A stretch of DNA of 64,000 nt from Clostridia bacterium (GTDB lineage: Bacteria > Bacillota > Clostridia > Oscillospirales > CAG-272): contig JAFYHA010000061.1 in NCBI GenBank assembly GCA_017539425.1, forward strand, positions 1,043 through 65,042. The letters are read 5' to 3'. The notes under the pieces are model-generated. The model ran no database searches. It saw only the letters and a list, made by a program, of their open reading frames with translations, and had not been told where the DNA came from. The position numbers and the translations under genes are program-made. Every line of letters starts with the position of its first letter. The stretch's first letter is position 1. Shown here in pieces: positions 1-64,000 of the stretch.

Positions 1-686
1 TCGCTCTGGCTCAGCGCCTGCTCGTGGGACAGGATCTCCCGGATGCCGGACAGTTCCGCGTCCTTCTTGACCAGCAGGCAGTGATCCACCTTGAGCCTGA
101 GGGACCGGACGATATAGACCGGACAGCTCTCGTCCCGGATCATGATGTCATAGACCTGCCGGACCGAACCCGACGTGCTGTTTTCCAGAGGCAGTACCCC
201 GTACCGGCACTCGCCGGACATCACGCTGGCGAACACGTCCTCAAACGAACGCTTGTACCGGATGTCGGGATTGATGAACAGCTTCTCGGCGGCATGCTGG
301 GAATAGGCTCCTTCCACACCCTGGCAGGCCACGGCCGCTTTCTCCGGAAAGAGCTGAGGCGTCTGCGTAAGGGCCTGGGCGATCTGTCCGGCCGTCCGGC
401 CGGACCCGCCCAGCACGCGGTGCTGGTTGGTTCTGGAGAGGGATGTCAGCGATTCGTACAGCGTACGGATATACGAGCCGTAGGTCTCCCCGCCGAGCGA
501 CTCCACCCGGTTGAGGAGCTCCTTTTCCCGTTTGGCGTCATACACCGGTCTGTTCTGTTCCTTCTTCCATTTCGCCACTTCTTCGGTCACCTGCAGGCGT
601 TTCACAAGCAGGTCCACCAGTTCGCGGTCGATCCCGTCGATCTCCCCGCGCAGGGCCTCCAGGTCCAGTCCTTTGTCCTTATCCAT
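1..686 (-). CDS. pheA: Bifunctional chorismate mutase / prephenate dehydratase, N-terminal part (continues beyond window start)
   Basis: Not in the ORF track because it is truncated. Manual translation from ATG at 686: MDKDKGLDLEALRGEIDGIDRELVDLLVKRLQVTEEVAKWKKEQNRPVYDAKREKELL (AroQ chorismate-mutase pattern). Further on come GVEGAYSQHAAEKLF and GVLPLENSTSGSV (prephenate dehydratase). The start overlaps the aroC stop (ATGGATAA). Confidence 0.8.
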   Translation of the reverse strand, partial: MDKDKGLDLEALRGEIDGIDRELVDLLVKRLQVTEEVAKWKKEQNRPVYDAKREKELLNRVESLGGETYGSYIRTLYESLTSLSRTNQHRVLGGSGRTAGQIAQALTQTPQLFPEKAAVACQGVEGAYSQHAAEKLFINPDIRYKRSFEDVFASVMSGECRYGVLPLENSTSGSVRQVYDIMIRDESCPVYIVRSLRLKVDHCLLVKKDAELSGIREILSHEQALSQS

Positions 687-1776
687 GATTGTACTCCTCC
701 AAGTCGAGCATCAGGTCCGTTACGGCGACGGCCAGCGCGGATTCCGCGACCGGCACGGCCCGCGGCGCGATACAGGGATCGTGGCGGCCCTGGACCCGGA
801 TCTCGACATTCTTCATTTCAGACAGTGAAACCGTGCGCTGCGTCCGGGCAATGGACGGCGTAGGCTTGACGGCGATCCGGCAGATCAGGGGCATCCCGGT
901 GGTCATGCCGCCCAGGATTCCGCCCGCGTGATTGCTTTCGGTCCGCACGGACCGGCCGTCGGTCACGTACGGGTCATTGTTTTCGGATCCGCGCAGTCCG
1001 CATACGGCAAACCCGTCCCCGAACTCCACGCCCTTGACGGCCGGGATCGAGAACAGCATCGAGGCGATGCGTCCCTCGGCTCCGGCAAACATATGGGTTC
1101 CGAGTCCTGCGGGAAGGCCTGTGGCCGCGCATTCCACAAGACCGCCTATGCTGTCCCCCGCTTCCCGCGCCTCCGCAATCCTTTTCTTCATCCGCTCTCC
1201 GGCATCCGTGTCCAGGACCGGAAACTCCGCCTGGGCGGTCTTTCCGAAATCCTTCGGATCCGTGAGGACCGGATCATAGGCCCTGTCGCGGACATCGCCC
1301 ACGGCCAGAAGATGCGCGCCGACATAGATTCCCTTTTCCTTGAGCCAGGTCTCGCACAGATATCCGGCCACGCACAGCAATGCGGTCAGCCGGCCGGAAA
1401 AGTGGCCTCCGCCCCGCAGATCCACTTCCGGCCCGTATTTCCGGATGGCGGGATAGTCCGCGTGTCCGGGACGGGGGCGGTCGTGTATGCTGTCATAATC
1501 GCCCGAATGCGGATCCCGGTTGCAGATCACGGCCCGGATCTCGCTTCCGTCCGTGGTCCCGTCCGGACCGATCCCGCTCCGGAATACCGGAACGTCGCTT
1601 TCCTTCCTTTGTGTAGACCAGGCGTTCTGTCCGGGCGCCCGGCGTTTCATATGCGCCGCGAGCGCATCCGGGTCCACCCTGACTCCTTTCGGAAAGCCGG
1701 ACAGGGTCATGCGGATCTCGGGATCATGAGAACCGCCCTCGACCGTGAGCCGGAGGTTCTGTCCATAGGTATCCAT
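679..1776 (-). CDS. aroC: Chorismate synthase
   Basis: 365 aa with RPGHADY, GGGHFSGRLTA and GGILGGMTTG motifs typical of AroC. Lies in an aro operon. Confidence 0.95.
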   Translation of the reverse strand: MDTYGQNLRLTVEGGSHDPEIRMTLSGFPKGVRVDPDALAAHMKRRAPGQNAWSTQRKESDVPVFRSGIGPDGTTDGSEIRAVICNRDPHSGDYDSIHDRPRPGHADYPAIRKYGPEVDLRGGGHFSGRLTALLCVAGYLCETWLKEKGIYVGAHLLAVGDVRDRAYDPVLTDPKDFGKTAQAEFPVLDTDAGERMKKRIAEAREAGDSIGGLVECAATGLPAGLGTHMFAGAEGRIASMLFSIPAVKGVEFGDGFAVCGLRGSENNDPYVTDGRSVRTESNHAGGILGGMTTGMPLICRIAVKPTPSIARTQRTVSLSEMKNVEIRVQGRHDPCIAPRAVPVAESALAVAVTDLMLDLEEYNHG

Positions 1777-1777
1777 A

Positions 1778-3076
1778 CTAGTCTGTCTCCTCCTGTTCCG
1801 GGATCCGGACCCCGAGGTCCGACCAGTATCCGGGCCAGGACTTGCTGACCGATTCCGCGTCCCGGATCCTTACGGATTCCTCCGCCGGGATCAACAGAGC
1901 CAGCAGTGAAGCCGCCATGGCCATCCTGTGGTCATGGAGCGCGTCCACGGCCGCCCCGTGAAGGGGTCTTCCGCCCAGTATTTCAAGTCCGTCCTTCGTC
2001 TCGGTCACACGGACGCCCATCGCGCCGAGCATCGAGGACAGTGCGCTCAGCCGGTCGGATTCCTTCAGGCGCAGGCGCTCCGCGTTGCGGATCACCGTCC
2101 GTCCCGAAGCCGCTGCCGCGACACAGGCCAGAGCCGGGATCAGGTCGGGAATGTCCCGGCCGTCGATCTCGATGCCGTGCATCCGTCCGGGCGCCACGGT
2201 CACGGAATTGTCCGCTTCCTTATACACTTTTGCGCCGAACGCGCTGAGTATGTCCACGACACGGCGGTCACCCTGCAGTGTCCTCAGCCGGATCCCGCTG
2301 ACGCGGACCGGATGTTTCCCGATCGCGCCGGCACACAGGAATACGGCAGACCCGGACCAGTCCCCCTCCGCCATATAGCAGCGGGGCCTGTGCAGGTGCT
2401 GGGCGCGGTTGCCCGGCATTTCCACCACGTTGCCTTCGAACTGCGGCGTCACACCGTAGGCGCTCAGGATGCCTGCGGTCAGCCGGATATAGGGTTCGGA
2501 TTCCACCGGACCCGTAATGGTCAGCCTGGATGGCTCCGGCATCAGGCTCATCGCGAACAGCATGCCGCTGATGAACTGGGAGGACACCTGTCCGGAGATC
2601 TCGAACGAGTCGCCCTCCAGTCTGCCCTCGCTGTGCAGTATGCCTTCCCCGTCGGTATACAGACGGACGCCGTGCTGTTCCAGAAGGTCGGTCAGGGGCT
2701 GCAGGGGCCGCTGGCCGAGTCTTCCCTCCCGCAGAAACCGGGCATGGATGCCGAACGCGGCCACGACCGGGATCAGGAACCTAAGGGTCGAGCCTGAGTC
2801 TCCGCAGTCCAGAACAGCCTCTTCCGGAATCGTCTGTACCGGCTCGATGACGCACTCGAACACACCGTCCTCGGATTCCCGGATGTCCCGGATCCCGGCG
2901 CCCAGCGCCTGCAGGCAGTGGATCGTGTGCAGGATGTCCGATCCCACCCTTCTAAACTTGATATGGGTGGACCGCAGGGAGAACGCGGCGCAGATCAGCA
3001 TCCGGTGCGCGATACTCTTCGAGGTCACAGCCTCCACGGTTCTGGGAAAATCCAGTTTTTGCAATACAAGTTCCAT
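1778..3076 (-). CDS. aroA: 3-phosphoshikimate 1-carboxyvinyltransferase (EPSP synthase)
   Basis: Start placed at the internal MELVLQKLDF, immediately after the aroB stop at 3078. Has SKSIAHRMLICAA, LDCGDSGSTLRFL and DHRMAMA motifs. Confidence 0.93.
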   Translation of the reverse strand: MELVLQKLDFPRTVEAVTSKSIAHRMLICAAFSLRSTHIKFRRVGSDILHTIHCLQALGAGIRDIRESEDGVFECVIEPVQTIPEEAVLDCGDSGSTLRFLIPVVAAFGIHARFLREGRLGQRPLQPLTDLLEQHGVRLYTDGEGILHSEGRLEGDSFEISGQVSSQFISGMLFAMSLMPEPSRLTITGPVESEPYIRLTAGILSAYGVTPQFEGNVVEMPGNRAQHLHRPRCYMAEGDWSGSAVFLCAGAIGKHPVRVSGIRLRTLQGDRRVVDILSAFGAKVYKEADNSVTVAPGRMHGIEIDGRDIPDLIPALACVAAAASGRTVIRNAERLRLKESDRLSALSSMLGAMGVRVTETKDGLEILGGRPLHGAAVDALHDHRMAMAASLLALLIPAEESVRIRDAESVSKSWPGYWSDLGVRIPEQEETD

Positions 3077-3077
3077 T

Positions 3078-4130
3078 TTACAATCCTTTTGTGAACCAGT
3101 CTTCCAGTTCCTCCGCGGGTACCGGGTGCAGTCCAACGTGACACATCCGGTCCGGGATCACGAGGCTGATCCTGTCCCCGGCCCGCTTCTTGTCGGACAT
3201 TGCGGCAAGAGCCAGTTCACGGGCGCTATATGCCGTCCGGTCCGGAAGTCCGAGCGCCCGGACCCTCTCTGCGGTCTTTTCGGGTACGTCCCCGGGGCAG
3301 AGTCCGAATGCCGCGGCAGCCCGTGCGGCCATGCACATGCCGATTGCGACGGCACTCCCGTGGGAGACTGTATAGTCCGAGCATTTTTCGATGGCGTGTC
3401 CGAAGGTATGTCCGTAATTGAGCAGCTGGCGTCTTCCCGTGTCCCGTTCGTCCTCCTCGACCACGTCCCGCTTGTCCTGTACGCAGCGGGCGATGATCCG
3501 CTCCGGGTCATCCCGGAACGGGGCACGCAGATCCTCATACAGTTCCGGATCCCCGATCAGGGCGTATTTCAGGATCTCGGCGCAGCCGTCTCCGAAGATC
3601 TCTTCCGGAAGTGTGGACAGAAGAGAGGTATCGCAAAGAACACCGACCGGCTGCCAGAAGGCGCCGAGCAGGTTCTTGCCCGCCTCCAGGTCCACGGCGG
3701 TCTTGCCCCCTACCGACGCGTCGACCATGGCCAGCACGGTCGTAGGGACCTGCAAAAACGGGATCCCGCGCAGATAGGTGGCCGCGGCAAACCCGGTCAG
3801 GTCGCCGGTCACTCCGCCGCCCAGGGCCACGCACAGGTCGGTCCGTGTCATATGCGCCAAAGCCATCCGGTCGATCAGTTCAAGATATGTGCGGGTGTTC
3901 TTGGAGGCTTCTCCGGCCGGAAATGTGAACCGCTCCACCCGGAATCCGGCAGCGGCCAGATTTTCCTCGGCGGTACGGCCGTAGAGCGCGTCCACCCGGG
4001 AGTCCGTGACGAGCATCACGGTCCCGGCCCGGGGGCAGAGACTGCGGGCCTTGCTGCCGAGTCCGGCCAGAAGGCCCTTCCCCACATCCACATTGTATTC
4101 ACGCGAAGCGTGTACGGTAATCGTTGTCAT
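3078..4130 (-). CDS. aroB: 3-dehydroquinate synthase
   Basis: 350 aa with GGGVTGDLTGFAAATYLRGIPFLQVPTT and GHTFGHAIE motifs. GAGGGAG RBS about 8 nt upstream. Confidence 0.95.
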   Translation of the reverse strand: MTTITVHASREYNVDVGKGLLAGLGSKARSLCPRAGTVMLVTDSRVDALYGRTAEENLAAAGFRVERFTFPAGEASKNTRTYLELIDRMALAHMTRTDLCVALGGGVTGDLTGFAAATYLRGIPFLQVPTTVLAMVDASVGGKTAVDLEAGKNLLGAFWQPVGVLCDTSLLSTLPEEIFGDGCAEILKYALIGDPELYEDLRAPFRDDPERIIARCVQDKRDVVEEDERDTGRRQLLNYGHTFGHAIEKCSDYTVSHGSAVAIGMCMAARAAAAFGLCPGDVPEKTAERVRALGLPDRTAYSARELALAAMSDKKRAGDRISLVIPDRMCHVGLHPVPAEELEDWFTKGL

Positions 4131-4143
4131 GGCACCGGCTCCC

Positions 4144-5007
4144 TCAGGTCTCGTCCTCGTTCTCCGAGGATTTGTCGACCCGTTCCTTGTCCAGGCGGCC
4201 CTCCCGGAGCAGTTCCTTCAGGCGGTCCCGGTCCCCGACCATCAGCGCGTCCCGGTATTCCATCAGGGCATGGATGATGTTCTCGACCTCGTCGAACAGG
4301 TTGTCCCGGTTCTCCATGAACAGTTCGGTCCACATCTCTTCATTGAGCCAGGCCACCCGGGTCAGGTCCTTGTAGGACCCGGCGGAGAATCCCTTGTGCA
4401 GCTGCGCGTTCGGGCTCTTGACATAGGCGTTGGAGACCACGTGGGCCAGCTGGGAGGTAAACGCGATGATCTGGTCGTGCTTTTCCGCGGTCGTCACGGT
4501 CAGGGTCGCGAAATGGACCGGTTCCAGGAGTTCCCGCAGCCGTTCGATCTTCTCCGGATGCCTGTCATCCTGGGGCACCACGACCATCGGAGCGCCCGTA
4601 AACAGATTGGCGCGGCTGTTCTCGTAACCCGAATACTGGGTGCCCGCCATCGGATGGCACCCGAAAAAGGTGAGTCCGTACTGTCTGGCAATCGAAAAAC
4701 CCGCTTTGCAGATCCAGCGTTTGGTGCCGCACAGGTCGATCGCGATGCAGTCGGGCTGCAGATAGGGTGCAATGTGAAGAAGATACTCGGCGGCCGCCCT
4801 GGGATAGACGGCCAGCATCAGGAGATCGCACTCCTGCACGGTCGTCTCGTTCAGCACTCCGTCCAGCACCTTTTCCTCCAGTGCGGCTTTCATGGTCTCT
4901 TCCCGGATGTCAAATCCGTATACGGTCTGCCCTTCGGCATGATAGGCTCTGGCCATGGATCCTCCGATCAGTCCGAGCCCGCAGATTCCTACTGTCATAT
5001 GTGTCAC
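4144..5007 (-). CDS. tyrA: Prephenate dehydrogenase
   Basis: N-terminal Rossmann ICGLGLIGGSMA, followed by a prephenate dehydrogenase-like core (HPMAG). GTG start at 5007; ATG at 4998 is an alternative. Confidence 0.88.
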   Translation of the reverse strand: MTHMTVGICGLGLIGGSMARAYHAEGQTVYGFDIREETMKAALEEKVLDGVLNETTVQECDLLMLAVYPRAAAEYLLHIAPYLQPDCIAIDLCGTKRWICKAGFSIARQYGLTFFGCHPMAGTQYSGYENSRANLFTGAPMVVVPQDDRHPEKIERLRELLEPVHFATLTVTTAEKHDQIIAFTSQLAHVVSNAYVKSPNAQLHKGFSAGSYKDLTRVAWLNEEMWTELFMENRDNLFDEVENIIHALMEYRDALMVGDRDRLKELLREGRLDKERVDKSSENEDET

Positions 5008-5047
5008 CGGCGCCTGCGCGCCGCTCCTTTCCTGAATGGCTTTGCCC

Positions 5048-6076
5048 TTACATCCTGTCCGCGATCTCGAGGATCAGTTTCTCGGACTTCTCCCAGCCCA
5101 GGCACGGGTCCGTGATGGATTTCCCGAACACGCCTTCCCCGGGTTTCTGGGCTCCGTCCTCCAGATAGCTCTCGATCATGAATCCGCGCAGCATTCCGCC
5201 GACATCGGCGTTGTGGCGCGCGCTGTACAGCACCTCCCGGCAGATCCGGGGCTGTTCGTCATAGCACTTGCCCGAGTTGGCATGGTTCGTATCCACGATG
5301 ACCCCGCGGTTGTGCAGCCCGGACTCCTCATAGAGTTCCACCAGGTTCACCAGATCCTCGTAGTGATAGTTCGGATGGGAATGCCCCAGGTGATCCACGA
5401 AGCCGCGCAGGATCGCGTGCGCATGCGGATTTCCGTCCGTCTCGACCGCCCATCCGCGGTAGATGAACGAATGGGAATGAGACGCGGCCGTGAGAGCGTT
5501 CATCATGATCGTCAGGTCGCCTCCCGTCGGGTTCTTCAGTCCGACCGGGACCTCGATGCCGCTGGAGACCAGCCGGTGTTCCTGGTCCTCCACGGACCGG
5601 GCGCCCACCGCGACATAGGACAGGATATCCGAAAGATACCGGTGGTTGGCCGGATACAGCATCTCGTCCGCGGTGCCCATACCGGTCTCCCGGAGCACGC
5701 GGGCATGAAGTTCCCGGATGGCCAGTATGCCCTTGAATACGTCCGGACGGCCGGTGGGATCCGGCTGATGCAGCATACCCTTGTATCCGCTCCCCGTCGT
5801 TCTGGGCTTGTTGGTATAGATCCGCGGGATCAGGAGCAGACGGTCTTTGACCTGTTCCTGGATCCGGGCCAGTCTGTGCACATACTCCATGACCGGTTCT
5901 TCCGCGTCCGCGGAACAGGGTCCGATGATCAGGATCAGGCGTTTGGACCGGCCTTCGAAGATCTCCGCCACCTCGCGGTCGAAGCGTTCCTTGTGTTCGG
6001 TCGCCTCCAAGGACAGCGGATATTTTTCCTTGACTTCCATCGGGATCGGAAGTTTGCGTATGAATGTCATTCCCAT
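5048..6076 (-). CDS. aroF: 3-deoxy-7-phosphoheptulonate (DAHP) synthase
   Basis: IIGPCSADAEEP ... IPRIYTNKPRTTGSGYKGMLHQPDP motif block of class I DAHP synthases. Start moved to MGMTF (6076), which has AGGAG 7 nt upstream. Confidence 0.9.
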   Translation of the reverse strand: MGMTFIRKLPIPMEVKEKYPLSLEATEHKERFDREVAEIFEGRSKRLILIIGPCSADAEEPVMEYVHRLARIQEQVKDRLLLIPRIYTNKPRTTGSGYKGMLHQPDPTGRPDVFKGILAIRELHARVLRETGMGTADEMLYPANHRYLSDILSYVAVGARSVEDQEHRLVSSGIEVPVGLKNPTGGDLTIMMNALTAASHSHSFIYRGWAVETDGNPHAHAILRGFVDHLGHSHPNYHYEDLVNLVELYEESGLHNRGVIVDTNHANSGKCYDEQPRICREVLYSARHNADVGGMLRGFMIESYLEDGAQKPGEGVFGKSITDPCLGWEKSEKLILEIADRM

Positions 6077-6134
6077 AGATGCGCTCCTGCACCGGGCGCA
6101 AGCGCCCGTAAAATAAATATGACTCACTGTACTG

Positions 6135-6168
6135 CAAAAAAGAGGCGGATGTCAATAGAAATCCGCCT
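6135..6168 (-). terminator. Rho-independent terminator after the carboxypeptidase gene
   Basis: On the minus strand: AGGCGGAT-loop-ATCCGCCT stem followed by CTTTTTTG. Confidence 0.7.
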
Positions 6169-6228
6169 TAATTTTCTGATTATTCATTTTTTGTTAATGG
6201 AATGTTCTTAATCTGAAGTCGTCAAGTC

Positions 6229-7599
6229 TCAGAGGTACCGGCTCATCCGCATCCGTCTCCGGAAGCGTACCCGCAAAAAAGCGGTCAGCGCGATCCCCAT
6301 GACCAGGAACGACACTGCGGACACCAGCACCACCGGATGGCTCTCCACCGATTTCGCGATGTGCAGCCATTTCGACAGCGAGGTCAGTTCAGCCGCCTCC
6401 GCCGTCATCAGCTTTTCCGTGGCCAGTGTCTCCCCGTTGTATTTCAGCCTCACGTATCCGATCTCCTTGCCGGCCCCGAAGGGCGGCTCCAGCGAGGGAC
6501 TGGCCAGCCTGACCTCGGACCCGGGCAGATCTCGGTACCCGATGCTCACCGGGGCAAAGATACGGACCTCGCTCATAACGGTGGCCGGCACGTCCGAAAC
6601 GATGGAGTAACCGGACAGCGGCACTCTCACAACAGTATCGCCGGGCTTCAGGACGGTCGTCCAGCCGAACTTCTGATAGGCCCAGTCAAGGAGCGTTTTC
6701 ACGGTCGTATACGAACTGACGGTACCGGAGGACAGTTCCTCCCCGCCCATGACCGCGACCAGGAACGAACCCTCCTCGCGATGCGTCCAGGTCACCGCGC
6801 ACCAGCCTCCCTCATCGGTATAGCCGGCGTTCATGCCGATGCATCTGGCGTCGTAATAGGCCCGGGTCCGGTGATCGGTCACCAGTTCATTCCGGTTGTA
6901 GAACTCCCGTGAGGGGCTCATTTCGGTGGCCGGGATCATGTAGGACTCGGTATTCATGATCGTGCGGTAGAGTTCAAGGCTGAGCCCGTAACGGGCCCAC
7001 AGCAGCACGTCCGCGGTCGTGGTGACCATTTTGGGGTCGTGCATTCCGGACGGATTGGTGAAGACCGTATCCCGGGCGCCGATGCTCACGGCCTTTTCGT
7101 TCATCCGCTCGATGAACGCCGTCAGGCTCCCGCAGGACACGATGGCCAGCGCCTGCGCGCAGTCGTTGTATCCGCCTACGATGAGACCGTACAAAAGATC
7201 CCGGACCGTCAGGCTTTCCCCCGCCTTGAGCTTGAGCGAGTTTCCCTGCACGCCCTGGATCATGGCCTGAGTGACCGTGACCGTTTCCTCCAGCCGGTAT
7301 TCCAGCAGTTCACAAGCGAGCGCCCCGCTCATGATCTTGACGGTAGACGCGGGATACCGGATCTCTCCGGCATCCAGGCTGTAGATCAGCTGGCCTGACG
7401 AAGTCTCGAATACGGCTGCGGACGCGACCTTTCCGGGGTCCGGATAGGTGACGAAAGAGCCCCAGAAGCCAAAGGCCTGAGGCTGTTCCGTATCGGGTTC
7501 CGCTCCGGCCGCCACGGTTCCGCCCAAAAGCAGAACAAGGGCCAGACACAGACAAAAGATGATCCTAAACCGGATGTTCGCTGAAATACCTTTCCGCAT
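6229..7599 (-). CDS. Serine-type D-Ala-D-Ala carboxypeptidase (PBP5/DacB-like) with N-terminal signal/TM and C-terminal TM
   Basis: SxxK active-site motif (ASTVKIM) and an SGM/NPSG block. Hydrophobic N-terminus IIFCLCLALVLLLGG. Start set at MRKGIS (7599); the track ORF extends to 7662 inside ribF. Confidence 0.85.
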   Translation of the reverse strand: MRKGISANIRFRIIFCLCLALVLLLGGTVAAGAEPDTEQPQAFGFWGSFVTYPDPGKVASAAVFETSSGQLIYSLDAGEIRYPASTVKIMSGALACELLEYRLEETVTVTQAMIQGVQGNSLKLKAGESLTVRDLLYGLIVGGYNDCAQALAIVSCGSLTAFIERMNEKAVSIGARDTVFTNPSGMHDPKMVTTTADVLLWARYGLSLELYRTIMNTESYMIPATEMSPSREFYNRNELVTDHRTRAYYDARCIGMNAGYTDEGGWCAVTWTHREEGSFLVAVMGGEELSSGTVSSYTTVKTLLDWAYQKFGWTTVLKPGDTVVRVPLSGYSIVSDVPATVMSEVRIFAPVSIGYRDLPGSEVRLASPSLEPPFGAGKEIGYVRLKYNGETLATEKLMTAEAAELTSLSKWLHIAKSVESHPVVLVSAVSFLVMGIALTAFLRVRFRRRMRMSRYL

Positions 7600-8521
7600 C
7601 CCGGATATCCTCCTGTATCGCCATACGAAGGGCTTCCGTCGTCTCAAAACGGATCTCGTCACGCAGACGTTTCAAAAACCGGACCGAGATCCTGGATCCG
7701 TACACCTCCCGGTCAAAGCCGAGAATGTGCGTTTCGCAGTTCAGTTCCCGTCCGGTGTCCACGGTGGGCCTGAATCCGACGTTTGAAACCGCCGGATAGA
7801 CGTTCCCGTCCACGACAGCCTGCGTAACGTAGATCCCGCGGCGCGGGATCACGCTGTCCGGTCCGAACCGCTGGTTGACCGTCGGAACGCCGAGTTCCCG
7901 GCCCAGATGATGGCCCTCATATACGACTCCGGTCAGTTCAAACGGCCGGCCGAGAAGAAGATCCGCGAGTTCCAGATCTCCGGCCCGGATCAGCCAGCGG
8001 ATACGGCTGGAACTGACCACTCCGCCCATACAGACCCTCCGGGGTTTGACGAGGCACGGATCAAACGTCAGCCTGAGGGTTTCCGGGGTCCCTGCCCCAC
8101 CTTTTCCAAACCGGAAATTGAATCCGCAAACCACGCCCTCGCACCGGCATTCGCCAAGCAGTCTTTCCCGTATGAACTGCTCCGGGGACATATCCCGGAC
8201 GTCTTCAAACCGGTCCAGGACGGCATACCGGATCCCCGCATCCCGGAACAGCTCCAGGCGCTGCTCCAGCGTGGTCAGATGCCCGACCGGAGCCTTGGAC
8301 AGAAAATCCGACGAAGGCCGTTCAAAGCACCAGACCGCCGGAACGATCTCCGTTTCCGGATTCTCTTTCTTCCCGCTTTTTTCGAGTCTGGACGCCAGAC
8401 GGACCACGGACTCCAGCAGCTCCCTGTGGGCCAGATGCACGCCGTCGAAATTGCCCAGACCCAGTACGGTCCGGGGACGTTCCAACGTTTCTTTTCCTGT
8501 GGACAGATCCAGATAGGTCAC
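7565..8521 (-). CDS. ribF: Bifunctional riboflavin kinase / FMN adenylyltransferase
   Basis: GNFDGVHLAHRELL adenylyltransferase motif. C-terminal kinase block GVPTVNQ ... ETHILGFDREVYG. Confidence 0.93.
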   Translation of the reverse strand: MTYLDLSTGKETLERPRTVLGLGNFDGVHLAHRELLESVVRLASRLEKSGKKENPETEIVPAVWCFERPSSDFLSKAPVGHLTTLEQRLELFRDAGIRYAVLDRFEDVRDMSPEQFIRERLLGECRCEGVVCGFNFRFGKGGAGTPETLRLTFDPCLVKPRRVCMGGVVSSSRIRWLIRAGDLELADLLLGRPFELTGVVYEGHHLGRELGVPTVNQRFGPDSVIPRRGIYVTQAVVDGNVYPAVSNVGFRPTVDTGRELNCETHILGFDREVYGSRISVRFLKRLRDEIRFETTEALRMAIQEDIRDAERYFSEHPV

Positions 8522-8817
8522 GGACGGACTCCCATATAGGACCGGACCAGTTCGTTCATCATCTCGTCCCGGTCAATGTCGCGCAGGAGTTTGCGGGCTT
8601 CCCCAACGTTCGTGATATAGGTCGGGTCCTCGCTGAGCAGATAGCCCACGATCTGGGCGACCGGATTGTATCCGCCCTCCTCAAGCAATTTGTATATCTT
8701 TTTCAAAGCTTCCCCGGACGAAAGACCATTCGGTTCGCTGTTGTTCGGTTCCATACTGTTCCGCGCTCTTCTCCTCTCCTTTGCGGAGCCGGGGAAAGTC
8801 GCTTCTCCTTTCTGCAC
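8518..8817 (-). CDS. IreB-family regulatory phosphoprotein (UPF0297)
   Basis: LKKIYKLLEEGGYNPVAQIVGYLLSEDPTYITNVGEARKLLRDIDRDEMMNELVRSY matches the UPF0297/IreB core. The start is ambiguous: GTG at 8817 or ATG at 8754. Confidence 0.8.
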   Translation of the reverse strand: MQKGEATFPGSAKERRRARNSMEPNNSEPNGLSSGEALKKIYKLLEEGGYNPVAQIVGYLLSEDPTYITNVGEARKLLRDIDRDEMMNELVRSYMGVRP

Positions 8818-8838
8818 AGCGGTTGTTTTTCCTTTTCC

Positions 8839-8867
8839 ATTCTATCATAGTCGGATTTTGAATGCAA
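8839..8867 (-). promoter_or_regulatory. Putative sigma-A promoter for ireB-ribF-dac
   Basis: Minus strand: TTGCAT-17 nt-TAGAAT with TG at the extended -10 position. Confidence 0.4.
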
Positions 8868-9030
8868 CTCTTTTTGCATGGGACGATCCTTCAAAAAAAG
8901 CCGGATCTTGCGTTCCTTCCCGTAAGGAGGCGCAAAGGAGGGATCCCAACCCAAGCGCATCTGCCGTACCATATGCGGTTCCCGCTCCGTGGCCAGCCCG
9001 GGCCTGAATTATTCTCCTCTCCAAAGCATG

Positions 9031-9059
9031 TTGACAAAAACGCATTTTTATGATATTAT
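9031..9059 (+). promoter_or_regulatory. Putative sigma-A promoter for the ATPase gene
   Basis: TTGACA-17 nt-TATTAT with an extended -10 TG (TGATATTAT). Confidence 0.5.
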
Positions 9060-9097
9060 AAAGTGAGATTTACTTTTTCATAATTTTGGAGGGTATA

Positions 9098-10324
9098 ATG
9101 AACTATTGCACACGGGAATTGGAACGCAAATTTCTGAAAATGAACGGCTTTTTCAAAGCCATATTGGTTACGGGAGCGCGCCAGGTCGGCAAAACGACCA
9201 TGTTGAAACATTTAGCCGAAGGGACGGATCGCACCTATGTTTCTCTTGACAACTCTTTGGCGAGAGAGCTGGCCAAGAACGATCCCGTCCTGTTCTTCCA
9301 GACCTACAAGCCTCCGATCCTCATTGACGAAGTGCAGAAAGCGCCCGAACTTTTTGAACAAATTAAGATCATTTGCGACGGAAGCGAAGACAAGGGACTG
9401 TTCTGGCTGACAGGATCTCAACAGTACGGTATGATGAAGAACGTCCGTGAAACGCTCGCAGGCAGAGTCGGCATCCTGACGCTATACAGCTTTTCGCAAA
9501 GGGAAAAAAGCGGCCTCGGCTTTGAAACCGAACTTGATTTTTCGCTTGCAACCTTGCAGGCCAGGCAAAAGAGGGTCGGCAAAAACGACATCGTCAAGGT
9601 GTTCCGGCATATATGGGAAGGCGGAATGCCGCAGGCGATCGGTGCGGACGAAGAAATGCGCGCCGAATATTACAACTCTTATCTTGACACCTATCTGATG
9701 CGGGACGTTGCCGACGCGGGCGGAATCACGGACGAGGTGCGGTTCAAAAAGTTCGTGCGTGCGTGCGCGGCGTTGGTTGCGGAACAGGTGAATTACGCCA
9801 CGCTTGCGGAAGCGTCTGGCATCTCGCAGCCTACCGCCAAGAACTGGCTTGAAGTCCTGCAGGGTTTGGGGATCGTGTATCTGTTGCAACCCTACGCGAA
9901 CAATGAGCTGAAACGGCTCGCCAAAACGCCGAAACTGTATTTTTGTGACACCGGACTCTGCGCTTTTCTGTCCATGTGGTTGACGGCGGACGCGCTGAGG
10001 ATGGGCGCGGCAAGCGGACATTACTACGAAAACTATGTTGTGATGGAACTCGTACGCAACTACGCCTACTCCTCGGCAAAAGCAAATATCCTGTATTTCC
10101 GGGATTCCAACGCCAAGGAAATCGACGTATTCGTAGAGGAAAACGGAAAGATCCACCCGCTGGAGATCAAGAAATCGGCAAGTCCAGACCGTCGTGAGGT
10201 CAAGAAGTACCAAGTCCTGGAAAAAGCGTCGGTCGAGCGTGGAAACGGCGGGATCATCTGCATGTGCGAAGAGCCCATTCCAATCGATGCGGACAACTGC
10301 CTGATCCCGAGCAATCTGATCTGA
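9098..10324 (+). CDS. AAA ATPase - wHTH - DUF4143 (PD-(D/E)xK-like) protein
   Basis: Walker A GARQVGKTT and Walker B ILIDEVQ. wHTH-like ISQPTAKNWLEVLQGLGIVY. C-terminal EIDVFVEENGKIHPLEIKKS (D..E.K nuclease-like). Start set at MNYCTREL with GGAGGG RBS; the track ORF begins at TTG 9086. Confidence 0.8.
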   Translation: MNYCTRELERKFLKMNGFFKAILVTGARQVGKTTMLKHLAEGTDRTYVSLDNSLARELAKNDPVLFFQTYKPPILIDEVQKAPELFEQIKIICDGSEDKGLFWLTGSQQYGMMKNVRETLAGRVGILTLYSFSQREKSGLGFETELDFSLATLQARQKRVGKNDIVKVFRHIWEGGMPQAIGADEEMRAEYYNSYLDTYLMRDVADAGGITDEVRFKKFVRACAALVAEQVNYATLAEASGISQPTAKNWLEVLQGLGIVYLLQPYANNELKRLAKTPKLYFCDTGLCAFLSMWLTADALRMGAASGHYYENYVVMELVRNYAYSSAKANILYFRDSNAKEIDVFVEENGKIHPLEIKKSASPDRREVKKYQVLEKASVERGNGGIICMCEEPIPIDADNCLIPSNLI

Positions 10325-10363
10325 GGGAAATGCGGATTTTTTTGACTGTGTGCGTGAAAAATA

Positions 10364-10392
10364 TTGACAAGTCCTCCAAAAAAATATACTAT
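10364..10392 (+). promoter_or_regulatory. Putative sigma-A promoter for purA
   Basis: TTGACA-17 nt-TACTAT. Confidence 0.5.
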
Positions 10393-10445
10393 TGTAGAGT
10401 CTTTTGCCCGATTGGCAGATGTGTCTTTCGAAATGAGGTTTTTCT

Positions 10446-11717
10446 ATGTTAACATCGATTGTTGGAATCAACTGGGGTGATGAGGGAAAAGGCCGCATGG
10501 TCGACCTCTTAAGTCAGGATCAGGATATCGTGGTCCGCTACCAGGGCGGAAACAACGCAGGCCACACGGTCGTCAATGACCGGGGCAAGTTCATCCTGAA
10601 CCTGCTTCCCTCCGGCATCCTCCGCCCGGAAGTCGTCTGTGTGATGGGCAACGGTATGGCCATCGATCTCGCCCATCTGGATAGGGAGATCTCGGCCCTG
10701 CGCGAAAAAGGGATCCGGATCACCCCGGACAATCTCAAGATCAGCGACCGCGCCGTCCTCACGCTTCCCTGCCACGTCCGTCTGGATTGCCTGGAAGAGG
10801 CAAGGCTGGCCGGTGAGGCCTACGGCTCCACGCGCCGGGGCATCGCGCCCGTCTACAGCGACAAATATGCCAAGAAATGCATCCGCATGGGAGACCTTCT
10901 GGATCCCGCCTATCTGGCCCACCGCCTGAAGGGTATCGTGGAATTCAAATCCCTGATGATCGAGGGCGTCTACCATTCGGATCCCGTCGACTATGACGAG
11001 ACACTGGCCTGGCTGACCCGTTACGGTGAGATCTTCAAAGACTACATCACGGATACCGGCATCTACCTGACGGAAGCCCACAACGCAGGCAAACGCATCC
11101 TGTTCGAAGCTCAGCTGGGCGCGCTCCGTGACATCGACTTTGGAATCTATCCCTACACCTCCTCCTCTTCCACCATCGCGGCCTATGCCCCGATCGGTGC
11201 CGGTGTCCCCGGTCTGAAGCTGGACCGCACCATCGGGATCATGAAAGCCTATTCCTCCTGCGTGGGAGAGGGCCCGTTCACCGTGGAATGGTTCGGACCG
11301 GAAGGAGACGCGCTCCGCAATGCGGGAGGCGAATTCGGCGCCGCGACCGGCCGTCCGAGACGGGTAGGACCCTTCGATGCCGTCGCTTCCCGGTACGGCG
11401 TACGGGTCCAGGGCGCGGACGAGATCGCCCTGACCAAGCTCGACATCCTGTCCGGTATGGAATCCATCCCGATCTGCACCGCGTACGACGTGGACGGAAA
11501 GACCGTCACGGATTTCCCAATGGGAGAGGCCCTGAATATCGCCAAACCGGTCTACGAGTACATACCCGGCTGGAAGTGCGACATCTCCGGCTGCCGGAAA
11601 AAGGAGGATCTGCCCAAGGCCTGCCGGGACTATATCGACCGCCTGCAGGAACTGACGTGTTCCCGGATCACCTATGTGTCCGTCGGTGCGGACCGCGACG
11701 CATACCTCTTGTACTGA
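10446..11717 (+). CDS. purA: Adenylosuccinate synthase
   Basis: GINWGDEGKGRMVD P-loop, QGGNNAGHTV, GTTRRGI-like STRRGIAP, and the GATGRPRR motif. Confidence 0.96.
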   Translation: MLTSIVGINWGDEGKGRMVDLLSQDQDIVVRYQGGNNAGHTVVNDRGKFILNLLPSGILRPEVVCVMGNGMAIDLAHLDREISALREKGIRITPDNLKISDRAVLTLPCHVRLDCLEEARLAGEAYGSTRRGIAPVYSDKYAKKCIRMGDLLDPAYLAHRLKGIVEFKSLMIEGVYHSDPVDYDETLAWLTRYGEIFKDYITDTGIYLTEAHNAGKRILFEAQLGALRDIDFGIYPYTSSSSTIAAYAPIGAGVPGLKLDRTIGIMKAYSSCVGEGPFTVEWFGPEGDALRNAGGEFGAATGRPRRVGPFDAVASRYGVRVQGADEIALTKLDILSGMESIPICTAYDVDGKTVTDFPMGEALNIAKPVYEYIPGWKCDISGCRKKEDLPKACRDYIDRLQELTCSRITYVSVGADRDAYLLY

Positions 11718-11782
11718 CCAAAACAAAAAAGATCAGCGGAGCTCCGTTCCCTCTTCCGGGTATGCGGGACTCCGCTGTTTGT

Positions 11783-12742
11783 CTATTCCGGTCTGAACGC
11801 CAGTGAGCACCAGCCGTTCTCCTCTTCCCGGTCGAAGAGCGTAAATCCGGCCTTCCGCATCGCTTCGGTCACATCGTCCGCCCGCTCGTCGATCACGCCC
11901 GAGCACATCAGGACCGTGCCCGGATGGTACATGCCCTTGAGCTGACCGGACATCCTGATGAGGATATCCGCCACGATATTGGCGCAGATGATGTCGAACG
12001 GAGCCGCGCTCCGGTCCACGGACGCCAGCAGGTCGGACTGCCCGACAAAGATCGAACCGGCAAGACCTCCGGCCTCCACGTTTTCCCGGGCCACACGGAC
12101 GGACATCGGGTCCAGATCGTAGGCCCAGCACGCTTTTGCGCCGAGTTTGACTGCGCAGATGGACAGGATCCCCGTTCCCGTTCCGACGTCCAGCACCCGG
12201 TCTCCGGGCTTCACGTACTTTTCCAAAAGCCGGAAAATGAGTTTGGTCGTCTCGTGGGTCCCGGTTCCGAACGCCATGCCCGGATCCATCCGGATGGCGA
12301 TCTCCCCGTCCTTGGGTTCATACTCCTCCCAAGCCGGAACGATCACGACCCGGTCGGTGACCTTTACGGTGTTGTAGTACTGCTTCCAGCTGGTCGCCCA
12401 GTCCTCCTCGTTGACCGAGGAGACCTCGACAGAGGCATCCAGCTTGTCCAGTGCGATCCGGTCCTTGAGAAAAGACAGGGTCTCACCTGCGTTCTGCTCG
12501 GCCGGCAGGTAAACGGAGACCGAACCGTGGGACTTGTCCGCGGCCAGGATCTTCTCGTCGATCAGGCTTCCGTAACAGGTGTTGTAATCGATATCCGAGA
12601 GGTCCTCGATCTCCAGCTGGTTGGTGATCATGCTCATCACGGCGGTCAGCGCGTCCAGCTGCCGGATCGGGACCTTGACCCGGATCTTGGTCCAGGACTT
12701 GACGTCGCCGTAATCCTGGCATACGTAATCTTGATCAATCAT
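11783..12742 (-). CDS. prmA: Ribosomal protein L11 methyltransferase
   Basis: W..KWKQYY-like WATSWKQYY, DPGMAFGTGTHETT, and SAM motif VLDVGTGTGILS. Sits directly after dnaJ, as in many Firmicutes. Confidence 0.92.
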   Translation of the reverse strand: MIDQDYVCQDYGDVKSWTKIRVKVPIRQLDALTAVMSMITNQLEIEDLSDIDYNTCYGSLIDEKILAADKSHGSVSVYLPAEQNAGETLSFLKDRIALDKLDASVEVSSVNEEDWATSWKQYYNTVKVTDRVVIVPAWEEYEPKDGEIAIRMDPGMAFGTGTHETTKLIFRLLEKYVKPGDRVLDVGTGTGILSICAVKLGAKACWAYDLDPMSVRVARENVEAGGLAGSIFVGQSDLLASVDRSAAPFDIICANIVADILIRMSGQLKGMYHPGTVLMCSGVIDERADDVTEAMRKAGFTLFDREEENGWCSLAFRPE

Positions 12743-13892
12743 TGCCGGTCTTCTTCTTGTTGAATTTGTCCTTCAGGGTCTTGAAGAAACTGGACTTCTT
12801 CTGGTAGTTGCCTTCCCCGCACAGTTCGGAGAACTCGCGGATCTTCTGCTTCTGGTCTTCCTTGAGGTTCTTCGGGATCTCGATCTGGACCGTGAAGATC
12901 AGGCGGCCCTTGCGGTCCTTGTTATACATATTGGGCAGGCCCATTCCGGAGATGGAAAACCGGTCTCCGTGCTGCGTGCCCTCCGGCAGCTTGAACTTGG
13001 TCGTCTCGCCGGTGATGGTCGGGACGTCGATCTCTCCGCCCAGAATGGCATCCGTGACGGTGATCGGGACCGTGCAGAACAGATCCTGACCCTGCCACTC
13101 GAAGACCTTGTGCGGAAGCACCCGCACGGACAGGTACAGTTCCCCGTAGGAACCGTCCTTGCCGGCATGGCCCATACTGCGGTTGACCTGATGCTCGCGG
13201 GTCACGTCAAAGCCGCCCGGCAGTTTGATGTGCACCTTGGTCGGCTCCTTGACCAATCCGCTGCCCTTGCACTTTTCGCAGGGGGTCGAGATCTTCTTTC
13301 CCCGCCCGCCGCAGGCGTCGCAGGGCGCCACGCTGTCTACGAACCCGAGCAGGCTCTGCCGGCGTGTGCGGATACGGCCGGAACCATGGCACTTGGAGCA
13401 GGTCTCCACCCGCGTGCCCGGTTTGGCGCCGGTTCCGTTACAGGTCTTGCACAGACACCGGCGGGTATAGGTGATGTCCTTCTCCACGCCCTGGGCCAGC
13501 TCTTCCAGAGTGATGTCCATCTGGGCGTGGATGTCCTCGCCGCTGGCATACGGATCCCGGGAAGCCGAACCGCCTCCGAATCCGCCCGTGAACATATTGA
13601 GGATATCGTCGAAATTGAAGCCGCCTGTGAATCCTTCCGGACCCGGTCCGCCTCCTGTCTGCTGCTCGAACGCCGCATGTCCGTACTGGTCGTACATGGA
13701 CTTCTTTTCCGGATCGGAGAGGACGGCATAGGCCTCGTTGATCTCTTTGAACTTTTCCTCCGCAGCCTTGTCTCCGGGATGCAGGTCGGGATGGTACTTC
13801 TTCGCCATCTCGTGAAAAGCCTTTTTGATTGCAGGAATGTCCGCGCCCTTCTGCAGGCCCAGAACCTCATAGTAATCTCTTTTTTCTGCCAT
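12735..13892 (-). CDS. dnaJ: Molecular chaperone DnaJ
   Basis: J domain DYYEVLGL...YHPD, a G/F-rich linker, and four CxxCxGxG zinc-finger repeats. Confidence 0.97.
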   Translation of the reverse strand: MAEKRDYYEVLGLQKGADIPAIKKAFHEMAKKYHPDLHPGDKAAEEKFKEINEAYAVLSDPEKKSMYDQYGHAAFEQQTGGGPGPEGFTGGFNFDDILNMFTGGFGGGSASRDPYASGEDIHAQMDITLEELAQGVEKDITYTRRCLCKTCNGTGAKPGTRVETCSKCHGSGRIRTRRQSLLGFVDSVAPCDACGGRGKKISTPCEKCKGSGLVKEPTKVHIKLPGGFDVTREHQVNRSMGHAGKDGSYGELYLSVRVLPHKVFEWQGQDLFCTVPITVTDAILGGEIDVPTITGETTKFKLPEGTQHGDRFSISGMGLPNMYNKDRKGRLIFTVQIEIPKNLKEDQKQKIREFSELCGEGNYQKKSSFFKTLKDKFNKKKTGND

Positions 13893-13911
13893 AGTTCAAG
13901 ATTTCACGACG

Positions 13912-13937
13912 GCCGAAGGCGTTTTGACGCCTTCGGC
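13912..13937 (-). promoter_or_regulatory. Intercistronic 10-bp GC-rich stem-loop between dnaK and dnaJ
   Basis: GCCGAAGGCG-6 nt-CGCCTTCGGC with no U tract. A second 8-bp CCGGATCC/GGATCCGG stem lies at 13967-13998. Confidence 0.5.
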
Positions 13938-14004
13938 TCTCATCCTTTCCGTTTGCTTGCGGGAAACCGGATCCCGCGTGTCCGTTACCCGGATCCGGAA
14001 CAGA

Positions 14005-16503
<2,499 letters not shown>

Positions 16504-16520
<17 letters not shown>

Positions 16521-17589
16521 CGTTTACTTCTCCTTTAGGCAGTTTTGGCTGCGTCCCTCCGTCCAGCATTTCCGAAATGCTCCCGGTCAGGGTACCGAGC
16601 AGCGCCAGCACTCTGGCGTAATCCATTCTGAGCGGCCCGATCACGCCGATGGCCCCGACGGTCTTTCCGTCCTTGATCACCGGTTTGAAGACCAGTGAGG
16701 AATTCTCCATCACCTTCACTTCGCTTTCGGACCCGATGACCACGTTGTTGCGGTCCTTTTCGGCTTCGGACACCAACGTGACGATCTCTTCCTTGTTCTC
16801 GATCGTCCCGATCAGCTGACGGAGTTCGGTCACGTCGCTGTATTCCGGATATTCCAGCAGCCTGTCCAGTCCGGTCACGTTGAGTTCGCCGTGGTCGTAG
16901 CGGTTCATCACGTCGTAGACCAGTTTCATGACCGGAGTCATCAGCGCCGGGTTCTTGAGCTGGGATTCCAGTTCCATCAGCACCGGAAGCGTGATCTCAT
17001 CGGCCGTCCGGCCGGCGACGCACCGGTTGAGCGCGTCCGCGATCTGCAGCACGTCCGTGGCGGACAGGTCCGCAGACACCGTGATCGTCTTGCTGTGCAC
17101 GGCTTCGTCGGACGAGACCATGACCAGAAGGAACCTGCGGGAATCGATCCATACGGTCTCGAACCGGTCGACCGTCACCTGATCGGTCTTGGGCTTGACC
17201 GCGATGGCCGTGTAGTGGGTCATGCTGGACGCCACTTTGGAGGCCATGTTCAGGATCTGGTCCAGTTCCCCGACCTTGGCGCTCATCATGTCGTGGATCT
17301 CCTGGATCTCCTTGGTGGTGATGGCGTATTCCTCAAGCAGCGTGTCCACGTAGAACCGGTACCCGGCTTCACTGGGCACCCGTCCTGCGGAAGTGTGGGG
17401 CTGTTCCAGATACCCCATGGCTTCCAGTTCCGCCATCTCGTTCCGGATGGTGGCAGAGGAGCAGGCGATCTGCTTGTTCTCCATCAGATACTTGGAACCG
17501 ACGGGCTCGCCATTGGCGATATGCGACTCGATGATGGCTTTTAAGATCTGCTTTTTCCGTTGACTCAACGGCTTTTCTAGATTCGCCAT
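16504..17589 (-). CDS. hrcA: Heat-inducible transcription repressor HrcA
   Basis: N-terminal wHTH LSQRKKQILKAIIESHIANGEPVGSKYL. First gene of the dnaK operon, with a CIRCE operator just upstream. Confidence 0.95.
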
Positions 17590-17605
17590 ATGTCCTCCCT
17601 CCGGT

Positions 17606-17632
17606 TTAGCACTCTTTTTGCCTTAGTGCTAA
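17606..17632. promoter_or_regulatory. CIRCE operator (HrcA binding site)
   Basis: TTAGCACTC-N9-TAGTGCTAA versus consensus TTAGCACTC-N9-GAGTGCTAA. Lies between the -10 box and the hrcA RBS. Confidence 0.9.
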
Positions 17633-17643
17633 TTTCTGACACC

Positions 17644-17672
17644 AATATACCCCTTTCCGCACACTTTGTCAA
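17644..17672 (-). promoter_or_regulatory. Putative sigma-A promoter of the hrcA-grpE-dnaK-dnaJ operon
   Basis: Minus strand: TTGACA-17 nt-TATATT, immediately upstream of CIRCE. Confidence 0.6.
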
Positions 17673-17691
17673 GTCCTTTTTCAATTCTTTT

Positions 17692-17718
17692 TTAACTTTT
17701 TTTCAATTCGAGTGCTAA
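17692..17718. promoter_or_regulatory. Second, degenerate CIRCE-like element upstream of the -35 box
   Basis: On the transcribed (minus) strand: TTAGCACTC-N9-AAAAGTTAA. One half-site is perfect; the other matches about 5/9. Confidence 0.45.
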
Positions 17719-17741
17719 TTCATGAAAACTACGGGGGACAG

Positions 17742-17770
17742 AAAAAAAGCAGGCCGCACAGGACCTGCTT
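17742..17770 (-). terminator. Rho-independent terminator of the 244-aa membrane protein gene
   Basis: Minus strand: AGCAGG-loop-CCTGCT followed by TTTTTTT. Confidence 0.65.
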
Positions 17771-17805
17771 CCGTATGGAATACCGGAACGATGGGACCCT
17801 TTCCG

Positions 17806-18540
17806 CTATTTCCTCAAGAGCGGAAAGATGATTTTCCCCGCAATGAACGTCAGGACGCTCAATCCGTAGAAGATCAAGACGAACGTGTTGACCGTCTTCG
17901 TCCAGCGCAGCGCGAGCACGGCCACGTCGAGAACGAGCATGATGAGGAACGGGATCCAGAGCAGGAGGTTCTCCCCCTGGCCAAGGAAGACCATCCTGAG
18001 CATCCAGGTGAATCCGCCGACCAGAAGAAGGGCGGTCACGGACTCCACGACATGGAACAGCACGTGGTGTCCGAGCGAGAATTCTTCATACACGACCGGA
18101 ATTGCCATGGAGAACAGCGTGAGGTAGATTAGCGAAAACACCAGCATGAAGACGTGAGCATGCCCGGATCCGGCCACCTGTACCGTGCGCAGGATCATGC
18201 CCAGGATCAGGAATCCGTAGGACACGAACTGGACGGGCGCAATAGTAAAATCGGTATGCATCATACCGGAAACGAGAATGGCGCCTACCGTGATGGCTAG
18301 CATGGCATAGTCCGGAGTCACGGAAGGCTGGAACAGGGAGCGCCAGAAATCCCGGTTCCAGCCGCACAGGAGCATGACGGCAACGACCAGGGACAGGATC
18401 ACCGCCACGTTGACAGAGGCGTGGAATCCGTCCCGGAACAACCCCTGCCCCGAAAGGAGGGAGCGGATCAGGCTCTGCACGCGCTCCGTAAACAGCACCG
18501 CGTAGTAGGCCAGCACCATCCAGGAAATAGCAGTATTCAT
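17806..18540 (-). CDS. Hypothetical polytopic membrane protein (about 7 predicted TM segments)
   Basis: 244-aa ORF that is hydrophobic throughout, with its own terminator. I recognise no family motif. Confidence 0.6.
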   Translation of the reverse strand: MNTAISWMVLAYYAVLFTERVQSLIRSLLSGQGLFRDGFHASVNVAVILSLVVAVMLLCGWNRDFWRSLFQPSVTPDYAMLAITVGAILVSGMMHTDFTIAPVQFVSYGFLILGMILRTVQVAGSGHAHVFMLVFSLIYLTLFSMAIPVVYEEFSLGHHVLFHVVESVTALLLVGGFTWMLRMVFLGQGENLLLWIPFLIMLVLDVAVLALRWTKTVNTFVLIFYGLSVLTFIAGKIIFPLLRK

Positions 18541-18633
18541 AAAAAACCAATACCTTTCTTCACGGGTTCAGATCGGGAACGGGGTCATATGGCACTCTTT
18601 TTGACCTGAACTCAAGAAATAATTAATCTTCTC

Positions 18634-18662
18634 TTTACAAAAAACAAAGAAATGAGTATAAT
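18634..18662 (+). promoter_or_regulatory. Putative sigma-A promoter for the small membrane protein gene
   Basis: TTTACA-17 nt-TATAAT. Confidence 0.5.
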
Positions 18663-18695
18663 GAAACTATCCACTTAGCAAAGGAGGTTGATAGT

Positions 18696-18926
18696 ATGGC
18701 AAATAAAAGCGACTATTTGGGTCTGAGTTGGATCGTCAGCCTGATTCTGGCGATTATCCCGATCACCAGCTGCATCCTGGGCATCGTTACCCGTTTCATG
18801 GACGGTAGCGTGGTGGCCGGCGTCGTCCGCATCGTTATCACAATCACCGGTATTGGGGCTCTGATCCTCTGGATCATTGACCTGGTCATGATGATTACAA
18901 AGAAATCGATTCTGCGCGTACTGTAA
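18696..18926 (+). CDS. Small (76 aa) two-TM membrane protein
   Basis: Strong SD AAGGAGG 8 nt upstream. Two hydrophobic helices and a basic C-terminal tail. Followed by a terminator hairpin. Confidence 0.6.
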   Translation: MANKSDYLGLSWIVSLILAIIPITSCILGIVTRFMDGSVVAGVVRIVITITGIGALILWIIDLVMMITKKSILRVL

Positions 18927-18940
18927 ACCGGATCCAAAGC

Positions 18941-18968
18941 GGCGGCCCTTGAGGCCGCCGTCCTTTTT
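18941..18968 (+). terminator. Terminator hairpin (GGCGGCC-loop-GGCCGCC followed by a T-rich tract)
   Basis: 7-bp GC stem followed by GTCCTTTTT. Lies between convergent genes. Confidence 0.6.
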
Positions 18969-20129
18969 CTATTTCCGGATGCGGACCAGGGTATCCATGC
19001 CTTCTTTCAGGGCTTCCGCGGCCAGCCGGACGTCTTCTTCGGTATTGTCCGGTCCGAAGCTGATCCGGACCGTGCAGTCCGCGTCATGGGCATTCAGTCC
19101 GAACGCGGTCAGCGCGCGGCTGACTTCCTTTGCGTGCGAGGAGCAGGCGGAGCCGCTGGACACGCAGATGCCTTTTGCAGACAGGAAATGGAGCATGGTC
19201 TCGCTCTTGATGTCCGGAAGCGTCACGCTTAAGATGTGGGGCGCAGCGGTCTCGGGTTCATTGACCCGGAAGCCGAGCGCAGTGAGGCGCTCCTTCAGTT
19301 CCAGGCGCAGCCCGGCCGTCCGTTCTCCGTTCTCTTTCCAGACGGGCAGGACGGCTTTGGCGGCCGCTCCGAACCCTGCGATGCCGATGACGTTTTCCGT
19401 ACCCGAACGGAATCCCTTCTCCTGTCCTCCGCCGAGGATCAGGGGGGAGAGATACTTGCGCTTGAGGATGTCCTGCCGGACATACAGTGCGCCGATCCCC
19501 TTGGGACCCCCGATCTTGTGCGCGGACAGCGTCATCAGGTCCGCGTGCAGCTTCTCGGGCCGGTATTCACATTTCAGATAACCCTGGACGGCGTCGCAGT
19601 GCGTGATCGCCCCGGGGTTTTTTCTTTGGATGCGGGCAAAGGCTTCCGCCACATCATACACGGCGCCCGTTTCGTTGTTCACGAGCATGAAGCTGGCCAG
19701 GAACACGTCATTCGACTCCAGTTCCCGGTCGACCGCGTCCAGGTCCAGTTTCCCGTTCCCGGTTCCGATGCGCACCACCCGGTATCCTTCCGACTCGAAC
19801 CGTTTCATCTGGTTTTCCACGGAAGGGTGCTCGGAATCGGTCGTCAGGATGGTCTTGCCGGCATGCCGGGCCTTGGCCTGCACCGTGCCCTGAAGGGCGA
19901 GATTGCTCGCTTCGGTCCCGCTTCCGGTAAAGACCAGCACTCCGTCCGCCGGATTGCGGACGCCCAGCGTTTTCAGGATCCCGGACCTTGCGTCCGCGAC
20001 CAGTCCGGCCGCCTCCTGCCCGACCTTGTGCAGGGATGAGGGGTTCCCGAACCGGTCCATCGCGTAAAGCATCGCCTCCCTGGCCTCCCGGCACAGCGGA
20101 GTCGTGGCGCTGTTATCCAGATAGATCAT
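18969..20129 (-). CDS. Cysteine desulfurase (NifS/IscS-like class V aminotransferase)
   Basis: IYLDNSATTP start, PLP-lysine block SAHKIGGPKGIGALY, and C-terminal SSGSACSS catalytic Cys loop. Confidence 0.9.
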   Translation of the reverse strand: MIYLDNSATTPLCREAREAMLYAMDRFGNPSSLHKVGQEAAGLVADARSGILKTLGVRNPADGVLVFTGSGTEASNLALQGTVQAKARHAGKTILTTDSEHPSVENQMKRFESEGYRVVRIGTGNGKLDLDAVDRELESNDVFLASFMLVNNETGAVYDVAEAFARIQRKNPGAITHCDAVQGYLKCEYRPEKLHADLMTLSAHKIGGPKGIGALYVRQDILKRKYLSPLILGGGQEKGFRSGTENVIGIAGFGAAAKAVLPVWKENGERTAGLRLELKERLTALGFRVNEPETAAPHILSVTLPDIKSETMLHFLSAKGICVSSGSACSSHAKEVSRALTAFGLNAHDADCTVRISFGPDNTEEDVRLAAEALKEGMDTLVRIRK

Positions 20130-20131
20130 AC

Positions 20132-21178
20132 TCAGTACCCGATCTGGACCTGGGCGCGGATCTGCTCCAGTTCCCCGAGGTGCGTATCATACAGGTCTGC
20201 CGTGGAGGTATAGGTCAGGATATAGAACATGGACGCATAGGCGCAGACGTACTGGCAGTAGCGGTAGGTCACGCCGTCCACTTCCGCCGAGAACACGAAG
20301 CGGTCCGCGATCCGGCCTCCCAGAAGGATCTCCCAGTTCTCATCCTTGGCGCTATCATAGATCTGCTCTTCCAGGACGGTGAAACCGCTCAGTTTCTCGG
20401 CGTAGTCCGCCTTGGCCAGTTCCCAGAACTCCGCGATGGACATCTTTTCCTGTTCGGGCATATAGGCGCCCATATTGACGTTGGTCCTGTCCGTTTCCGA
20501 GACATAGGCGGACGTCTGTCCGTCCTTTGTGTTCAGGACCCAGGCCTGAGGCACGAACAGACGGTAGGCCCCCTCGTCGAACGAGGCCAGCTGCATGCCC
20601 GCGGGAAGCGTCACATGGGTCGGGAGCTGTTTGGTCTTGCCCGACTCGTAGGGTTCGCCGAAGCGGAAGTTGGACAGGATCTTGTCCCGGTCCGAAGCGA
20701 AGGAATCATACTTCTCCGCCGTAAAGCTGAACAGGATGGTGTACACCTTCTGCTCCCGGACGGCGATGACGGTCAGGAACCGGCAGGCCTTCCCCGAGTA
20801 GTTCAGGTCAAACAGGACAGCATAGGCCTTCACGTCGCCGACGAAGGATTCGTCGCTGGATACGACCTTGTAGCCCGGGTATTTCTGATAGGCCGCCTCG
20901 CACTGATTCCACCAGGTCTCGGGCGTCATCTCCGGAGTCGTCGGGGATTCGGTCACGGAGACCATGGACAGTTCGGTAAGGGAGAAGAAGCCGCTGGATA
21001 CGCCGCTGTTGGTGTTGGGCGTCCAGGTCGTCGGGATGAACAGCCGGAACGTCGCGCCCCGGCAGACGGCCAGCTGCATGCCCTGGGGAATATCCTCATT
21101 GCTGCCGCAGGCCATCAGTCCCGTACAGAGGACCGCGGCCAGAAGCAGTGTCAGTATGCGCAAAACAATTTTTCTCAT
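20132..21178 (-). CDS. Lipoprotein of unknown function with an internal tandem duplication
   Basis: Lipobox LMAC after a signal peptide. Two homologous halves: IPQGMQLAVCRGATFRLFIPTTW... and LPAGMQLASFDEGAYRLFVPQAW... Confidence 0.7.
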   Translation of the reverse strand: MRKIVLRILTLLLAAVLCTGLMACGSNEDIPQGMQLAVCRGATFRLFIPTTWTPNTNSGVSSGFFSLTELSMVSVTESPTTPEMTPETWWNQCEAAYQKYPGYKVVSSDESFVGDVKAYAVLFDLNYSGKACRFLTVIAVREQKVYTILFSFTAEKYDSFASDRDKILSNFRFGEPYESGKTKQLPTHVTLPAGMQLASFDEGAYRLFVPQAWVLNTKDGQTSAYVSETDRTNVNMGAYMPEQEKMSIAEFWELAKADYAEKLSGFTVLEEQIYDSAKDENWEILLGGRIADRFVFSAEVDGVTYRYCQYVCAYASMFYILTYTSTADLYDTHLGELEQIRAQVQIGY

Positions 21179-21190
21179 ACACAGTCCCCT

Positions 21191-22465
21191 TTATCTGAGT
21201 CTGGCCAGACCGTCGTCCAGGACGGCCTGCGCCGCGGACAGGATTCCGATCTTTCCGCTCTCATAGGTCAGACCGCCCTGCATATAGATCAGGTAGGGCT
21301 CGCGGAGCGGACCGTCCGCGCTGAGTTCGATGGAAGACCCGGAAACGAACGTTCCGGCCGCCATGATGACTTCGTCCGCATATCCGGGCGTCGGGCACGG
21401 AACGGGCGAGACGAATGCGTCGACCGGAGAACCGGACTGCAGCCCTTTGCAGAATGAGATCATCCCCTCGGGGGATCCCATCCGGATGGCCTGGATGATG
21501 TCCGCGCGCGGAACGTTCCACTCCGGTTCCACGGCAAATCCCATTTTCCCGAACACATACGCGGCCAGATGCGCGGTCATCAGCGCCTGGGACACCGTAT
21601 GCGGGGCATAGAACAGGCCCTTGTACATATTCCGGTTCTGTCCGAGGGTCGCGCCGACCTCGGCTCCGGTCCCGACGGAGGTCAGACGGTAGGACACCAG
21701 GCGGATGGCTTCCGCCGTTCCGGCCAGATAGCCGCCGGTCTCGGCCATTCCTCCTCCCGGATTCTTGATCAGCGATCCGATGCAGAGATCGGCTCCGACC
21801 GCGGTGGGTTCCCTGTCCTCCACGAATTCCCCGTAGCAGTTGTCGACCGTAAAGAACACGTTCGGGTTCAGCGATTTTACAAACGCCGCCATCTCCCCGA
21901 TCTCGGACACATGGAGGGTCCTTCTGTCGAGATAGCCCTTGGAGCGCTGTACGAAGACCATTTTGAGACGTTTTCCGGCATCCAGGACAGCCTGTTTCAC
22001 CGCGGGATAGTCAAAGGATCCGTCTGCGGAGAGTTCCACCTGCCGGTACTCCACTCCGAAATCCCGGAGTGAGCCGTCTCCCGGTGTCCCTGCGATCCCG
22101 ATCACCTCTTCCAGGGTATCGTAAGGCTTGCCGCTGACGGACAGCATGATATCGCCCGGACGGAGCAGACCGAACAGGCCTACGGTAAGGGCCTGGGTCC
22201 CGTTGACCAGCTGCATGCGGACCAGCGCCGACTCCGCGCCGAAGACTTCGGCCCAGATCCTGTCCAGCCTGTCCCTGCCTGCGTCATTGTATCCGTATCC
22301 GGTCGTCGGATTGAAGGAAGATTCCGAGACCCGGTTGGAGGCAAACGCCTCGAGGACCCTTTCTGTGTTGCGGGATGAGGTCTCGCGGATATTCTGAAAC
22401 ACCGTCTGCAGGTCACGTTCAGCCTCAGCGGCCAGCGCCCACAGCTCGGGTGAAATATGAGCCAT
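21191..22465 (-). CDS. YnbB / 'aluminium resistance' family PLP-dependent enzyme (Cys/Met metabolism fold)
   Basis: N-terminal region (...NRVSESSFNPTTGYGYNDAGRDRLDRIWAEVFGAESALVR) is characteristic of this family. Confidence 0.8.
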   Translation of the reverse strand: MAHISPELWALAAEAERDLQTVFQNIRETSSRNTERVLEAFASNRVSESSFNPTTGYGYNDAGRDRLDRIWAEVFGAESALVRMQLVNGTQALTVGLFGLLRPGDIMLSVSGKPYDTLEEVIGIAGTPGDGSLRDFGVEYRQVELSADGSFDYPAVKQAVLDAGKRLKMVFVQRSKGYLDRRTLHVSEIGEMAAFVKSLNPNVFFTVDNCYGEFVEDREPTAVGADLCIGSLIKNPGGGMAETGGYLAGTAEAIRLVSYRLTSVGTGAEVGATLGQNRNMYKGLFYAPHTVSQALMTAHLAAYVFGKMGFAVEPEWNVPRADIIQAIRMGSPEGMISFCKGLQSGSPVDAFVSPVPCPTPGYADEVIMAAGTFVSGSSIELSADGPLREPYLIYMQGGLTYESGKIGILSAAQAVLDDGLARLR

Positions 22466-22469
22466 CGGT

Positions 22470-23480
22470 TCAATCCTCCTGTTCCGGAGCCATGCAGAAC
22501 GCGGCTCCGAGATCCGCGCAGGCCTGCGCGTCCTTCAGATCAAACAGTTCGACCGCCGAATGGATGTACCGGGTCGGTACGGAAAGCGCACCGGCCTTGG
22601 AGCCCATGCCGGTCCCCTGCATCATGGAGGTATCCGTTCCGCCGTGCAGTAGGATCTCATCCTGATATTTGATTTTCCGCTCCGAGGCCAGCGTACGGAG
22701 TCTGCGGACCACCTCGGTATGGCAGATCACCGAACCGTCCTTGATCTTGACGGCCGCGCCCTTTCCGACCGAGCAGGCCATGGGTGTCGCTCCGGGTACG
22801 TCTCCGGTCCCGGTCACGTCAAAGGCCAGCGCATAGTCCGGACGGATGTCGAAAGAAGCCGGTCCGGAACCGCGGCATCCCACCTCTTCCTGGACGGAAC
22901 ACACGTAATAGACGGTGTGGGGGCAGGCCTTCCCGGACAAATTACGGGCGATCTCCAGAAGAATGGCGCAGCCCAGCCGGTCGTCCACCGGACGCCCGGC
23001 ATACCGGGTCCCGCGCAGGCGGACCAGATTCGGAGCCACGGCCAGCGTTTCCCCGATCCGGACCATCCTCTCCGCTTCTTTTTCTGTAGAAGCGCCGATG
23101 TCCACGTAGCACTTTTCAAAGCTGAGGTTATCCACGTCCTGTCCGACGTCCGGGACGATCACGCCGCGCGTTCCGCCCGAAAAGGCCACTTCCCGGTACA
23201 GGGTGTTCCAGGGTCTGAGTCCCCCGATCGGGGCAATCCGGATCCAGCCGTTCTTTTCGATAAAGGTCACGATGAAGCCGATCTCGTCCGCGTGGGCGCA
23301 CAGCATAACCGTTTTGCCGGACTTCGAGGCACCCTTCTGGCAGGCAATCAGGTTGCCGAGCGCGTCGGTCCGGACCTCGTCCGCATAAGGCCGGATCAGT
23401 CCGGCCAGTTCGGTCATCACGGGCTTTTCCCTGCCGGAAACGCCCTGGATATGCATAATCTTTTTCAATTCCTGAACCAT
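22470..23480 (-). CDS. M42 family metallo-aminopeptidase (paralog 3 in transcription order)
   Basis: GVSGRE start motif, HADEIGF, VQEEVGCRG, and C-terminal metal-ligand region. Confidence 0.88.
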   Translation of the reverse strand: MVQELKKIMHIQGVSGREKPVMTELAGLIRPYADEVRTDALGNLIACQKGASKSGKTVMLCAHADEIGFIVTFIEKNGWIRIAPIGGLRPWNTLYREVAFSGGTRGVIVPDVGQDVDNLSFEKCYVDIGASTEKEAERMVRIGETLAVAPNLVRLRGTRYAGRPVDDRLGCAILLEIARNLSGKACPHTVYYVCSVQEEVGCRGSGPASFDIRPDYALAFDVTGTGDVPGATPMACSVGKGAAVKIKDGSVICHTEVVRRLRTLASERKIKYQDEILLHGGTDTSMMQGTGMGSKAGALSVPTRYIHSAVELFDLKDAQACADLGAAFCMAPEQED

Positions 23481-23485
23481 TGAAG

Positions 23486-24550
23486 TTACCTCGTCTCAAA
23501 ATCGGAAATCTGCAGGTCCTGCAGCATATGGCTGAGCAGATCCCGCATGCAGAAATAATCCTGTGCACAGATCACGGTCGACGGGCTGTGCAGATAGCGC
23601 GCCGGCGCGGACAGCGCCAGACACCGTACACCCCGGCCGCTCTTGTGGATATGACCGGCGTCATTGCCTCCCGAGACCCATTTCTTGACCTGCACGGGGA
23701 TCCCGTGCTTTTCGCCTGTAGCCAGGGCGAACCGGATCAGGTCCTCGTCATAGATCGTGGACCGGTCGACCAGGGACAGTACGCCTCCGGCTCCGGTTTC
23801 GGCCACACGGGCATGATCCTCGGTCCCGGCCAGGTCTCCGACCGCAGTGGACTCCAGGACCACCGCGATGTCCGGCTGGATCACGGACGCCGCCACCGTG
23901 GCTCCGGAATACCCGATCTCTTCGCAACGGGTAAAACAGATGTACAGATCGTAAGGGAGCATGGTATGGTTTTTGGCCAGCTCGCGGGCCAGTTCGATCA
24001 GGATCGCGCAGCCCAGCCGGTCATCGATGGCCTTGGCCTTGATCATTCGGTCCTCTTCCCCGAAGCGTACGAACTCGGACAGGAACGTGCCGTAGTCGCA
24101 CATAGCGGCCGGAATGTCCTCGCCTTCCTCAAAGCTGCCTATGTCAATATACATGTCCTTGACCTTGGTCGCCTGGCTCCGTTCCTCTTCGGTCTGGTGA
24201 TGGACCGCCTTGGAACCGATGACTCCGTTGACATACCGGCCGTCATGCAGGATCTGAACACGCCGGCCGCAAAGCACGCGCGGGTCGATTCCGCCGACCG
24301 TCCTGAATTTGAGGTATCCGTCCTCGATCCCGGAGACCATGAACCCGACTTCGTCCATATGGGCGCTGACCATCACCTTGCGGCTGTGATCGGTGCCGCT
24401 CACGGTCAGGATCAGGTTGCCGGCCCGGTCCTCCCGGACAAGGCGGGACAGCGGTCCGAGTTCTTCCAGGATCTTTTCCTTGACCGGATCCTCCCATCCG
24501 GAGGGTCCGAACGTTTCGCAAAGCTCTTTGAGCAGATCCAAATTATCCAC
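23486..24550 (-). CDS. M42 family metallo-aminopeptidase (paralog 2)
   Basis: LLKELCETFGPSGWE, HMDEVGFMV, and a CEEIGYSG-like block. GTG start at 24550 with GGAGG RBS, overlapping the upstream stop (GTGGATAA). Confidence 0.88.
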   Translation of the reverse strand: MDNLDLLKELCETFGPSGWEDPVKEKILEELGPLSRLVREDRAGNLILTVSGTDHSRKVMVSAHMDEVGFMVSGIEDGYLKFRTVGGIDPRVLCGRRVQILHDGRYVNGVIGSKAVHHQTEEERSQATKVKDMYIDIGSFEEGEDIPAAMCDYGTFLSEFVRFGEEDRMIKAKAIDDRLGCAILIELARELAKNHTMLPYDLYICFTRCEEIGYSGATVAASVIQPDIAVVLESTAVGDLAGTEDHARVAETGAGGVLSLVDRSTIYDEDLIRFALATGEKHGIPVQVKKWVSGGNDAGHIHKSGRGVRCLALSAPARYLHSPSTVICAQDYFCMRDLLSHMLQDLQISDFETR

Positions 24551-25601
24551 GTCTGAATTCCTCCGCGATCCGCGCATCGCACACAAACTCCCGGACCAGA
24601 CGGCACAGGTCCTCCGCGTCCTTGAGCACGAGCACTTCGTTGTACGTATGCATGTATTTCAGCGGCAGACCGACGTCCACCGTCGGGATTCCGGCACGTC
24701 CCAGCACGATCTTGACGGTGTTGGTCCCGGTCGATCGCGTTGCGATATAGGGCTGTACGTTCAGCCCGGCATTCCGGCAGAGTTCCGCCGTCCTGTCGGT
24801 CAGTTTGCGGCTGACGACCGGGCCGTAGGTCAGGGAGATCCCCTTGCCCAGTTCCACCGTCTCGTCCTTGGACACGTCCGGCGTCTTGCCCAGGTTCACG
24901 TCGATACACATAGCATAGTCCGGATCGGCACGGTAGGCGCCCACGTTGGCGCCGGCCGTACTGGAAGACTCCTCCTTCGCGGAGAACAGCACGTACACGT
25001 CCGCGGCCAGTTCATCGGGATCGGTCTCGGAAAGAGCCTTGATCACGCAGGCGCCGCAGGCCTTGTTGTCCATGGATTTTCCGGCCAGTTCCCCGCCCTC
25101 CAGTTCGGTATAGCGGGGCATGTATCCGACGGGCGACCCGATCGGCAGGATCTTTTCCAGCGTCTCCTTGGTGTAGCCCGTATCGATCAGAAGATCGCGG
25201 ACGTCCTGCAGTTTGGAACTCTCGCCAGGCTTCTGCAGATGGGGCGGTGTGGAGACGATGACCCCGAAAACGGGCTTTTCACCGTACAGAACCACTTCCG
25301 CGGCGGGAAGGATACGGGGATCCAGTCCCCCTATGTTCGTGATCCGGACGAATCCGCCCTCCAGGATCTCCCGCACCATCATGCCGATCTCGTCGTAATG
25401 GGTGTCCAGAAGAAGTCTGGGCGCGTTTTCGCGCCGGCTCTTCTTGAGGAACAGATAGTTGCCGACCGGATCCCGTTCGACCGAATCAAAAAACGGCCGG
25501 ACAAGTTCCATCAGCTTGTTTTCATCGTAGGATTCGGAACCGGACACGGACATCAGCCCGCACAGGTCCAGGATCCATTGCTTGATCGATTTGGTTTCCA
25601 T
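24543..25601 (-). CDS. M42 family metallo-aminopeptidase (paralog 1)
   Basis: MSVSGSE, HYDEIGMMV, DNKACGA and related blocks. Start set at METKS (25601) with AAGGA RBS. Confidence 0.85.
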   Translation of the reverse strand: METKSIKQWILDLCGLMSVSGSESYDENKLMELVRPFFDSVERDPVGNYLFLKKSRRENAPRLLLDTHYDEIGMMVREILEGGFVRITNIGGLDPRILPAAEVVLYGEKPVFGVIVSTPPHLQKPGESSKLQDVRDLLIDTGYTKETLEKILPIGSPVGYMPRYTELEGGELAGKSMDNKACGACVIKALSETDPDELAADVYVLFSAKEESSSTAGANVGAYRADPDYAMCIDVNLGKTPDVSKDETVELGKGISLTYGPVVSRKLTDRTAELCRNAGLNVQPYIATRSTGTNTVKIVLGRAGIPTVDVGLPLKYMHTYNEVLVLKDAEDLCRLVREFVCDARIAEEFRRG

Positions 25602-25611
25602 TCTTTTTCCT

Positions 25612-27042
25612 TCACAATTCATTAATCAGGGTTTTAAAAGTCCGGCCCCGCTCCTCAAAATTCGCAAAAGCGTCGAAACTGGTACAGGCCGGAGAAAGCA
25701 GCACGGTGTCTCCCGGTCCGGCCATGGAGACCGCAGCCCGGACCGCGTCCGCAAATACCGGCTCGGTCCTGACCGGAACGTCCGTCTTCCCGGGGCATCT
25801 GTCCAGGGCTTCCCGGATCAGACCGGCCGCCTCTCCGGTAAGTACCACGCCTTTGGCCTGCCTATACAGACGGGCGGCGAGTTCATCATAGTCCAGATGC
25901 TTGTCCCGTCCTCCCAGGATCACGACGGGATGGCCCCCTACGGCCTGCAGGGAGACCAGCGTGCGGGAGGGCGTGGAGTCGATCGACGAGTTGATGAACC
26001 GGATGCCGTTCCATTCCCTTACGATCTCCAGCCTGTGCTCCACTCCGGCAAAGGACAAGGCCACGTTGCGGACGTCTTCCGGACCGGCCAGTCCGTCCAG
26101 GACCGCGATCGCGAACATATAGTTTTCGGTATTGTGAGCGCCGGGCAGCAAGATATCCGCCGTGTCGAGGATCCTCTCCTCTGTACTGTGCGGGGCGGAT
26201 CTGCAGATCCATCCATCCTTCACGTAGACCGCGGAAGCGCGATCCTGCCATTCGGGAACGATCCTATGCCATCCGCTGCGCCGGAGCGACACATAGGTAA
26301 CCGGTATATCCGTATTTTTTCCCAGCGTGAGGGTTACGGCATTGTCGGCGTTCAGGACCACACGGGAGACCGGTCTGTGCCGCATGATCTGACTCTTCGC
26401 CTGGATGTATTCGTTCATATCGCGGTGCCAGTTCAGGTGGTTGGGGGTCACATTGGTCAGGACCGCACGGTTCGGCGAACGTCGCATCGTCATCAGCTGG
26501 AAACTGGAAAGTTCCACGACCGCGAAGTCGTCCCGGGTCATTTCCGTGACGAAAGGCAACAACGGGACTCCGCAGTTCCCTCCCATATACACGCGTCCGG
26601 GGAGTCCTCTTCTCTCAAGGGCGCTCTCCAGGATCCGGCGGGTCAGGTTGGTCGTGGTCGTCTTTCCGTCGCTGCCCGTGATACCGATGACGGTCGCGGG
26701 AGTCAGGTCGAAAAAGAGTTCCATCTCCGAAGTCAGCACCGAGCCGTTTCGGACCGCACTTGAGATTGCGGCGCAGTCCGGACGGATCCCCGGCGTACGG
26801 AAAACGTAATCCACGCCGGACAGGAGTTGCTCGTTTTCCGGCTTCCATGCCGAAAAGCGGACACCGTTCCGGACGTTCTCCCGTGCTTCCGGTCCGAGTT
26901 CATCCGGAGATTTCTCATCATACACTTCGATACGGGCACCGTAGGATCCCAGAAGCCGGACGAGAGGCCGGTTGGAGATCCCGTATCCGAGCACGGCGAC
27001 CCTTTTTCCACTTACCATTTCCCGAATCGAGGATTCGTCCAT
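25612..27042 (-). CDS. murD: UDP-N-acetylmuramoyl-L-alanine--D-glutamate ligase
   Basis: VLGYGISNRP Rossmann motif, GITGSDGKTTTT P-loop, and Mur ligase middle and C-terminal blocks. Confidence 0.93.
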   Translation of the reverse strand: MDESSIREMVSGKRVAVLGYGISNRPLVRLLGSYGARIEVYDEKSPDELGPEARENVRNGVRFSAWKPENEQLLSGVDYVFRTPGIRPDCAAISSAVRNGSVLTSEMELFFDLTPATVIGITGSDGKTTTTNLTRRILESALERRGLPGRVYMGGNCGVPLLPFVTEMTRDDFAVVELSSFQLMTMRRSPNRAVLTNVTPNHLNWHRDMNEYIQAKSQIMRHRPVSRVVLNADNAVTLTLGKNTDIPVTYVSLRRSGWHRIVPEWQDRASAVYVKDGWICRSAPHSTEERILDTADILLPGAHNTENYMFAIAVLDGLAGPEDVRNVALSFAGVEHRLEIVREWNGIRFINSSIDSTPSRTLVSLQAVGGHPVVILGGRDKHLDYDELAARLYRQAKGVVLTGEAAGLIREALDRCPGKTDVPVRTEPVFADAVRAAVSMAGPGDTVLLSPACTSFDAFANFEERGRTFKTLINEL

Positions 27043-27173
27043 ATCGCACCTTCCAAGTGAACTCTCCCCCGCCTATGCAAACAAAGAGGTGTGGGCTTCG
27101 CAAGATATGGTAGATTCGTTTTGCTACGAATCTATCCCTTGCACTTTTTCTTTAAAGGGAAACTTTCGCTTTA

Positions 27174-27202
27174 ATTATAGTGAAACAGGTTGATCATGTC
27201 AA
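27174..27202 (-). promoter_or_regulatory. Putative sigma-A promoter for murD
   Basis: Minus strand: TTGACA-17 nt-TATAAT (perfect hexamers). Leaves a leader of about 130 nt. Confidence 0.6.
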
Positions 27203-27452
27203 GAATGGCTACCGGAAAGGATAGCGTCAAGTCGTTGCAGGATTTTTTTACGAACGGCAGGGGGCGGTCTTCCCGATGTATTTGAGCGTTTTCACTCCAA
27301 CCCCATTAGGGCGACGGCTACTCAACCGGGCTGACAATGTATGGCTGCTATCCGTTCCTTCCGTCCGCCCTGTTTTGGCGGAGCATCCGGGGTTCGGAAG
27401 AAAAAATCGGATCCGAACAGCAGAATTTGTCCGCAACTCTGGGCCTGTCTTC

Positions 27453-27481
27453 TTGACGGTTTGCTTTTTCATTGCTATAAT
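27453..27481 (+). promoter_or_regulatory. Putative sigma-A promoter for the topoisomerase B-subunit gene
   Basis: TTGACG-17 nt-TATAAT, about 30 nt upstream of the ATG. Confidence 0.6.
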
Positions 27482-27511
27482 TCAAATGTAAATAATCTTT
27501 AGGAAGATACT

Positions 27512-29596
27512 ATGGCAAGTCAGAAAAATACCAAAACCGATTCCAACCAGCTGACCATCGACATGCTGTCCCCCGGAACCCCAGAGCCCGTTCAGAAGCC
27601 GGCCAAAGGCAAGGGCAAGGAGACGTACGGGGACGACAGTATCGTCGCCCTGAAAGGTCCCGACCGCGTACGGCTCAAGCCGGCCGTCATTTTCGGTTCC
27701 AACGGACTGGAAGGCTGCGAACACTCCTTTTTTGAGATCCTGTCCAACTCGGTCGACGAGGCCCGAGAGGGACACGGCCGGGAGATCGTGGTCCGGGTGT
27801 ATACCGACCGCTCCCTGGAAGTGGAAGACTTCGGCCGCGGCGTCCCGCTCGGATGGAACCCCCGTGAACAGCGCTGGAACTGGGACCTGATCTACTGTGA
27901 GCTCTACGCCGGAGGCAAATACCAGAATAACGAGGAAAATGCCAGTTACGGCTTTTCCCTGGGCACCAACGGTCTGGGCGCCTGCGCGACCCAGTACAGT
28001 TCCGAATGGATGGAGGTCCGTTCCTATGACGGAACCCAGGAGAGCACGATCTCGTTCAAGAAGGGATACGTGAACGGGGACCTGCAGACCCGGGAACTCG
28101 GACCCAAGGAAAAGAGGACCGGTACGGTCGTCAAATGGCGTCCGGACCTGGAGGTCTTCACGGATATCGACATTCCCTACACGTTCTTTGTGGACATCCT
28201 GCACCGTCAGGCCGTCGTCAACGCGGGGATCCGGTTCACGCTGCATCTCCAGCAGCCGGACGGAAAATTCCAGACCGAATCCTTCGAATATGCCAACGGG
28301 ATCACGGATTACCTCTCCGAGATCGTGGGAGAAGACGCCCTGACCGAGCCCGTCCTATGGCATCTGGAAACGAAAGGCCGGGACCGTCCCGACCTCCCCA
28401 TTTACAAGCTCAAGGCCGATTTCACGTTCTGCACGTCCAAATCGGTCAACCGTCAGGAATTCTATCACAACTCCAGTTTTCTGGAGCACGGAGGTTCTCC
28501 GGCCATCGCCGTGAAGAACGCCTTCACCTATTCGGTGGACAAATTCCTGCGCAATTCCGGAAAATACAAGGCCAACGAAGCCAAGGTCACATTCTCGGAT
28601 ATTTCGGACGCTCTGGTCCTCGTCATCAACAGTTTCTCCACGATGACGTCCTATGAGAACCAGACCAAGAAATCCATCACGAACAAATTCATTGCCGATG
28701 CGATGACCGCGTTCCTGAAGGACCAGCTGGACATCTACTTCACGGAGCACCCGGTCGAAGCGGATCTCATCGCCAACCAGATCCTGATCAACAAGCGCAG
28801 CCGCGAAAAGGCCGAAAGCGTCCGCATCGAATTCCCGAAGAGCCTGACCCAGCAGATGGACCTGTCCAACCGGGTCGACAAATTCGTCAACTGCCGGTCC
28901 AAGGACGCGGACAAACGCGAGCTGTACATCGTGGAAGGAGACTCCGCCCTGACCTCCTGCAAACTCGGACGGGACGCCGAATTCCAGGCCATCATTCCGG
29001 TCCGCGGCAAAACGCTGAACTGTATGAAGGTGGACTACGACCGGATCTTCAAAAACGACATCATCACCGATCTGCTCCGGGTCATCGGATGCGGCGCGGA
29101 GGTCAAGGGAAAGGTCAAGGGCGACATCTCGACCTTTGACTACAACGCCCTGAAATGGTCCAAGATCATCATCTGCACCGATGCGGACGAGGACGGGTTC
29201 CAGATCCGCACGCTGCTCCTGACACTCTTCTACCGCCTGCTGCCCACACTCCTGGAAAAGGGCAAGGTCTATATCGCCGAATCTCCCCTGTTCGAGATCA
29301 CGACAAAGGACCAGACCTATTTCGCCTATGACGAATTCGAGAAGGCAGAGATCCTCAAGAAACTGGGCAAGACGAAATACACGCTCCAGCGTTCCAAGGG
29401 TCTTGGCGAGAACGAACCCGAGATGATGTGGCAGACCACGATGAACCCGGCGACCCGCAGACTGGTGGCCATCACGCCTACGGACGCGGCCGCGACCGAG
29501 ATCATCTTCGACACCCTTCTGGGCGAGAATCTGAATGCGCGCAAGCGGTTCATCGCCGAAAAGGGCAAGTTGTACGTCAAGGACGCGGACATCTGA
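27512..29596 (+). CDS. Type IIA DNA topoisomerase subunit B (GyrB/ParE family), divergent
   Basis: GHKL ATPase boxes EILSNSVDEA, DFGRGVPL and GTNGLGACA. QTK loop YENQTKKS. Toprim ELYIVEGDSA, PVRGKTLN and IIICTDADEDGFQIRTLLLTLFYR. Confidence 0.9.
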   Translation: MASQKNTKTDSNQLTIDMLSPGTPEPVQKPAKGKGKETYGDDSIVALKGPDRVRLKPAVIFGSNGLEGCEHSFFEILSNSVDEAREGHGREIVVRVYTDRSLEVEDFGRGVPLGWNPREQRWNWDLIYCELYAGGKYQNNEENASYGFSLGTNGLGACATQYSSEWMEVRSYDGTQESTISFKKGYVNGDLQTRELGPKEKRTGTVVKWRPDLEVFTDIDIPYTFFVDILHRQAVVNAGIRFTLHLQQPDGKFQTESFEYANGITDYLSEIVGEDALTEPVLWHLETKGRDRPDLPIYKLKADFTFCTSKSVNRQEFYHNSSFLEHGGSPAIAVKNAFTYSVDKFLRNSGKYKANEAKVTFSDISDALVLVINSFSTMTSYENQTKKSITNKFIADAMTAFLKDQLDIYFTEHPVEADLIANQILINKRSREKAESVRIEFPKSLTQQMDLSNRVDKFVNCRSKDADKRELYIVEGDSALTSCKLGRDAEFQAIIPVRGKTLNCMKVDYDRIFKNDIITDLLRVIGCGAEVKGKVKGDISTFDYNALKWSKIIICTDADEDGFQIRTLLLTLFYRLLPTLLEKGKVYIAESPLFEITTKDQTYFAYDEFEKAEILKKLGKTKYTLQRSKGLGENEPEMMWQTTMNPATRRLVAITPTDAAATEIIFDTLLGENLNARKRFIAEKGKLYVKDADI

Positions 29597-29633
29597 CGTC
29601 CGCAAACCATTGTCTTTCACAAGGAGAGTTTCT

Positions 29634-30599
29634 ATGCAAATCGCGATGCTCAGCGGCTGGCACGTCCATGCCGAAGGTTATGCCAAGGCCGTTCTGGAAA
29701 ACGGAGCGACGATCCCTTCCGTCTGGGATGAGGATCCCGAACGGGGTAAGAAATGGGCCGAAAAGCTCGGCGCCCGCTTCTGCCCGACCTATGAGGAGAT
29801 CCTGGCCGATCCCGAAATCGATGGCGTCGTGGTATGCGCCCCGACCTGCATGCATGCGGATATACTGCTCGCCGCAGCCAATGCCGGCAAGCACATCTTC
29901 ACGGAAAAGGTCATGACCCTGACCAACGAGAGTGCGAAGGCCGTGACGGAAGCCGTCCTGAAGAGCGGCATCCATTTCACGATCTCCCTGCCCTACAAAG
30001 CGGATCCCCGCTATCTTCTGGCCAAGCATCTTGTGGACGACGGATCCCTGGGTCAGATCACCTATGCGCGCGTCCGCAACTGCCACAGCGGCAGCATCCG
30101 GGACTGGCTCCCTCCCTATTTCTATGATGAAGCGCTCTGCGGAGGCGGAGCCATGATCGATCTGGGCGCCCATCCTATGTATCTGCTCCAGTGGTTCCTG
30201 GGCGACGCCCGCCGCGTATCCAGCAGCTTCCTGAACGCCACGGACCGTCCGGTCGAAGATAACGCCGTCAGCCTGATCGAATTCGACGGAGGCAAGATCG
30301 GCGTCAGCGAAACCGGATTCGTGTCCATTGCGGATCCGTTCATCGTGGAGATCAGCGGTACGAAAGGTTTCATTCAGATCGGCAGGACCATGACCGTGAC
30401 CATCGACGGAAAAGGTGTGGAAACCATCGATCCGAGTTCCATCCCCTATCACCAGGAACCGCCCGTTCCCTACTGGCTGAACAGTATCCGGGAGAATACA
30501 CCCAATGAGGTCTACACAGTCGAAGAGGGCGAAGCCCTGACCCGGATCATGGTGGCCGCCTATCAGGCCTCCAGGGCCGGACGAAAAACCGACCTCTGA
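29634..30599 (+). CDS. Gfo/Idh/MocA family oxidoreductase
   Basis: Start at MQIAMLSGWHVHAEGYA, trimmed from the track ORF. GVVVCAPTCMHADILLAAANAGKHIFTEKV matches the family's nucleotide-binding and EKP-like block. Confidence 0.85.
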   Translation: MQIAMLSGWHVHAEGYAKAVLENGATIPSVWDEDPERGKKWAEKLGARFCPTYEEILADPEIDGVVVCAPTCMHADILLAAANAGKHIFTEKVMTLTNESAKAVTEAVLKSGIHFTISLPYKADPRYLLAKHLVDDGSLGQITYARVRNCHSGSIRDWLPPYFYDEALCGGGAMIDLGAHPMYLLQWFLGDARRVSSSFLNATDRPVEDNAVSLIEFDGGKIGVSETGFVSIADPFIVEISGTKGFIQIGRTMTVTIDGKGVETIDPSSIPYHQEPPVPYWLNSIRENTPNEVYTVEEGEALTRIMVAAYQASRAGRKTDL

Positions 30600-30619
30600 C
30601 CATTCCAATAGTATTTGAA

Positions 30620-30643
30620 AGCCCCGCCGGTGCCGGCGGGGCT
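30620..30643. terminator. Bidirectional terminator hairpin between convergent genes
   Basis: AGCCCCGCCGG-TG-CCGGCGGGGCT, an 11-bp stem with T-rich flanks on both strands. Confidence 0.65.
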
Positions 30644-30662
30644 GATTCGGTTTTCGGGGGGA

Positions 30663-31868
30663 TCAGGCGGCGTCCTTCCACTCTTCCGGAAGCGTCCGGT
30701 AGGTCTTGAACCAGGTCGTGTCCTTCAGTTTGGCCTGCTCGCCCGTGCACTGGACCTCAATTTCTGTCTTGGGCTTCGAAATCACATGGATCGTTCCGTT
30801 CAGGGACTGGAACGTCTTGTTCTCGTTGTCCGTAGACACCGTCGTCACGTATACGCGGTCCGTGTACTTGGCGATCCGGTCGATGCTGTCCTGCGCCGGG
30901 AACATGCGGGTCTCGTCCTTGGTATACTCGTTGTTGAACGCACAGCAGCAGATGCAGACGATATCCGGACGGATCACGGACAGGAGTTTCTCCGTGTTCG
31001 CCGTATAGGATCCGTGATGTCCGCCTTTGAACAGGTTGACCTTGGGCAGATCGTTCATCTCCACCAGATGCGCTTCGCCCTTCTCTTCCAGATCTCCCGT
31101 GAACAGGAAGTTCCGGTCGCCTCCCTGGTTGATCAGGCAGCAGACGGAATAGTCGTTCTCGTCCTTTGTTTCATTATAATAATAGTAGTTGTCCAGGATG
31201 GTCATCGTGATGCCTTCGGACAGTGTGAAGACGTATTCCCCGCTCTCCCGGACCTCCCGTGCCGTCATATGCTTCGCTCCGGCGTTGATCTCATCCTGCA
31301 GTTCGCGGCAGTAGGACTCATAGACCTTGCTCGTCGCATTGGTCAGTGCGAAGTCGATGATCATGCCGCACTCATACAGGTCGAAGATCCCGTCCTTGGT
31401 CGTGGACGCGGGAGCAAAGCCTGCGATGTGGTCCTGATGGGCATGCGTCACGATGACGTACTCCAGTTTTCCGTCCGTGCAGTACTTGTCGATCTCCGCC
31501 TTCAGGAACGGAACGCTGTTCTCCCGGGACCCGGCGTCGATCAGGATATCGCAGTCGCCGGCCTTGATGAACGTGCAGTCGCCGGTATACCAGTTGCCCA
31601 GTTCCATGAAGGTGATGACCAGGTCTTCCGAATCGTAGACCACCACGGGCGTCACTTTGGTCTCGGTTTCCGCTTTTTCAGGCTCCGCGGGCGCGTTGAG
31701 TCCCGGTATCTTCAGGTAACCCATCATATACAGCGCGATCAGGGCGCCGATGATCAGGACGACCACCGCGACCAGTATCAGTATGCCGGTCCCGGATTTT
31801 GAGGCCTTACGAACGGTTTTTCTTGCGGCGGAGCGGACGATGCGCTTGGAGCCATTGCTTTTAGCCAT
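30663..31868 (-). CDS. Membrane-anchored MBL-fold metallo-hydrolase (ComEC C-terminal-domain-like)
   Basis: N-terminal TM ILILVAVVVLIIGALIALYMM, followed by an HAHQDH metallo-beta-lactamase motif. Confidence 0.8.
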   Translation of the reverse strand: MAKSNGSKRIVRSAARKTVRKASKSGTGILILVAVVVLIIGALIALYMMGYLKIPGLNAPAEPEKAETETKVTPVVVYDSEDLVITFMELGNWYTGDCTFIKAGDCDILIDAGSRENSVPFLKAEIDKYCTDGKLEYVIVTHAHQDHIAGFAPASTTKDGIFDLYECGMIIDFALTNATSKVYESYCRELQDEINAGAKHMTAREVRESGEYVFTLSEGITMTILDNYYYYNETKDENDYSVCCLINQGGDRNFLFTGDLEEKGEAHLVEMNDLPKVNLFKGGHHGSYTANTEKLLSVIRPDIVCICCCAFNNEYTKDETRMFPAQDSIDRIAKYTDRVYVTTVSTDNENKTFQSLNGTIHVISKPKTEIEVQCTGEQAKLKDTTWFKTYRTLPEEWKDAA

Positions 31869-31894
31869 AGGTTTTTTCTCCTGTATGATTCCAT

Positions 31895-31917
31895 AAAAAA
31901 AGGGCCCCGAAGGACCC
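31895..31917 (-). terminator. Rho-independent terminator after tRNA-Ser
   Basis: Minus strand: GGGTCC-TTCG-GGGCCC followed by TTTTTTT. Confidence 0.7.
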
Positions 31918-31930
31918 TCTTTCGTGCAAA

Positions 31931-32019
31931 CGGAGAGATAGGGATTCGAACCCTAGATGGAGGATTACTCCATACGCGATTTCCAGTCGCGCGCCTTAGA
32001 CCATCTCAGCCATCTCTCC
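31931..32019 (-). tRNA. tRNA-Ser (anticodon GGA), class II with long variable arm, no encoded CCA
   Basis: Manual cloverleaf. Acceptor GGAGAGA/TCTCTCC. Anticodon stem CGCGA/TCGCG with loop CTGGAAA. Variable stem TGGAG/CTCCA. T arm AGGG-TTCGAAT-CCCT. Confidence 0.9.
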
Positions 32020-32032
32020 ATGAGACTTGCAT

Positions 32033-32061
32033 ATAGTAACACAAAAAGGGACCTTTGTCAA
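32033..32061 (-). promoter_or_regulatory. Putative sigma-A promoter for tRNA-Ser
   Basis: Minus strand: TTGACA-17 nt-TACTAT, ending 13 nt before the mature 5' end. Confidence 0.55.
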
Positions 32062-32187
32062 TAAGTTTGCCTGCAAAAGGCCGGAAAACTTTTTTGCTTC
32101 AAAGGGTTGATTTTTAGAATGAGATATGCTATCATACCACTTACCGTGGGTAAAAATGATCATTCCTGCTTTGGAGGTACAATAGAT

Positions 32188-32418
32188 ATGCTCGCACTTG
32201 AGATTTCTCTCTTGGTCGTTGGAGTTCTGCTGACGGCATCCATCCTTTCCCAGTCCGGAAAAGACAAGAACCTGTCCGGTTCCATCGCCGGCGGCGCTGA
32301 AACCTTTTTGGGCAAGGCCAAGGGTAAGGCACTGGATAAATTCCTGAACAAAGCCAATATCGTTCTTGCATCCGTTTTCGGAATTCTGGCGCTGGTGACC
32401 TACCTGCTGCACTCCTGA
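32188..32418 (+). CDS. secG: Preprotein translocase subunit SecG
   Basis: 76 aa with two TM helices flanking a Gly-rich loop (SQSGKDKNLSGSIAGGAETFLGK). GGAGG RBS; start trimmed from the track ORF. Confidence 0.85.
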   Translation: MLALEISLLVVGVLLTASILSQSGKDKNLSGSIAGGAETFLGKAKGKALDKFLNKANIVLASVFGILALVTYLLHS

Positions 32419-32437
32419 GCGGTTTGTCGAGAACAAA

Positions 32438-32461
32438 AGCAGGGTTGTTCCCTGCTTTTTT
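32438..32461 (+). terminator. Rho-independent terminator of secG
   Basis: GCAGGG-TTGTT-CCCTGC followed by TTTTTTT. Confidence 0.75.
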
Positions 32462-32464
32462 CAT

Positions 32465-32497
32465 ACAACACCCCCTTGTGCTCCAAGGGGGTGTTGT
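32465..32497 (-). terminator. 13-bp GC-rich hairpin at the 3' end of hup (no U tract)
   Basis: ACAACACCCCCTT-7 nt-AAGGGGGTGTTGT. Confidence 0.45.
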
Positions 32498-32516
32498 ACT
32501 GTCTTGAACTGTCAGA

Positions 32517-32792
32517 TTATTTGTTGACAGCGTCCTTCAGGGTCTTGGATGCCTTGAAGCCAGGAACCTTGGAAGCGGCGACTTCAACAGACTCACCGGT
32601 TCTGGGGTTGCGGCTGGTTCTGGCAGCGCGGCTGCGGACTTCGAAGATGCCCAATCCGGCCAGCTGAACCTTATCGCCGGCTACGAGAGCAGCGGTGATT
32701 TCATCCACGACGGCGTTCACGGCGTCAGCAGCTTTTTTCTGGCTGATGCCAACCTTCTCGGCAACGATTTTTGCAAGTTCGGTTTTGTTCAT
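32517..32792 (-). CDS. hup: DNA-binding protein HU
   Basis: MNKTELAKIVAEK...GLGIFEVRSRAARTSRNPRTGESVEV...FKASKTLKDAVN, the canonical HU sequence. Start trimmed to 32792. Confidence 0.96.
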   Translation of the reverse strand: MNKTELAKIVAEKVGISQKKAADAVNAVVDEITAALVAGDKVQLAGLGIFEVRSRAARTSRNPRTGESVEVAASKVPGFKASKTLKDAVNK

Positions 32793-33007
32793 GATAGACC
32801 TCCAAAAGATTTTGGTATCTTGATTGTAGCATACTTTTTTGCGCTTGTCCACACATTTTTCTACAAAACTGATAAAAAAGTACAAGAAAAATCAAGTTTT
32901 TTCGCTTTTTTCCCCAACTTGGGACACAAATGTCCGTCTCTGGCCCGGCTTTCGTCCGATTTTTCTTGACTGGCAAGCACTTTCTCCGCCATACCCGCTC
33001 TGCGCGT

Positions 33008-33541
33008 TCAACGGATCTGCAGCAGTTCCTCGGCGGGTTTCCTCGGCCTCATCACCGGCTCCCCGGCACGGTAGCCCAAGGCGATCACGGCCACGATCTC
33101 CTCTTCCGCAGGAATGGAAAAGAGCTTGCGCAGCGCGTCTGCGTCCCGGCATCCCATGATCAGGGTATCCAGTCCCTGCTCGGATGCGGACAGGATCAGA
33201 TAGGCGTTCTGGAGTCCCAGATCATAGGCTCCCCATCCGTCGCCCAGTTCGTTTGTAGGTGTTCCGTCCGCGGCAAACCCGGCGATCCCCTTCTTGAATG
33301 TGCTGACCAGAAAGGCCGGCGCCTTTTCCGTGCTTCTCTGGTTGAATTCCGGAAGAGCCTTGCGGACCTCCTCTACGTATTCCGGACTGTACGCGGCATA
33401 GATCCGCCCGGTCTGGGAGTTCTTCCAGCTCGGAGCCATCCGGATGTCCTCTGCGATCTTCTGGATCTGCTCCCGGCTCACGGGACGTCCGTCGAAGGCC
33501 CGCACGCTTCTTCTGCACTCTAACAATGATTTGAATTCCAT
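33008..33541 (-). CDS. Nitroreductase family protein
   Basis: RRSVRAF motif at the N-terminus, ...APSWKNSQ..., and a size of 177 aa. Confidence 0.85.
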
Positions 33542-33663
33542 ACGAATTCCCCTTTCTAAGACTTACAGATCCATTTTACACGGAAAAATCACCCGGTTCA
33601 ACAACTTTGGAAAGAATCGGGACGTTCATGACCGATTTCCTGTGAAAACACATTTTTGTCATC

Positions 33664-33692
33664 TTGACTTTTTCCCGGTTTTCAAGCATAAT
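33664..33692 (+). promoter_or_regulatory. Putative sigma-A promoter for the rubrerythrin gene
   Basis: TTGACT-17 nt-CATAAT. Leaves a leader of about 80 nt. Confidence 0.45.
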
Positions 33693-33776
33693 GGGATCAG
33701 GAAACCTCGGGACCCGGAAAAGGCCCGACATCCCGTCCGTACACGGCAAGTGACGGGCGAATCAGGAGGTAGTCAA

Positions 33777-34325
33777 ATGAAAAAATGGAGATGCAAGATC
33801 TGCGGTGAGATCATCGAGTCCGATGTCTGCCCCAGCCAGTGCCCCCGCTGCAAAGTGAAGGGTGACGACAAGTTCGAAGAAATCAAGGAAGAGGGCCTGT
33901 CCTGGGCGGCTGAGCATGTGCTCGGCATCGCAAAAGACGCTCCCGAAGACATCAAGGAAGGCCTGCGCGCCAACTTCCACGGCGAGTGCTCCGAAGTCGG
34001 CATGTATCTGGCCATGGCCAGAGTAGCCGCCAGAGAAGGCTATCCCGAGATTGCCATGTACTGGGAAAAGGCCGCTTTTGAAGAGGCGGAGCACGCCGCC
34101 AAGTTCGCTGAACTGCTCGGCGAGGAACTGACGGATTCCACCAAGAAGAACCTGGAAATGCGCGTAGCCGCCGAGAACGGCGCGACCACAGGCAAGACCG
34201 AACTCGCCAAAAAGGCCAAGGCTCTCAATCTGGATGCCATTCATGACACCGTTCATGAAATGGCACGCGATGAGGCCAGACACGGCAAGGCCCTCAAAGG
34301 CCTCTTGGACAGATACTTCGGCTGA
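33777..34325 (+). CDS. Reverse rubrerythrin (N-terminal rubredoxin-like CxxC...CxxC, C-terminal ferritin-like di-iron domain)
   Basis: CKICGE...CPRC, followed by ExxH di-iron motifs ([18 protein letters not shown]). Start at MKKWRC with AGGAGG RBS. Confidence 0.88.
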
Positions 34326-34339
34326 TCCGGATCATTCCC

Positions 34340-34371
34340 GCAGGAAGGCGCAAAGCCTTCCTGCTTTTTTT
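34340..34371 (+). terminator. Rho-independent terminator of the rubrerythrin gene
   Basis: GCAGGAAGG-loop-CCTTCCTGC followed by TTTTTTT. Confidence 0.8.
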
Positions 34372-34452
34372 GCCAATTCTTGTCTAATCCGTTGTTTTCA
34401 CTATTTCCATATGATATAATTCTCAAGAATATTATTTTGAAAAGAGACGCTC

Positions 34453-35940
34453 ATGTCATCTATTGCCGAGTCAGAATCCTCTGTGAGGAAGGTTCCCCGC
34501 CTTCCCCAAAAAGACCTGGATCTGACAACAGGACCTTTCCTGCCCAAAATCATCAAATATACCCTTCCCATCATGGCCACCAGTCTTCTGCAGCTGCTGT
34601 TCAACGCGGCGGATCTGGTCGTGGTGGGACAATACTGCGGAGACCTGTATGTAGGTGCGGTCGGAGCCACCAGCGCCCTGATCAACCTGATGGTCAATCT
34701 GTTCATCGGCCTGTCCGTAGGCGCCGGCGTCGCCGTGGCCCACGGAATCGGAGCCGAGGACAACGAGAGCGTTCACAGGGTCATCCATACGGCGATCCCC
34801 ACGGCGCTGATCTCCGGGGCGGTACTGACCGTGGTCGGCATCTTGGCCTCCCGGCAATTTCTCATCTGGATGGGCACACCGGACGAGGCGCTGGAACTGT
34901 CCGCCGTGTATCTCCGGATCTATTTTGCGGGCATCATCCCGATCCTGCTCTACAATTACGGCGCCTCCATTCTCCGTGCCTCGGGCGACACGCGCAGTCC
35001 GCTGATCTTTCTTTCGATTGCCGGCGTACTCAATATACTGATCAACATTCTGCTGGTCACCGCTTTCAAGATGAACGTGGACGGTGTCGCGCTCGCCACC
35101 GTGATTTCCCAGACCGCAGCCTGCGCCCTGGTCTTAAGCGAACTGCACCGCCGGAGGGATGCCTGCCGTCTGCAGTTCCGCAAGCTCCGCATCTACAAAA
35201 AATCGCTTCTGGAGATGTTGCGCATCGGGCTTCCCGCCGGATTGCAGGGCTCCCTGTTCTCCATTTCCAACGTCATCATCCAGTCCTCGGTCAACTCCTT
35301 CGGGCCATTCGTCCTGAACGGAAACACGGCCTCGGCCAGCATCGAGGGATTCGTCTGGGTCTCCATGAACGCGTTCCATCAGGCAGCCATGAACTTCACC
35401 AGCCAGAACCTGGGCGCGAAAAAATACCGGAATGTCGTCCGGATCATGAAGATCTGCCTGATCAGCGTGACCGTGACCGGTCTGGTCCTGGGCACGGTCG
35501 TCAATCTTCTGGGCCGTCCTCTTCTGTCGCTGTATCTGACCGATGCCTCCCAACTGACCTACGATGCCGGACTGGAGCGGATGCGGATGGTCGTCACCCT
35601 GTATTTTCTGTGCGGGATCATGGATACGATGACCGGAACCCTCCGGGGTCTGGGCGTTTCCATCTCCCCGATGCTGATCACGGTCTTAGGCGTGTGCGGA
35701 TCCCGTCTGCTCTGGATCTTTACCGCGTTCCAGCTCCCGGAATTCCACTCCATGACCTGGCTGATGGTCACCTATCCCGTTTCCTGGTTCCTGACGTTTC
35801 TGGCTGAGGTCGTCTGTTTCCTCATCGTCTGGAAACGGATCCGTCCCCCGGACCTCCCGCCGGACGGCCCTCAGGATCTTTCTTCTGCCGCTTCCCGGGA
35901 TGACTCTGCGGACGATCCGCAGGACCTGCCCGTCTCTTAA
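34453..35940 (+). CDS. MATE family efflux transporter
   Basis: 12-TM pattern. N-terminal LPKIIKYTLPIMATSLLQLLFNAADLVVVGQ is typical of MATE/NorM-like proteins. Confidence 0.88.
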   Translation: MSSIAESESSVRKVPRLPQKDLDLTTGPFLPKIIKYTLPIMATSLLQLLFNAADLVVVGQYCGDLYVGAVGATSALINLMVNLFIGLSVGAGVAVAHGIGAEDNESVHRVIHTAIPTALISGAVLTVVGILASRQFLIWMGTPDEALELSAVYLRIYFAGIIPILLYNYGASILRASGDTRSPLIFLSIAGVLNILINILLVTAFKMNVDGVALATVISQTAACALVLSELHRRRDACRLQFRKLRIYKKSLLEMLRIGLPAGLQGSLFSISNVIIQSSVNSFGPFVLNGNTASASIEGFVWVSMNAFHQAAMNFTSQNLGAKKYRNVVRIMKICLISVTVTGLVLGTVVNLLGRPLLSLYLTDASQLTYDAGLERMRMVVTLYFLCGIMDTMTGTLRGLGVSISPMLITVLGVCGSRLLWIFTAFQLPEFHSMTWLMVTYPVSWFLTFLAEVVCFLIVWKRIRPPDLPPDGPQDLSSAASRDDSADDPQDLPVS

Positions 35941-35957
35941 GAGAAAGGAATATTGCC

Positions 35958-37397
35958 ATGACAAGCTCAGCTTCCGCCCCGCTCAAGCTCAATATGAAGC
36001 GGACGTTCACCATCGGGTTTGCCTTTTTCGGGATCCTCCTGCTCTGGCAGGTCTATGATTCCTGGTGCCCGACTTTCCTGACCGAACTGTTCGGAAACGC
36101 GTTCTACGGCGAAGCCGCGAAGGAACACAGTGAACAGGTCCAGTATCTGGTCGGTATCATGATGGCGCTGGACAACCTGGCTGCCCTCATCCTGCTCCCG
36201 ATCTTCGGGCGGATCTCGGACCGCACGCACACAAGAATCGGAAAACGCATGCCGTTCATCCTGGTCGGCACGTTCGTGTCCGCGGTCCTGTTCCCCTTCA
36301 TTCCCGTCTTCTTCCACTACCATAATCTGATCGGGACCGTCCTCATCATGGGCGTCGTGGTCATCTTCATGATGATGTACCGCAATCCTGCGGTCTCGCT
36401 GATGCCGGACCTGACCCCGAAGCCGCTGCGCAGCAAGGCCAACGGCATCATCAACATCATGGGGTATCTCGGCGGCGCCTGCGCGACGGTCGTAGGCATC
36501 TTCTTCGTGCTCAGCCAGTATCTGGGCACCCAGGTCGGCAAGCCGCACACCTGGCAGTACCAGAACATCTGGGCCATCGAGATCCCGTTCCTGCTGGCCT
36601 CCGTGCTGATGATCGTATCAGCCCTGTTCCTGTTCTTCCGGATCCGGGAGAACGAGGTCGCCGAACAGATCAAAGGCGATATGGAGCGCGGCGAACTGGA
36701 ATCCGAATCCGCGGTTCCGGTCGAGGATTCGGGTCCCATGCCCCGCGCCAACAAGATCATGCTCCTCCTGATCCTGGCCGCCGAATTCTTCTGGTTCATG
36801 GCGGACAACGGCATTGCCACGTTCATGGGCAACTACACGGTCTACTATCTGGGCGCCTCCACCCAGTCCAATATGATCAACACGATCGTAGGCGGCGTCG
36901 GATCCGTCCTGGGCTTTGCCTTCGGCGGTGTGCTCGCCTCAAGGATCGGACGGAAATGGTCGGTCTCCCTGGGTCTGGGCGTTTCGCTCGCGGCCTATGC
37001 GGTATGGGGCATCCTGACCTTCACCACGCTGAAGGGCGCGGCCGGAAGCGGTTCGTTCCCGCCTGTCATCTACGCAGTCTGGTTCATCAAGGGTGTAGGC
37101 ATGTCCTTCGTACACGTCAACTCCTTCCCCATGGTCGTGGAACTGTGCTCCTCCTCCCGGATCGGCCAGTTCACCGGCTACTATTACGCGGCCTCCATGG
37201 CCGCCCAGACCATCACACCGGTGGCGCTGGGCGTTCTGCTCCTCCATCCGGAGCTGAATTTCGGCTATCTGCCGGTCTATGCCCTGATCTGTCTTGTCAT
37301 CTCGCTCGGAGTCTTCCTGTTCGTCAAGAATGTCAAGGCCAAGAAGGTCGCGATCACCAAAGGCCTGGAAGCGTTCGACAACGACGAGATGCAATAG
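35958..37397 (+). CDS. MFS transporter (GPH/SLC45-like signature)
   Basis: Polytopic protein with a GRISDRTHTRIGKRMPF loop motif after TM2. Confidence 0.8.
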   Translation: MTSSASAPLKLNMKRTFTIGFAFFGILLLWQVYDSWCPTFLTELFGNAFYGEAAKEHSEQVQYLVGIMMALDNLAALILLPIFGRISDRTHTRIGKRMPFILVGTFVSAVLFPFIPVFFHYHNLIGTVLIMGVVVIFMMMYRNPAVSLMPDLTPKPLRSKANGIINIMGYLGGACATVVGIFFVLSQYLGTQVGKPHTWQYQNIWAIEIPFLLASVLMIVSALFLFFRIRENEVAEQIKGDMERGELESESAVPVEDSGPMPRANKIMLLLILAAEFFWFMADNGIATFMGNYTVYYLGASTQSNMINTIVGGVGSVLGFAFGGVLASRIGRKWSVSLGLGVSLAAYAVWGILTFTTLKGAAGSGSFPPVIYAVWFIKGVGMSFVHVNSFPMVVELCSSSRIGQFTGYYYAASMAAQTITPVALGVLLLHPELNFGYLPVYALICLVISLGVFLFVKNVKAKKVAITKGLEAFDNDEMQ

Positions 37398-37410
37398 GAG
37401 GCACGGATCT

Positions 37411-38139
37411 ATGCTCAAAAGAGAAAAAGTCCTGGAGGCGACCCACCCGCTTATCCTCAAGGGCATCTGCCATCGCGGGCTGCACAACGCAAACGACATT
37501 GAAAACGGCATGCGCGCCTTCCAAAACGCCGTGGAGGCCGGAATGGCCCTTGAACTGGACGTCCATCTGACGACGGACGGACAGCTGATCGTCTGCCATG
37601 ACTCAGATCTGTCCCGCGTGACCGGAAAGGCCGGGATCATCGAGGATATGACCGTACAGGAGATCCGTGAACAGTACACGCTCCTGGACGGTGAACCCCT
37701 TCCCCTTCTGTCCGAAGTCCTGGACATGGTGAAGGAGCGGGTCCCGATCGTCCTCGAGATGAAGGTCTGGAACAAGAACCGGAAACCTTTGGCCAATGCC
37801 GTAAGAGAAGCGCTCAAGGGCATCCGGGACAAACGCAATATCCTGCTCATCTCCTTTGATCCGTTCCCGCTCCTGTACCTGAAGAGCTCCGGGTTCATGC
37901 GTCAGCTCCTGATCTCCACGATCTACCGCAAAACCCTGCTTTTCCGCCGCTGCTTCGAGGGACTGGATCTGGACAAGCGTTTTCTGGAAGAAAAGCGTTT
38001 TCAGTCCTACCGTAAAAAGTATGTCATAAACGTGTGGACCGTGACCTCGAAAGAGGACTTTGAACGGGTCCTGCCCTACGTGGACACGGTCACGTTCCAG
38101 GACACCGACGCCGAATATATCCGTTCCCGTCTGGGCTGA
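37411..38139 (+). CDS. Glycerophosphodiester phosphodiesterase family protein
   Basis: CHRGLH...ENGMRAF...LELDVHLTTDGQLIVCHD, the GDPD catalytic block. Start trimmed to MLKREK. Confidence 0.88.
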   Translation: MLKREKVLEATHPLILKGICHRGLHNANDIENGMRAFQNAVEAGMALELDVHLTTDGQLIVCHDSDLSRVTGKAGIIEDMTVQEIREQYTLLDGEPLPLLSEVLDMVKERVPIVLEMKVWNKNRKPLANAVREALKGIRDKRNILLISFDPFPLLYLKSSGFMRQLLISTIYRKTLLFRRCFEGLDLDKRFLEEKRFQSYRKKYVINVWTVTSKEDFERVLPYVDTVTFQDTDAEYIRSRLG

Positions 38140-38153
38140 CCGGAGGGACAGTC

Positions 38154-38184
38154 CCGCCGCGGCACTCTGCCGCGGCGGCCTTTT
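38154..38184 (+). terminator. Rho-independent terminator after the GDPD gene
   Basis: 11-bp stem CCGCCGCGGCA/TGCCGCGGCGG with a 3-nt loop, followed by CCTTTT. Confidence 0.7.
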
Positions 38185-38240
38185 GCGAAATTCCACAAAA
38201 AAACCGGGCCCGATCCCCTCACTTTTAGCAGAGCCCATAA

Positions 38241-38269
38241 TTGACAAGATTATAGGAATATAGTAAAAT
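38241..38269 (+). promoter_or_regulatory. Putative sigma-A promoter of the pyr operon
   Basis: TTGACA-17 nt-TAAAAT. Confidence 0.55.
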
Positions 38270-38315
38270 CATTTTAATGGATTTCCTGTGCGCACGGGAA
38301 AAGGAGGATGACGGC

Positions 38316-39527
38316 ATGGCAGTTCCGGCAAAGCTCACAATTCACACGGATCCGCGGTCGCCTTTTCTTACAGAAGCCTATGTGATGGGCGTTCTGTCCT
38401 CTGGGAATGCCCTTTCCGGTGCGTATTCCGAACTTGATATTTTTCCCGGTTTCTGTGATGTGCATGTCCATCTCCGCGAACCGGGTTTTTCTTATAAGGA
38501 GACGATTGGGTCCGGGACCCGGGCCTGCGCAAGAGGCGGATACACGACCGTATGCGCCATGCCCAACCTGAATCCTGTCCCGGACAGCGTCGAACACCTG
38601 AACGTTGAACTGGACCGGATCCGATGCGATGCCTGCATGCGCGTTCTTCCCTACGGTTCCATCAGCGTCGGCGAAGCCGGAAAGGAACTGGCGGACCTGG
38701 AAGGCATGGCCCCGTACGCGGTCGCCTTTTCGGACGACGGAAAGGGACTGCAGGATCCGGGTCTCATGCTCGAAGCCATGCGGCGGGCCAAAGCGCTCGG
38801 CAAGCTGATCGTAGCGCACTGCGAGGACAACACCCTGCTTAAAGGCGGCTATATCCATGACGGAGAATATGCAAGGCTCCACGGCCACGCGGGCATCTGT
38901 GCGGAGAGCGAATGGAGACCGATCCAAAGGGATCTGCACCTGTGCGCAAAGACCGGATGCGCCTATCACGTCTGCCACATCTCTTGTAAGGAAAGCGTGG
39001 AGCTCATCCGGCAGGCCAAGGCGGACGGACTGGACGTCACCTGCGAGACCGCGCCGCACTACCTTCTCCTTGACGAGTCCTGTTTAAAAGAAGAGGGACG
39101 GTTCAAGATGAATCCGCCCATTCGGGGAAAGAAGGACCGGGAGGCACTGGTCGAAGGCCTGTGCGACGGGACCGTGGATATGGTCGCCACCGACCACGCC
39201 CCGCACAGCCCTGAGGAAAAGAGCCGGGGCCTCAAGGACAGTCCGTTCGGGATCAGCGGCATCGAGACCGCATTCCCGCTTCTCTATACGGGCCTTGTCC
39301 GGACCGGGATCCTGCCCCTGTCCACGCTTCTGGACCGGATGGTCTACACCCCGCTCGAGCGGTTCGGCATCCCGGCCGTTCCGGGATTCTCGGTCTGGGA
39401 TCTGCAGACCCTCACACACATCGACTCAAAGGATTTCCTGTCCATGGGCAAAGCCACCCCGTTCGACGGGCAGGAGGTCTATGGAACCTGTCTTGCAACA
39501 TATTTAGGAGATCAGAGAATATGGTAA
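38316..39527 (+). CDS. pyrC: Dihydroorotase
   Basis: DVHVHLREPG metal motif, AMPN, and DHAPH. Start at MAVPAKL with AGGAGG 8 nt upstream. Confidence 0.93.
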   Translation: MAVPAKLTIHTDPRSPFLTEAYVMGVLSSGNALSGAYSELDIFPGFCDVHVHLREPGFSYKETIGSGTRACARGGYTTVCAMPNLNPVPDSVEHLNVELDRIRCDACMRVLPYGSISVGEAGKELADLEGMAPYAVAFSDDGKGLQDPGLMLEAMRRAKALGKLIVAHCEDNTLLKGGYIHDGEYARLHGHAGICAESEWRPIQRDLHLCAKTGCAYHVCHISCKESVELIRQAKADGLDVTCETAPHYLLLDESCLKEEGRFKMNPPIRGKKDREALVEGLCDGTVDMVATDHAPHSPEEKSRGLKDSPFGISGIETAFPLLYTGLVRTGILPLSTLLDRMVYTPLERFGIPAVPGFSVWDLQTLTHIDSKDFLSMGKATPFDGQEVYGTCLATYLGDQRIW

Positions 39528-40618
39528 GAGAATTTGACCGCAAAATCGTACTGGAAACCGGAGAGGAGTATTACGGATACGGATTCGGCGCCCACGTGGA
39601 CGCCGTGACCGAGATCGTATTCAACACCTCCATGGTCGGCTATCAGGAGATCCTGTCGGATCCCTCCTACACCTATCAGACCGTGGTGATGACCTACCCC
39701 CTGATCGGCAACTACGGCATCACGGACGAGGACTTCGAGACGAAGACCCCGACACTGGGCGGGATGGTCGTACGCGAATACAACGACTTTCCCTCCAATT
39801 TCCGGTATACCAAAACGCTGTCCGAGATCATGGAGGAAAACCGCATTCCCGGGCTCTCCGGAGTGGATACGAGAAAGCTGACCCGCTCCATCCGGGACAA
39901 GGGCAGCCGGAAGGTCCTGATCACCGACGCGGATACGCCCTACGACAAGGCCATGGAGATTCTCCGCACGACCGAGATCCCGCACGACGCGGTCTCCCTG
40001 GTCAGCTGCAAGAAACGCTGGTACGCCCGGACTCCCAATCCCCAGTTCAACATCATCGCCGTGGACTGCGGGATCAAGCTGAACATCGTCCGCTCGCTGA
40101 ATCACCACGGATGCAACGTGACTGTCGTCCCCTACAACACCACCGCGGAGACCATCGAAAGCATGCATCCGGACGGGATCTTCATCTCGAACGGACCCGG
40201 CGACCCGACCGACGTCACGCCCGTGATCGAACTGATCCGGAACCTGCACGGCCGTTATCCGATCTTCGGGATCTGCCTCGGCCACCAGATGATCGCGCTG
40301 GCCTACGGCGCGAAGACGTTCAAGCTCCGTTTCGGACACCGCGGCGGAAACCATCCGGTCAAGAACCTGGAGACGGGCAAGGTCGAGATCACCTCCCAGA
40401 ACCATTCCTACGCCGTGGACCTGAACAGTCTGGAAGGCACCGGCCTGATCCCGACGCACGTCAACCTGCTGGACGGGACCTGTGAGGGACTGAGAAGCGA
40501 ACACGACCCGGTGTTCAGCGTCCAGTACCATCCGGAAAGTGCCCCCGGCCCGCACGACAGCGAATACCTGTTCGACCGGTTCATCAATCTGCTCAAGGAG
40601 GTCAAGCGCAATGCCTAA
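39521..40618 (+). CDS. carA: Carbamoyl-phosphate synthase small (glutaminase) subunit
   Basis: FNTSMVGYQEILSDPSY, and a GICLGHQ catalytic Cys block. Confidence 0.96.
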   Translation: MVREFDRKIVLETGEEYYGYGFGAHVDAVTEIVFNTSMVGYQEILSDPSYTYQTVVMTYPLIGNYGITDEDFETKTPTLGGMVVREYNDFPSNFRYTKTLSEIMEENRIPGLSGVDTRKLTRSIRDKGSRKVLITDADTPYDKAMEILRTTEIPHDAVSLVSCKKRWYARTPNPQFNIIAVDCGIKLNIVRSLNHHGCNVTVVPYNTTAETIESMHPDGIFISNGPGDPTDVTPVIELIRNLHGRYPIFGICLGHQMIALAYGAKTFKLRFGHRGGNHPVKNLETGKVEITSQNHSYAVDLNSLEGTGLIPTHVNLLDGTCEGLRSEHDPVFSVQYHPESAPGPHDSEYLFDRFINLLKEVKRNA

Positions 40619-43600
40619 GAGAACGGACCTGCACAAAATACTGGTCATCGGTTCGGGCCCGATCGTCATCGGCCAGGCCGCCGAATTCGACTATGCCGGC
40701 ACACAGGCCTGCCTGGCCCTCCGTGAGGAAGGCTATGAGGTCGTGCTGTGCAACTCAAACCCGGCCACGATCATGACCGACTCCGCCATCGCGGACAAGA
40801 TCTATATGGAACCGCTGACCCTGGAATACATGGCTAAGATCCTCCGCTACGAGCGTCCGGACGCCATCCTGCCCGGCATCGGCGGACAGACCGGACTCAA
40901 CCTGGCCATCCAGCTCGAGAAGAAAGGCGTCCTGGACGAATGCCAGGTCGAACTGCTCGGCACCCGCAGCGAATCCATCGAGCGCGCCGAGGACCGGGAA
41001 CTGTTCAAGGAGCTCTGCCAGGGTCTGGGCGAGCCCGTCCTGCCCTCCGAAACCGCCACGACCATGGAAGACGGCCTTGCCGCGGCCCATCGCATCGGTT
41101 TCCCCGTTGTCCTGCGCCCCGCGTTCACCCTGGGCGGGACCGGCGGCGGATTTGCGGACAACGAAGAAGAGTTCAATGACATCATGAAGAACGCCCTCGC
41201 GCTCTCCCCCGTCCATCAGGTGCTGATCGAGAAGAGCATCCGCGGATACAAGGAGATCGAGTATGAGGTCATGCGGGACGCCAACGATACCGCCATCACC
41301 ATATGCAACATGGAGAACATCGACCCGGTCGGCATCCATACCGGCGACTCCATCGTGGTCTGCCCTTCCCAGACGCTGACCAACAAGGAGTATCACATGC
41401 TCCGGGACAGCGCACTGAAGATCATCCGCGCGCTGAAGATTGAAGGCGGCTGCAACGTGCAGTTCGCTCTCGACCCCCACTCGTTCCAGTACTACCTGAT
41501 CGAGGTCAACCCGCGTGTATCCCGTTCGTCCGCTCTGGCCTCCAAGGCCAGCGGCTATCCGATCGCCCGCGTTTCCGCCAAGATCGCGGTCGGGATGCAC
41601 CTGGACGAGATCATGCTGGCCAACACGCCCGCATCGTTCGAACCGGCGCTGGACTATGTCGTCACCAAGATGCCCCGCTTCCCGTTCGACAAATTCGTGG
41701 ATGCGAACAACACGCTGGGTACCCAGATGAAGGCCACGGGCGAAGTCATGAGCATCGGCCGCACCTTCGAGGAAAGCCTGCTCAAGGCCATCCGTTCCCT
41801 GGAGATCGGCACGTTCCATATCTACCTGCCCAAGTTCAACACCTGGACCAAGGAGCAGATGCTGGACTATATCCGGCACGGTACCGACGACCGGATCTAT
41901 GCCATCGCCGAACTGCTCTATTCCAAGACCGACTACGGTCTGATCGCGGATGCGACCCAGATCGATATGCTCTTCATCGAGAAATTCCGGAACATCCTGC
42001 GCCAGGAGCAGGAACTCCGGGACAACATCGGGGACCTGGACGTCCTCCGTGCGGCCAAGAAGATGGGTTTCGCGGACAAGACGGTCGCCTGGCTGTGGAA
42101 ATGGACCGAGAAGGAGGTCTACGATCTGCGCGTGCAGAACGGAATCTTCCCGGTCTACAAGATGATCGACAGCTGCGCGTCCGAGTTTGACAGCTATATT
42201 CCCTATTTCTACTCCACGTACGAGGACGAGAACGAATCCGTCGTATCGGACAAGAAGAAGATTATCGTGCTCGGTTCCGGACCGATCCGGATCGGTCAGG
42301 GCATCGAATTCGACTATTCCACCGTGCACGCGGTCAAGACCATCAAGGAATTCGGATACGAAGCGATCATCATCAACAACAATCCGGAGACCGTGTCCAC
42401 GGATTATACCACCAGCGACAAGCTGTACTTCGAGCCGCTGACCACGGAAGATGTGATGAACATTGTCCATCTGGAGCAGCCCATAGGCGTGATCGCCTCG
42501 CTGGGCGGCCAGACCGCGATCAACCTGGCGGACTCGCTCCGCGAGCGCGGCGTGAAGATCGTCGGAACCGACTGCGACGCCATCGACAAGGCGGAGAACC
42601 GCGAACTGTTTGAAAAGCTGCTGATCGAACTGGATATTCCGCAGCCGCCCGGAAAGACCGTCACCAACATCGAGGACAGCGTGCGCGCGGCGAACGAGAT
42701 CGGGTTCCCCGTCCTCATCCGGCCGAGCTTCGTGCTGGGCGGACGCGCCATGCAGATCGTGTCCAACGAGGACCAGATCCGGCACTACCTCAAGACCGCC
42801 GTGGAGATCGACGTGGACAAACCCGTCCTTCTGGACAAATACATCCGCGGCAAGGAAGTCGAGGTCGACGCGGTCTGTGACGGCACCGACGTGTTCGTGC
42901 CCGGCATCATGGAACTGGTGGAGCGCACCGGCGTCCATTCCGGTGACAGCATCTCGGTCTATCCCCCGTTCGGGCTGTCTCAGAAAGTCCGTGAGACCAT
43001 CCTGGATTACTCGCGCAGGCTGGGCCCTGCCATCGGCATCATCGGCCTGTTCAACATCCAGTTCATCGTGGCACCGGACGAATCGGTCTACATCATCGAG
43101 GTGAACCCCAGGTCCTCCCGTACGGTTCCCTTCCTGTCCAAGGCCACCGGCTACTCGCTCGCGGACATCGCGACGCTGGTCATTCTGGGCAAATCCCTGC
43201 GGGATCAGGGTCTGTCCTCGGACTACCCTCCAGAACCCAAGCGCTGGTACGTCAAGTGCCCGGCCTTCTCGTTCTCCAAACTCAAGGGACTGGACGCCTA
43301 TCTGTCTCCGGAAATGAAATCCACCGGCGAAGCCATCGGATACGACGACAAGCTGAACCGTGCGCTGTTCAAGGCGCTGCAGGCGACCAATACCAAGCTG
43401 CGCCAGTACGGGACCGTCTTCGTGACACTGGCCGATGCGGATAAGCAAGAGGCGCTTCCCCTGGTCCGCCGGTTCTACAATCTGGGCTTCAACATTGAGG
43501 CCACGTCCGGGACTGCCCAGTTTCTCAAGGAGCACGGCATCCGGACCCGCGTGCTCAAAAAAATCAGCGAAGGCAGCACGGCCATCCTGGACGCCATCCG

Positions 43601-43787
43601 GAAGGGCCACATCACCTACATCCTCAACACCCGCGGGATCGCGAACATCGACGTCACGTCGGACGGCCATGCCATCCGTCAGTGCGCCGTGGAGAACAAC
43701 GTGACGGTCCTGACCGCCCTGGACACCGCCAAGGTGCTTCTGGACGCCCTGGAGGAAATGACCCTGACCGTCTCCACCATCTTCTGA
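40611..43787 (+). CDS. carB: Carbamoyl-phosphate synthase large subunit
   Basis: ILVIGSGPIVIGQAAEFDYAG, duplicated at VLGSGPIRIGQGIEFDY, plus a C-terminal MGS-like domain. Start trimmed to MPKRTD; overlaps the carA stop (ATGCCTAA). Confidence 0.97.
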   Translation: MPKRTDLHKILVIGSGPIVIGQAAEFDYAGTQACLALREEGYEVVLCNSNPATIMTDSAIADKIYMEPLTLEYMAKILRYERPDAILPGIGGQTGLNLAIQLEKKGVLDECQVELLGTRSESIERAEDRELFKELCQGLGEPVLPSETATTMEDGLAAAHRIGFPVVLRPAFTLGGTGGGFADNEEEFNDIMKNALALSPVHQVLIEKSIRGYKEIEYEVMRDANDTAITICNMENIDPVGIHTGDSIVVCPSQTLTNKEYHMLRDSALKIIRALKIEGGCNVQFALDPHSFQYYLIEVNPRVSRSSALASKASGYPIARVSAKIAVGMHLDEIMLANTPASFEPALDYVVTKMPRFPFDKFVDANNTLGTQMKATGEVMSIGRTFEESLLKAIRSLEIGTFHIYLPKFNTWTKEQMLDYIRHGTDDRIYAIAELLYSKTDYGLIADATQIDMLFIEKFRNILRQEQELRDNIGDLDVLRAAKKMGFADKTVAWLWKWTEKEVYDLRVQNGIFPVYKMIDSCASEFDSYIPYFYSTYEDENESVVSDKKKIIVLGSGPIRIGQGIEFDYSTVHAVKTIKEFGYEAIIINNNPETVSTDYTTSDKLYFEPLTTEDVMNIVHLEQPIGVIASLGGQTAINLADSLRERGVKIVGTDCDAIDKAENRELFEKLLIELDIPQPPGKTVTNIEDSVRAANEIGFPVLIRPSFVLGGRAMQIVSNEDQIRHYLKTAVEIDVDKPVLLDKYIRGKEVEVDAVCDGTDVFVPGIMELVERTGVHSGDSISVYPPFGLSQKVRETILDYSRRLGPAIGIIGLFNIQFIVAPDESVYIIEVNPRSSRTVPFLSKATGYSLADIATLVILGKSLRDQGLSSDYPPEPKRWYVKCPAFSFSKLKGLDAYLSPEMKSTGEAIGYDDKLNRALFKALQATNTKLRQYGTVFVTLADADKQEALPLVRRFYNLGFNIEATSGTAQFLKEHGIRTRVLKKISEGSTAILDAIRKGHITYILNTRGIANIDVTSDGHAIRQCAVENNVTVLTALDTAKVLLDALEEMTLTVSTIF

Positions 43788-43808
43788 CACCCGCCACGGA
43801 GAATCTGT

Positions 43809-44546
43809 ATGCAGCAAGCATTTTTTGAAATTGAGGAGCAGAGCCGTCTGACCGATTCGGTGTACCGGATGGTCCTGAGAGGCGACACCTCCGGCGTGCG
43901 CGCTCCCGGACAGTTCGTGAACATCCGGATCGAGGGCACGTTCCTGCGCCGGCCGATCTCGGTCTGCGACTGCGAACCGGACCGCCTGACCCTGATCTAC
44001 AAGGTGGTCGGAAAAGGCACCGCGATCCTGAAAGGCCTTCCCGTCTCTTCCAAACTGGACATACTCACCGGACTGGGCAACGGATATGACCTGACTCCGG
44101 CCGGGAATACCCCCCTGCTCATCGGCGGAGGCGTCGGGGTCCCTCCCCTTTACCTGCTCTGCAAAAGGCTGATCGCCCGGGGGGCCCGTCCTACGGTCAT
44201 CCTGGGGTTCAATACCGCAAGCGAGATTTTTTACGAGAAGGAATTCCGCTCGCTCGGAGCAGACGTGACGGTCACCACCGTGGACGGATCGTACGGAACC
44301 AAAGGGTTCGTCACCGCCGCGATGGACGGGATCCCCTGCAGCTATTTCTACACCTGCGGCCCTTTGCCTATGCTGAAGAGCGTATACCGCGGGACAACCG
44401 TTTCCGGCCAGTTCAGTCTGGAGGAGCGGATGGGCTGCGGCTTCGGGGCCTGCATGGGATGCACCTGCCACACCAACAGCGGAGACAAGCGCGTCTGCCG
44501 TGAGGGACCGGTGTTCACCAAGGAGGATCTGCCATGGGAAGACTGA
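43809..44546 (+). CDS. pyrK: Dihydroorotate dehydrogenase B electron-transfer subunit
   Basis: FAD/NAD-binding fold plus a C-terminal 2Fe-2S motif CGFGACMGCTC...C. Confidence 0.92.
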   Translation: MQQAFFEIEEQSRLTDSVYRMVLRGDTSGVRAPGQFVNIRIEGTFLRRPISVCDCEPDRLTLIYKVVGKGTAILKGLPVSSKLDILTGLGNGYDLTPAGNTPLLIGGGVGVPPLYLLCKRLIARGARPTVILGFNTASEIFYEKEFRSLGADVTVTTVDGSYGTKGFVTAAMDGIPCSYFYTCGPLPMLKSVYRGTTVSGQFSLEERMGCGFGACMGCTCHTNSGDKRVCREGPVFTKEDLPWED

Positions 44547-45448
44547 GCGTAGATCTGTGCGGGATCGGACTGGACAATCCCCTGATTCCCGCTTCCGGTA
44601 CGTTCGGATACGGATACGAATTTGCCGAACTCTATGATATCAACTGCCTGGGTACGTTTTCCTTCAAGGGCACGACCCTGCAGCCCCGGTACGGCAACCC
44701 GACCCCCCGGATCGCGGAGTGCACGGCCGGCATGCTCAATGCGGTCGGACTGCAGAATCCGGGCGTAGGCCGGGTCATCTCGGAGGAACTGCCCAAGCTC
44801 CGGACCGTATTTCACAAACCGGTCATGGCCAACATCTGCGGCTTTTCCGAATCCGATTATGTGGAGACCGCGCAGAGGTTGGACGAACAGGAAGGGATCG
44901 GCTGGCTGGAGCTGAACATCAGCTGCCCCAACGTACACGGGGGCGGAATGAGTTTCGGCACGGACCCGAAATCCGCGGGAGAACTGACCAAAGCGGTCCG
45001 GAAAGCCGTGCGCAAGCCCCTTATCGTCAAGCTGTCGCCCAATGTGACCAGCATTGCGGAGATCGCAAAGGCCTGCGAGGCTGCGGGCGCCGACGCCCTC
45101 AGCCTGATCAACACGCTGCTCGGCCTGCGCATCGATCTGCGCACCCGCAGACCCGTTCTGGCCAACCGGACCGGGGGTTTCTCCGGACCGGCCGTTTTTC
45201 CGGTCGCGCTGCGCATGGTCCAGGACGTAGCCCGTGCCGTGCGGATACCCGTCGTCGGGATGGGCGGCATCCGGAGCGCCGAGGACGTGCTGGAAATGAT
45301 GATGGCCGGAGCCTGCTGCGTTGAGATTGGAACCGCAAACCTGGTCGACCCGTACGCCTGCCCCGCCATACTCGAACAACTGCCCCGCGTCATGGACACC
45401 TACGGGATCCGTGACTTGCGGGAGATCATCGGAGGTGCCAATACCTGA
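44534..45448 (+). CDS. pyrD: Dihydroorotate dehydrogenase B catalytic subunit
   Basis: NPLIPASGTFGYG, NISCPNV, and a GGI..AEDVLEMMMAGA block. Confidence 0.95.
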   Translation: MGRLSVDLCGIGLDNPLIPASGTFGYGYEFAELYDINCLGTFSFKGTTLQPRYGNPTPRIAECTAGMLNAVGLQNPGVGRVISEELPKLRTVFHKPVMANICGFSESDYVETAQRLDEQEGIGWLELNISCPNVHGGGMSFGTDPKSAGELTKAVRKAVRKPLIVKLSPNVTSIAEIAKACEAAGADALSLINTLLGLRIDLRTRRPVLANRTGGFSGPAVFPVALRMVQDVARAVRIPVVGMGGIRSAEDVLEMMMAGACCVEIGTANLVDPYACPAILEQLPRVMDTYGIRDLREIIGGANT

Positions 45449-46143
45449 TGGGAAAAGATGTCATCGTAGCCTGTGATTTCTCCACAGCCGCAGAAACCTT
45501 CTCGTTTCTGGACCACTTCAGCGGACGCAAGCCGTTTCTCAAGATCGGCATGGAACTCTTCTATGCCGAAGGACCGGATATCGTACGCAAGATCAAGGCG
45601 CGCGGACACCGCGTGTTCCTGGACCTGAAATTGCACGATATCCCGAATACCGTGAAAAAAGCCATGTCCGTCCTTTCCGGACTGGACGTGGACATTGTAA
45701 ACCTACACGCCGCGGGAACCTGCGCCATGATGCGCGCCGCTCTGGAGGGACTGACCCGTCCGGACGGATCCCGCCCGCTGCTCATTGCGGTCACACAGCT
45801 GACCTCGACCGACCAGATCGCTCTTGAAGAGGACCTCTGGATCGACAGGCCGATGCCGGACGTGGTGATGCACTATGCCGAAAACGCCGCGAAATCCGGT
45901 CTGGACGGCGTTGTCTGCTCCCCGCTGGAAGCCGCAACCGTGCACCGCGTATGCGGCCCGTCCTTCCTGACCGTCACGCCGGGCATCCGATTTGCGGACG
46001 CGGTGAAAGACGACCAGAAGCGGATCATGACCCCGGCTGACGCCAAGCTTGCGGGATCCGATTACATCGTGGTCGGCCGCCCGATCACCGCGGCGCCGGA
46101 TCCGGCCGCCGCCTACGCGCGCTGTCTGCAGGAATTCCTGTAA
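45448..46143 (+). CDS. pyrF: Orotidine 5'-phosphate decarboxylase
   Basis: FLDLKLHDIPNTV, and a C-terminal VVGRPIT motif. Confidence 0.95.
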   Translation: MGKDVIVACDFSTAAETFSFLDHFSGRKPFLKIGMELFYAEGPDIVRKIKARGHRVFLDLKLHDIPNTVKKAMSVLSGLDVDIVNLHAAGTCAMMRAALEGLTRPDGSRPLLIAVTQLTSTDQIALEEDLWIDRPMPDVVMHYAENAAKSGLDGVVCSPLEAATVHRVCGPSFLTVTPGIRFADAVKDDQKRIMTPADAKLAGSDYIVVGRPITAAPDPAAAYARCLQEFL

Positions 46144-46158
46144 ATTTTGGAGGGAGAT

Positions 46159-46809
46159 ATGGAACTGAACCAAGTCATTGCCAAGGATTTGTTATCCATC
46201 CGTGCCGTCTTTTTCCGCCCGGAGGAGCCTTTCACCTGGGCCAGCGGTATCAAGAGTCCGGTCTATTGCGACAACCGTCTGACCCTGTCCGCTCCGGACG
46301 TCCGGACCGACGTGGAGAGCGGTCTTTGTGAGATCATCCGCACCTATTATCCGGATGCCGAGGTCCTGATGGGCACGTCCACGGCCGGTATCGCGCACGC
46401 TGCGATCACCGCCCATATGATGGGCCTGCCGATGGGCTACGTGCGCTCGGGTGCCAAGGACCACGGCCGGAAGAATCAGATTGAGGGCAGACTTCTGCCC
46501 GGTCAGAAAGTCGTGGTCGTGGAGGACCTCATCTCCACCGGAGGCAGCGTGCTCGAGGTCGTGGAGGTTCTGAGGGAAGCCGGCGCGCAGGTGCTGGGCG
46601 TCGCGTCCATCTTCACCTACGGCATGAAAAAAGGTCTGGAACGTCTGGCCGGAGCGAATGTGGTCAATCATTCCCTGACCGACTTTGACTGCATCGCCGC
46701 AGTGGCCCGGGACGAGGGATACATCGCTCCTGAGGATGTGGACAAGTTGCTCCGCTTCCGGGACAATCCCTCGGACGAGAGCTGGATGCGGACGGGAGAA
46801 CAGGCATGA
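46159..46809 (+). CDS. pyrE: Orotate phosphoribosyltransferase
   Basis: PRPP motif [13 protein letters not shown]. Start at MELNQV with GGAGGG RBS. Confidence 0.93.
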
Positions 46810-47735
46810 AGAGCGTCATCAGCATTCTGGACCTGTCCACTGACGAGATCGACGATCTGGTCAGAACCGCCGGTAAGATCATTCAGCGTCCGCAGGACTA
46901 TTCCGGGATCTGCAAGGGATTGAAGCTGGCCACTCTGTTTTTCGAGCCTTCCACCCGCACCCGACTGAGTTTCGAAGCAGCCATGTATGAACTGGGCGGA
47001 AACGTCCTGTCCGTGGCGGGGGCCGACACGTCCTCGGCCGCCAAGGGCGAGAGCATCCGGGACACCGCTTTGACGGTCAGCTGCTATGCGGACATCATCG
47101 CTATGCGCCACCCCAAGGAAGGCGCGCCGCTCGTGGCCTCCTCGGCTGCGACCGTTCCCGTGATCAATGCGGGTGACGGGGGACACAATCACCCGACACA
47201 GACTCTTGCCGACCTGTTGACCATACATCGCGAAAAAGGCCGTTTTTCCGGGTTGACCATCGGACTGTGCGGGGACCTGAAATTCGGCCGCACGGTTCAC
47301 TCTCTGATCCAGGCCATGTCCCGGTATCCGGATAACCGTTTCGTCCTGATCTCCCCGGAAGAACTGAAGTTGCCCAGTTATGTAAAAAAAGACGTCCTGC
47401 AGGCACAGGGCGTTCCGTATGAGCAGACTACCGATCTGGTGGGCGCCATGCCGGATCTGGACATTCTGTATATGACCCGCGTACAGCGCGAGCGGTTCTT
47501 CAATGAAGAGGACTATCTTCGTCTCAAGGACAGTTACATCCTGGATATGCGCAAGATGGCTTATGCGCGTCCCGATATGTCGGTCATGCACCCCCTTCCC
47601 CGAGTCAATGAGATCAGCGTGGAGGTAGACTCGGATCCCAGGGCCTGCTATTTCAAACAGGTCCTGAACGGGAAATACATGCGCATGGCGCTGATTCTTT
47701 ATCTGTTGAGGGAGGTCGGAAAAGTTGAATATTGA
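46806..47735 (+). CDS. pyrB: Aspartate carbamoyltransferase catalytic subunit
   Basis: FFEPSTRTR, and the HPTQ and HPLPR motifs. Confidence 0.96.
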
Positions 47736-48150
47736 TTCCATCCAGAACGGTGTGGTCATCGACCACATCACCGCAGGACGCGGTATGCGCCTGTACGAAC
47801 TTCTCCACCTACAGGACCTGGACTGCTCCGTGGCCATGATTCGGAATGTCTCCAGCCGGAAGATGGGAAAGAAAGACATCATCAAGATCGACGCGGATAT
47901 CCCGATCAACCTCGATGCGATAGGATATGTGGATCCGAATGCGACAGTTAATATCATCCGGGACGGCAAACTGGTCGAGAAGAAAGTCATCGGGTTACCG
48001 GAGCGGCTGACGAACGTGCTGTTCTGCAAGAATCCAAGATGTATCACGACGACCGAGCAGGAACTCAACCATGTCTTCCGTCTAACCGATCCTGCACACC
48101 GGATCTACCGTTGCCTGTATTGCGAAACAAAGGCAAGCGAGCAAGATTGA
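47725..48150 (+). CDS. pyrI: Aspartate carbamoyltransferase regulatory subunit
   Basis: [10 protein letters not shown], and a C-terminal zinc motif CKNPRCIT...[10 protein letters not shown] start overlaps the pyrB 3' end. Confidence 0.92.
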
Positions 48151-48346
48151 CTTACTCTCAATTCAGCACGATTGATCTCCGAAATCCAAGTTGGGCTGTT
48201 TGGAAATACGATCAAATAATTGCTTGGGTCGTTGTTGGCCATTTCTTCTTTTTCCTTTCTTTTATACCCATACGGCTATTATACACCCGGTGTCAATGAT
48301 TCAGCGCAGTCCAATGCCCGAAGCCTCATATTTACCGCTTACGAAA

Positions 48347-48386
48347 GACCCCCGGAAGCCTGTGCCAGATCAGACTTCCGGGGGTC
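48347..48386. terminator. 12-bp GC-rich hairpin between the convergent pyr operon and the lipoprotein gene
   Basis: GACCCCCGGAAG-16 nt-CTTCCGGGGGTC. Weak T tracts on both sides. Confidence 0.55.
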
Positions 48387-48412
48387 CGTATTGTGTCTGT
48401 TGTAAAACGGGA

Positions 48413-49372
48413 TCATTCCCATTCGGACGAACCGATTTCCTGTCCGAAAATCCACGTTCTTCCGCCGTCGTCCGTCCGGAAGAAGACCGTTTTCTGACCC
48501 TCCCGATCGTTCACACAGACGAAGACGATCCCTTCTTCCTCCAGGAAATAGGGAAAGAACGCGGTTGCGTAAGTGTATCCGGCATATTCGTCGGGAAGAC
48601 TGAGTCCCATATCCTGCCAGGTCCGGCCACCATCGAATGTCCCGAACAGTTTGAAATTGCCGGCAAAATCATCGGACAGAAGATCGTCCTGACAAAGGAA
48701 TCCGATCGTTTTTGACAGGATGAAAGCGCCGGTCACCCGATAGGGATATGCATTGTTGTCCCCGTACTCATAGTAATCCGTTCCGTTCTCCGTTCTCCAG
48801 ATCGTATGGATTCCTTTGTGAAACGGAATCGCTTCGTCCGTAACAAACACGAACCAGTCGTCCCCAGAAAAACCGCTTGCCGTGGAAATCCTGTCCGGAT
48901 CAACCAGCAGGTCAACGAGAAGTTTTTCCCGGGTATGGTCCGCCAGAGAGCGCCAAGCCCTGCTCCAGACCGATCCCGGAAATTGGGAATCGACAGTTAC
49001 GGGAGTCGGGATACTCGCACGGGCTTCCGTATCGTACCGATAGCTGTATGTGCTGAACGCGCAAAAGCTTTCCTGCATGCAGAAGTATGAGCCCCCCGAT
49101 CCCACCTCCGTAGACCCGAACGCCTCGGTAATATCCATCGGATTTCCTTTCAGGATCGAAATCGCCAAGGCTCTGAGCCGATTCCTGCCGGTATCGAATG
49201 AAACGCTTTCTTCCTGTTGAGATTCCGATTCGACCGTTTGTATGGAAGATTCGTCGTCCGGCCCGGGGATTGTTTCGCTCGGCCGATTAACCGAGCGGCA
49301 GGCGATGGCGGAGAGAAGCAAAGCGAGAAGAAGGAAAAGCAGGGGCCGCAGATGAATCTTATTGATTGTCAT
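48413..49372 (-). CDS. Lipoprotein with C-terminal Asp-box (BNR) repeats
   Basis: Signal peptide plus lipobox LSAIAC. Two Asp-box-like motifs, FDGGRTW and TDDGGRTW. Confidence 0.7.
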   Translation of the reverse strand: MTINKIHLRPLLFLLLALLLSAIACRSVNRPSETIPGPDDESSIQTVESESQQEESVSFDTGRNRLRALAISILKGNPMDITEAFGSTEVGSGGSYFCMQESFCAFSTYSYRYDTEARASIPTPVTVDSQFPGSVWSRAWRSLADHTREKLLVDLLVDPDRISTASGFSGDDWFVFVTDEAIPFHKGIHTIWRTENGTDYYEYGDNNAYPYRVTGAFILSKTIGFLCQDDLLSDDFAGNFKLFGTFDGGRTWQDMGLSLPDEYAGYTYATAFFPYFLEEEGIVFVCVNDREGQKTVFFRTDDGGRTWIFGQEIGSSEWE

Positions 49373-50420
49373 TTCCGTTAATTTTGGGGAAAGGTTTCAC
49401 ACACAACAAAAGGCTCTTGATTTCCTGCTCGGTCGTTGCCCAGGATGTGCAAATTCGGATCGCAGTGTGTGCGGAATCCGGAACCTCCCATACCTCCGCA
49501 CAAACAATCGCCCGGAACGCATCGAGTTGTTCGTTCTTCAAGATTATGAAAATCTGGTTCGTTGTTGTCTCAATCAGAAATGGATAACCCAACCTTTCCA
49601 GTTCCTTCCTGATCCTGTCTGCCATACGGTCTGCATGTTCTCCCAATTTGTAATACAAACCGTCAGTAAAAAGGGTTTCGAATTGAATGCCCAGCAACCA
49701 GCCCTTGGCCAGCAGCGCCCCGTGCTGTTTGATTCGGGTCACGTAATGGGACGGTGCATCTCCTTTTGGAAACACAATTGCTTCTCCGAACAGTGCGCCG
49801 CATTTCGTTCCCCCGATGTAAAAGACGTCCGCCAGTTTCGAAATGTCGGGCAGCGTCACGTCCGTGCCCTGCGCACAGAGCGCATAAGCCAGTCTGGCTC
49901 CGTCCAGGTACAGCCGGATGCCGTGCCCGTCGCACACTTTGCGCAGAGTCTTCAGTTCATCCTTGGTATACAGCGTGCCATATTCGGTAGGATGCGAGAT
50001 ATAGACCATGCCCGGAGCGACCATATGCTCCCTGGCCTCCTCCTGCTCGAATCCGGTAAGATAAGACTCCAGCTCACCGGCATCCACTTTTCCCTCGTGT
50101 CCGGGCAGTTCGATGACCTTGTGACCCGAATACTCGATGGCGCCGGCCTCATGGACGGCCACGTGTCCGGTGCGGGCTGCGATCACGCCCTCGTACGGTT
50201 CGAGAACCGTGTCGATGACCAGTTGGTTGGTCTGCGTGCCTCCAGTCACAAAAAAGACGTCCGCCTCCGGAGCCCTGCAAGCTTTACGAATCTTCTCTTT
50301 AGCGCTCTGGCAGACCGGGTCCGTTCCGTATCCGGGCTGACGAATCAGGTTATCGCTCTGCAGTCTTTCCAGTATCTCCGGTGCCGCTCCGATGCAGTAG
50401 TCGTTGGTAAAGAACACCAT
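49359..50420 (-). CDS. Threonine aldolase family PLP-dependent enzyme
   Basis: FTNDYCIGAAPEIL..., TGGTQTNQLVI, and a GGTKCGALFGEA lysine block. Confidence 0.75.
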   Translation of the reverse strand: MVFFTNDYCIGAAPEILERLQSDNLIRQPGYGTDPVCQSAKEKIRKACRAPEADVFFVTGGTQTNQLVIDTVLEPYEGVIAARTGHVAVHEAGAIEYSGHKVIELPGHEGKVDAGELESYLTGFEQEEAREHMVAPGMVYISHPTEYGTLYTKDELKTLRKVCDGHGIRLYLDGARLAYALCAQGTDVTLPDISKLADVFYIGGTKCGALFGEAIVFPKGDAPSHYVTRIKQHGALLAKGWLLGIQFETLFTDGLYYKLGEHADRMADRIRKELERLGYPFLIETTTNQIFIILKNEQLDAFRAIVCAEVWEVPDSAHTAIRICTSWATTEQEIKSLLLCVKPFPKINGNDNQ

Positions 50421-50423
50421 GAG

Positions 50424-51098
50424 TCACGCCTCCTCCTTTTTGGGAAGCAACCCTCTCGCCAGCATGACAAGTCCGCCCATTCCGGCACCGCCCACAGTGT
50501 TGCCGAGCACGATCATCAGAAGCCTCAGAATCGTATCTTTCGTCCAAATGCCGGCCGCGGCGACGTAGAACATATCCGCGATGGAATGCTCGAATCCGGC
50601 CAGTATGAATCCGGCTACACCCAAAACGACAAGGACCAGTTTCATGCCCGTATGTTCGACCGTCTTGTAGCCGTAGACCGCCACGAACATCAAAATCCCG
50701 CACCCCACGGCAAGCAGGAAGATCCTCCAGAACGGGATCTCGACCTTGGCGTTGACCAGGGCGGTCACGTTCGTAGTCGAGGTAAAATACTCCTTTAGGA
50801 CCGTGCCGAACAGGAACGTCCCGCAGAAATTGCCCAGGAGCGTGACCAGAAGTTCGGACAGCTTGAAACCGAGTTTCGCACCGGGCACGAACAGGTATCC
50901 GATCTTTCCCGTATAGAGGTGCAGACCGAACGCGAGGATCGTATACAGGCCCACAGAAAACAGGACCGCTCCGAATACGCGCCCGACCGTGCTTCCGTCC
51001 ACGGAAACCTTCAGGAAAACCGCTCCTCCTATGGAAATCATGATGCCGGCGAGAAATCCGGACAGCCATACCGACAAGGCATATTTCAAATGTCTCAT
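50424..51098 (-). CDS. Formate/nitrite transporter (FNT) family protein, short form
   Basis: Six hydrophobic segments, and GFEHSIADMFY matching the FNT signature (FEHSIANM). Confidence 0.75.
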   Translation of the reverse strand: MRHLKYALSVWLSGFLAGIMISIGGAVFLKVSVDGSTVGRVFGAVLFSVGLYTILAFGLHLYTGKIGYLFVPGAKLGFKLSELLVTLLGNFCGTFLFGTVLKEYFTSTTNVTALVNAKVEIPFWRIFLLAVGCGILMFVAVYGYKTVEHTGMKLVLVVLGVAGFILAGFEHSIADMFYVAAAGIWTKDTILRLLMIVLGNTVGGAGMGGLVMLARGLLPKKEEA

Positions 51099-51166
51099 TA
51101 TTCCGCCGCGGCACGAAGGCCGCCACCTCCTATGGATTGAATCTCATTGTTTTGTCGTCAAACCGC

Positions 51167-52135
51167 TCATACATCCGGCGAGCCTTTCGCCTCTCCGGAC
51201 AGGCAGGATCCGACGAACTCTCTCGTCAGCGCCTCGTACCGTTCCGGATCCCTCAGGCAGCTTAGCACATGCCCGGCTCCGGGAAACACTTCGTACCGGA
51301 TCTTCGGATTCGAAGGCAGGATCTCACGGCTCATCTCGATGGGCACGAACCGGTCGTCGTCCCCGTGGATGATCAGGATCGGGACCTTGGCCTTTTTGAC
51401 CGCCTCAATCGGCGAGGCCGAATTCAGACGGAACCGGCCGAACAGAAACCCGCTGAACGTGACGAGCGGATAGAAGACGGCAGGCGGAAGATGCGCGCCC
51501 TTCCGGCAGTGCATGGAGATGATCTCCTTAGGCGAACCATACGGGGCGTCCGCTACGATTCCCTTCAGCTGCACGGGCGTGTCCAGCCCGGATGCCATCA
51601 GCACCGTGGCTGCACCCATGGACACGCCGAACCAGAGGATCCGGATGTCCGGGCCGAACCGTTTTACGGCGTATTCGGTCCAGGTGATCGCATCACGGCG
51701 TTCGTTGATTCCAAACGTAAGCGTATGTCCTCCGCTCTCCCCGTGCCCGCGCTCGCTGATGAGCAGCACGTTGCATTTCATGCGCTTCAGGATCCCGATT
51801 CCGCCCCGGAAATCCCGGATGTCCAGTCCGCGCCAGCCGTGAAAGCATATGCACAGCGGCGCATCCGGATCCCCGAACGCAAAGTACTTCCCGGACAGCC
51901 GGAGCCCGTCGAACGACTCGACCGACACCTTTTCGAAATCCGAGGCCATCAGCTCTCGGATACCCGCCAAATGCGCCTCCTTGTACGGGGCGTACTGTTC
52001 GTTGTCCGGATAGTAGAACGGGTCGTTCTGCCCGCGATGCGGCGTATAGAACGAATAGTAGTAAATGGCAAAAAGGCTTCCGGAAAAGACGACGAGGACC
52101 GAAAGCGCGATCCAGACCCAAAGCATGTCAGCCAC
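51167..52135 (-). CDS. Membrane-anchored alpha/beta hydrolase
   Basis: N-terminal TM. HGW oxyanion region (ICFHGWRG), nucleophile elbow GVSMGA, and distal D and H (IIHGDDD, GAGH). Confidence 0.8.
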   Translation of the reverse strand: MADMLWVWIALSVLVVFSGSLFAIYYYSFYTPHRGQNDPFYYPDNEQYAPYKEAHLAGIRELMASDFEKVSVESFDGLRLSGKYFAFGDPDAPLCICFHGWRGLDIRDFRGGIGILKRMKCNVLLISERGHGESGGHTLTFGINERRDAITWTEYAVKRFGPDIRILWFGVSMGAATVLMASGLDTPVQLKGIVADAPYGSPKEIISMHCRKGAHLPPAVFYPLVTFSGFLFGRFRLNSASPIEAVKKAKVPILIIHGDDDRFVPIEMSREILPSNPKIRYEVFPGAGHVLSCLRDPERYEALTREFVGSCLSGEAKGSPDV

Positions 52136-52296
52136 CTCCTTGCGATATGCCTGCCCGCCCCATGCGGGGGGAAAAGTACACTATCTATTATAGTTAACGT
52201 AAATGGTTATGTCAACAAATGCGGCACATGCCGACACCCTCGGAGTGACACCAAACTTTTTTCGTGCCCGTGAGGATGTCTTTTTCTCGCATAGTC

Positions 52297-52325
52297 TTGA
52301 GTTTGTGCACCGCGTCCCATATAAT
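52297..52325 (+). promoter_or_regulatory. Putative sigma-A promoter of the PHP/GRE operon
   Basis: TTGAGT-17 nt-TATAAT. Confidence 0.5.
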
Positions 52326-52374
52326 AGAGATAGACGTTCGCATGCAATCCGCGAACGGACCGATCGGAGTCGTT

Positions 52375-53736
52375 ATGGAAGAACTGCATTTGGTCAACTA
52401 CAAACTCACGCCGTCCGTCGTCGAGGTCGGCCGGCCCACGACCGTCACCATCGCCCCTCGGGGAGATCAGGTCTACTTCAACGAGAACACGACCTATCTT
52501 CTGGACATCATCGGGGTCGGGACGGCCACGAAACAGCTCAACGGGGCGCACGGAAAGCGTCTGACCCTGAAGCCCGTGGACGGAAAACTCGTCTTCACGG
52601 AAACGTTCGAGCGCGAGCAGCAGTACGTGCTCAAGCTGGTCCTGCCCGAATCCCATATGTTCTGCACCAATCCGTACTATCAGCCGCCGGCGCACGGCCG
52701 TGTCTCCCGTCCGGGGGATCAGCGCAACCCGGTGCTGTATCTGTACGCGCTGGAACCCGATCTGTACCGGCTCCGTCCGTATAAGGGCGACTTCCATCTG
52801 CACTCCTCGGATTCGGACGGACACGAGTCCTCCTGCGGGGTCCTGGCCAATCTGCGCAAGGCGGGCTATGACTTCTCCGCCCTGACGAACCATTACTGGT
52901 ATCACTCCGCCGCCAAAGTCCGCAAACTCTGGGAAGGCCTTCCCGACGTCTTCACGGTACTGACCGGCGAAGAGGTCCACACGCCGACCGAACTGCTGCA
53001 CGCCGTCTCCATCGGTGCGTCCGAAAGCGTCAACGATCTGTATTACCAGAACCGTGAAGCCTGCGACGCGGAGATCGCCGAAATCGAGCGGGAACTGGAC
53101 CTTCCGGACACCGTCGATCCTCACAACTACGCCGCCCGGCTCTGGGTCGCTCGGACGATCCGCAGATTCGGCGGACTGTCCATCCTGGCCCATCCGCACT
53201 GGATCTGGTCGAACGTCTATTTCATGCCGGAAGACCTGACCGTAAAGCTGCTGGAGTCCGGCGAGTATGAAGCGCTGGAACTCCTCAACGGAGACTGCGG
53301 ACCGGAGACCAACACCCTGCAGACCGCCCTGTATTTCGAGGAGCGCGCCAAAGGCTTCGATCCCCCGGTCGTGGGCAGCAGCGACTGCCACCGTACGGAC
53401 CGCGCGGATGAACGTTTCCCCACTCCCGCGTTTACCTATGTCTTTGCCGAAGACCGTTCCTTCGAAGCCATCCACAAGGCCATTCTGGGCCATCAGACGG
53501 TGGCCGTCGAGAAATATCGCGAGGATTCCTCGTTCCACATTTACGGCTCCTACCGTCTTGTCAAATACGCGAACTTCCTGATGCGCAACTACAACCCCCG
53601 TTACACCGAACTGTGCTATCCGCAGGGTACGCTGCTCCGGGAATACGAGACGGATCCGAAGCCGGAGACCGCATCTCTTCTGACCCTTCTGTATGCCCGG
53701 AGCGAAGCCTATGCCGCCTCGTTCTTTGGAAAGTAG
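52375..53736 (+). CDS. PHP-domain (CehA/McbA-like) metal-dependent phosphoesterase/hydrolase with an approximately 135-aa N-terminal beta-rich domain
   Basis: GDFHLHSSDSDGH opening motif of the PHP fold, later LAHPHW and GSSDCH. Start set at MEELHLV with GGAG RBS. Confidence 0.75.
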   Translation: MEELHLVNYKLTPSVVEVGRPTTVTIAPRGDQVYFNENTTYLLDIIGVGTATKQLNGAHGKRLTLKPVDGKLVFTETFEREQQYVLKLVLPESHMFCTNPYYQPPAHGRVSRPGDQRNPVLYLYALEPDLYRLRPYKGDFHLHSSDSDGHESSCGVLANLRKAGYDFSALTNHYWYHSAAKVRKLWEGLPDVFTVLTGEEVHTPTELLHAVSIGASESVNDLYYQNREACDAEIAEIERELDLPDTVDPHNYAARLWVARTIRRFGGLSILAHPHWIWSNVYFMPEDLTVKLLESGEYEALELLNGDCGPETNTLQTALYFEERAKGFDPPVVGSSDCHRTDRADERFPTPAFTYVFAEDRSFEAIHKAILGHQTVAVEKYREDSSFHIYGSYRLVKYANFLMRNYNPRYTELCYPQGTLLREYETDPKPETASLLTLLYARSEAYAASFFGK

Positions 53737-53750
53737 ATCGGAGAACAGCC

Positions 53751-54647
53751 ATGCCATCAGGTCAGATCTTCAACATCCAGCGCTTTTCCGTTCACGACGG
53801 ACCTGGCGCTCGCACGACCGTATTCTTCAAGGGCTGCAACCTGCGCTGCCTGTGGTGTCACAATCCGGAGTCCTTTTCACCGAAGCCGGACCTGGAATTC
53901 AACCCCCAGAAATGCATCGGCTGCGGGACCTGTTTCCGTGTCTGCCCCCAAAACGCGCACACCCTGGACGCAAGCGGCCGCCATACGATTGACAGAACCC
54001 AATGCCAGCACTGCCTGGTCTGTGCGGATCAGTGTTATGCGGGCGCACTGAAAGCCGTCGGGCAGACCGTGGACACGGATTACGTGATGAAGCAGATCCT
54101 TTCAGACAAGGACTACTATGACCGGTCCGGAGGCGGTGCCACGTTCTCGGGCGGCGAATGCATGCTGCAGCTTGAGTTTCTGGAGTCCCTTCTCCTTTCC
54201 TGCCGTGAAGCCTCGGTATCCACCGCGGTCGATACGGCCGGCAACGTACCCTTCGAATCTTTTGAACGCATCCTTCCGCTCACCGACCTGTTCCTGTTCG
54301 ACGTCAAGGCGGCGGACCCGGTCCGTCACAAGGAACTGACCGGCGTATCCAACGAGCGCATACTCTCCAATCTTCACAGGCTCAGGGATGCAGGCGCCCG
54401 GATCATCATCCGGAGTCCCCTCATTCCCTCCCGCAACGGTGACCAGATCGAGGGGATCGCCCGGATCCTCAGGGATATCCGGCCTGAACTCGTGGAACTT
54501 CTTCCCTTCCATAAACTCGGTTCTTCCAAATACGCGGCCCTGGATCTTCCGGACCCCTGTCTTGACGAAGCCATTCCGGACAAGGACACGGTCGACCGGG
54601 TCCTGCAGATCCTCCGGTCCGCCGGACTCAACGCCAGAAAAAGCTGA
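53751..54647 (+). CDS. Glycyl-radical enzyme activating protein (radical SAM)
   Basis: FSVHDGPGARTTVFFKGCNLRCLWCHNPE (CX3CX2C) plus a ferredoxin-like insert (CIGCGTCFRVCP, CQHCLVCADQC). Start trimmed to MPSGQIF. Confidence 0.93.
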   Translation: MPSGQIFNIQRFSVHDGPGARTTVFFKGCNLRCLWCHNPESFSPKPDLEFNPQKCIGCGTCFRVCPQNAHTLDASGRHTIDRTQCQHCLVCADQCYAGALKAVGQTVDTDYVMKQILSDKDYYDRSGGGATFSGGECMLQLEFLESLLLSCREASVSTAVDTAGNVPFESFERILPLTDLFLFDVKAADPVRHKELTGVSNERILSNLHRLRDAGARIIIRSPLIPSRNGDQIEGIARILRDIRPELVELLPFHKLGSSKYAALDLPDPCLDEAIPDKDTVDRVLQILRSAGLNARKS

Positions 54648-54658
54648 AAGGATGTCTG

Positions 54659-56851
54659 ATGAGAACTCTGGATACCTCTCCCGTCCGGCTCTCCCCGCTC
54701 TATAAGGAGCGCATTGACCGGCTCCACACGGACAAGCTGAAAATGAACGACATCAAGATGAAGGTCTTCGATCATCTCAATTTTGACGACTGGGGCTTCG
54801 TCTATTTCCCGGATTTCAAGTTCACGCCCGAACCGAACGGTCCGGACGGACTGGTGTACGGATACCGGGCCATCGGGAAGAATTTCCGCCGGTATCTGTG
54901 TGAAATCCCGCAGTATATCCATCCGGCGAGCGCACTGGGCGGCGCCTGGATCGGACAGCTGACCGACTTCTGCCGCATCGGCCTTCCTCCCGAAGACGAC
55001 ATTGACCCGGAGACCCGCGCCTGCTGGGCCAAATACCACACCTATCCCGGATTCGGAGGCATGAACCACTGTGCCGGCGATATCAACATCGGCCTCTCCC
55101 TGGGCTGGGGCGGAATACTGAAGAAACTCAGGTACTACCGGGAACTGAACGCTCCCGCGGATCCCGCGTTCTATGACGGTGAGGAGGATCTGGTCCTGGG
55201 CATCCAGACCTGGGTAAAAGGGATCGCGGACCATGCCAGAGCACTGGCCGCCGGATCCGCCTCGGACGAGGAAAGGGCCAACCTCCTGGACATCGCGGAT
55301 ATGAACGACTGGCTCGTCGAGAACCCGCCCAGGACCTTCCGGGAGGCCTGCCAGTTTCTGGCGCATTTCCAGTCCGTGGACCGCATGTACTACGTCGGGG
55401 GCGCGCTGGATCAGCTGGACGAAAAGCTCCGTCCCTACTATGAGCGCGATACGGAAGCCGGCATCCTGACCGATGAGATGGCGGTGTGGTGCATCGCCAG
55501 CCTGTTCTTCAACGATACGCACTATTCCCAGATCGCGGGCCTGACCCCGGACGGGTCCAGGGACATGACCAGCCGGATGAGTTTCATCGTACTGGACGCC
55601 ATGCATGCCATCCGGATCCCGGTCAACATTGCCGTGCGGGTCAGCGACAAACTCAACGAGACACTGCTGCGCCGTTCCCTGGAGTACACCATCGCGGACG
55701 GGACCGGTGTGGACTACTCCTGCAACATCGGCATCGAGCAGGGCTACATGCGCAACGGTTATCCGGAGGGTCTGGCCCGCCAGCGCATCAAGGTGGGCTG
55801 CAACTGGTGCTGCGTATGCGGTCACGAATATCCCCTGCAGGACGTGACCCGGGCCAATATGGGGTTCGCCCTGTACTGGGCGCTGCAGGATATCCGCAAG
55901 GAACCGGACAAGAGCACCGAAAGGCTGTTCGAGCTGTTCAAGAAACATACGCAGATCATCGTGGACTCCATCAAGCGGGGCTATGACAGACATTACGAAG
56001 TGATGGGAAAGGACCGGCCCGAGATCGTGTACAACCTTCTCATGTACGGTCCCGTCGAACGGGGGCTCAACTGCTCGGAAGGCGGTGTGGACATCCTGAA
56101 CTTCAACATCGACGGCGTCGCCCTGGCCACGGTAGCGGACTCTTTTGCCGCCATCGAACAGCGCATCGAGCGGGAGCACCGGCTCACCTGGGAGGAACTC
56201 TTCGAGGCTCTGGACGCGAACTATGAGGGATACGAACCCGTCCGGCTGATGCTGAAGAACATCAACCGTTTCGGATCTCCGGACAGCCTGGCCGAACCCT
56301 GGGCGCTCCGCATCCGCGATTTCTTCGTATACGCCTGCAAACATGAGGGTACCCCGAAGCATCATCTGATGATCATACCCGGTCTGTTCTCCCACGGTGC
56401 GATCGGAGAGTACGGTTCCCGTCTCCCGGCCACGCCAAACGGGCGGAAGAATTATGAACCGATCTCCCACTCCAACGAACCGGATCCCGGGTTTGCCAAC
56501 GGTCTGAACACGTTTTCGCCCACGCTGAAGGCTTCCGCGGTCGCGATTGCGCAGCCCGGTTTCGGCAATTCCGCTCCGCTGCACCTGGACATCGATTCCG
56601 AGATGCTGGACAAGGAGGGCGGGATCGAAGCGCTGATGGCGCTGATCCACACGCACAACCATCAGGGCGGCACGCTGATCAACCTCAACTGTCTGACCAA
56701 GGAGACACTTCTGGAAGCGCACGAGGATCCGTCCACGCATCCGGACCTTCTGGTCCGGGTCACCGGCTACTCCGCGTTCTTCGCTTCCCTGTCCAAGGAC
56801 TACCGGCAGCAGATCGTGGACCGGTTTCTCTCCAGGGAAAGCCAGTCCTGA
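54659..56851 (+). CDS. Glycyl radical enzyme, PFL2-like superfamily, uncharacterised subtype (730 aa)
   Basis: C-terminal glycine-radical motif LLVRVTGYSAFF (Gly703). PRTFREACQ and GGALDQLDEKLRPYY blocks. Cys loop VGCNWCCVCGH (Cys381). Confidence 0.9.
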   Translation: MRTLDTSPVRLSPLYKERIDRLHTDKLKMNDIKMKVFDHLNFDDWGFVYFPDFKFTPEPNGPDGLVYGYRAIGKNFRRYLCEIPQYIHPASALGGAWIGQLTDFCRIGLPPEDDIDPETRACWAKYHTYPGFGGMNHCAGDINIGLSLGWGGILKKLRYYRELNAPADPAFYDGEEDLVLGIQTWVKGIADHARALAAGSASDEERANLLDIADMNDWLVENPPRTFREACQFLAHFQSVDRMYYVGGALDQLDEKLRPYYERDTEAGILTDEMAVWCIASLFFNDTHYSQIAGLTPDGSRDMTSRMSFIVLDAMHAIRIPVNIAVRVSDKLNETLLRRSLEYTIADGTGVDYSCNIGIEQGYMRNGYPEGLARQRIKVGCNWCCVCGHEYPLQDVTRANMGFALYWALQDIRKEPDKSTERLFELFKKHTQIIVDSIKRGYDRHYEVMGKDRPEIVYNLLMYGPVERGLNCSEGGVDILNFNIDGVALATVADSFAAIEQRIEREHRLTWEELFEALDANYEGYEPVRLMLKNINRFGSPDSLAEPWALRIRDFFVYACKHEGTPKHHLMIIPGLFSHGAIGEYGSRLPATPNGRKNYEPISHSNEPDPGFANGLNTFSPTLKASAVAIAQPGFGNSAPLHLDIDSEMLDKEGGIEALMALIHTHNHQGGTLINLNCLTKETLLEAHEDPSTHPDLLVRVTGYSAFFASLSKDYRQQIVDRFLSRESQS

Positions 56852-56867
56852 CATATGTAAAAAAACC

Positions 56868-56899
56868 GACCCCCGTTCCGGTGCATGCCGGCGGGGGTC
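56868..56899. terminator. Bidirectional terminator between the convergent GRE and LarA-like operons
   Basis: GACCCCCG-16 nt-CGGGGGTC flanked by AAAAAAA (5') and TTTCTTT (3'). Confidence 0.7.
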
Positions 56900-56919
56900 T
56901 TTCTTTGCTGTTTCGAACG

Positions 56920-58203
56920 TTAGGACTGCTCGAACCGTTCCCGGTCGATCCAGAGACCGAGTGCGGGATTGGGGATGAAGTAGATCTCTTCCCCGTCCAC
57001 GGTATTGTATCCGTATCTGAGTTTGTCCGGATCGTATACGGCGCGCGTCCGGTCATAATCCGCGGCCCGGAAGCCGACGCCTTCGATCTCCTCTTTCGAG
57101 ATGTCCCTGACTGCATAGGTGATCGTGAAGCGGCCGTCCGAGCTGCCGTGGATCAGATGCGCCGCGGCGCCCATATTGTCCCGGAGGTCCTGGTTCTCGG
57201 GCCTGCGAAAGGCCTCCAGCGTATTCAGCCGGCCGCGGTATCCGTATTTGCGGATGAGTCCGTCGACCTGTCCGTCCTCGCCGAACCGTTCCACACCCGG
57301 TGCCAGCACGATCAGTTCACCCCCGTCGGCCATCGCCATCCGGGTCCGGTACACCGATTTGTTGCCGAGCCAGGTGCTCTTGAATTCGGTCGGGTCCAGA
57401 TAGACCACACACTTTTTCAGTCCGTGCTCCACGAAATCGATGTTTTTCTGCTGGGCCAGCTTCACAGCGCTGGTCAGACAGGTCCGGCTCTCGCCCAGGA
57501 ACAGCCCGTGGGTATGGATCTTCCCGCCCGGGGCCGTGGTCACGGTCAGGGCGAACAGGATCGGCCGATGGGAGAGAAAGTGTTCCATTCCGTAGTCAAA
57601 AATCTTCCGGACAGGGGTATTGTCCCGGCCCATCATCCTCTCCATTCCGTAGACTGCCCCGATCATATGGGACTTGTTGATCATGTCGCTGCCGCCCACA
57701 CCGACAAACAGGTTCTTGGCGTGGTTGGACATGCCTATGACTTCGTGCGGAACGACCTGTCCGGGAGAAATGATCAGGTCATAGCTCTCATCCATGACCC
57801 GGCGGTTGATCTCGGCGTCGACCGGATCAGTCCACAGTCCGTCCGTAATGGACGCGATATAATCCCCGGGCACTTCACCCAGCCTGACCACGTCCGTACG
57901 CCAGTTGTGAACCAGCATTTTTTCATACGGAATGTCGCCGAACATCGCTTCCCACTGGGACCGGGTGACCGGGACATGCGTGCCGAGAGCCGGCATGATA
58001 TCCACCTGCACACCGTTTTGGGTCAGCAGATGGTAGTACACATGGGTCAGAAAACCGGCATTGGAGTGAAACCGGGTAAAATCCGGAGGCAGGATCAGCA
58101 CCTTGTGAAGCTGCCGGCCTTCCAGACTCCGCTCTACCGCCTTCTTGAGTTCCTCCGGGGAAAGTCCCTCCCCGGTTTTGGCGATCACATTGATGTCTTC
58201 CAT
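56920..58203 (-). CDS. LarA-like (lactate racemase / DUF2088 family) putative nickel-pincer-dependent 2-hydroxyacid racemase or epimerase
   Basis: Blocks line up with L. plantarum LarA from memory: VLILPPDFTRFHS vs IVIISSDHTRPVP; ALGTHVP vs ATGFHRP; ISPGQVVPHEVIGMSNHAKN vs ISEGFIESHFFAGFSGGRKS; NKSH vs ANHS. 427 aa versus 424 aa. Confidence 0.7.
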   Translation of the reverse strand: MEDINVIAKTGEGLSPEELKKAVERSLEGRQLHKVLILPPDFTRFHSNAGFLTHVYYHLLTQNGVQVDIMPALGTHVPVTRSQWEAMFGDIPYEKMLVHNWRTDVVRLGEVPGDYIASITDGLWTDPVDAEINRRVMDESYDLIISPGQVVPHEVIGMSNHAKNLFVGVGGSDMINKSHMIGAVYGMERMMGRDNTPVRKIFDYGMEHFLSHRPILFALTVTTAPGGKIHTHGLFLGESRTCLTSAVKLAQQKNIDFVEHGLKKCVVYLDPTEFKSTWLGNKSVYRTRMAMADGGELIVLAPGVERFGEDGQVDGLIRKYGYRGRLNTLEAFRRPENQDLRDNMGAAAHLIHGSSDGRFTITYAVRDISKEEIEGVGFRAADYDRTRAVYDPDKLRYGYNTVDGEEIYFIPNPALGLWIDRERFEQS

Positions 58204-58207
58204 ACTC

Positions 58208-59044
58208 TTACCTCAGTTCCGGCATCAGCCGGTAGATCTCCTGCGCGACACCGCTTTCATCGCAGGATCCGGTCACCCGGTCCGCGATCTTGCGTATGGC
58301 CTCGGGAGCGTTGGCCATCTCGACGCCTACCCCGGCCTTTTTCAGGATGCTCTCGTCGTTGTAATCGTCCCCGAACGCGACTGTGCCCGCCATATCCAGG
58401 TGCAGATGCTCCGCAAGCGCGGCAAGGGCGTTTCCCTTCTGCGCCTGCAGGCTGTTGATCTCGATGTTGTTCACGATGGCCGTGGTCACCGAAAGGTCCG
58501 GGAACCGCTCCTTGAGGTCCGGGATCGTCCGGAGCCTAAGATCCATGTCCTTGAAGAACATCTGCAGTTTCTGTATGTCGTGCTTCGTATCCAGGATATG
58601 GGCCTTGAGTTCCGGGACCGGCTTGCGCAGCATCCGGATGTTTTCCAGCACGTGGACGGACGGAGCGAACTCCGCCGCCCGGTCGTACATGCTCTGCGTC
58701 ATCCATCCCCAGTTGTCCATGTAGCAGTCATAGATCACCGGAAGCGCATCCAGATAGGTCAGCACCTCGACGGCCCGTTTATAGGGGATCTCCGCCTTGC
58801 AGACGGCCTGCTGTTTCCGTACGTCCCACACCTGGGCACCGTTGATCGTGATGCCGTAGTGTACGAACGGAAGGGACCGGATGCATTCCGGCATGCCCTC
58901 ATAGAACCGTCCGGTCGCCGGGACGATCTCCACGCCGGCTTCGGCCGCCCGGGTCAGTGCCCTCCGGTTCTCATCGGTCAGGACCTTGTCCGAGGTCAGG
59001 AGCGTCCCGTCCAGGTCCAGGGCGATCAGCTTATATTCAGGCAT
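58208..59044 (-). CDS. Cof-type HAD-IIB family hydrolase (sugar phosphatase-like)
   Basis: LIALDLDGTLL DxD motif, VPATGR, and a C-terminal GDDYNDESIL motif. Start at MPEYK; overlaps the gnd stop (ATGCCTGA). Confidence 0.88.
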   Translation of the reverse strand: MPEYKLIALDLDGTLLTSDKVLTDENRRALTRAAEAGVEIVPATGRFYEGMPECIRSLPFVHYGITINGAQVWDVRKQQAVCKAEIPYKRAVEVLTYLDALPVIYDCYMDNWGWMTQSMYDRAAEFAPSVHVLENIRMLRKPVPELKAHILDTKHDIQKLQMFFKDMDLRLRTIPDLKERFPDLSVTTAIVNNIEINSLQAQKGNALAALAEHLHLDMAGTVAFGDDYNDESILKKAGVGVEMANAPEAIRKIADRVTGSCDESGVAQEIYRLMPELR

Positions 59045-60488
59045 TGTAGGTGCTCGCACTGGTATTCCCGCCGTGGCCGGTCCAGTTGGTGTGGAAGAAC
59101 TCTCCTCTCGGAGCATCCACTCTCTCGTAGGTGTGCGCGCCGAAATAGTCTCTCTGCGCCTGCAGAAGGTTGGCCGGAAGGTTCTCGGTGGTATAGCCGT
59201 CGAACCAGCTCAGGGCCGAGGAGAAGGCAGGCATGGGGATGCCCGCGCTCACGGCATAGGCCACGACCTGTCTCCAGGAGGAGACCAGTGTCTTCATGAC
59301 CGAGCAGAAATAGTCGTCCATCAGGAGGTTCTCGAGAGCCGGGTTCTTGTCGTAGGCTTCCTTGATCTTGCCTAAGAACACCGACCGGATGATGCATCCT
59401 CCACGCCACATCATGGCGATCCCGCCATAGTTCAGGTTCCAGCCGTAGGTCTTTGCGGCGGCGCGCATCAGGGTATAGCCCTGTGCGTAGGACACGATCT
59501 TGGAGGCGTACAGCGCCTTGCGCACGGATTCAATGAATGCGGCGCGGTCTCCGGTAAAGGCCGGGATCTCCCGGGGATAGAGGGCGGACGCGCGGACACG
59601 CTCGTCCTTCATGGCGGACAGACAGCGCGCGAACACGGCTTCCGAGATCAGGGTCAGCGGAACGGCTTCGTCCAAAGCGGCGATCCCGGTCCATTTGCCC
59701 GTTCCCTTCTGGCCGGCGCGGTCCAGGATCTTCTCGACCGTGGTCTCACCCTTCTCATCCTTGTAGCCCAGGATGTCGCGGGTGATCTCGATGAGGTAGG
59801 AATCCAGCTCGGTCTTGTTCCAGTCCGCGAAGACCTGATGCATCTCCTCGCTGGTCATGCCGAGTCCGTCACGGAGCAGCTGGTAGGCTTCGCAGATCAG
59901 CTGCATATCGCCGTATTCGATCCCGTTGTGGACCATCTTGACGAAATGGCCGGCACCGTTCTCACCCACCCAGTCGCAGCAGGCTTCCCCGCTCTCCACT
60001 TTGGCGCAGATGGCCTGGAAGATCGGTTTCACATAGGGCCAGGCCGCCGGGCTTCCGCCGGGCATCATGGAAGGGCCTTTCAGGGCGCCCTCTTCACCTC
60101 CGGACACGCCGGTACCCACATAGAGCAGTCCTTTGCTCTCCACATATGCGGTGCGGCGGATGGTATCCGGAAAATGCGAATTGCCTCCGTCCACGATGAT
60201 ATCGCCGGGTTCCAGGATACCCAGCAGTTTCTCGATGAAGTCATCCACCGGCTGGCCGGCCTTGACCATCAGGAACACGATGCGGGGCTTAGTCAGGCTG
60301 GCGGCCAGTTCCTCCAGGGAATGGCAGCACACGATGTTCTTTCCCGCGGCTCTTCCGCCGATAAAATCGTCCACCTTGGATACGGTACGGTTGTATACCG
60401 CGACCGTGAATCCCTTGGATTCCATATTCATGACCAGGTTCTCGCCCATTACGGCCAGTCCGACAAGTCCGATATCCGCTTTTTTCAT
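59037..60488 (-). CDS. gnd: 6-phosphogluconate dehydrogenase (decarboxylating)
   Basis: IGLVGLAVMGENLVMNMESKGF, GGNSHF, HNGIEYGDMQLI, and a C-terminal RDYFGAHTYERVD. Confidence 0.96.
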   Translation of the reverse strand: MKKADIGLVGLAVMGENLVMNMESKGFTVAVYNRTVSKVDDFIGGRAAGKNIVCCHSLEELAASLTKPRIVFLMVKAGQPVDDFIEKLLGILEPGDIIVDGGNSHFPDTIRRTAYVESKGLLYVGTGVSGGEEGALKGPSMMPGGSPAAWPYVKPIFQAICAKVESGEACCDWVGENGAGHFVKMVHNGIEYGDMQLICEAYQLLRDGLGMTSEEMHQVFADWNKTELDSYLIEITRDILGYKDEKGETTVEKILDRAGQKGTGKWTGIAALDEAVPLTLISEAVFARCLSAMKDERVRASALYPREIPAFTGDRAAFIESVRKALYASKIVSYAQGYTLMRAAAKTYGWNLNYGGIAMMWRGGCIIRSVFLGKIKEAYDKNPALENLLMDDYFCSVMKTLVSSWRQVVAYAVSAGIPMPAFSSALSWFDGYTTENLPANLLQAQRDYFGAHTYERVDAPRGEFFHTNWTGHGGNTSASTYNA

Positions 60489-60552
60489 GATTCTTTTGCC
60501 GCGCGGACTCCGTGTCCGGCGGTCCCTCCGTTTGTTTTGATATTGGTTTGGG

Positions 60553-61626
60553 TCATCTTTGGACCCTTGCGTTTCCTTTGTATACGTCCCAGACCTGCTT
60601 TTCGTCCGCAGGATCGGCCCAGTCGTTCAGGCTGGATGCGGCCATGACGCCGCTTGCCCATCCGAACTGCAGCCATTTTTCGGGTTCCCAGCCGCACAGC
60701 ACGCCGTACAGCAGTCCGCCCGAGAATCCGTCGCCGCCGCCGATCCGGTCCATGACCTGGATGGGACGCGGCTCTTCCACGTACCACTTGCCGTCCGCCC
60801 AGAGGATGGCACCCCACAGATGCTCATTTGCGGAGAGCACTTCACGCAGCGTGGTCGCGTAGGCCCTGGCGTTGGGATACTTCTCATGCACCTGTCCGAT
60901 CATGACCTTGAACCGTTCCAGCTTGTCCCCAAGGTCCTTGCCTCCGGCTTCCGGTCCGGCAAAGCCCAGGCAGAGCTGGAAGTCCTCTTCGTTGCCGACC
61001 AGGATGTCGGCGATCGAGGCGATCTCATGGAACGCGCGGGACAGTTCCTCCTCGCGTCCTTTCCAGAACGTCGCGCGGTAGTTCAGGTCAAAGCTGACCA
61101 GCGTGCCGTACTTCTTGGCGACCCGGGCTATATCCAGACAGCATTTCGTCGTGCTTTCGCTCATAGCCGCGATCAATCCGGAAATGTGGAGGATGCCTAC
61201 ACCCTCCTGTCCGAAGATCCGCTCCAGGTCAAAATCTTCCGCGGACAGTGTCCGTCCGATCTCACCGGCCCGGTCGTTCCATACGCGGGGAGCGCGCAGG
61301 CCGAATCCGGAATCCGCAATATTGAACTGATGACGGTATCCCCACGGTCCGCCCTGCGGAACGTCCAGTCCCTCGTAGCGGATATTCCGCGCACGGAGCT
61401 GTGCCTTGATGAAGGCCGCGATCGGGCTGCCTTCCACGAACTTGGTCAGGGCCAGGCATTCCTTGCCCAGGCTGGACGTGATGTTGAGCACGTTGGTCTC
61501 CGCCGATGTGGACTGGAGATAGAACAGATTGGAGGACTGCACCGCCATCCTGTCCTGAGGGGTGATCCGGACGCCCATGCTGGTCACGGCCGCGATCGCA
61601 TACGTATACTCTCGTACTTTTAACAT
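60553..61626 (-). CDS. PfkB-family sugar kinase (2-dehydro-3-deoxygluconokinase-like)
   Basis: C-terminal ATP/anion-hole block VMDRIGGGDGFSGGLLYG. Overall KdgK-like layout. Start chosen at MLKVREY; the track ORF starts at 61674 with a Lys-rich extension. Confidence 0.8.
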   Translation of the reverse strand: MLKVREYTYAIAAVTSMGVRITPQDRMAVQSSNLFYLQSTSAETNVLNITSSLGKECLALTKFVEGSPIAAFIKAQLRARNIRYEGLDVPQGGPWGYRHQFNIADSGFGLRAPRVWNDRAGEIGRTLSAEDFDLERIFGQEGVGILHISGLIAAMSESTTKCCLDIARVAKKYGTLVSFDLNYRATFWKGREEELSRAFHEIASIADILVGNEEDFQLCLGFAGPEAGGKDLGDKLERFKVMIGQVHEKYPNARAYATTLREVLSANEHLWGAILWADGKWYVEEPRPIQVMDRIGGGDGFSGGLLYGVLCGWEPEKWLQFGWASGVMAASSLNDWADPADEKQVWDVYKGNARVQR

Positions 61627-61683
61627 ATTAGAAAAGATCCTCTCTTTGGATTTCTTGATTTTTGCTTTTTTCATGCCTGCGGC

Positions 61684-62988
61684 TCAGTCCGAGACAGAGG
61701 CATAGATCAGGGTCGGTCTGTCCACCGCCTTCGGACCGATCCGGAGCGCCGAGCGGTAGATCCATTCCGCCTCGTCCAGATCTTTTTCCGAGGACCCGTA
61801 CAGGACCGTAAGGCAATCTCCGGTCCTCACGGTATCTCCCGTCTTCTTCAGGACCTCCAGCCCCGCGGACAGATCGATGCGGTCCTCCTTCTTCATCCGG
61901 CCCGCGCCGAGTACGCATGCCGCCCGTCCGATGGCTTCGGTATCCATGGCGCATACGTATCCGTCTCCGGTCGCCCGGACCGCCCGGCCCTCTTTTTGGG
62001 GACGGAGCTTTTCCGGATGTTCCAGTACGGACACGTCTCCGCCCTGTCCGGCCACCCATTTTTTCATACTTTCAAAAGCCTGTCCCGAGGCAATGGATTC
62101 CTCGGACATCCGACGGGCCTTTTCGACCGGGATCTCCAGACTCATGGAGACCAGCCTTTCGCAGATCGCCATGCAGACCTCGTACAGGTCTCCTTTCCGT
62201 TCTCCGCGGACCACGCGGACGGCTTCCTCGATCTCCAGGGCATTGCCCACGTTGGTCCCGAGAGGGACGTCCATATTGGTCACCAGGGCCTGCACGTTGC
62301 GACCTGCGGACCGTCCGATCCGCACCATCGCGTGCGCAAGGGCGATCGAATCCTCCACGGTCTTCATGAACGCGCCGCTACCCGTCTTGACGTCCAGGAC
62401 TAGATTATGGGCTCCGGCGGCCAGTTTCTTGCTCATGATGCTGGACGCGATGAGGGGAATGCAGTCCACCGTCGCGGTCACGTCGCGCAATGCGTACAGC
62501 TTCTTGTCCGCCGGGGCGAGATCCCCGCTCTGCCCGAGAATGGCCATGCCGTTCCGGTCCACGCACCGGAAGAACTCCTCCCGGTTCATTTCGGTCCGGT
62601 AGCCCGGAATGGATTCCAGTTTGTCCACGGTTCCGCCCGTATGACCGAGCCCGCGTCCCGACATCTTGGCCATCTTGCATCCCAGGGACGCCACGACCGG
62701 TCCGACCACGGGTGAGACCTTGTCCCCAACGCCTCCGGTACTGTGCTTGTCCACGGACAGGTTCCCGAAAACGGACAGGTCCACGGTATCGCCGGAATGC
62801 ATCATGGCATCGGTCAGGAGCCAGGTTTCCCGGTCGGTCATGCCTTTGAGGCAGATGGCCATGCACAGCGCACTGGCCTGATAGTCCGGGATCTCGCCTT
62901 TGGTATAGCCGGTGATGAACGTGTCGATCTCTTCCTTGGTCAGTTCCCCGCCGTATTTTTTCTTTGCGATGATATCGTACATCCGCAT
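61684..62988 (-). CDS. pdp: Pyrimidine-nucleoside (thymidine) phosphorylase
   Basis: MRMYDIIAKKKYGGELTKEEI, DKHSTGGVGDK, and a SGRGLGHTGGTVDKLE block. Confidence 0.95.
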   Translation of the reverse strand: MRMYDIIAKKKYGGELTKEEIDTFITGYTKGEIPDYQASALCMAICLKGMTDRETWLLTDAMMHSGDTVDLSVFGNLSVDKHSTGGVGDKVSPVVGPVVASLGCKMAKMSGRGLGHTGGTVDKLESIPGYRTEMNREEFFRCVDRNGMAILGQSGDLAPADKKLYALRDVTATVDCIPLIASSIMSKKLAAGAHNLVLDVKTGSGAFMKTVEDSIALAHAMVRIGRSAGRNVQALVTNMDVPLGTNVGNALEIEEAVRVVRGERKGDLYEVCMAICERLVSMSLEIPVEKARRMSEESIASGQAFESMKKWVAGQGGDVSVLEHPEKLRPQKEGRAVRATGDGYVCAMDTEAIGRAACVLGAGRMKKEDRIDLSAGLEVLKKTGDTVRTGDCLTVLYGSSEKDLDEAEWIYRSALRIGPKAVDRPTLIYASVSD

Positions 62989-63003
62989 GGCTGCGTCTCC
63001 CGC

Positions 63004-63921
63004 CTACTTGAGGAAGCCGTTGATGATCTGCTCCTCCGCTTCCTGTTCGGTCAGGCCGAGCGTCATCAGCTTGATGATCTGTTCACCCGCGATCTTTCCG
63101 ATCGCGGCTTCGTGCACAAGCGCTGCGTCCACGTTGTTCGCCTCCAGTCCGGGCACGGCCAGTATGCGTCCTTCGTCCAGGATGATCGAGTCGCATTCGG
63201 TGTGTCCGCTGCAGGGCGCGTTGCCCAGGAGTTTGGCGTCGAATTTCTGATAGGAATGATCCCTGGCCACCGACCGGGACACCACGTCCGCGCTGCATCC
63301 GTCGCCGTTCAGCTCTACGACATAGGTGCTGAGCGCTCTCTGCTCGCCATGGGTCATCAGACGCTCGCGGACCACCAGTTTCGCTCCTGCGTCCAGTTTG
63401 GCCACCGTCGTACGGCTGGTATCGTCCACGCCTTTGATCTGCACCATTTCCATTTCGGCGGTGCTGTTTTCCTTCATATAGACTTCGGTCCCCGGATTGA
63501 GGATGCGTTTGCCTTTCCCGTCCCCGGATCCGTAGTGTTTCTCCACGTACTTGATGTGCGCTCCGCGCTCCAGGAAGAACCGGTGGATGCCGTCGTGCTG
63601 GGCGTCCTGGTTCCCACAGTTGTCTATGCCGCACCCGGCGATGATGACAACGTCCGCGTCCTCACCGATGTAGAAGTCGTTGTACACCACTTCCTTGAGA
63701 CCGCTCTGGGTCAGGACGACCGGGATATGTACGCTTTCATGCTTGGTACCCGGCTTGACCCGGATCTCCAGACCGCTTCCCTCCGGGCGGGTCAGAATCT
63801 CGATATTGGCCGTGGACGCGCGTCCGACGGATTCGCCGTTGGCCCGGATGTTGTACGCCCCTTCGGGGACCTCATGAAGGTCCGCAACTTCACGTAACAG
63901 TCTCTTCTGTATCTCATCCAT
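63004..63921 (-). CDS. SufB/SufD family Fe-S cluster assembly protein (short form)
   Basis: 305 aa with SufBD-like beta-helix repeats (...HIPVVLTQSG...ADVVIIAGCGI...HDGIHRFFLERGAHIKYVEKHYG...). Confidence 0.75.
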   Translation of the reverse strand: MDEIQKRLLREVADLHEVPEGAYNIRANGESVGRASTANIEILTRPEGSGLEIRVKPGTKHESVHIPVVLTQSGLKEVVYNDFYIGEDADVVIIAGCGIDNCGNQDAQHDGIHRFFLERGAHIKYVEKHYGSGDGKGKRILNPGTEVYMKENSTAEMEMVQIKGVDDTSRTTVAKLDAGAKLVVRERLMTHGEQRALSTYVVELNGDGCSADVVSRSVARDHSYQKFDAKLLGNAPCSGHTECDSIILDEGRILAVPGLEANNVDAALVHEAAIGKIAGEQIIKLMTLGLTEQEAEEQIINGFLK

Positions 63922-63933
63922 GTCCTTTTCCTC

Positions 63934-64000
63934 CTACGCCGGCGCGCCGACCTTGCATTCCGGCACGGCCGAGGACGTGCCCACCAGCGTGGGCAGCACT
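63934..64000 (-). CDS. 3' end of an upstream CDS (truncated by window). By synteny possibly the SufC-like ABC ATPase partner, but not recognisable from 22 residues
   Basis: Open frame on the minus strand ending ...VLPTLVGTSSAVPECKVGAPA-stop at 63934-63936, 12 nt before the SufBD-like start. Confidence 0.3.
   Translation of the reverse strand, partial: VLPTLVGTSSAVPECKVGAPA

Follow-up and report, generated by a model that had tools for sequence, protein, structure and literature searches.

A compact glycyl radical enzyme of the C-N-W clade and its activase in a Clostridia bacterium: a predicted module with a lineage-specific PHP-fold neighbour and, in other genomes, a sugar-related gene context

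The window, a stretch of 64,000 nucleotides of contig JAFYHA010000061.1 from a Clostridia bacterium, carries a run of genes for a PHP-fold protein, a radical-SAM activase and a glycyl radical enzyme (GRE), which begins behind a promoter-like site and ends at a hairpin (Table 1). The promoter candidate consists of TTGAGT (52297-52302) and TATAAT (52320-52325) separated by a 17-nt spacer, matches the consensus at 10 of 12 positions in the scan and occupies the sole intergenic gap, 50 nt ahead of the ATG of the PHP gene. The scan called two promoter-like sites in 5.2 kb, where 1.5 +/- 1.1 are expected, a count that is not significant by itself, and no further site on the plus strand between 52000 and 57200. 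The PHP stop (53736) and the activase ATG (53751) are 14 nt apart, the activase stop (54647) and the GRE ATG (54659) 11 nt. Because of these short gaps, and since the scan gave no second plus-strand promoter-like site, the three genes are probably co-transcribed in the source organism.

Table 1. Features of the PHP-activase-GRE locus, with positions in the window.
Feature	Coordinates	Strand	Basis
Promoter candidate, sigma-70-like, TTGAGT-17 nt-TATAAT	52297..52325	+	Read directly and by scan; function inferred
PHP-fold metal-dependent hydrolase, 453 aa	52375..53736	+	Conserved metal site, AF2 model, fold matches
GRE-activating radical-SAM enzyme with two-cluster ferredoxin insert, 298 aa	53751..54647	+	TIGR02494, Pfam Radical_SAM and Fer4
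Compact PFL-like glycyl radical enzyme, C-N-W clade, 730 aa	54659..56851	+	PF02901 and PF01228, AF2 model, homologues
Cys loop G380-C381-N382-W383 with thiyl-radical cysteine	55796..55807	+	Profile alignments
Glycyl-radical motif R700-V-T-G703-Y-S-A706	56756..56776	+	Read; invariant across the family
Bidirectional intrinsic-terminator hairpin, common to the convergent LarA-like gene	56868..56899	.	Folding energy, scan, flanks read

The hairpin, GACCCCCG...CGGGGGTC, folds at -26.7 kcal/mol (z = -4.8), which none of 200 shuffled sequences equalled. It has an A-run on its 5' side and a T-rich tract on its 3' side, and the scan called a minus-strand terminator there. No small ORF was found within the 11-14-nt gaps or ahead of the terminator. 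Among the annotated ORFs on either side (47.7-52.1 kb and 56.9-63.9 kb), there are no genes for shell proteins, aldehyde or alcohol dehydrogenases or small subunits; a gene for a formate/nitrite-family transporter (FNT) lies 1.2 kb upstream. A preliminary description of the locus had already reported the promoter, the two gaps, the bidirectional hairpin and the lack of the usual GRE partners, all of which we reproduced; its reading of the three genes as very likely one transcript we support as probable.

For the PHP gene, the ATG is preceded by a GGAG ribosome-binding site, and the resulting protein agrees in length with its homologues (453-465 aa). An alternative ORF from GTG 52264 is longer, and its start precedes the promoter-like site. 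The protein comprises an N-terminal beta-sandwich (about residues 1-125), the PHP barrel and a C-terminal helical bundle (about residues 393-451). A Pfam search gave no match for it, some homologues carry PF02811, and the NF038032 CehA/McbA domain scored 51.8 bits, below the cut-off of 80. Database homologues number only 68, none of them informatively named. Across 69 homologues, the residues H141, H143, H173, E200, H209, H273, D337 and H339 do not vary, and the best PDB fold matches of the AF2 model (pLDDT 95.2) are the PHP phosphoesterases 3e38 and 2anu, RNase AM and 2yb1. These invariant metal residues and fold matches bear out the earlier assignment, and both sequence and model indicate a PHP fold whose metal site is intact.

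The activase scored 341 bits with TIGR02494 (cut-off 174). It contains the motif CNLRCLWC at residues 29-36 (nt 53835-53858) and two CX2CX2CX3C motifs at residues 55-65 and 85-95 (nt 53913-53945 and 54003-54035), which confirms that it is of the ferredoxin-insert type. In about 60 of 80 related loci, the gene immediately preceding that of the GRE encodes a homologous activase.

The GRE matches PF02901 (PFL-like, 230 bits) and PF01228 (Gly_radical, 49 bits) and shows the features of the superfamily IPR004184, namely the barrel and glycyl-radical domains, the RVxG[FWY] glycine, the Cys-loop cysteine and a cognate activase. The motif RVTGYSA with Gly703 of 730 was found as described before, and the AF2 model (pLDDT 92.6) has the GRE fold, with TM-scores of 0.72-0.84 to solved GREs in Foldseek at only 17-21% identity. 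No NCBIfam equivalog model reaches its cut-off on the protein (all at most 160 bits against about 1000): the equivalog and subfamily models for GD/PFL2, HypD, CutC, HpsG and HpfG gave 114-170 bits (cut-offs 678-1100), with TIGR01774 at 170 bits against 678, and the decarboxylases HPAD, IAD, PAD and AAD are not matched at equivalog level either (NF033715 94 bits against 1150, NF033718 84 against 1100). X-succinate synthases gave weak partial PDB matches only (MasD 121 bits, TutD 96 bits), and no genes for their accessory beta and gamma subunits were seen in the window or the related loci. Since the equivalog scores are far below cut-off and the identity to solved GREs is so low, the GRE lies, as judged from its sequence, outside every characterised clade; high-identity membership in one of them was looked for and not found. 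The earlier view of a GRE of no described chemistry class is strengthened by this and by an invariant GCNW motif. The protein is, as stated previously, shorter than the characterised GREs in the PDB list, but the range of roughly 790-900 aa given for characterised dehydratase, lyase and decarboxylase GREs does not hold for all characterised GREs, as PFL has 759 aa and PflD constructs have 776-781 aa.

We found 902 homologues of the GRE, and its clade spans at least six phyla. Sampled members come from Clostridia, Chloroflexota, Latescibacterota, Gemmatimonadota, Spirochaetota, Hydrogenedentota and others, and a length of 720-735 aa is conserved. In profile alignments, GCNW stands opposite GCVE of CutC, PflD, HypD, propanediol dehydratase (PD) and glycerol dehydratase (GD), with C381 aligned to CutC C489, GD C433 and the corresponding cysteines of HypD, PD and PflD. 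A June 2026 review distinguishes seven GRE classes and reports that C-x-E is kept by all eliminases and isomerases, its Glu being catalytically essential where tested. This general-base Glu, the hallmark of both, is absent from all 73 family members from the 80 loci and replaced by Trp; GCNW is invariant in these and in 119 database homologues. The active site is thus predicted to be unlike that of every characterised eliminase and isomerase.

Other active-site positions were mapped by alignment. His137 and Asp395 stand opposite GD His164 and Asp447 and are kept in the 73 members, and Gly248 and Ala249 take the places of GD His281 and Ser282. Invariant polar residues at positions that line the pocket of known GREs are N285, D286, T287, H288, Y289, E390, Q394, R398, S578, H579 and D644, with H642 being His or Gln; R398 hints that the substrate may carry an anionic group. 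The Cys loop of the window protein reads GCNWCCVCG, with the extra cysteines C384, C385 and C387. The family consensus is GCNWTAIPG and C384 occurs in 10 of 74 sequences, so these additional cysteines lack conservation. The family is surrounded by a graded series of short GREs whose Cys loops read C-x-W (CNW, CHW, CQW, CFW), and one of them is a natural fusion of activase and GRE.

The preliminary description had made the PHP protein the dedicated partner of the GRE, and a neighbourhood check of their co-occurrence had been set beforehand as the refutation test. We scanned up to 8 kb on either side of the GRE homologue (51-85% identity) in 80 genomes, and a PHP homologue turned up in just one of them (L002), at a distance of 1.7 kb and with an opposite-strand gene of 505 aa between PHP and activase; near the two other closest GREs of the scan (85% and 80% identity) it is absent. 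Of seven contexts of PHP homologues, the order PHP-activase-GRE is kept only by that of the 89%-identical homologue (L086), with a gap of 3 nt. No GRE was found within 6-8 kb of the homologues at 74, 67, 52, 47, 40 and 36% identity, whose contexts are unrelated, and even in L081, which has no GRE, the PHP gene stays with FNT and beta-eliminating-lyase genes. Going by these gene orders, the pairing is not conserved, the PHP gene is a lineage-specific neighbour and functional coupling is not supported. Because co-localisation is not conserved in related genomes, the proposal of a phosphorylated or esterified substrate or product fails as well. That genes are tightly spaced in a single genome says little about whether they are functional partners. 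We suggest that the PHP gene belongs to a divergently transcribed transporter/lyase/hydrolase block and that its promoter has the activase-GRE pair directly behind it in the source organism and the nearest relatives, which would make co-transcription plausible. Given the gene order in the 89%-identical relative and the spacing in L002, a local functional link may exist.

Across the related loci, Gfo/Idh/MocA oxidoreductases, glycoside hydrolases and sugar ABC importers are over-represented directly beside the GRE-activase pair. Among 141 immediate neighbours, we counted nine Gfo/Idh/MocA, six GtaA-like, four GH38, five ABC permease and 12 AraC/GntR-LacI genes; among 140 genes of these loci that lie at least five positions away, none of the Gfo/Idh/MocA, GtaA-like and GH38 families was seen more than once. 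Recurrent ABC/GH/GFO clusters account for 23-26% of the neighbours at positions 1-3 and for 4% at positions 6-7. A recurrent ABC, GH or GFO gene is present in at least 42 of 76 loci, the carbohydrate context being heterogeneous and not universal, and many of the Gfo/Idh/MocA genes were counted in Lachnospiraceae that are related to one another, so these cases lack independence. By a rough tally, loci with any sugar gene inside 8 kb were no more frequent than among six PHP-centred control loci (three of six), and in the window and its closest relatives (L001, L003 and L086) neither a sugar transporter gene nor a hydrolase gene flanks the module.

Overall, we consider it probable that the locus centres on a two-gene module, a GRE with its own radical-SAM activase, which belongs to a large clade across many phyla and performs radical chemistry not assisted by Glu on a substrate that is likely derived from sugars, with the PHP gene as a lineage-specific neighbour. 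From GRE family knowledge, the activase would, with S-adenosylmethionine and its [4Fe-4S] cluster, abstract a hydrogen from Gly703, and the stored glycyl radical would generate a thiyl radical on Cys381. Because Gfo/Idh/MocA, glycoside hydrolase, sugar ABC importer and AraC/GntR-LacI genes recur as neighbours in other genomes, the enzyme most likely transforms, by radical chemistry, a small molecule that derives from carbohydrates and bears no phosphate; the carbohydrate nature of the substrate and the roles of individual residues are inferred. The neighbouring dehydrogenases may oxidise the substrate beforehand, and the reaction may employ a base other than Glu or proceed without formation of a ketyl radical altogether.

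Part of the evidence could be read as a dedicated three-gene pathway, in which the PHP protein removes or handles a phosphate or ester on the substrate or product of the GRE. The short gaps behind a single promoter-like site, the gene arrangements in L086 and L002 and the intact PHP metal site agree with this, and the invariant R398 at a pocket position could bind an anionic group. However, such a pathway is improbable in view of the 79 of 80 GRE loci without a PHP gene within 8 kb, those of the 85% and 80% identical GREs included, the gene that splits PHP from activase in L002, the PHP homologues of 36-74% identity in contexts with no nearby GRE and the association of PHP with FNT and lyase genes in L081. 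Moreover, the transporters of the family are ABC importers, which deliver unphosphorylated sugars. The FNT gene could instead point to a PFL-like 2-keto-acid formate lyase working with this transporter, and the extra cysteines adjoining Cys381, a length near that of PFL and R398, which is presumably reminiscent of PFL Arg435, fit such an enzyme. Against it stand the lack of conservation of these cysteines, a TIGR01255 score of 38 bits against 994, and an activase of the ferredoxin-insert type that is not PflA-like; FNT, moreover, stays with the PHP block in genomes without the GRE and is absent from 79 of 80 GRE loci, so that we give this reading hardly any credence.

More weight is due to a further reading, which we still think unlikely: the GRE could be a classical eliminase that breaks C-O bonds or an isomerase that opens rings. 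It would act on a free sugar or polyol, for instance as a counterpart of the PflD/YbiW anhydro-sugar isomerases for unphosphorylated substrates, and another residue would serve as the base. The best matches of the GRE are eliminases and PflD (PD TM 0.84; CutC 212 bits; PflD 191 bits), the conserved His137 and Asp395 match residues of GD, and the context is sugar-related; some Gfo/Idh/MocA enzymes reduce anhydrofructose. Yet the Glu of every characterised enzyme of this kind is an invariant Trp here in all sampled phyla, the GD pair His281/Ser282 is lost and identity is only 17-21%. Compared with these alternatives, the two-gene module with chemistry not assisted by Glu explains the data best. 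We tentatively extend it, with some doubt, to the C-x-W GREs at large (the C-N-W clade together with the C-H-W, C-Q-W and C-F-W clades, about 700-775 aa), which might form a further functional GRE class with radical chemistry on free carbohydrates or carbohydrate-derived acids and without Glu-assisted ketyl elimination; one possibility is that they act on keto-sugars supplied by adjacent Gfo/Idh/MocA dehydrogenases.

GREs carry out chemically hard steps for anaerobes, and the clades assigned earlier have each revealed a pathway of the gut or the environment, such as those from choline to TMA and of hydroxyproline, isethionate and anhydro-sugars. The C-N-W clade occurs widely, in Clostridia of rumen and gut, in digesters and in sediments, and usually sits inside glycan-utilisation loci. 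It lacks the Glu deemed essential in its nearest relatives and is therefore a well-defined target in the search for a new anaerobic carbohydrate reaction. Since cultured hosts exist, namely Anaerocolumna spp., Ruminiclostridium cellobioparum, Eisenbergiella tayi and Robinsoniella peoriensis, direct testing is feasible.

Among known systems, the PHP protein shares the barrel ligands HxH...H...E...H...H...DxH with PHP phosphoesterases and CehA/McbA metallohydrolases, to which it adds the N-terminal beta-sandwich and the C-terminal helical bundle; unlike CehA/McbA, it stays under the NF038032 cut-off and has no Pfam PHP match. With PFL and TdcE, the GRE shares the fold and the lack of a Glu at Cys+2, and PFL is among the shortest characterised GREs. 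As this Glu is missing from PFL and apparently also from X-succinate synthases and phenylacetate decarboxylase, a residue other than Glu at this position is not unique among GREs. The C-N-W family differs from PFL and TdcE in having no conserved Cys-Cys pair and another type of activase, and only the C-terminal 190 residues align (61 bits).

The GRE 1,2-eliminases (PD 5I2G, GD 1R9D, CutC 5FAU and HypD 6VXC) have the same ten-stranded barrel (TM 0.79-0.84), RVxGYS Gly loop, Cys-loop position and ferredoxin-insert activase. In contrast to them, the window GRE has C-N-W in place of C-V-E, is about 60-120 aa shorter and scores below 17% of the cut-off with all equivalog HMMs, and its locus has no microcompartment or aldehyde-dehydrogenase genes. 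The PflD/YbiW isomerases of 'anhydroglycolysis' (8ID0, 8ID7), with PflD as the second-best PDB profile match, resemble the C-N-W family in being linked to carbohydrates and in forming simple modules of GRE and activase without microcompartments. Their substrates are sugar 6-phosphates, and the C-x-E Glu hydrogen-bonds the C2 hydroxyl (June 2026 review), whereas the C-N-W family has Trp at the position of this Glu and is associated with ABC importers and Gfo/Idh/MocA oxidoreductases.

The core of the locus is an intact module of a glycyl radical enzyme (GRE) and its radical-SAM activase. The clade of this module is uncharacterised, and its Cys loop departs from the canonical one. The GRE matches the PFL-like and glycyl-radical domains of Pfam and carries the motif RVTGYSA with Gly703; the activase passes TIGR02494 and has the motif CX3CX2C as well as two ferredoxin-type CX2CX2CX3C motifs. 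None of the curated models accepts the GRE: TIGR01774 reached 170 bits (cut-off 678) and the HpsG, HypD, CutC, PflD-type, HpfG, HPAD and IAD models 84-161 bits (cut-offs about 1000-1150). The top PDB profile matches were CutC (212 bits) and PflD (191 bits), and the AF2 model (pLDDT 92.6) superposes on eliminases with a TM of 0.79-0.84 at an identity of only 17-21%. With every curated model below its cut-off and such low identity to solved enzymes, the earlier placement of this GRE outside the characterised classes holds. Nearly all of its 902 homologues (E <= 1e-10) are 720-735 aa long, and the few with a source name are generically called 'pyruvate formate-lyase'.

The existence of uncharacterised GRE clades is already known. 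The clade described here, or one like it, was not found in the GRE literature (links to carbohydrate, sugar, anhydroglucitol, MocA, ABC or GH, sequence-similarity networks, papers since 2023) nor in a paper on aminoacyl-radical enzymes, and a GRE review of June 2026 contains no enzyme matching it. A reading as formate lyase, prompted by the gene for a formate/nitrite-family transporter (FNT) and by extra cysteines in the Cys loop, was rejected because the PFL model gave 38 bits against a cut-off of 994. The loop of the window enzyme reads GCNWCCVCG (residues 380-388); its additional C384, C385 and C387 occur in only 4-10 of 74 relatives, where the family consensus is GCNWTAIPG.

The promoter site, gene bounds, gaps and hairpin of the three-gene unit were re-read and proved correct as given in the preliminary description. 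Promoter-like sites were not above chance in number (two found, 1.5 expected in the scan), so that only its position argues for the plus-strand site as a promoter. Since the scan of the three-gene region found no other plus-strand promoter-like site, co-transcription of activase and GRE from the promoter of the PHP gene is plausible in the window. This layout is a local arrangement and not a conserved pathway.

Coordinates of the features in the window and in related loci of other genomes (L numbers)
Feature	Position	Strand	Remarks
Lyase/FNT/PHP block	window 49359-53736		beta-eliminating-lyase/threonine-aldolase-like gene, short FNT, (alpha/beta-hydrolase,) divergent PHP hydrolase
Alpha/beta-hydrolase gene	window 51167-52135		divergent from PHP gene; intergenic region with its promoter common to the PHP candidate promoter
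Intergenic region	window 52136-52374		promoter-like sites on + and - strands
TTGACA-17-TATAAT site	window 52187-52215	-	perfect consensus (12/12); faces alpha/beta-hydrolase gene
TTGAGT-17-TATAAT promoter-like site	window 52297-52325	+	10/12 consensus matches
PHP gene	window 52375 (ATG)-53736	+	453 aa; GGAG ribosome-binding site ahead of ATG
Activase gene	window 53751-54647	+	298 aa; 14 nt after PHP gene
GRE gene	window 54659-56851	+	730 aa; 11 nt after activase gene
Cys loop of GRE	window 55796-55822		
Hairpin ending the three-gene unit	window 56868-56899		common to convergent LarA-like gene; -26.7 kcal/mol, z = -4.8; flanked by A-run and T-rich tract
Convergent four-gene set	window 56920-61674	-	converges on GRE terminator
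Large recurrent proteins	L033, L042, L050, L060 (e.g. 8769-11108); L041 10223-12505; L049 10193-12478		
URO-D-family gene pairs	L024 613-3028; L025 3722-6182		directly upstream of activase-GRE
Two activase-GRE pairs	L070 1243-3396; 8001-10124	-; +	about 4.6 kb apart
Apparently split GRE homologue	L069 8001-10165		ORFs of 527 and 196 aa

The first protein of the unit has no Pfam match, the CehA/McbA match being sub-threshold (51.8 bits against 80). Across 69 homologues H141, H143, H173, E200, H209, H273, D337 and H339 are invariant, and its AF2 model (pLDDT 95.2) matches the folds of PHP-family phosphoesterases of unknown function, RNase AM and a nucleotide bisphosphate phosphatase-like amidohydrolase. 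The conserved residues and the predicted fold thus support its assignment as a PHP-fold metallohydrolase. Its length agrees with that of its homologues, a small family (68 database matches) without informative names.

It had been proposed that this hydrolase is the dedicated partner of the GRE, pointing to a phosphorylated or esterified substrate. We therefore inspected genome neighbourhoods from both sides, and co-localisation of the two genes is not conserved. Among 80 loci (one genome per species) whose GRE homologues show 51-85% identity, the activase lies directly upstream of the GRE in about 60, and a PHP homologue is found near the GRE in only one, L002 from a rumen Clostridia MAG; it is missing beside the GREs of 85% and 80% identity. 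L002 also has the beta-eliminating-lyase, FNT and alpha/beta-hydrolase genes of the window, and an opposite-strand gene (505 aa product) sits between its PHP and activase genes. From the PHP side, the order PHP-activase-GRE is retained only at the 89%-identical homologue (L086). No GRE was found within 6-8 kb of PHP homologues at 74, 67, 52, 47, 40 and 36% identity, and the contexts of these are varied. The 67%-identical homologue still adjoins FNT and lyase genes; hence the PHP gene belongs to the FNT/lyase block, which the activase-GRE module joined only in a narrow lineage. The position of the PHP hydrolase next to the GRE is fortuitous or lineage-specific, and a phospho-substrate pathway for the GRE is therefore not supported. 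The lyase/FNT/PHP block itself recurs in related genomes whether a GRE is present or not (L002, L081, L086).

Clustering of the neighbours in the 80 loci revealed sugar ABC transporter genes in 25 loci and Gfo/Idh/MocA oxidoreductases in 16, frequently with two of them right after the GRE. Other recurrent neighbours are GH38, GH2, GH3, GH43, GtaA-like and GxGYxYP hydrolases, AraC and GntR-LacI regulators, sulfatases and URO-D-like genes. In 42 of 76 loci, one or more sugar genes lie within 8 kb of the GRE; this simple count was discarded as not above background, because three of six control loci centred on PHP genes do equally well. Near and far genes were compared instead, by distance decay and by a Pfam comparison that is independent of cluster definitions. 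Immediate neighbours (n=141) include 9 Gfo/Idh/MocA, 6 GtaA-like, 4 GH38 and 5 ABC-permease genes, whereas among genes at least 5 positions off (n=140) Gfo/Idh/MocA, GtaA-like and GH38 each occur at most once. Recurrent ABC, GH or GFO genes make up about 25% of the neighbours at positions 1-3 and 4% of those at positions 6-7. This association is seen in Clostridia and also in loci of Chloroflexota (GxGYxYP-GRE-GH38; SBP-permease-permease-GRE). It is heterogeneous, owes part of its strength to phylogenetic relatedness, and is absent from the window's own lineage. We regard a carbohydrate link of the family as probable but short of proof.

The Gfo/Idh/MocA neighbours resemble IolG, levoglucosan dehydrogenase and glycoside 3-dehydrogenases, all below those cut-offs. 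DHDPS-family and DapF-like neighbours had been weighed as a possible aldolase or epimerase step; they were dropped, since they pass the equivalog cut-offs of DapA and DapF and may simply serve lysine biosynthesis. Two large proteins (about 740-806 aa; 760 aa) without Pfam or PDB sequence matches turn up repeatedly within the GRE cluster, encoded on the same strand; some of these loci also have ABC transporter genes. A URO-D domain occurs in seven immediate neighbours altogether; a Cys/Met-family PLP enzyme takes the place of the URO-D pair in L041 and L049. On one Latescibacterota contig (L070), a GRE of the C-N-W family is accompanied by a divergent one without the C-N-W loop. The apparently split GRE of Anaerocolumna sedimenticola (L069) could reflect a frameshift or a pseudogene in that isolate. 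In the window, the convergent set comprises a LarA-type gene, a Cof-type HAD phosphatase, 6-phosphogluconate dehydrogenase and a PfkB kinase; the LarA-type nickel-pincer protein scores above cut-off as 'putative hexonate epimerase' (NF052594, 613 bits). Together these genes may form a sugar-acid module, and in other genomes no link of the set to the GRE was found.

In profile alignments with five solved enzymes, the family sequence K-V-G-C-N-W-T-A-I-P-G-R aligns with G-C-V-E-x-x-x-x-G-K/R, which places Trp383 in the position of the catalytic C-x-E Glu and Asn382 in that of the preceding Val. All 73 family members taken from the 80 loci keep GCNW unchanged, as do 119 database homologues. Pocket residues were likewise assigned by alignment: the invariant H137 and D395 would correspond to His164 and Asp447 of glycerol dehydratase (GD), and the invariant Q394 and R398 take the positions of CutC Thr502 and Tyr506. 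N285-D286-T287-H288-Y289, E390, F577-S578-H579, D644 and D646 are invariant as well. A wider search of 1.8 billion cluster representatives placed short GREs with C-x-W loops in a graded series around the window enzyme (CNW at 51-52% and 35-39% identity, CHW at 31-43%, CQW, CFW, CGW and CPW at 26-32%); canonical C-x-E proteins came up no closer than about 30% identity, with scores under 180 bits. One protein from this search, P0195 (1052 aa, 37% identity to the query), is a natural fusion of a ferredoxin-insert activase with a short C-N-W GRE.

The radical relay is intact in sequence (Gly703 and Cys381, with a cognate activase), and the aligned pocket is conserved, unusual and polar. We propose that the activase would generate the glycyl radical and that a thiyl radical at Cys381 would take a hydrogen from the substrate, probably a free sugar or sugar-derived molecule that side chains of His, Asp, Asn, Gln and Arg would hold. 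Since the Glu base is absent, either Asp395, Asp286, His288 or Glu390 might take its role, or the reaction may be something other than a ketyl-driven beta-elimination, for example on a substrate that the adjacent dehydrogenases have already oxidised or on a carboxylate bound to Arg398. The C-N-W GRE module, carried by several cultured organisms, is a good and testable discovery target.

According to the June 2026 review, C-x-E is retained in all characterised eliminases and isomerases, where the Glu is hydrogen-bonded to the substrate. In contrast, the family of the window GRE has C-N-W in its place, and His281 and Ser282 of GD are replaced by Gly248 and Ala249 in the window enzyme.
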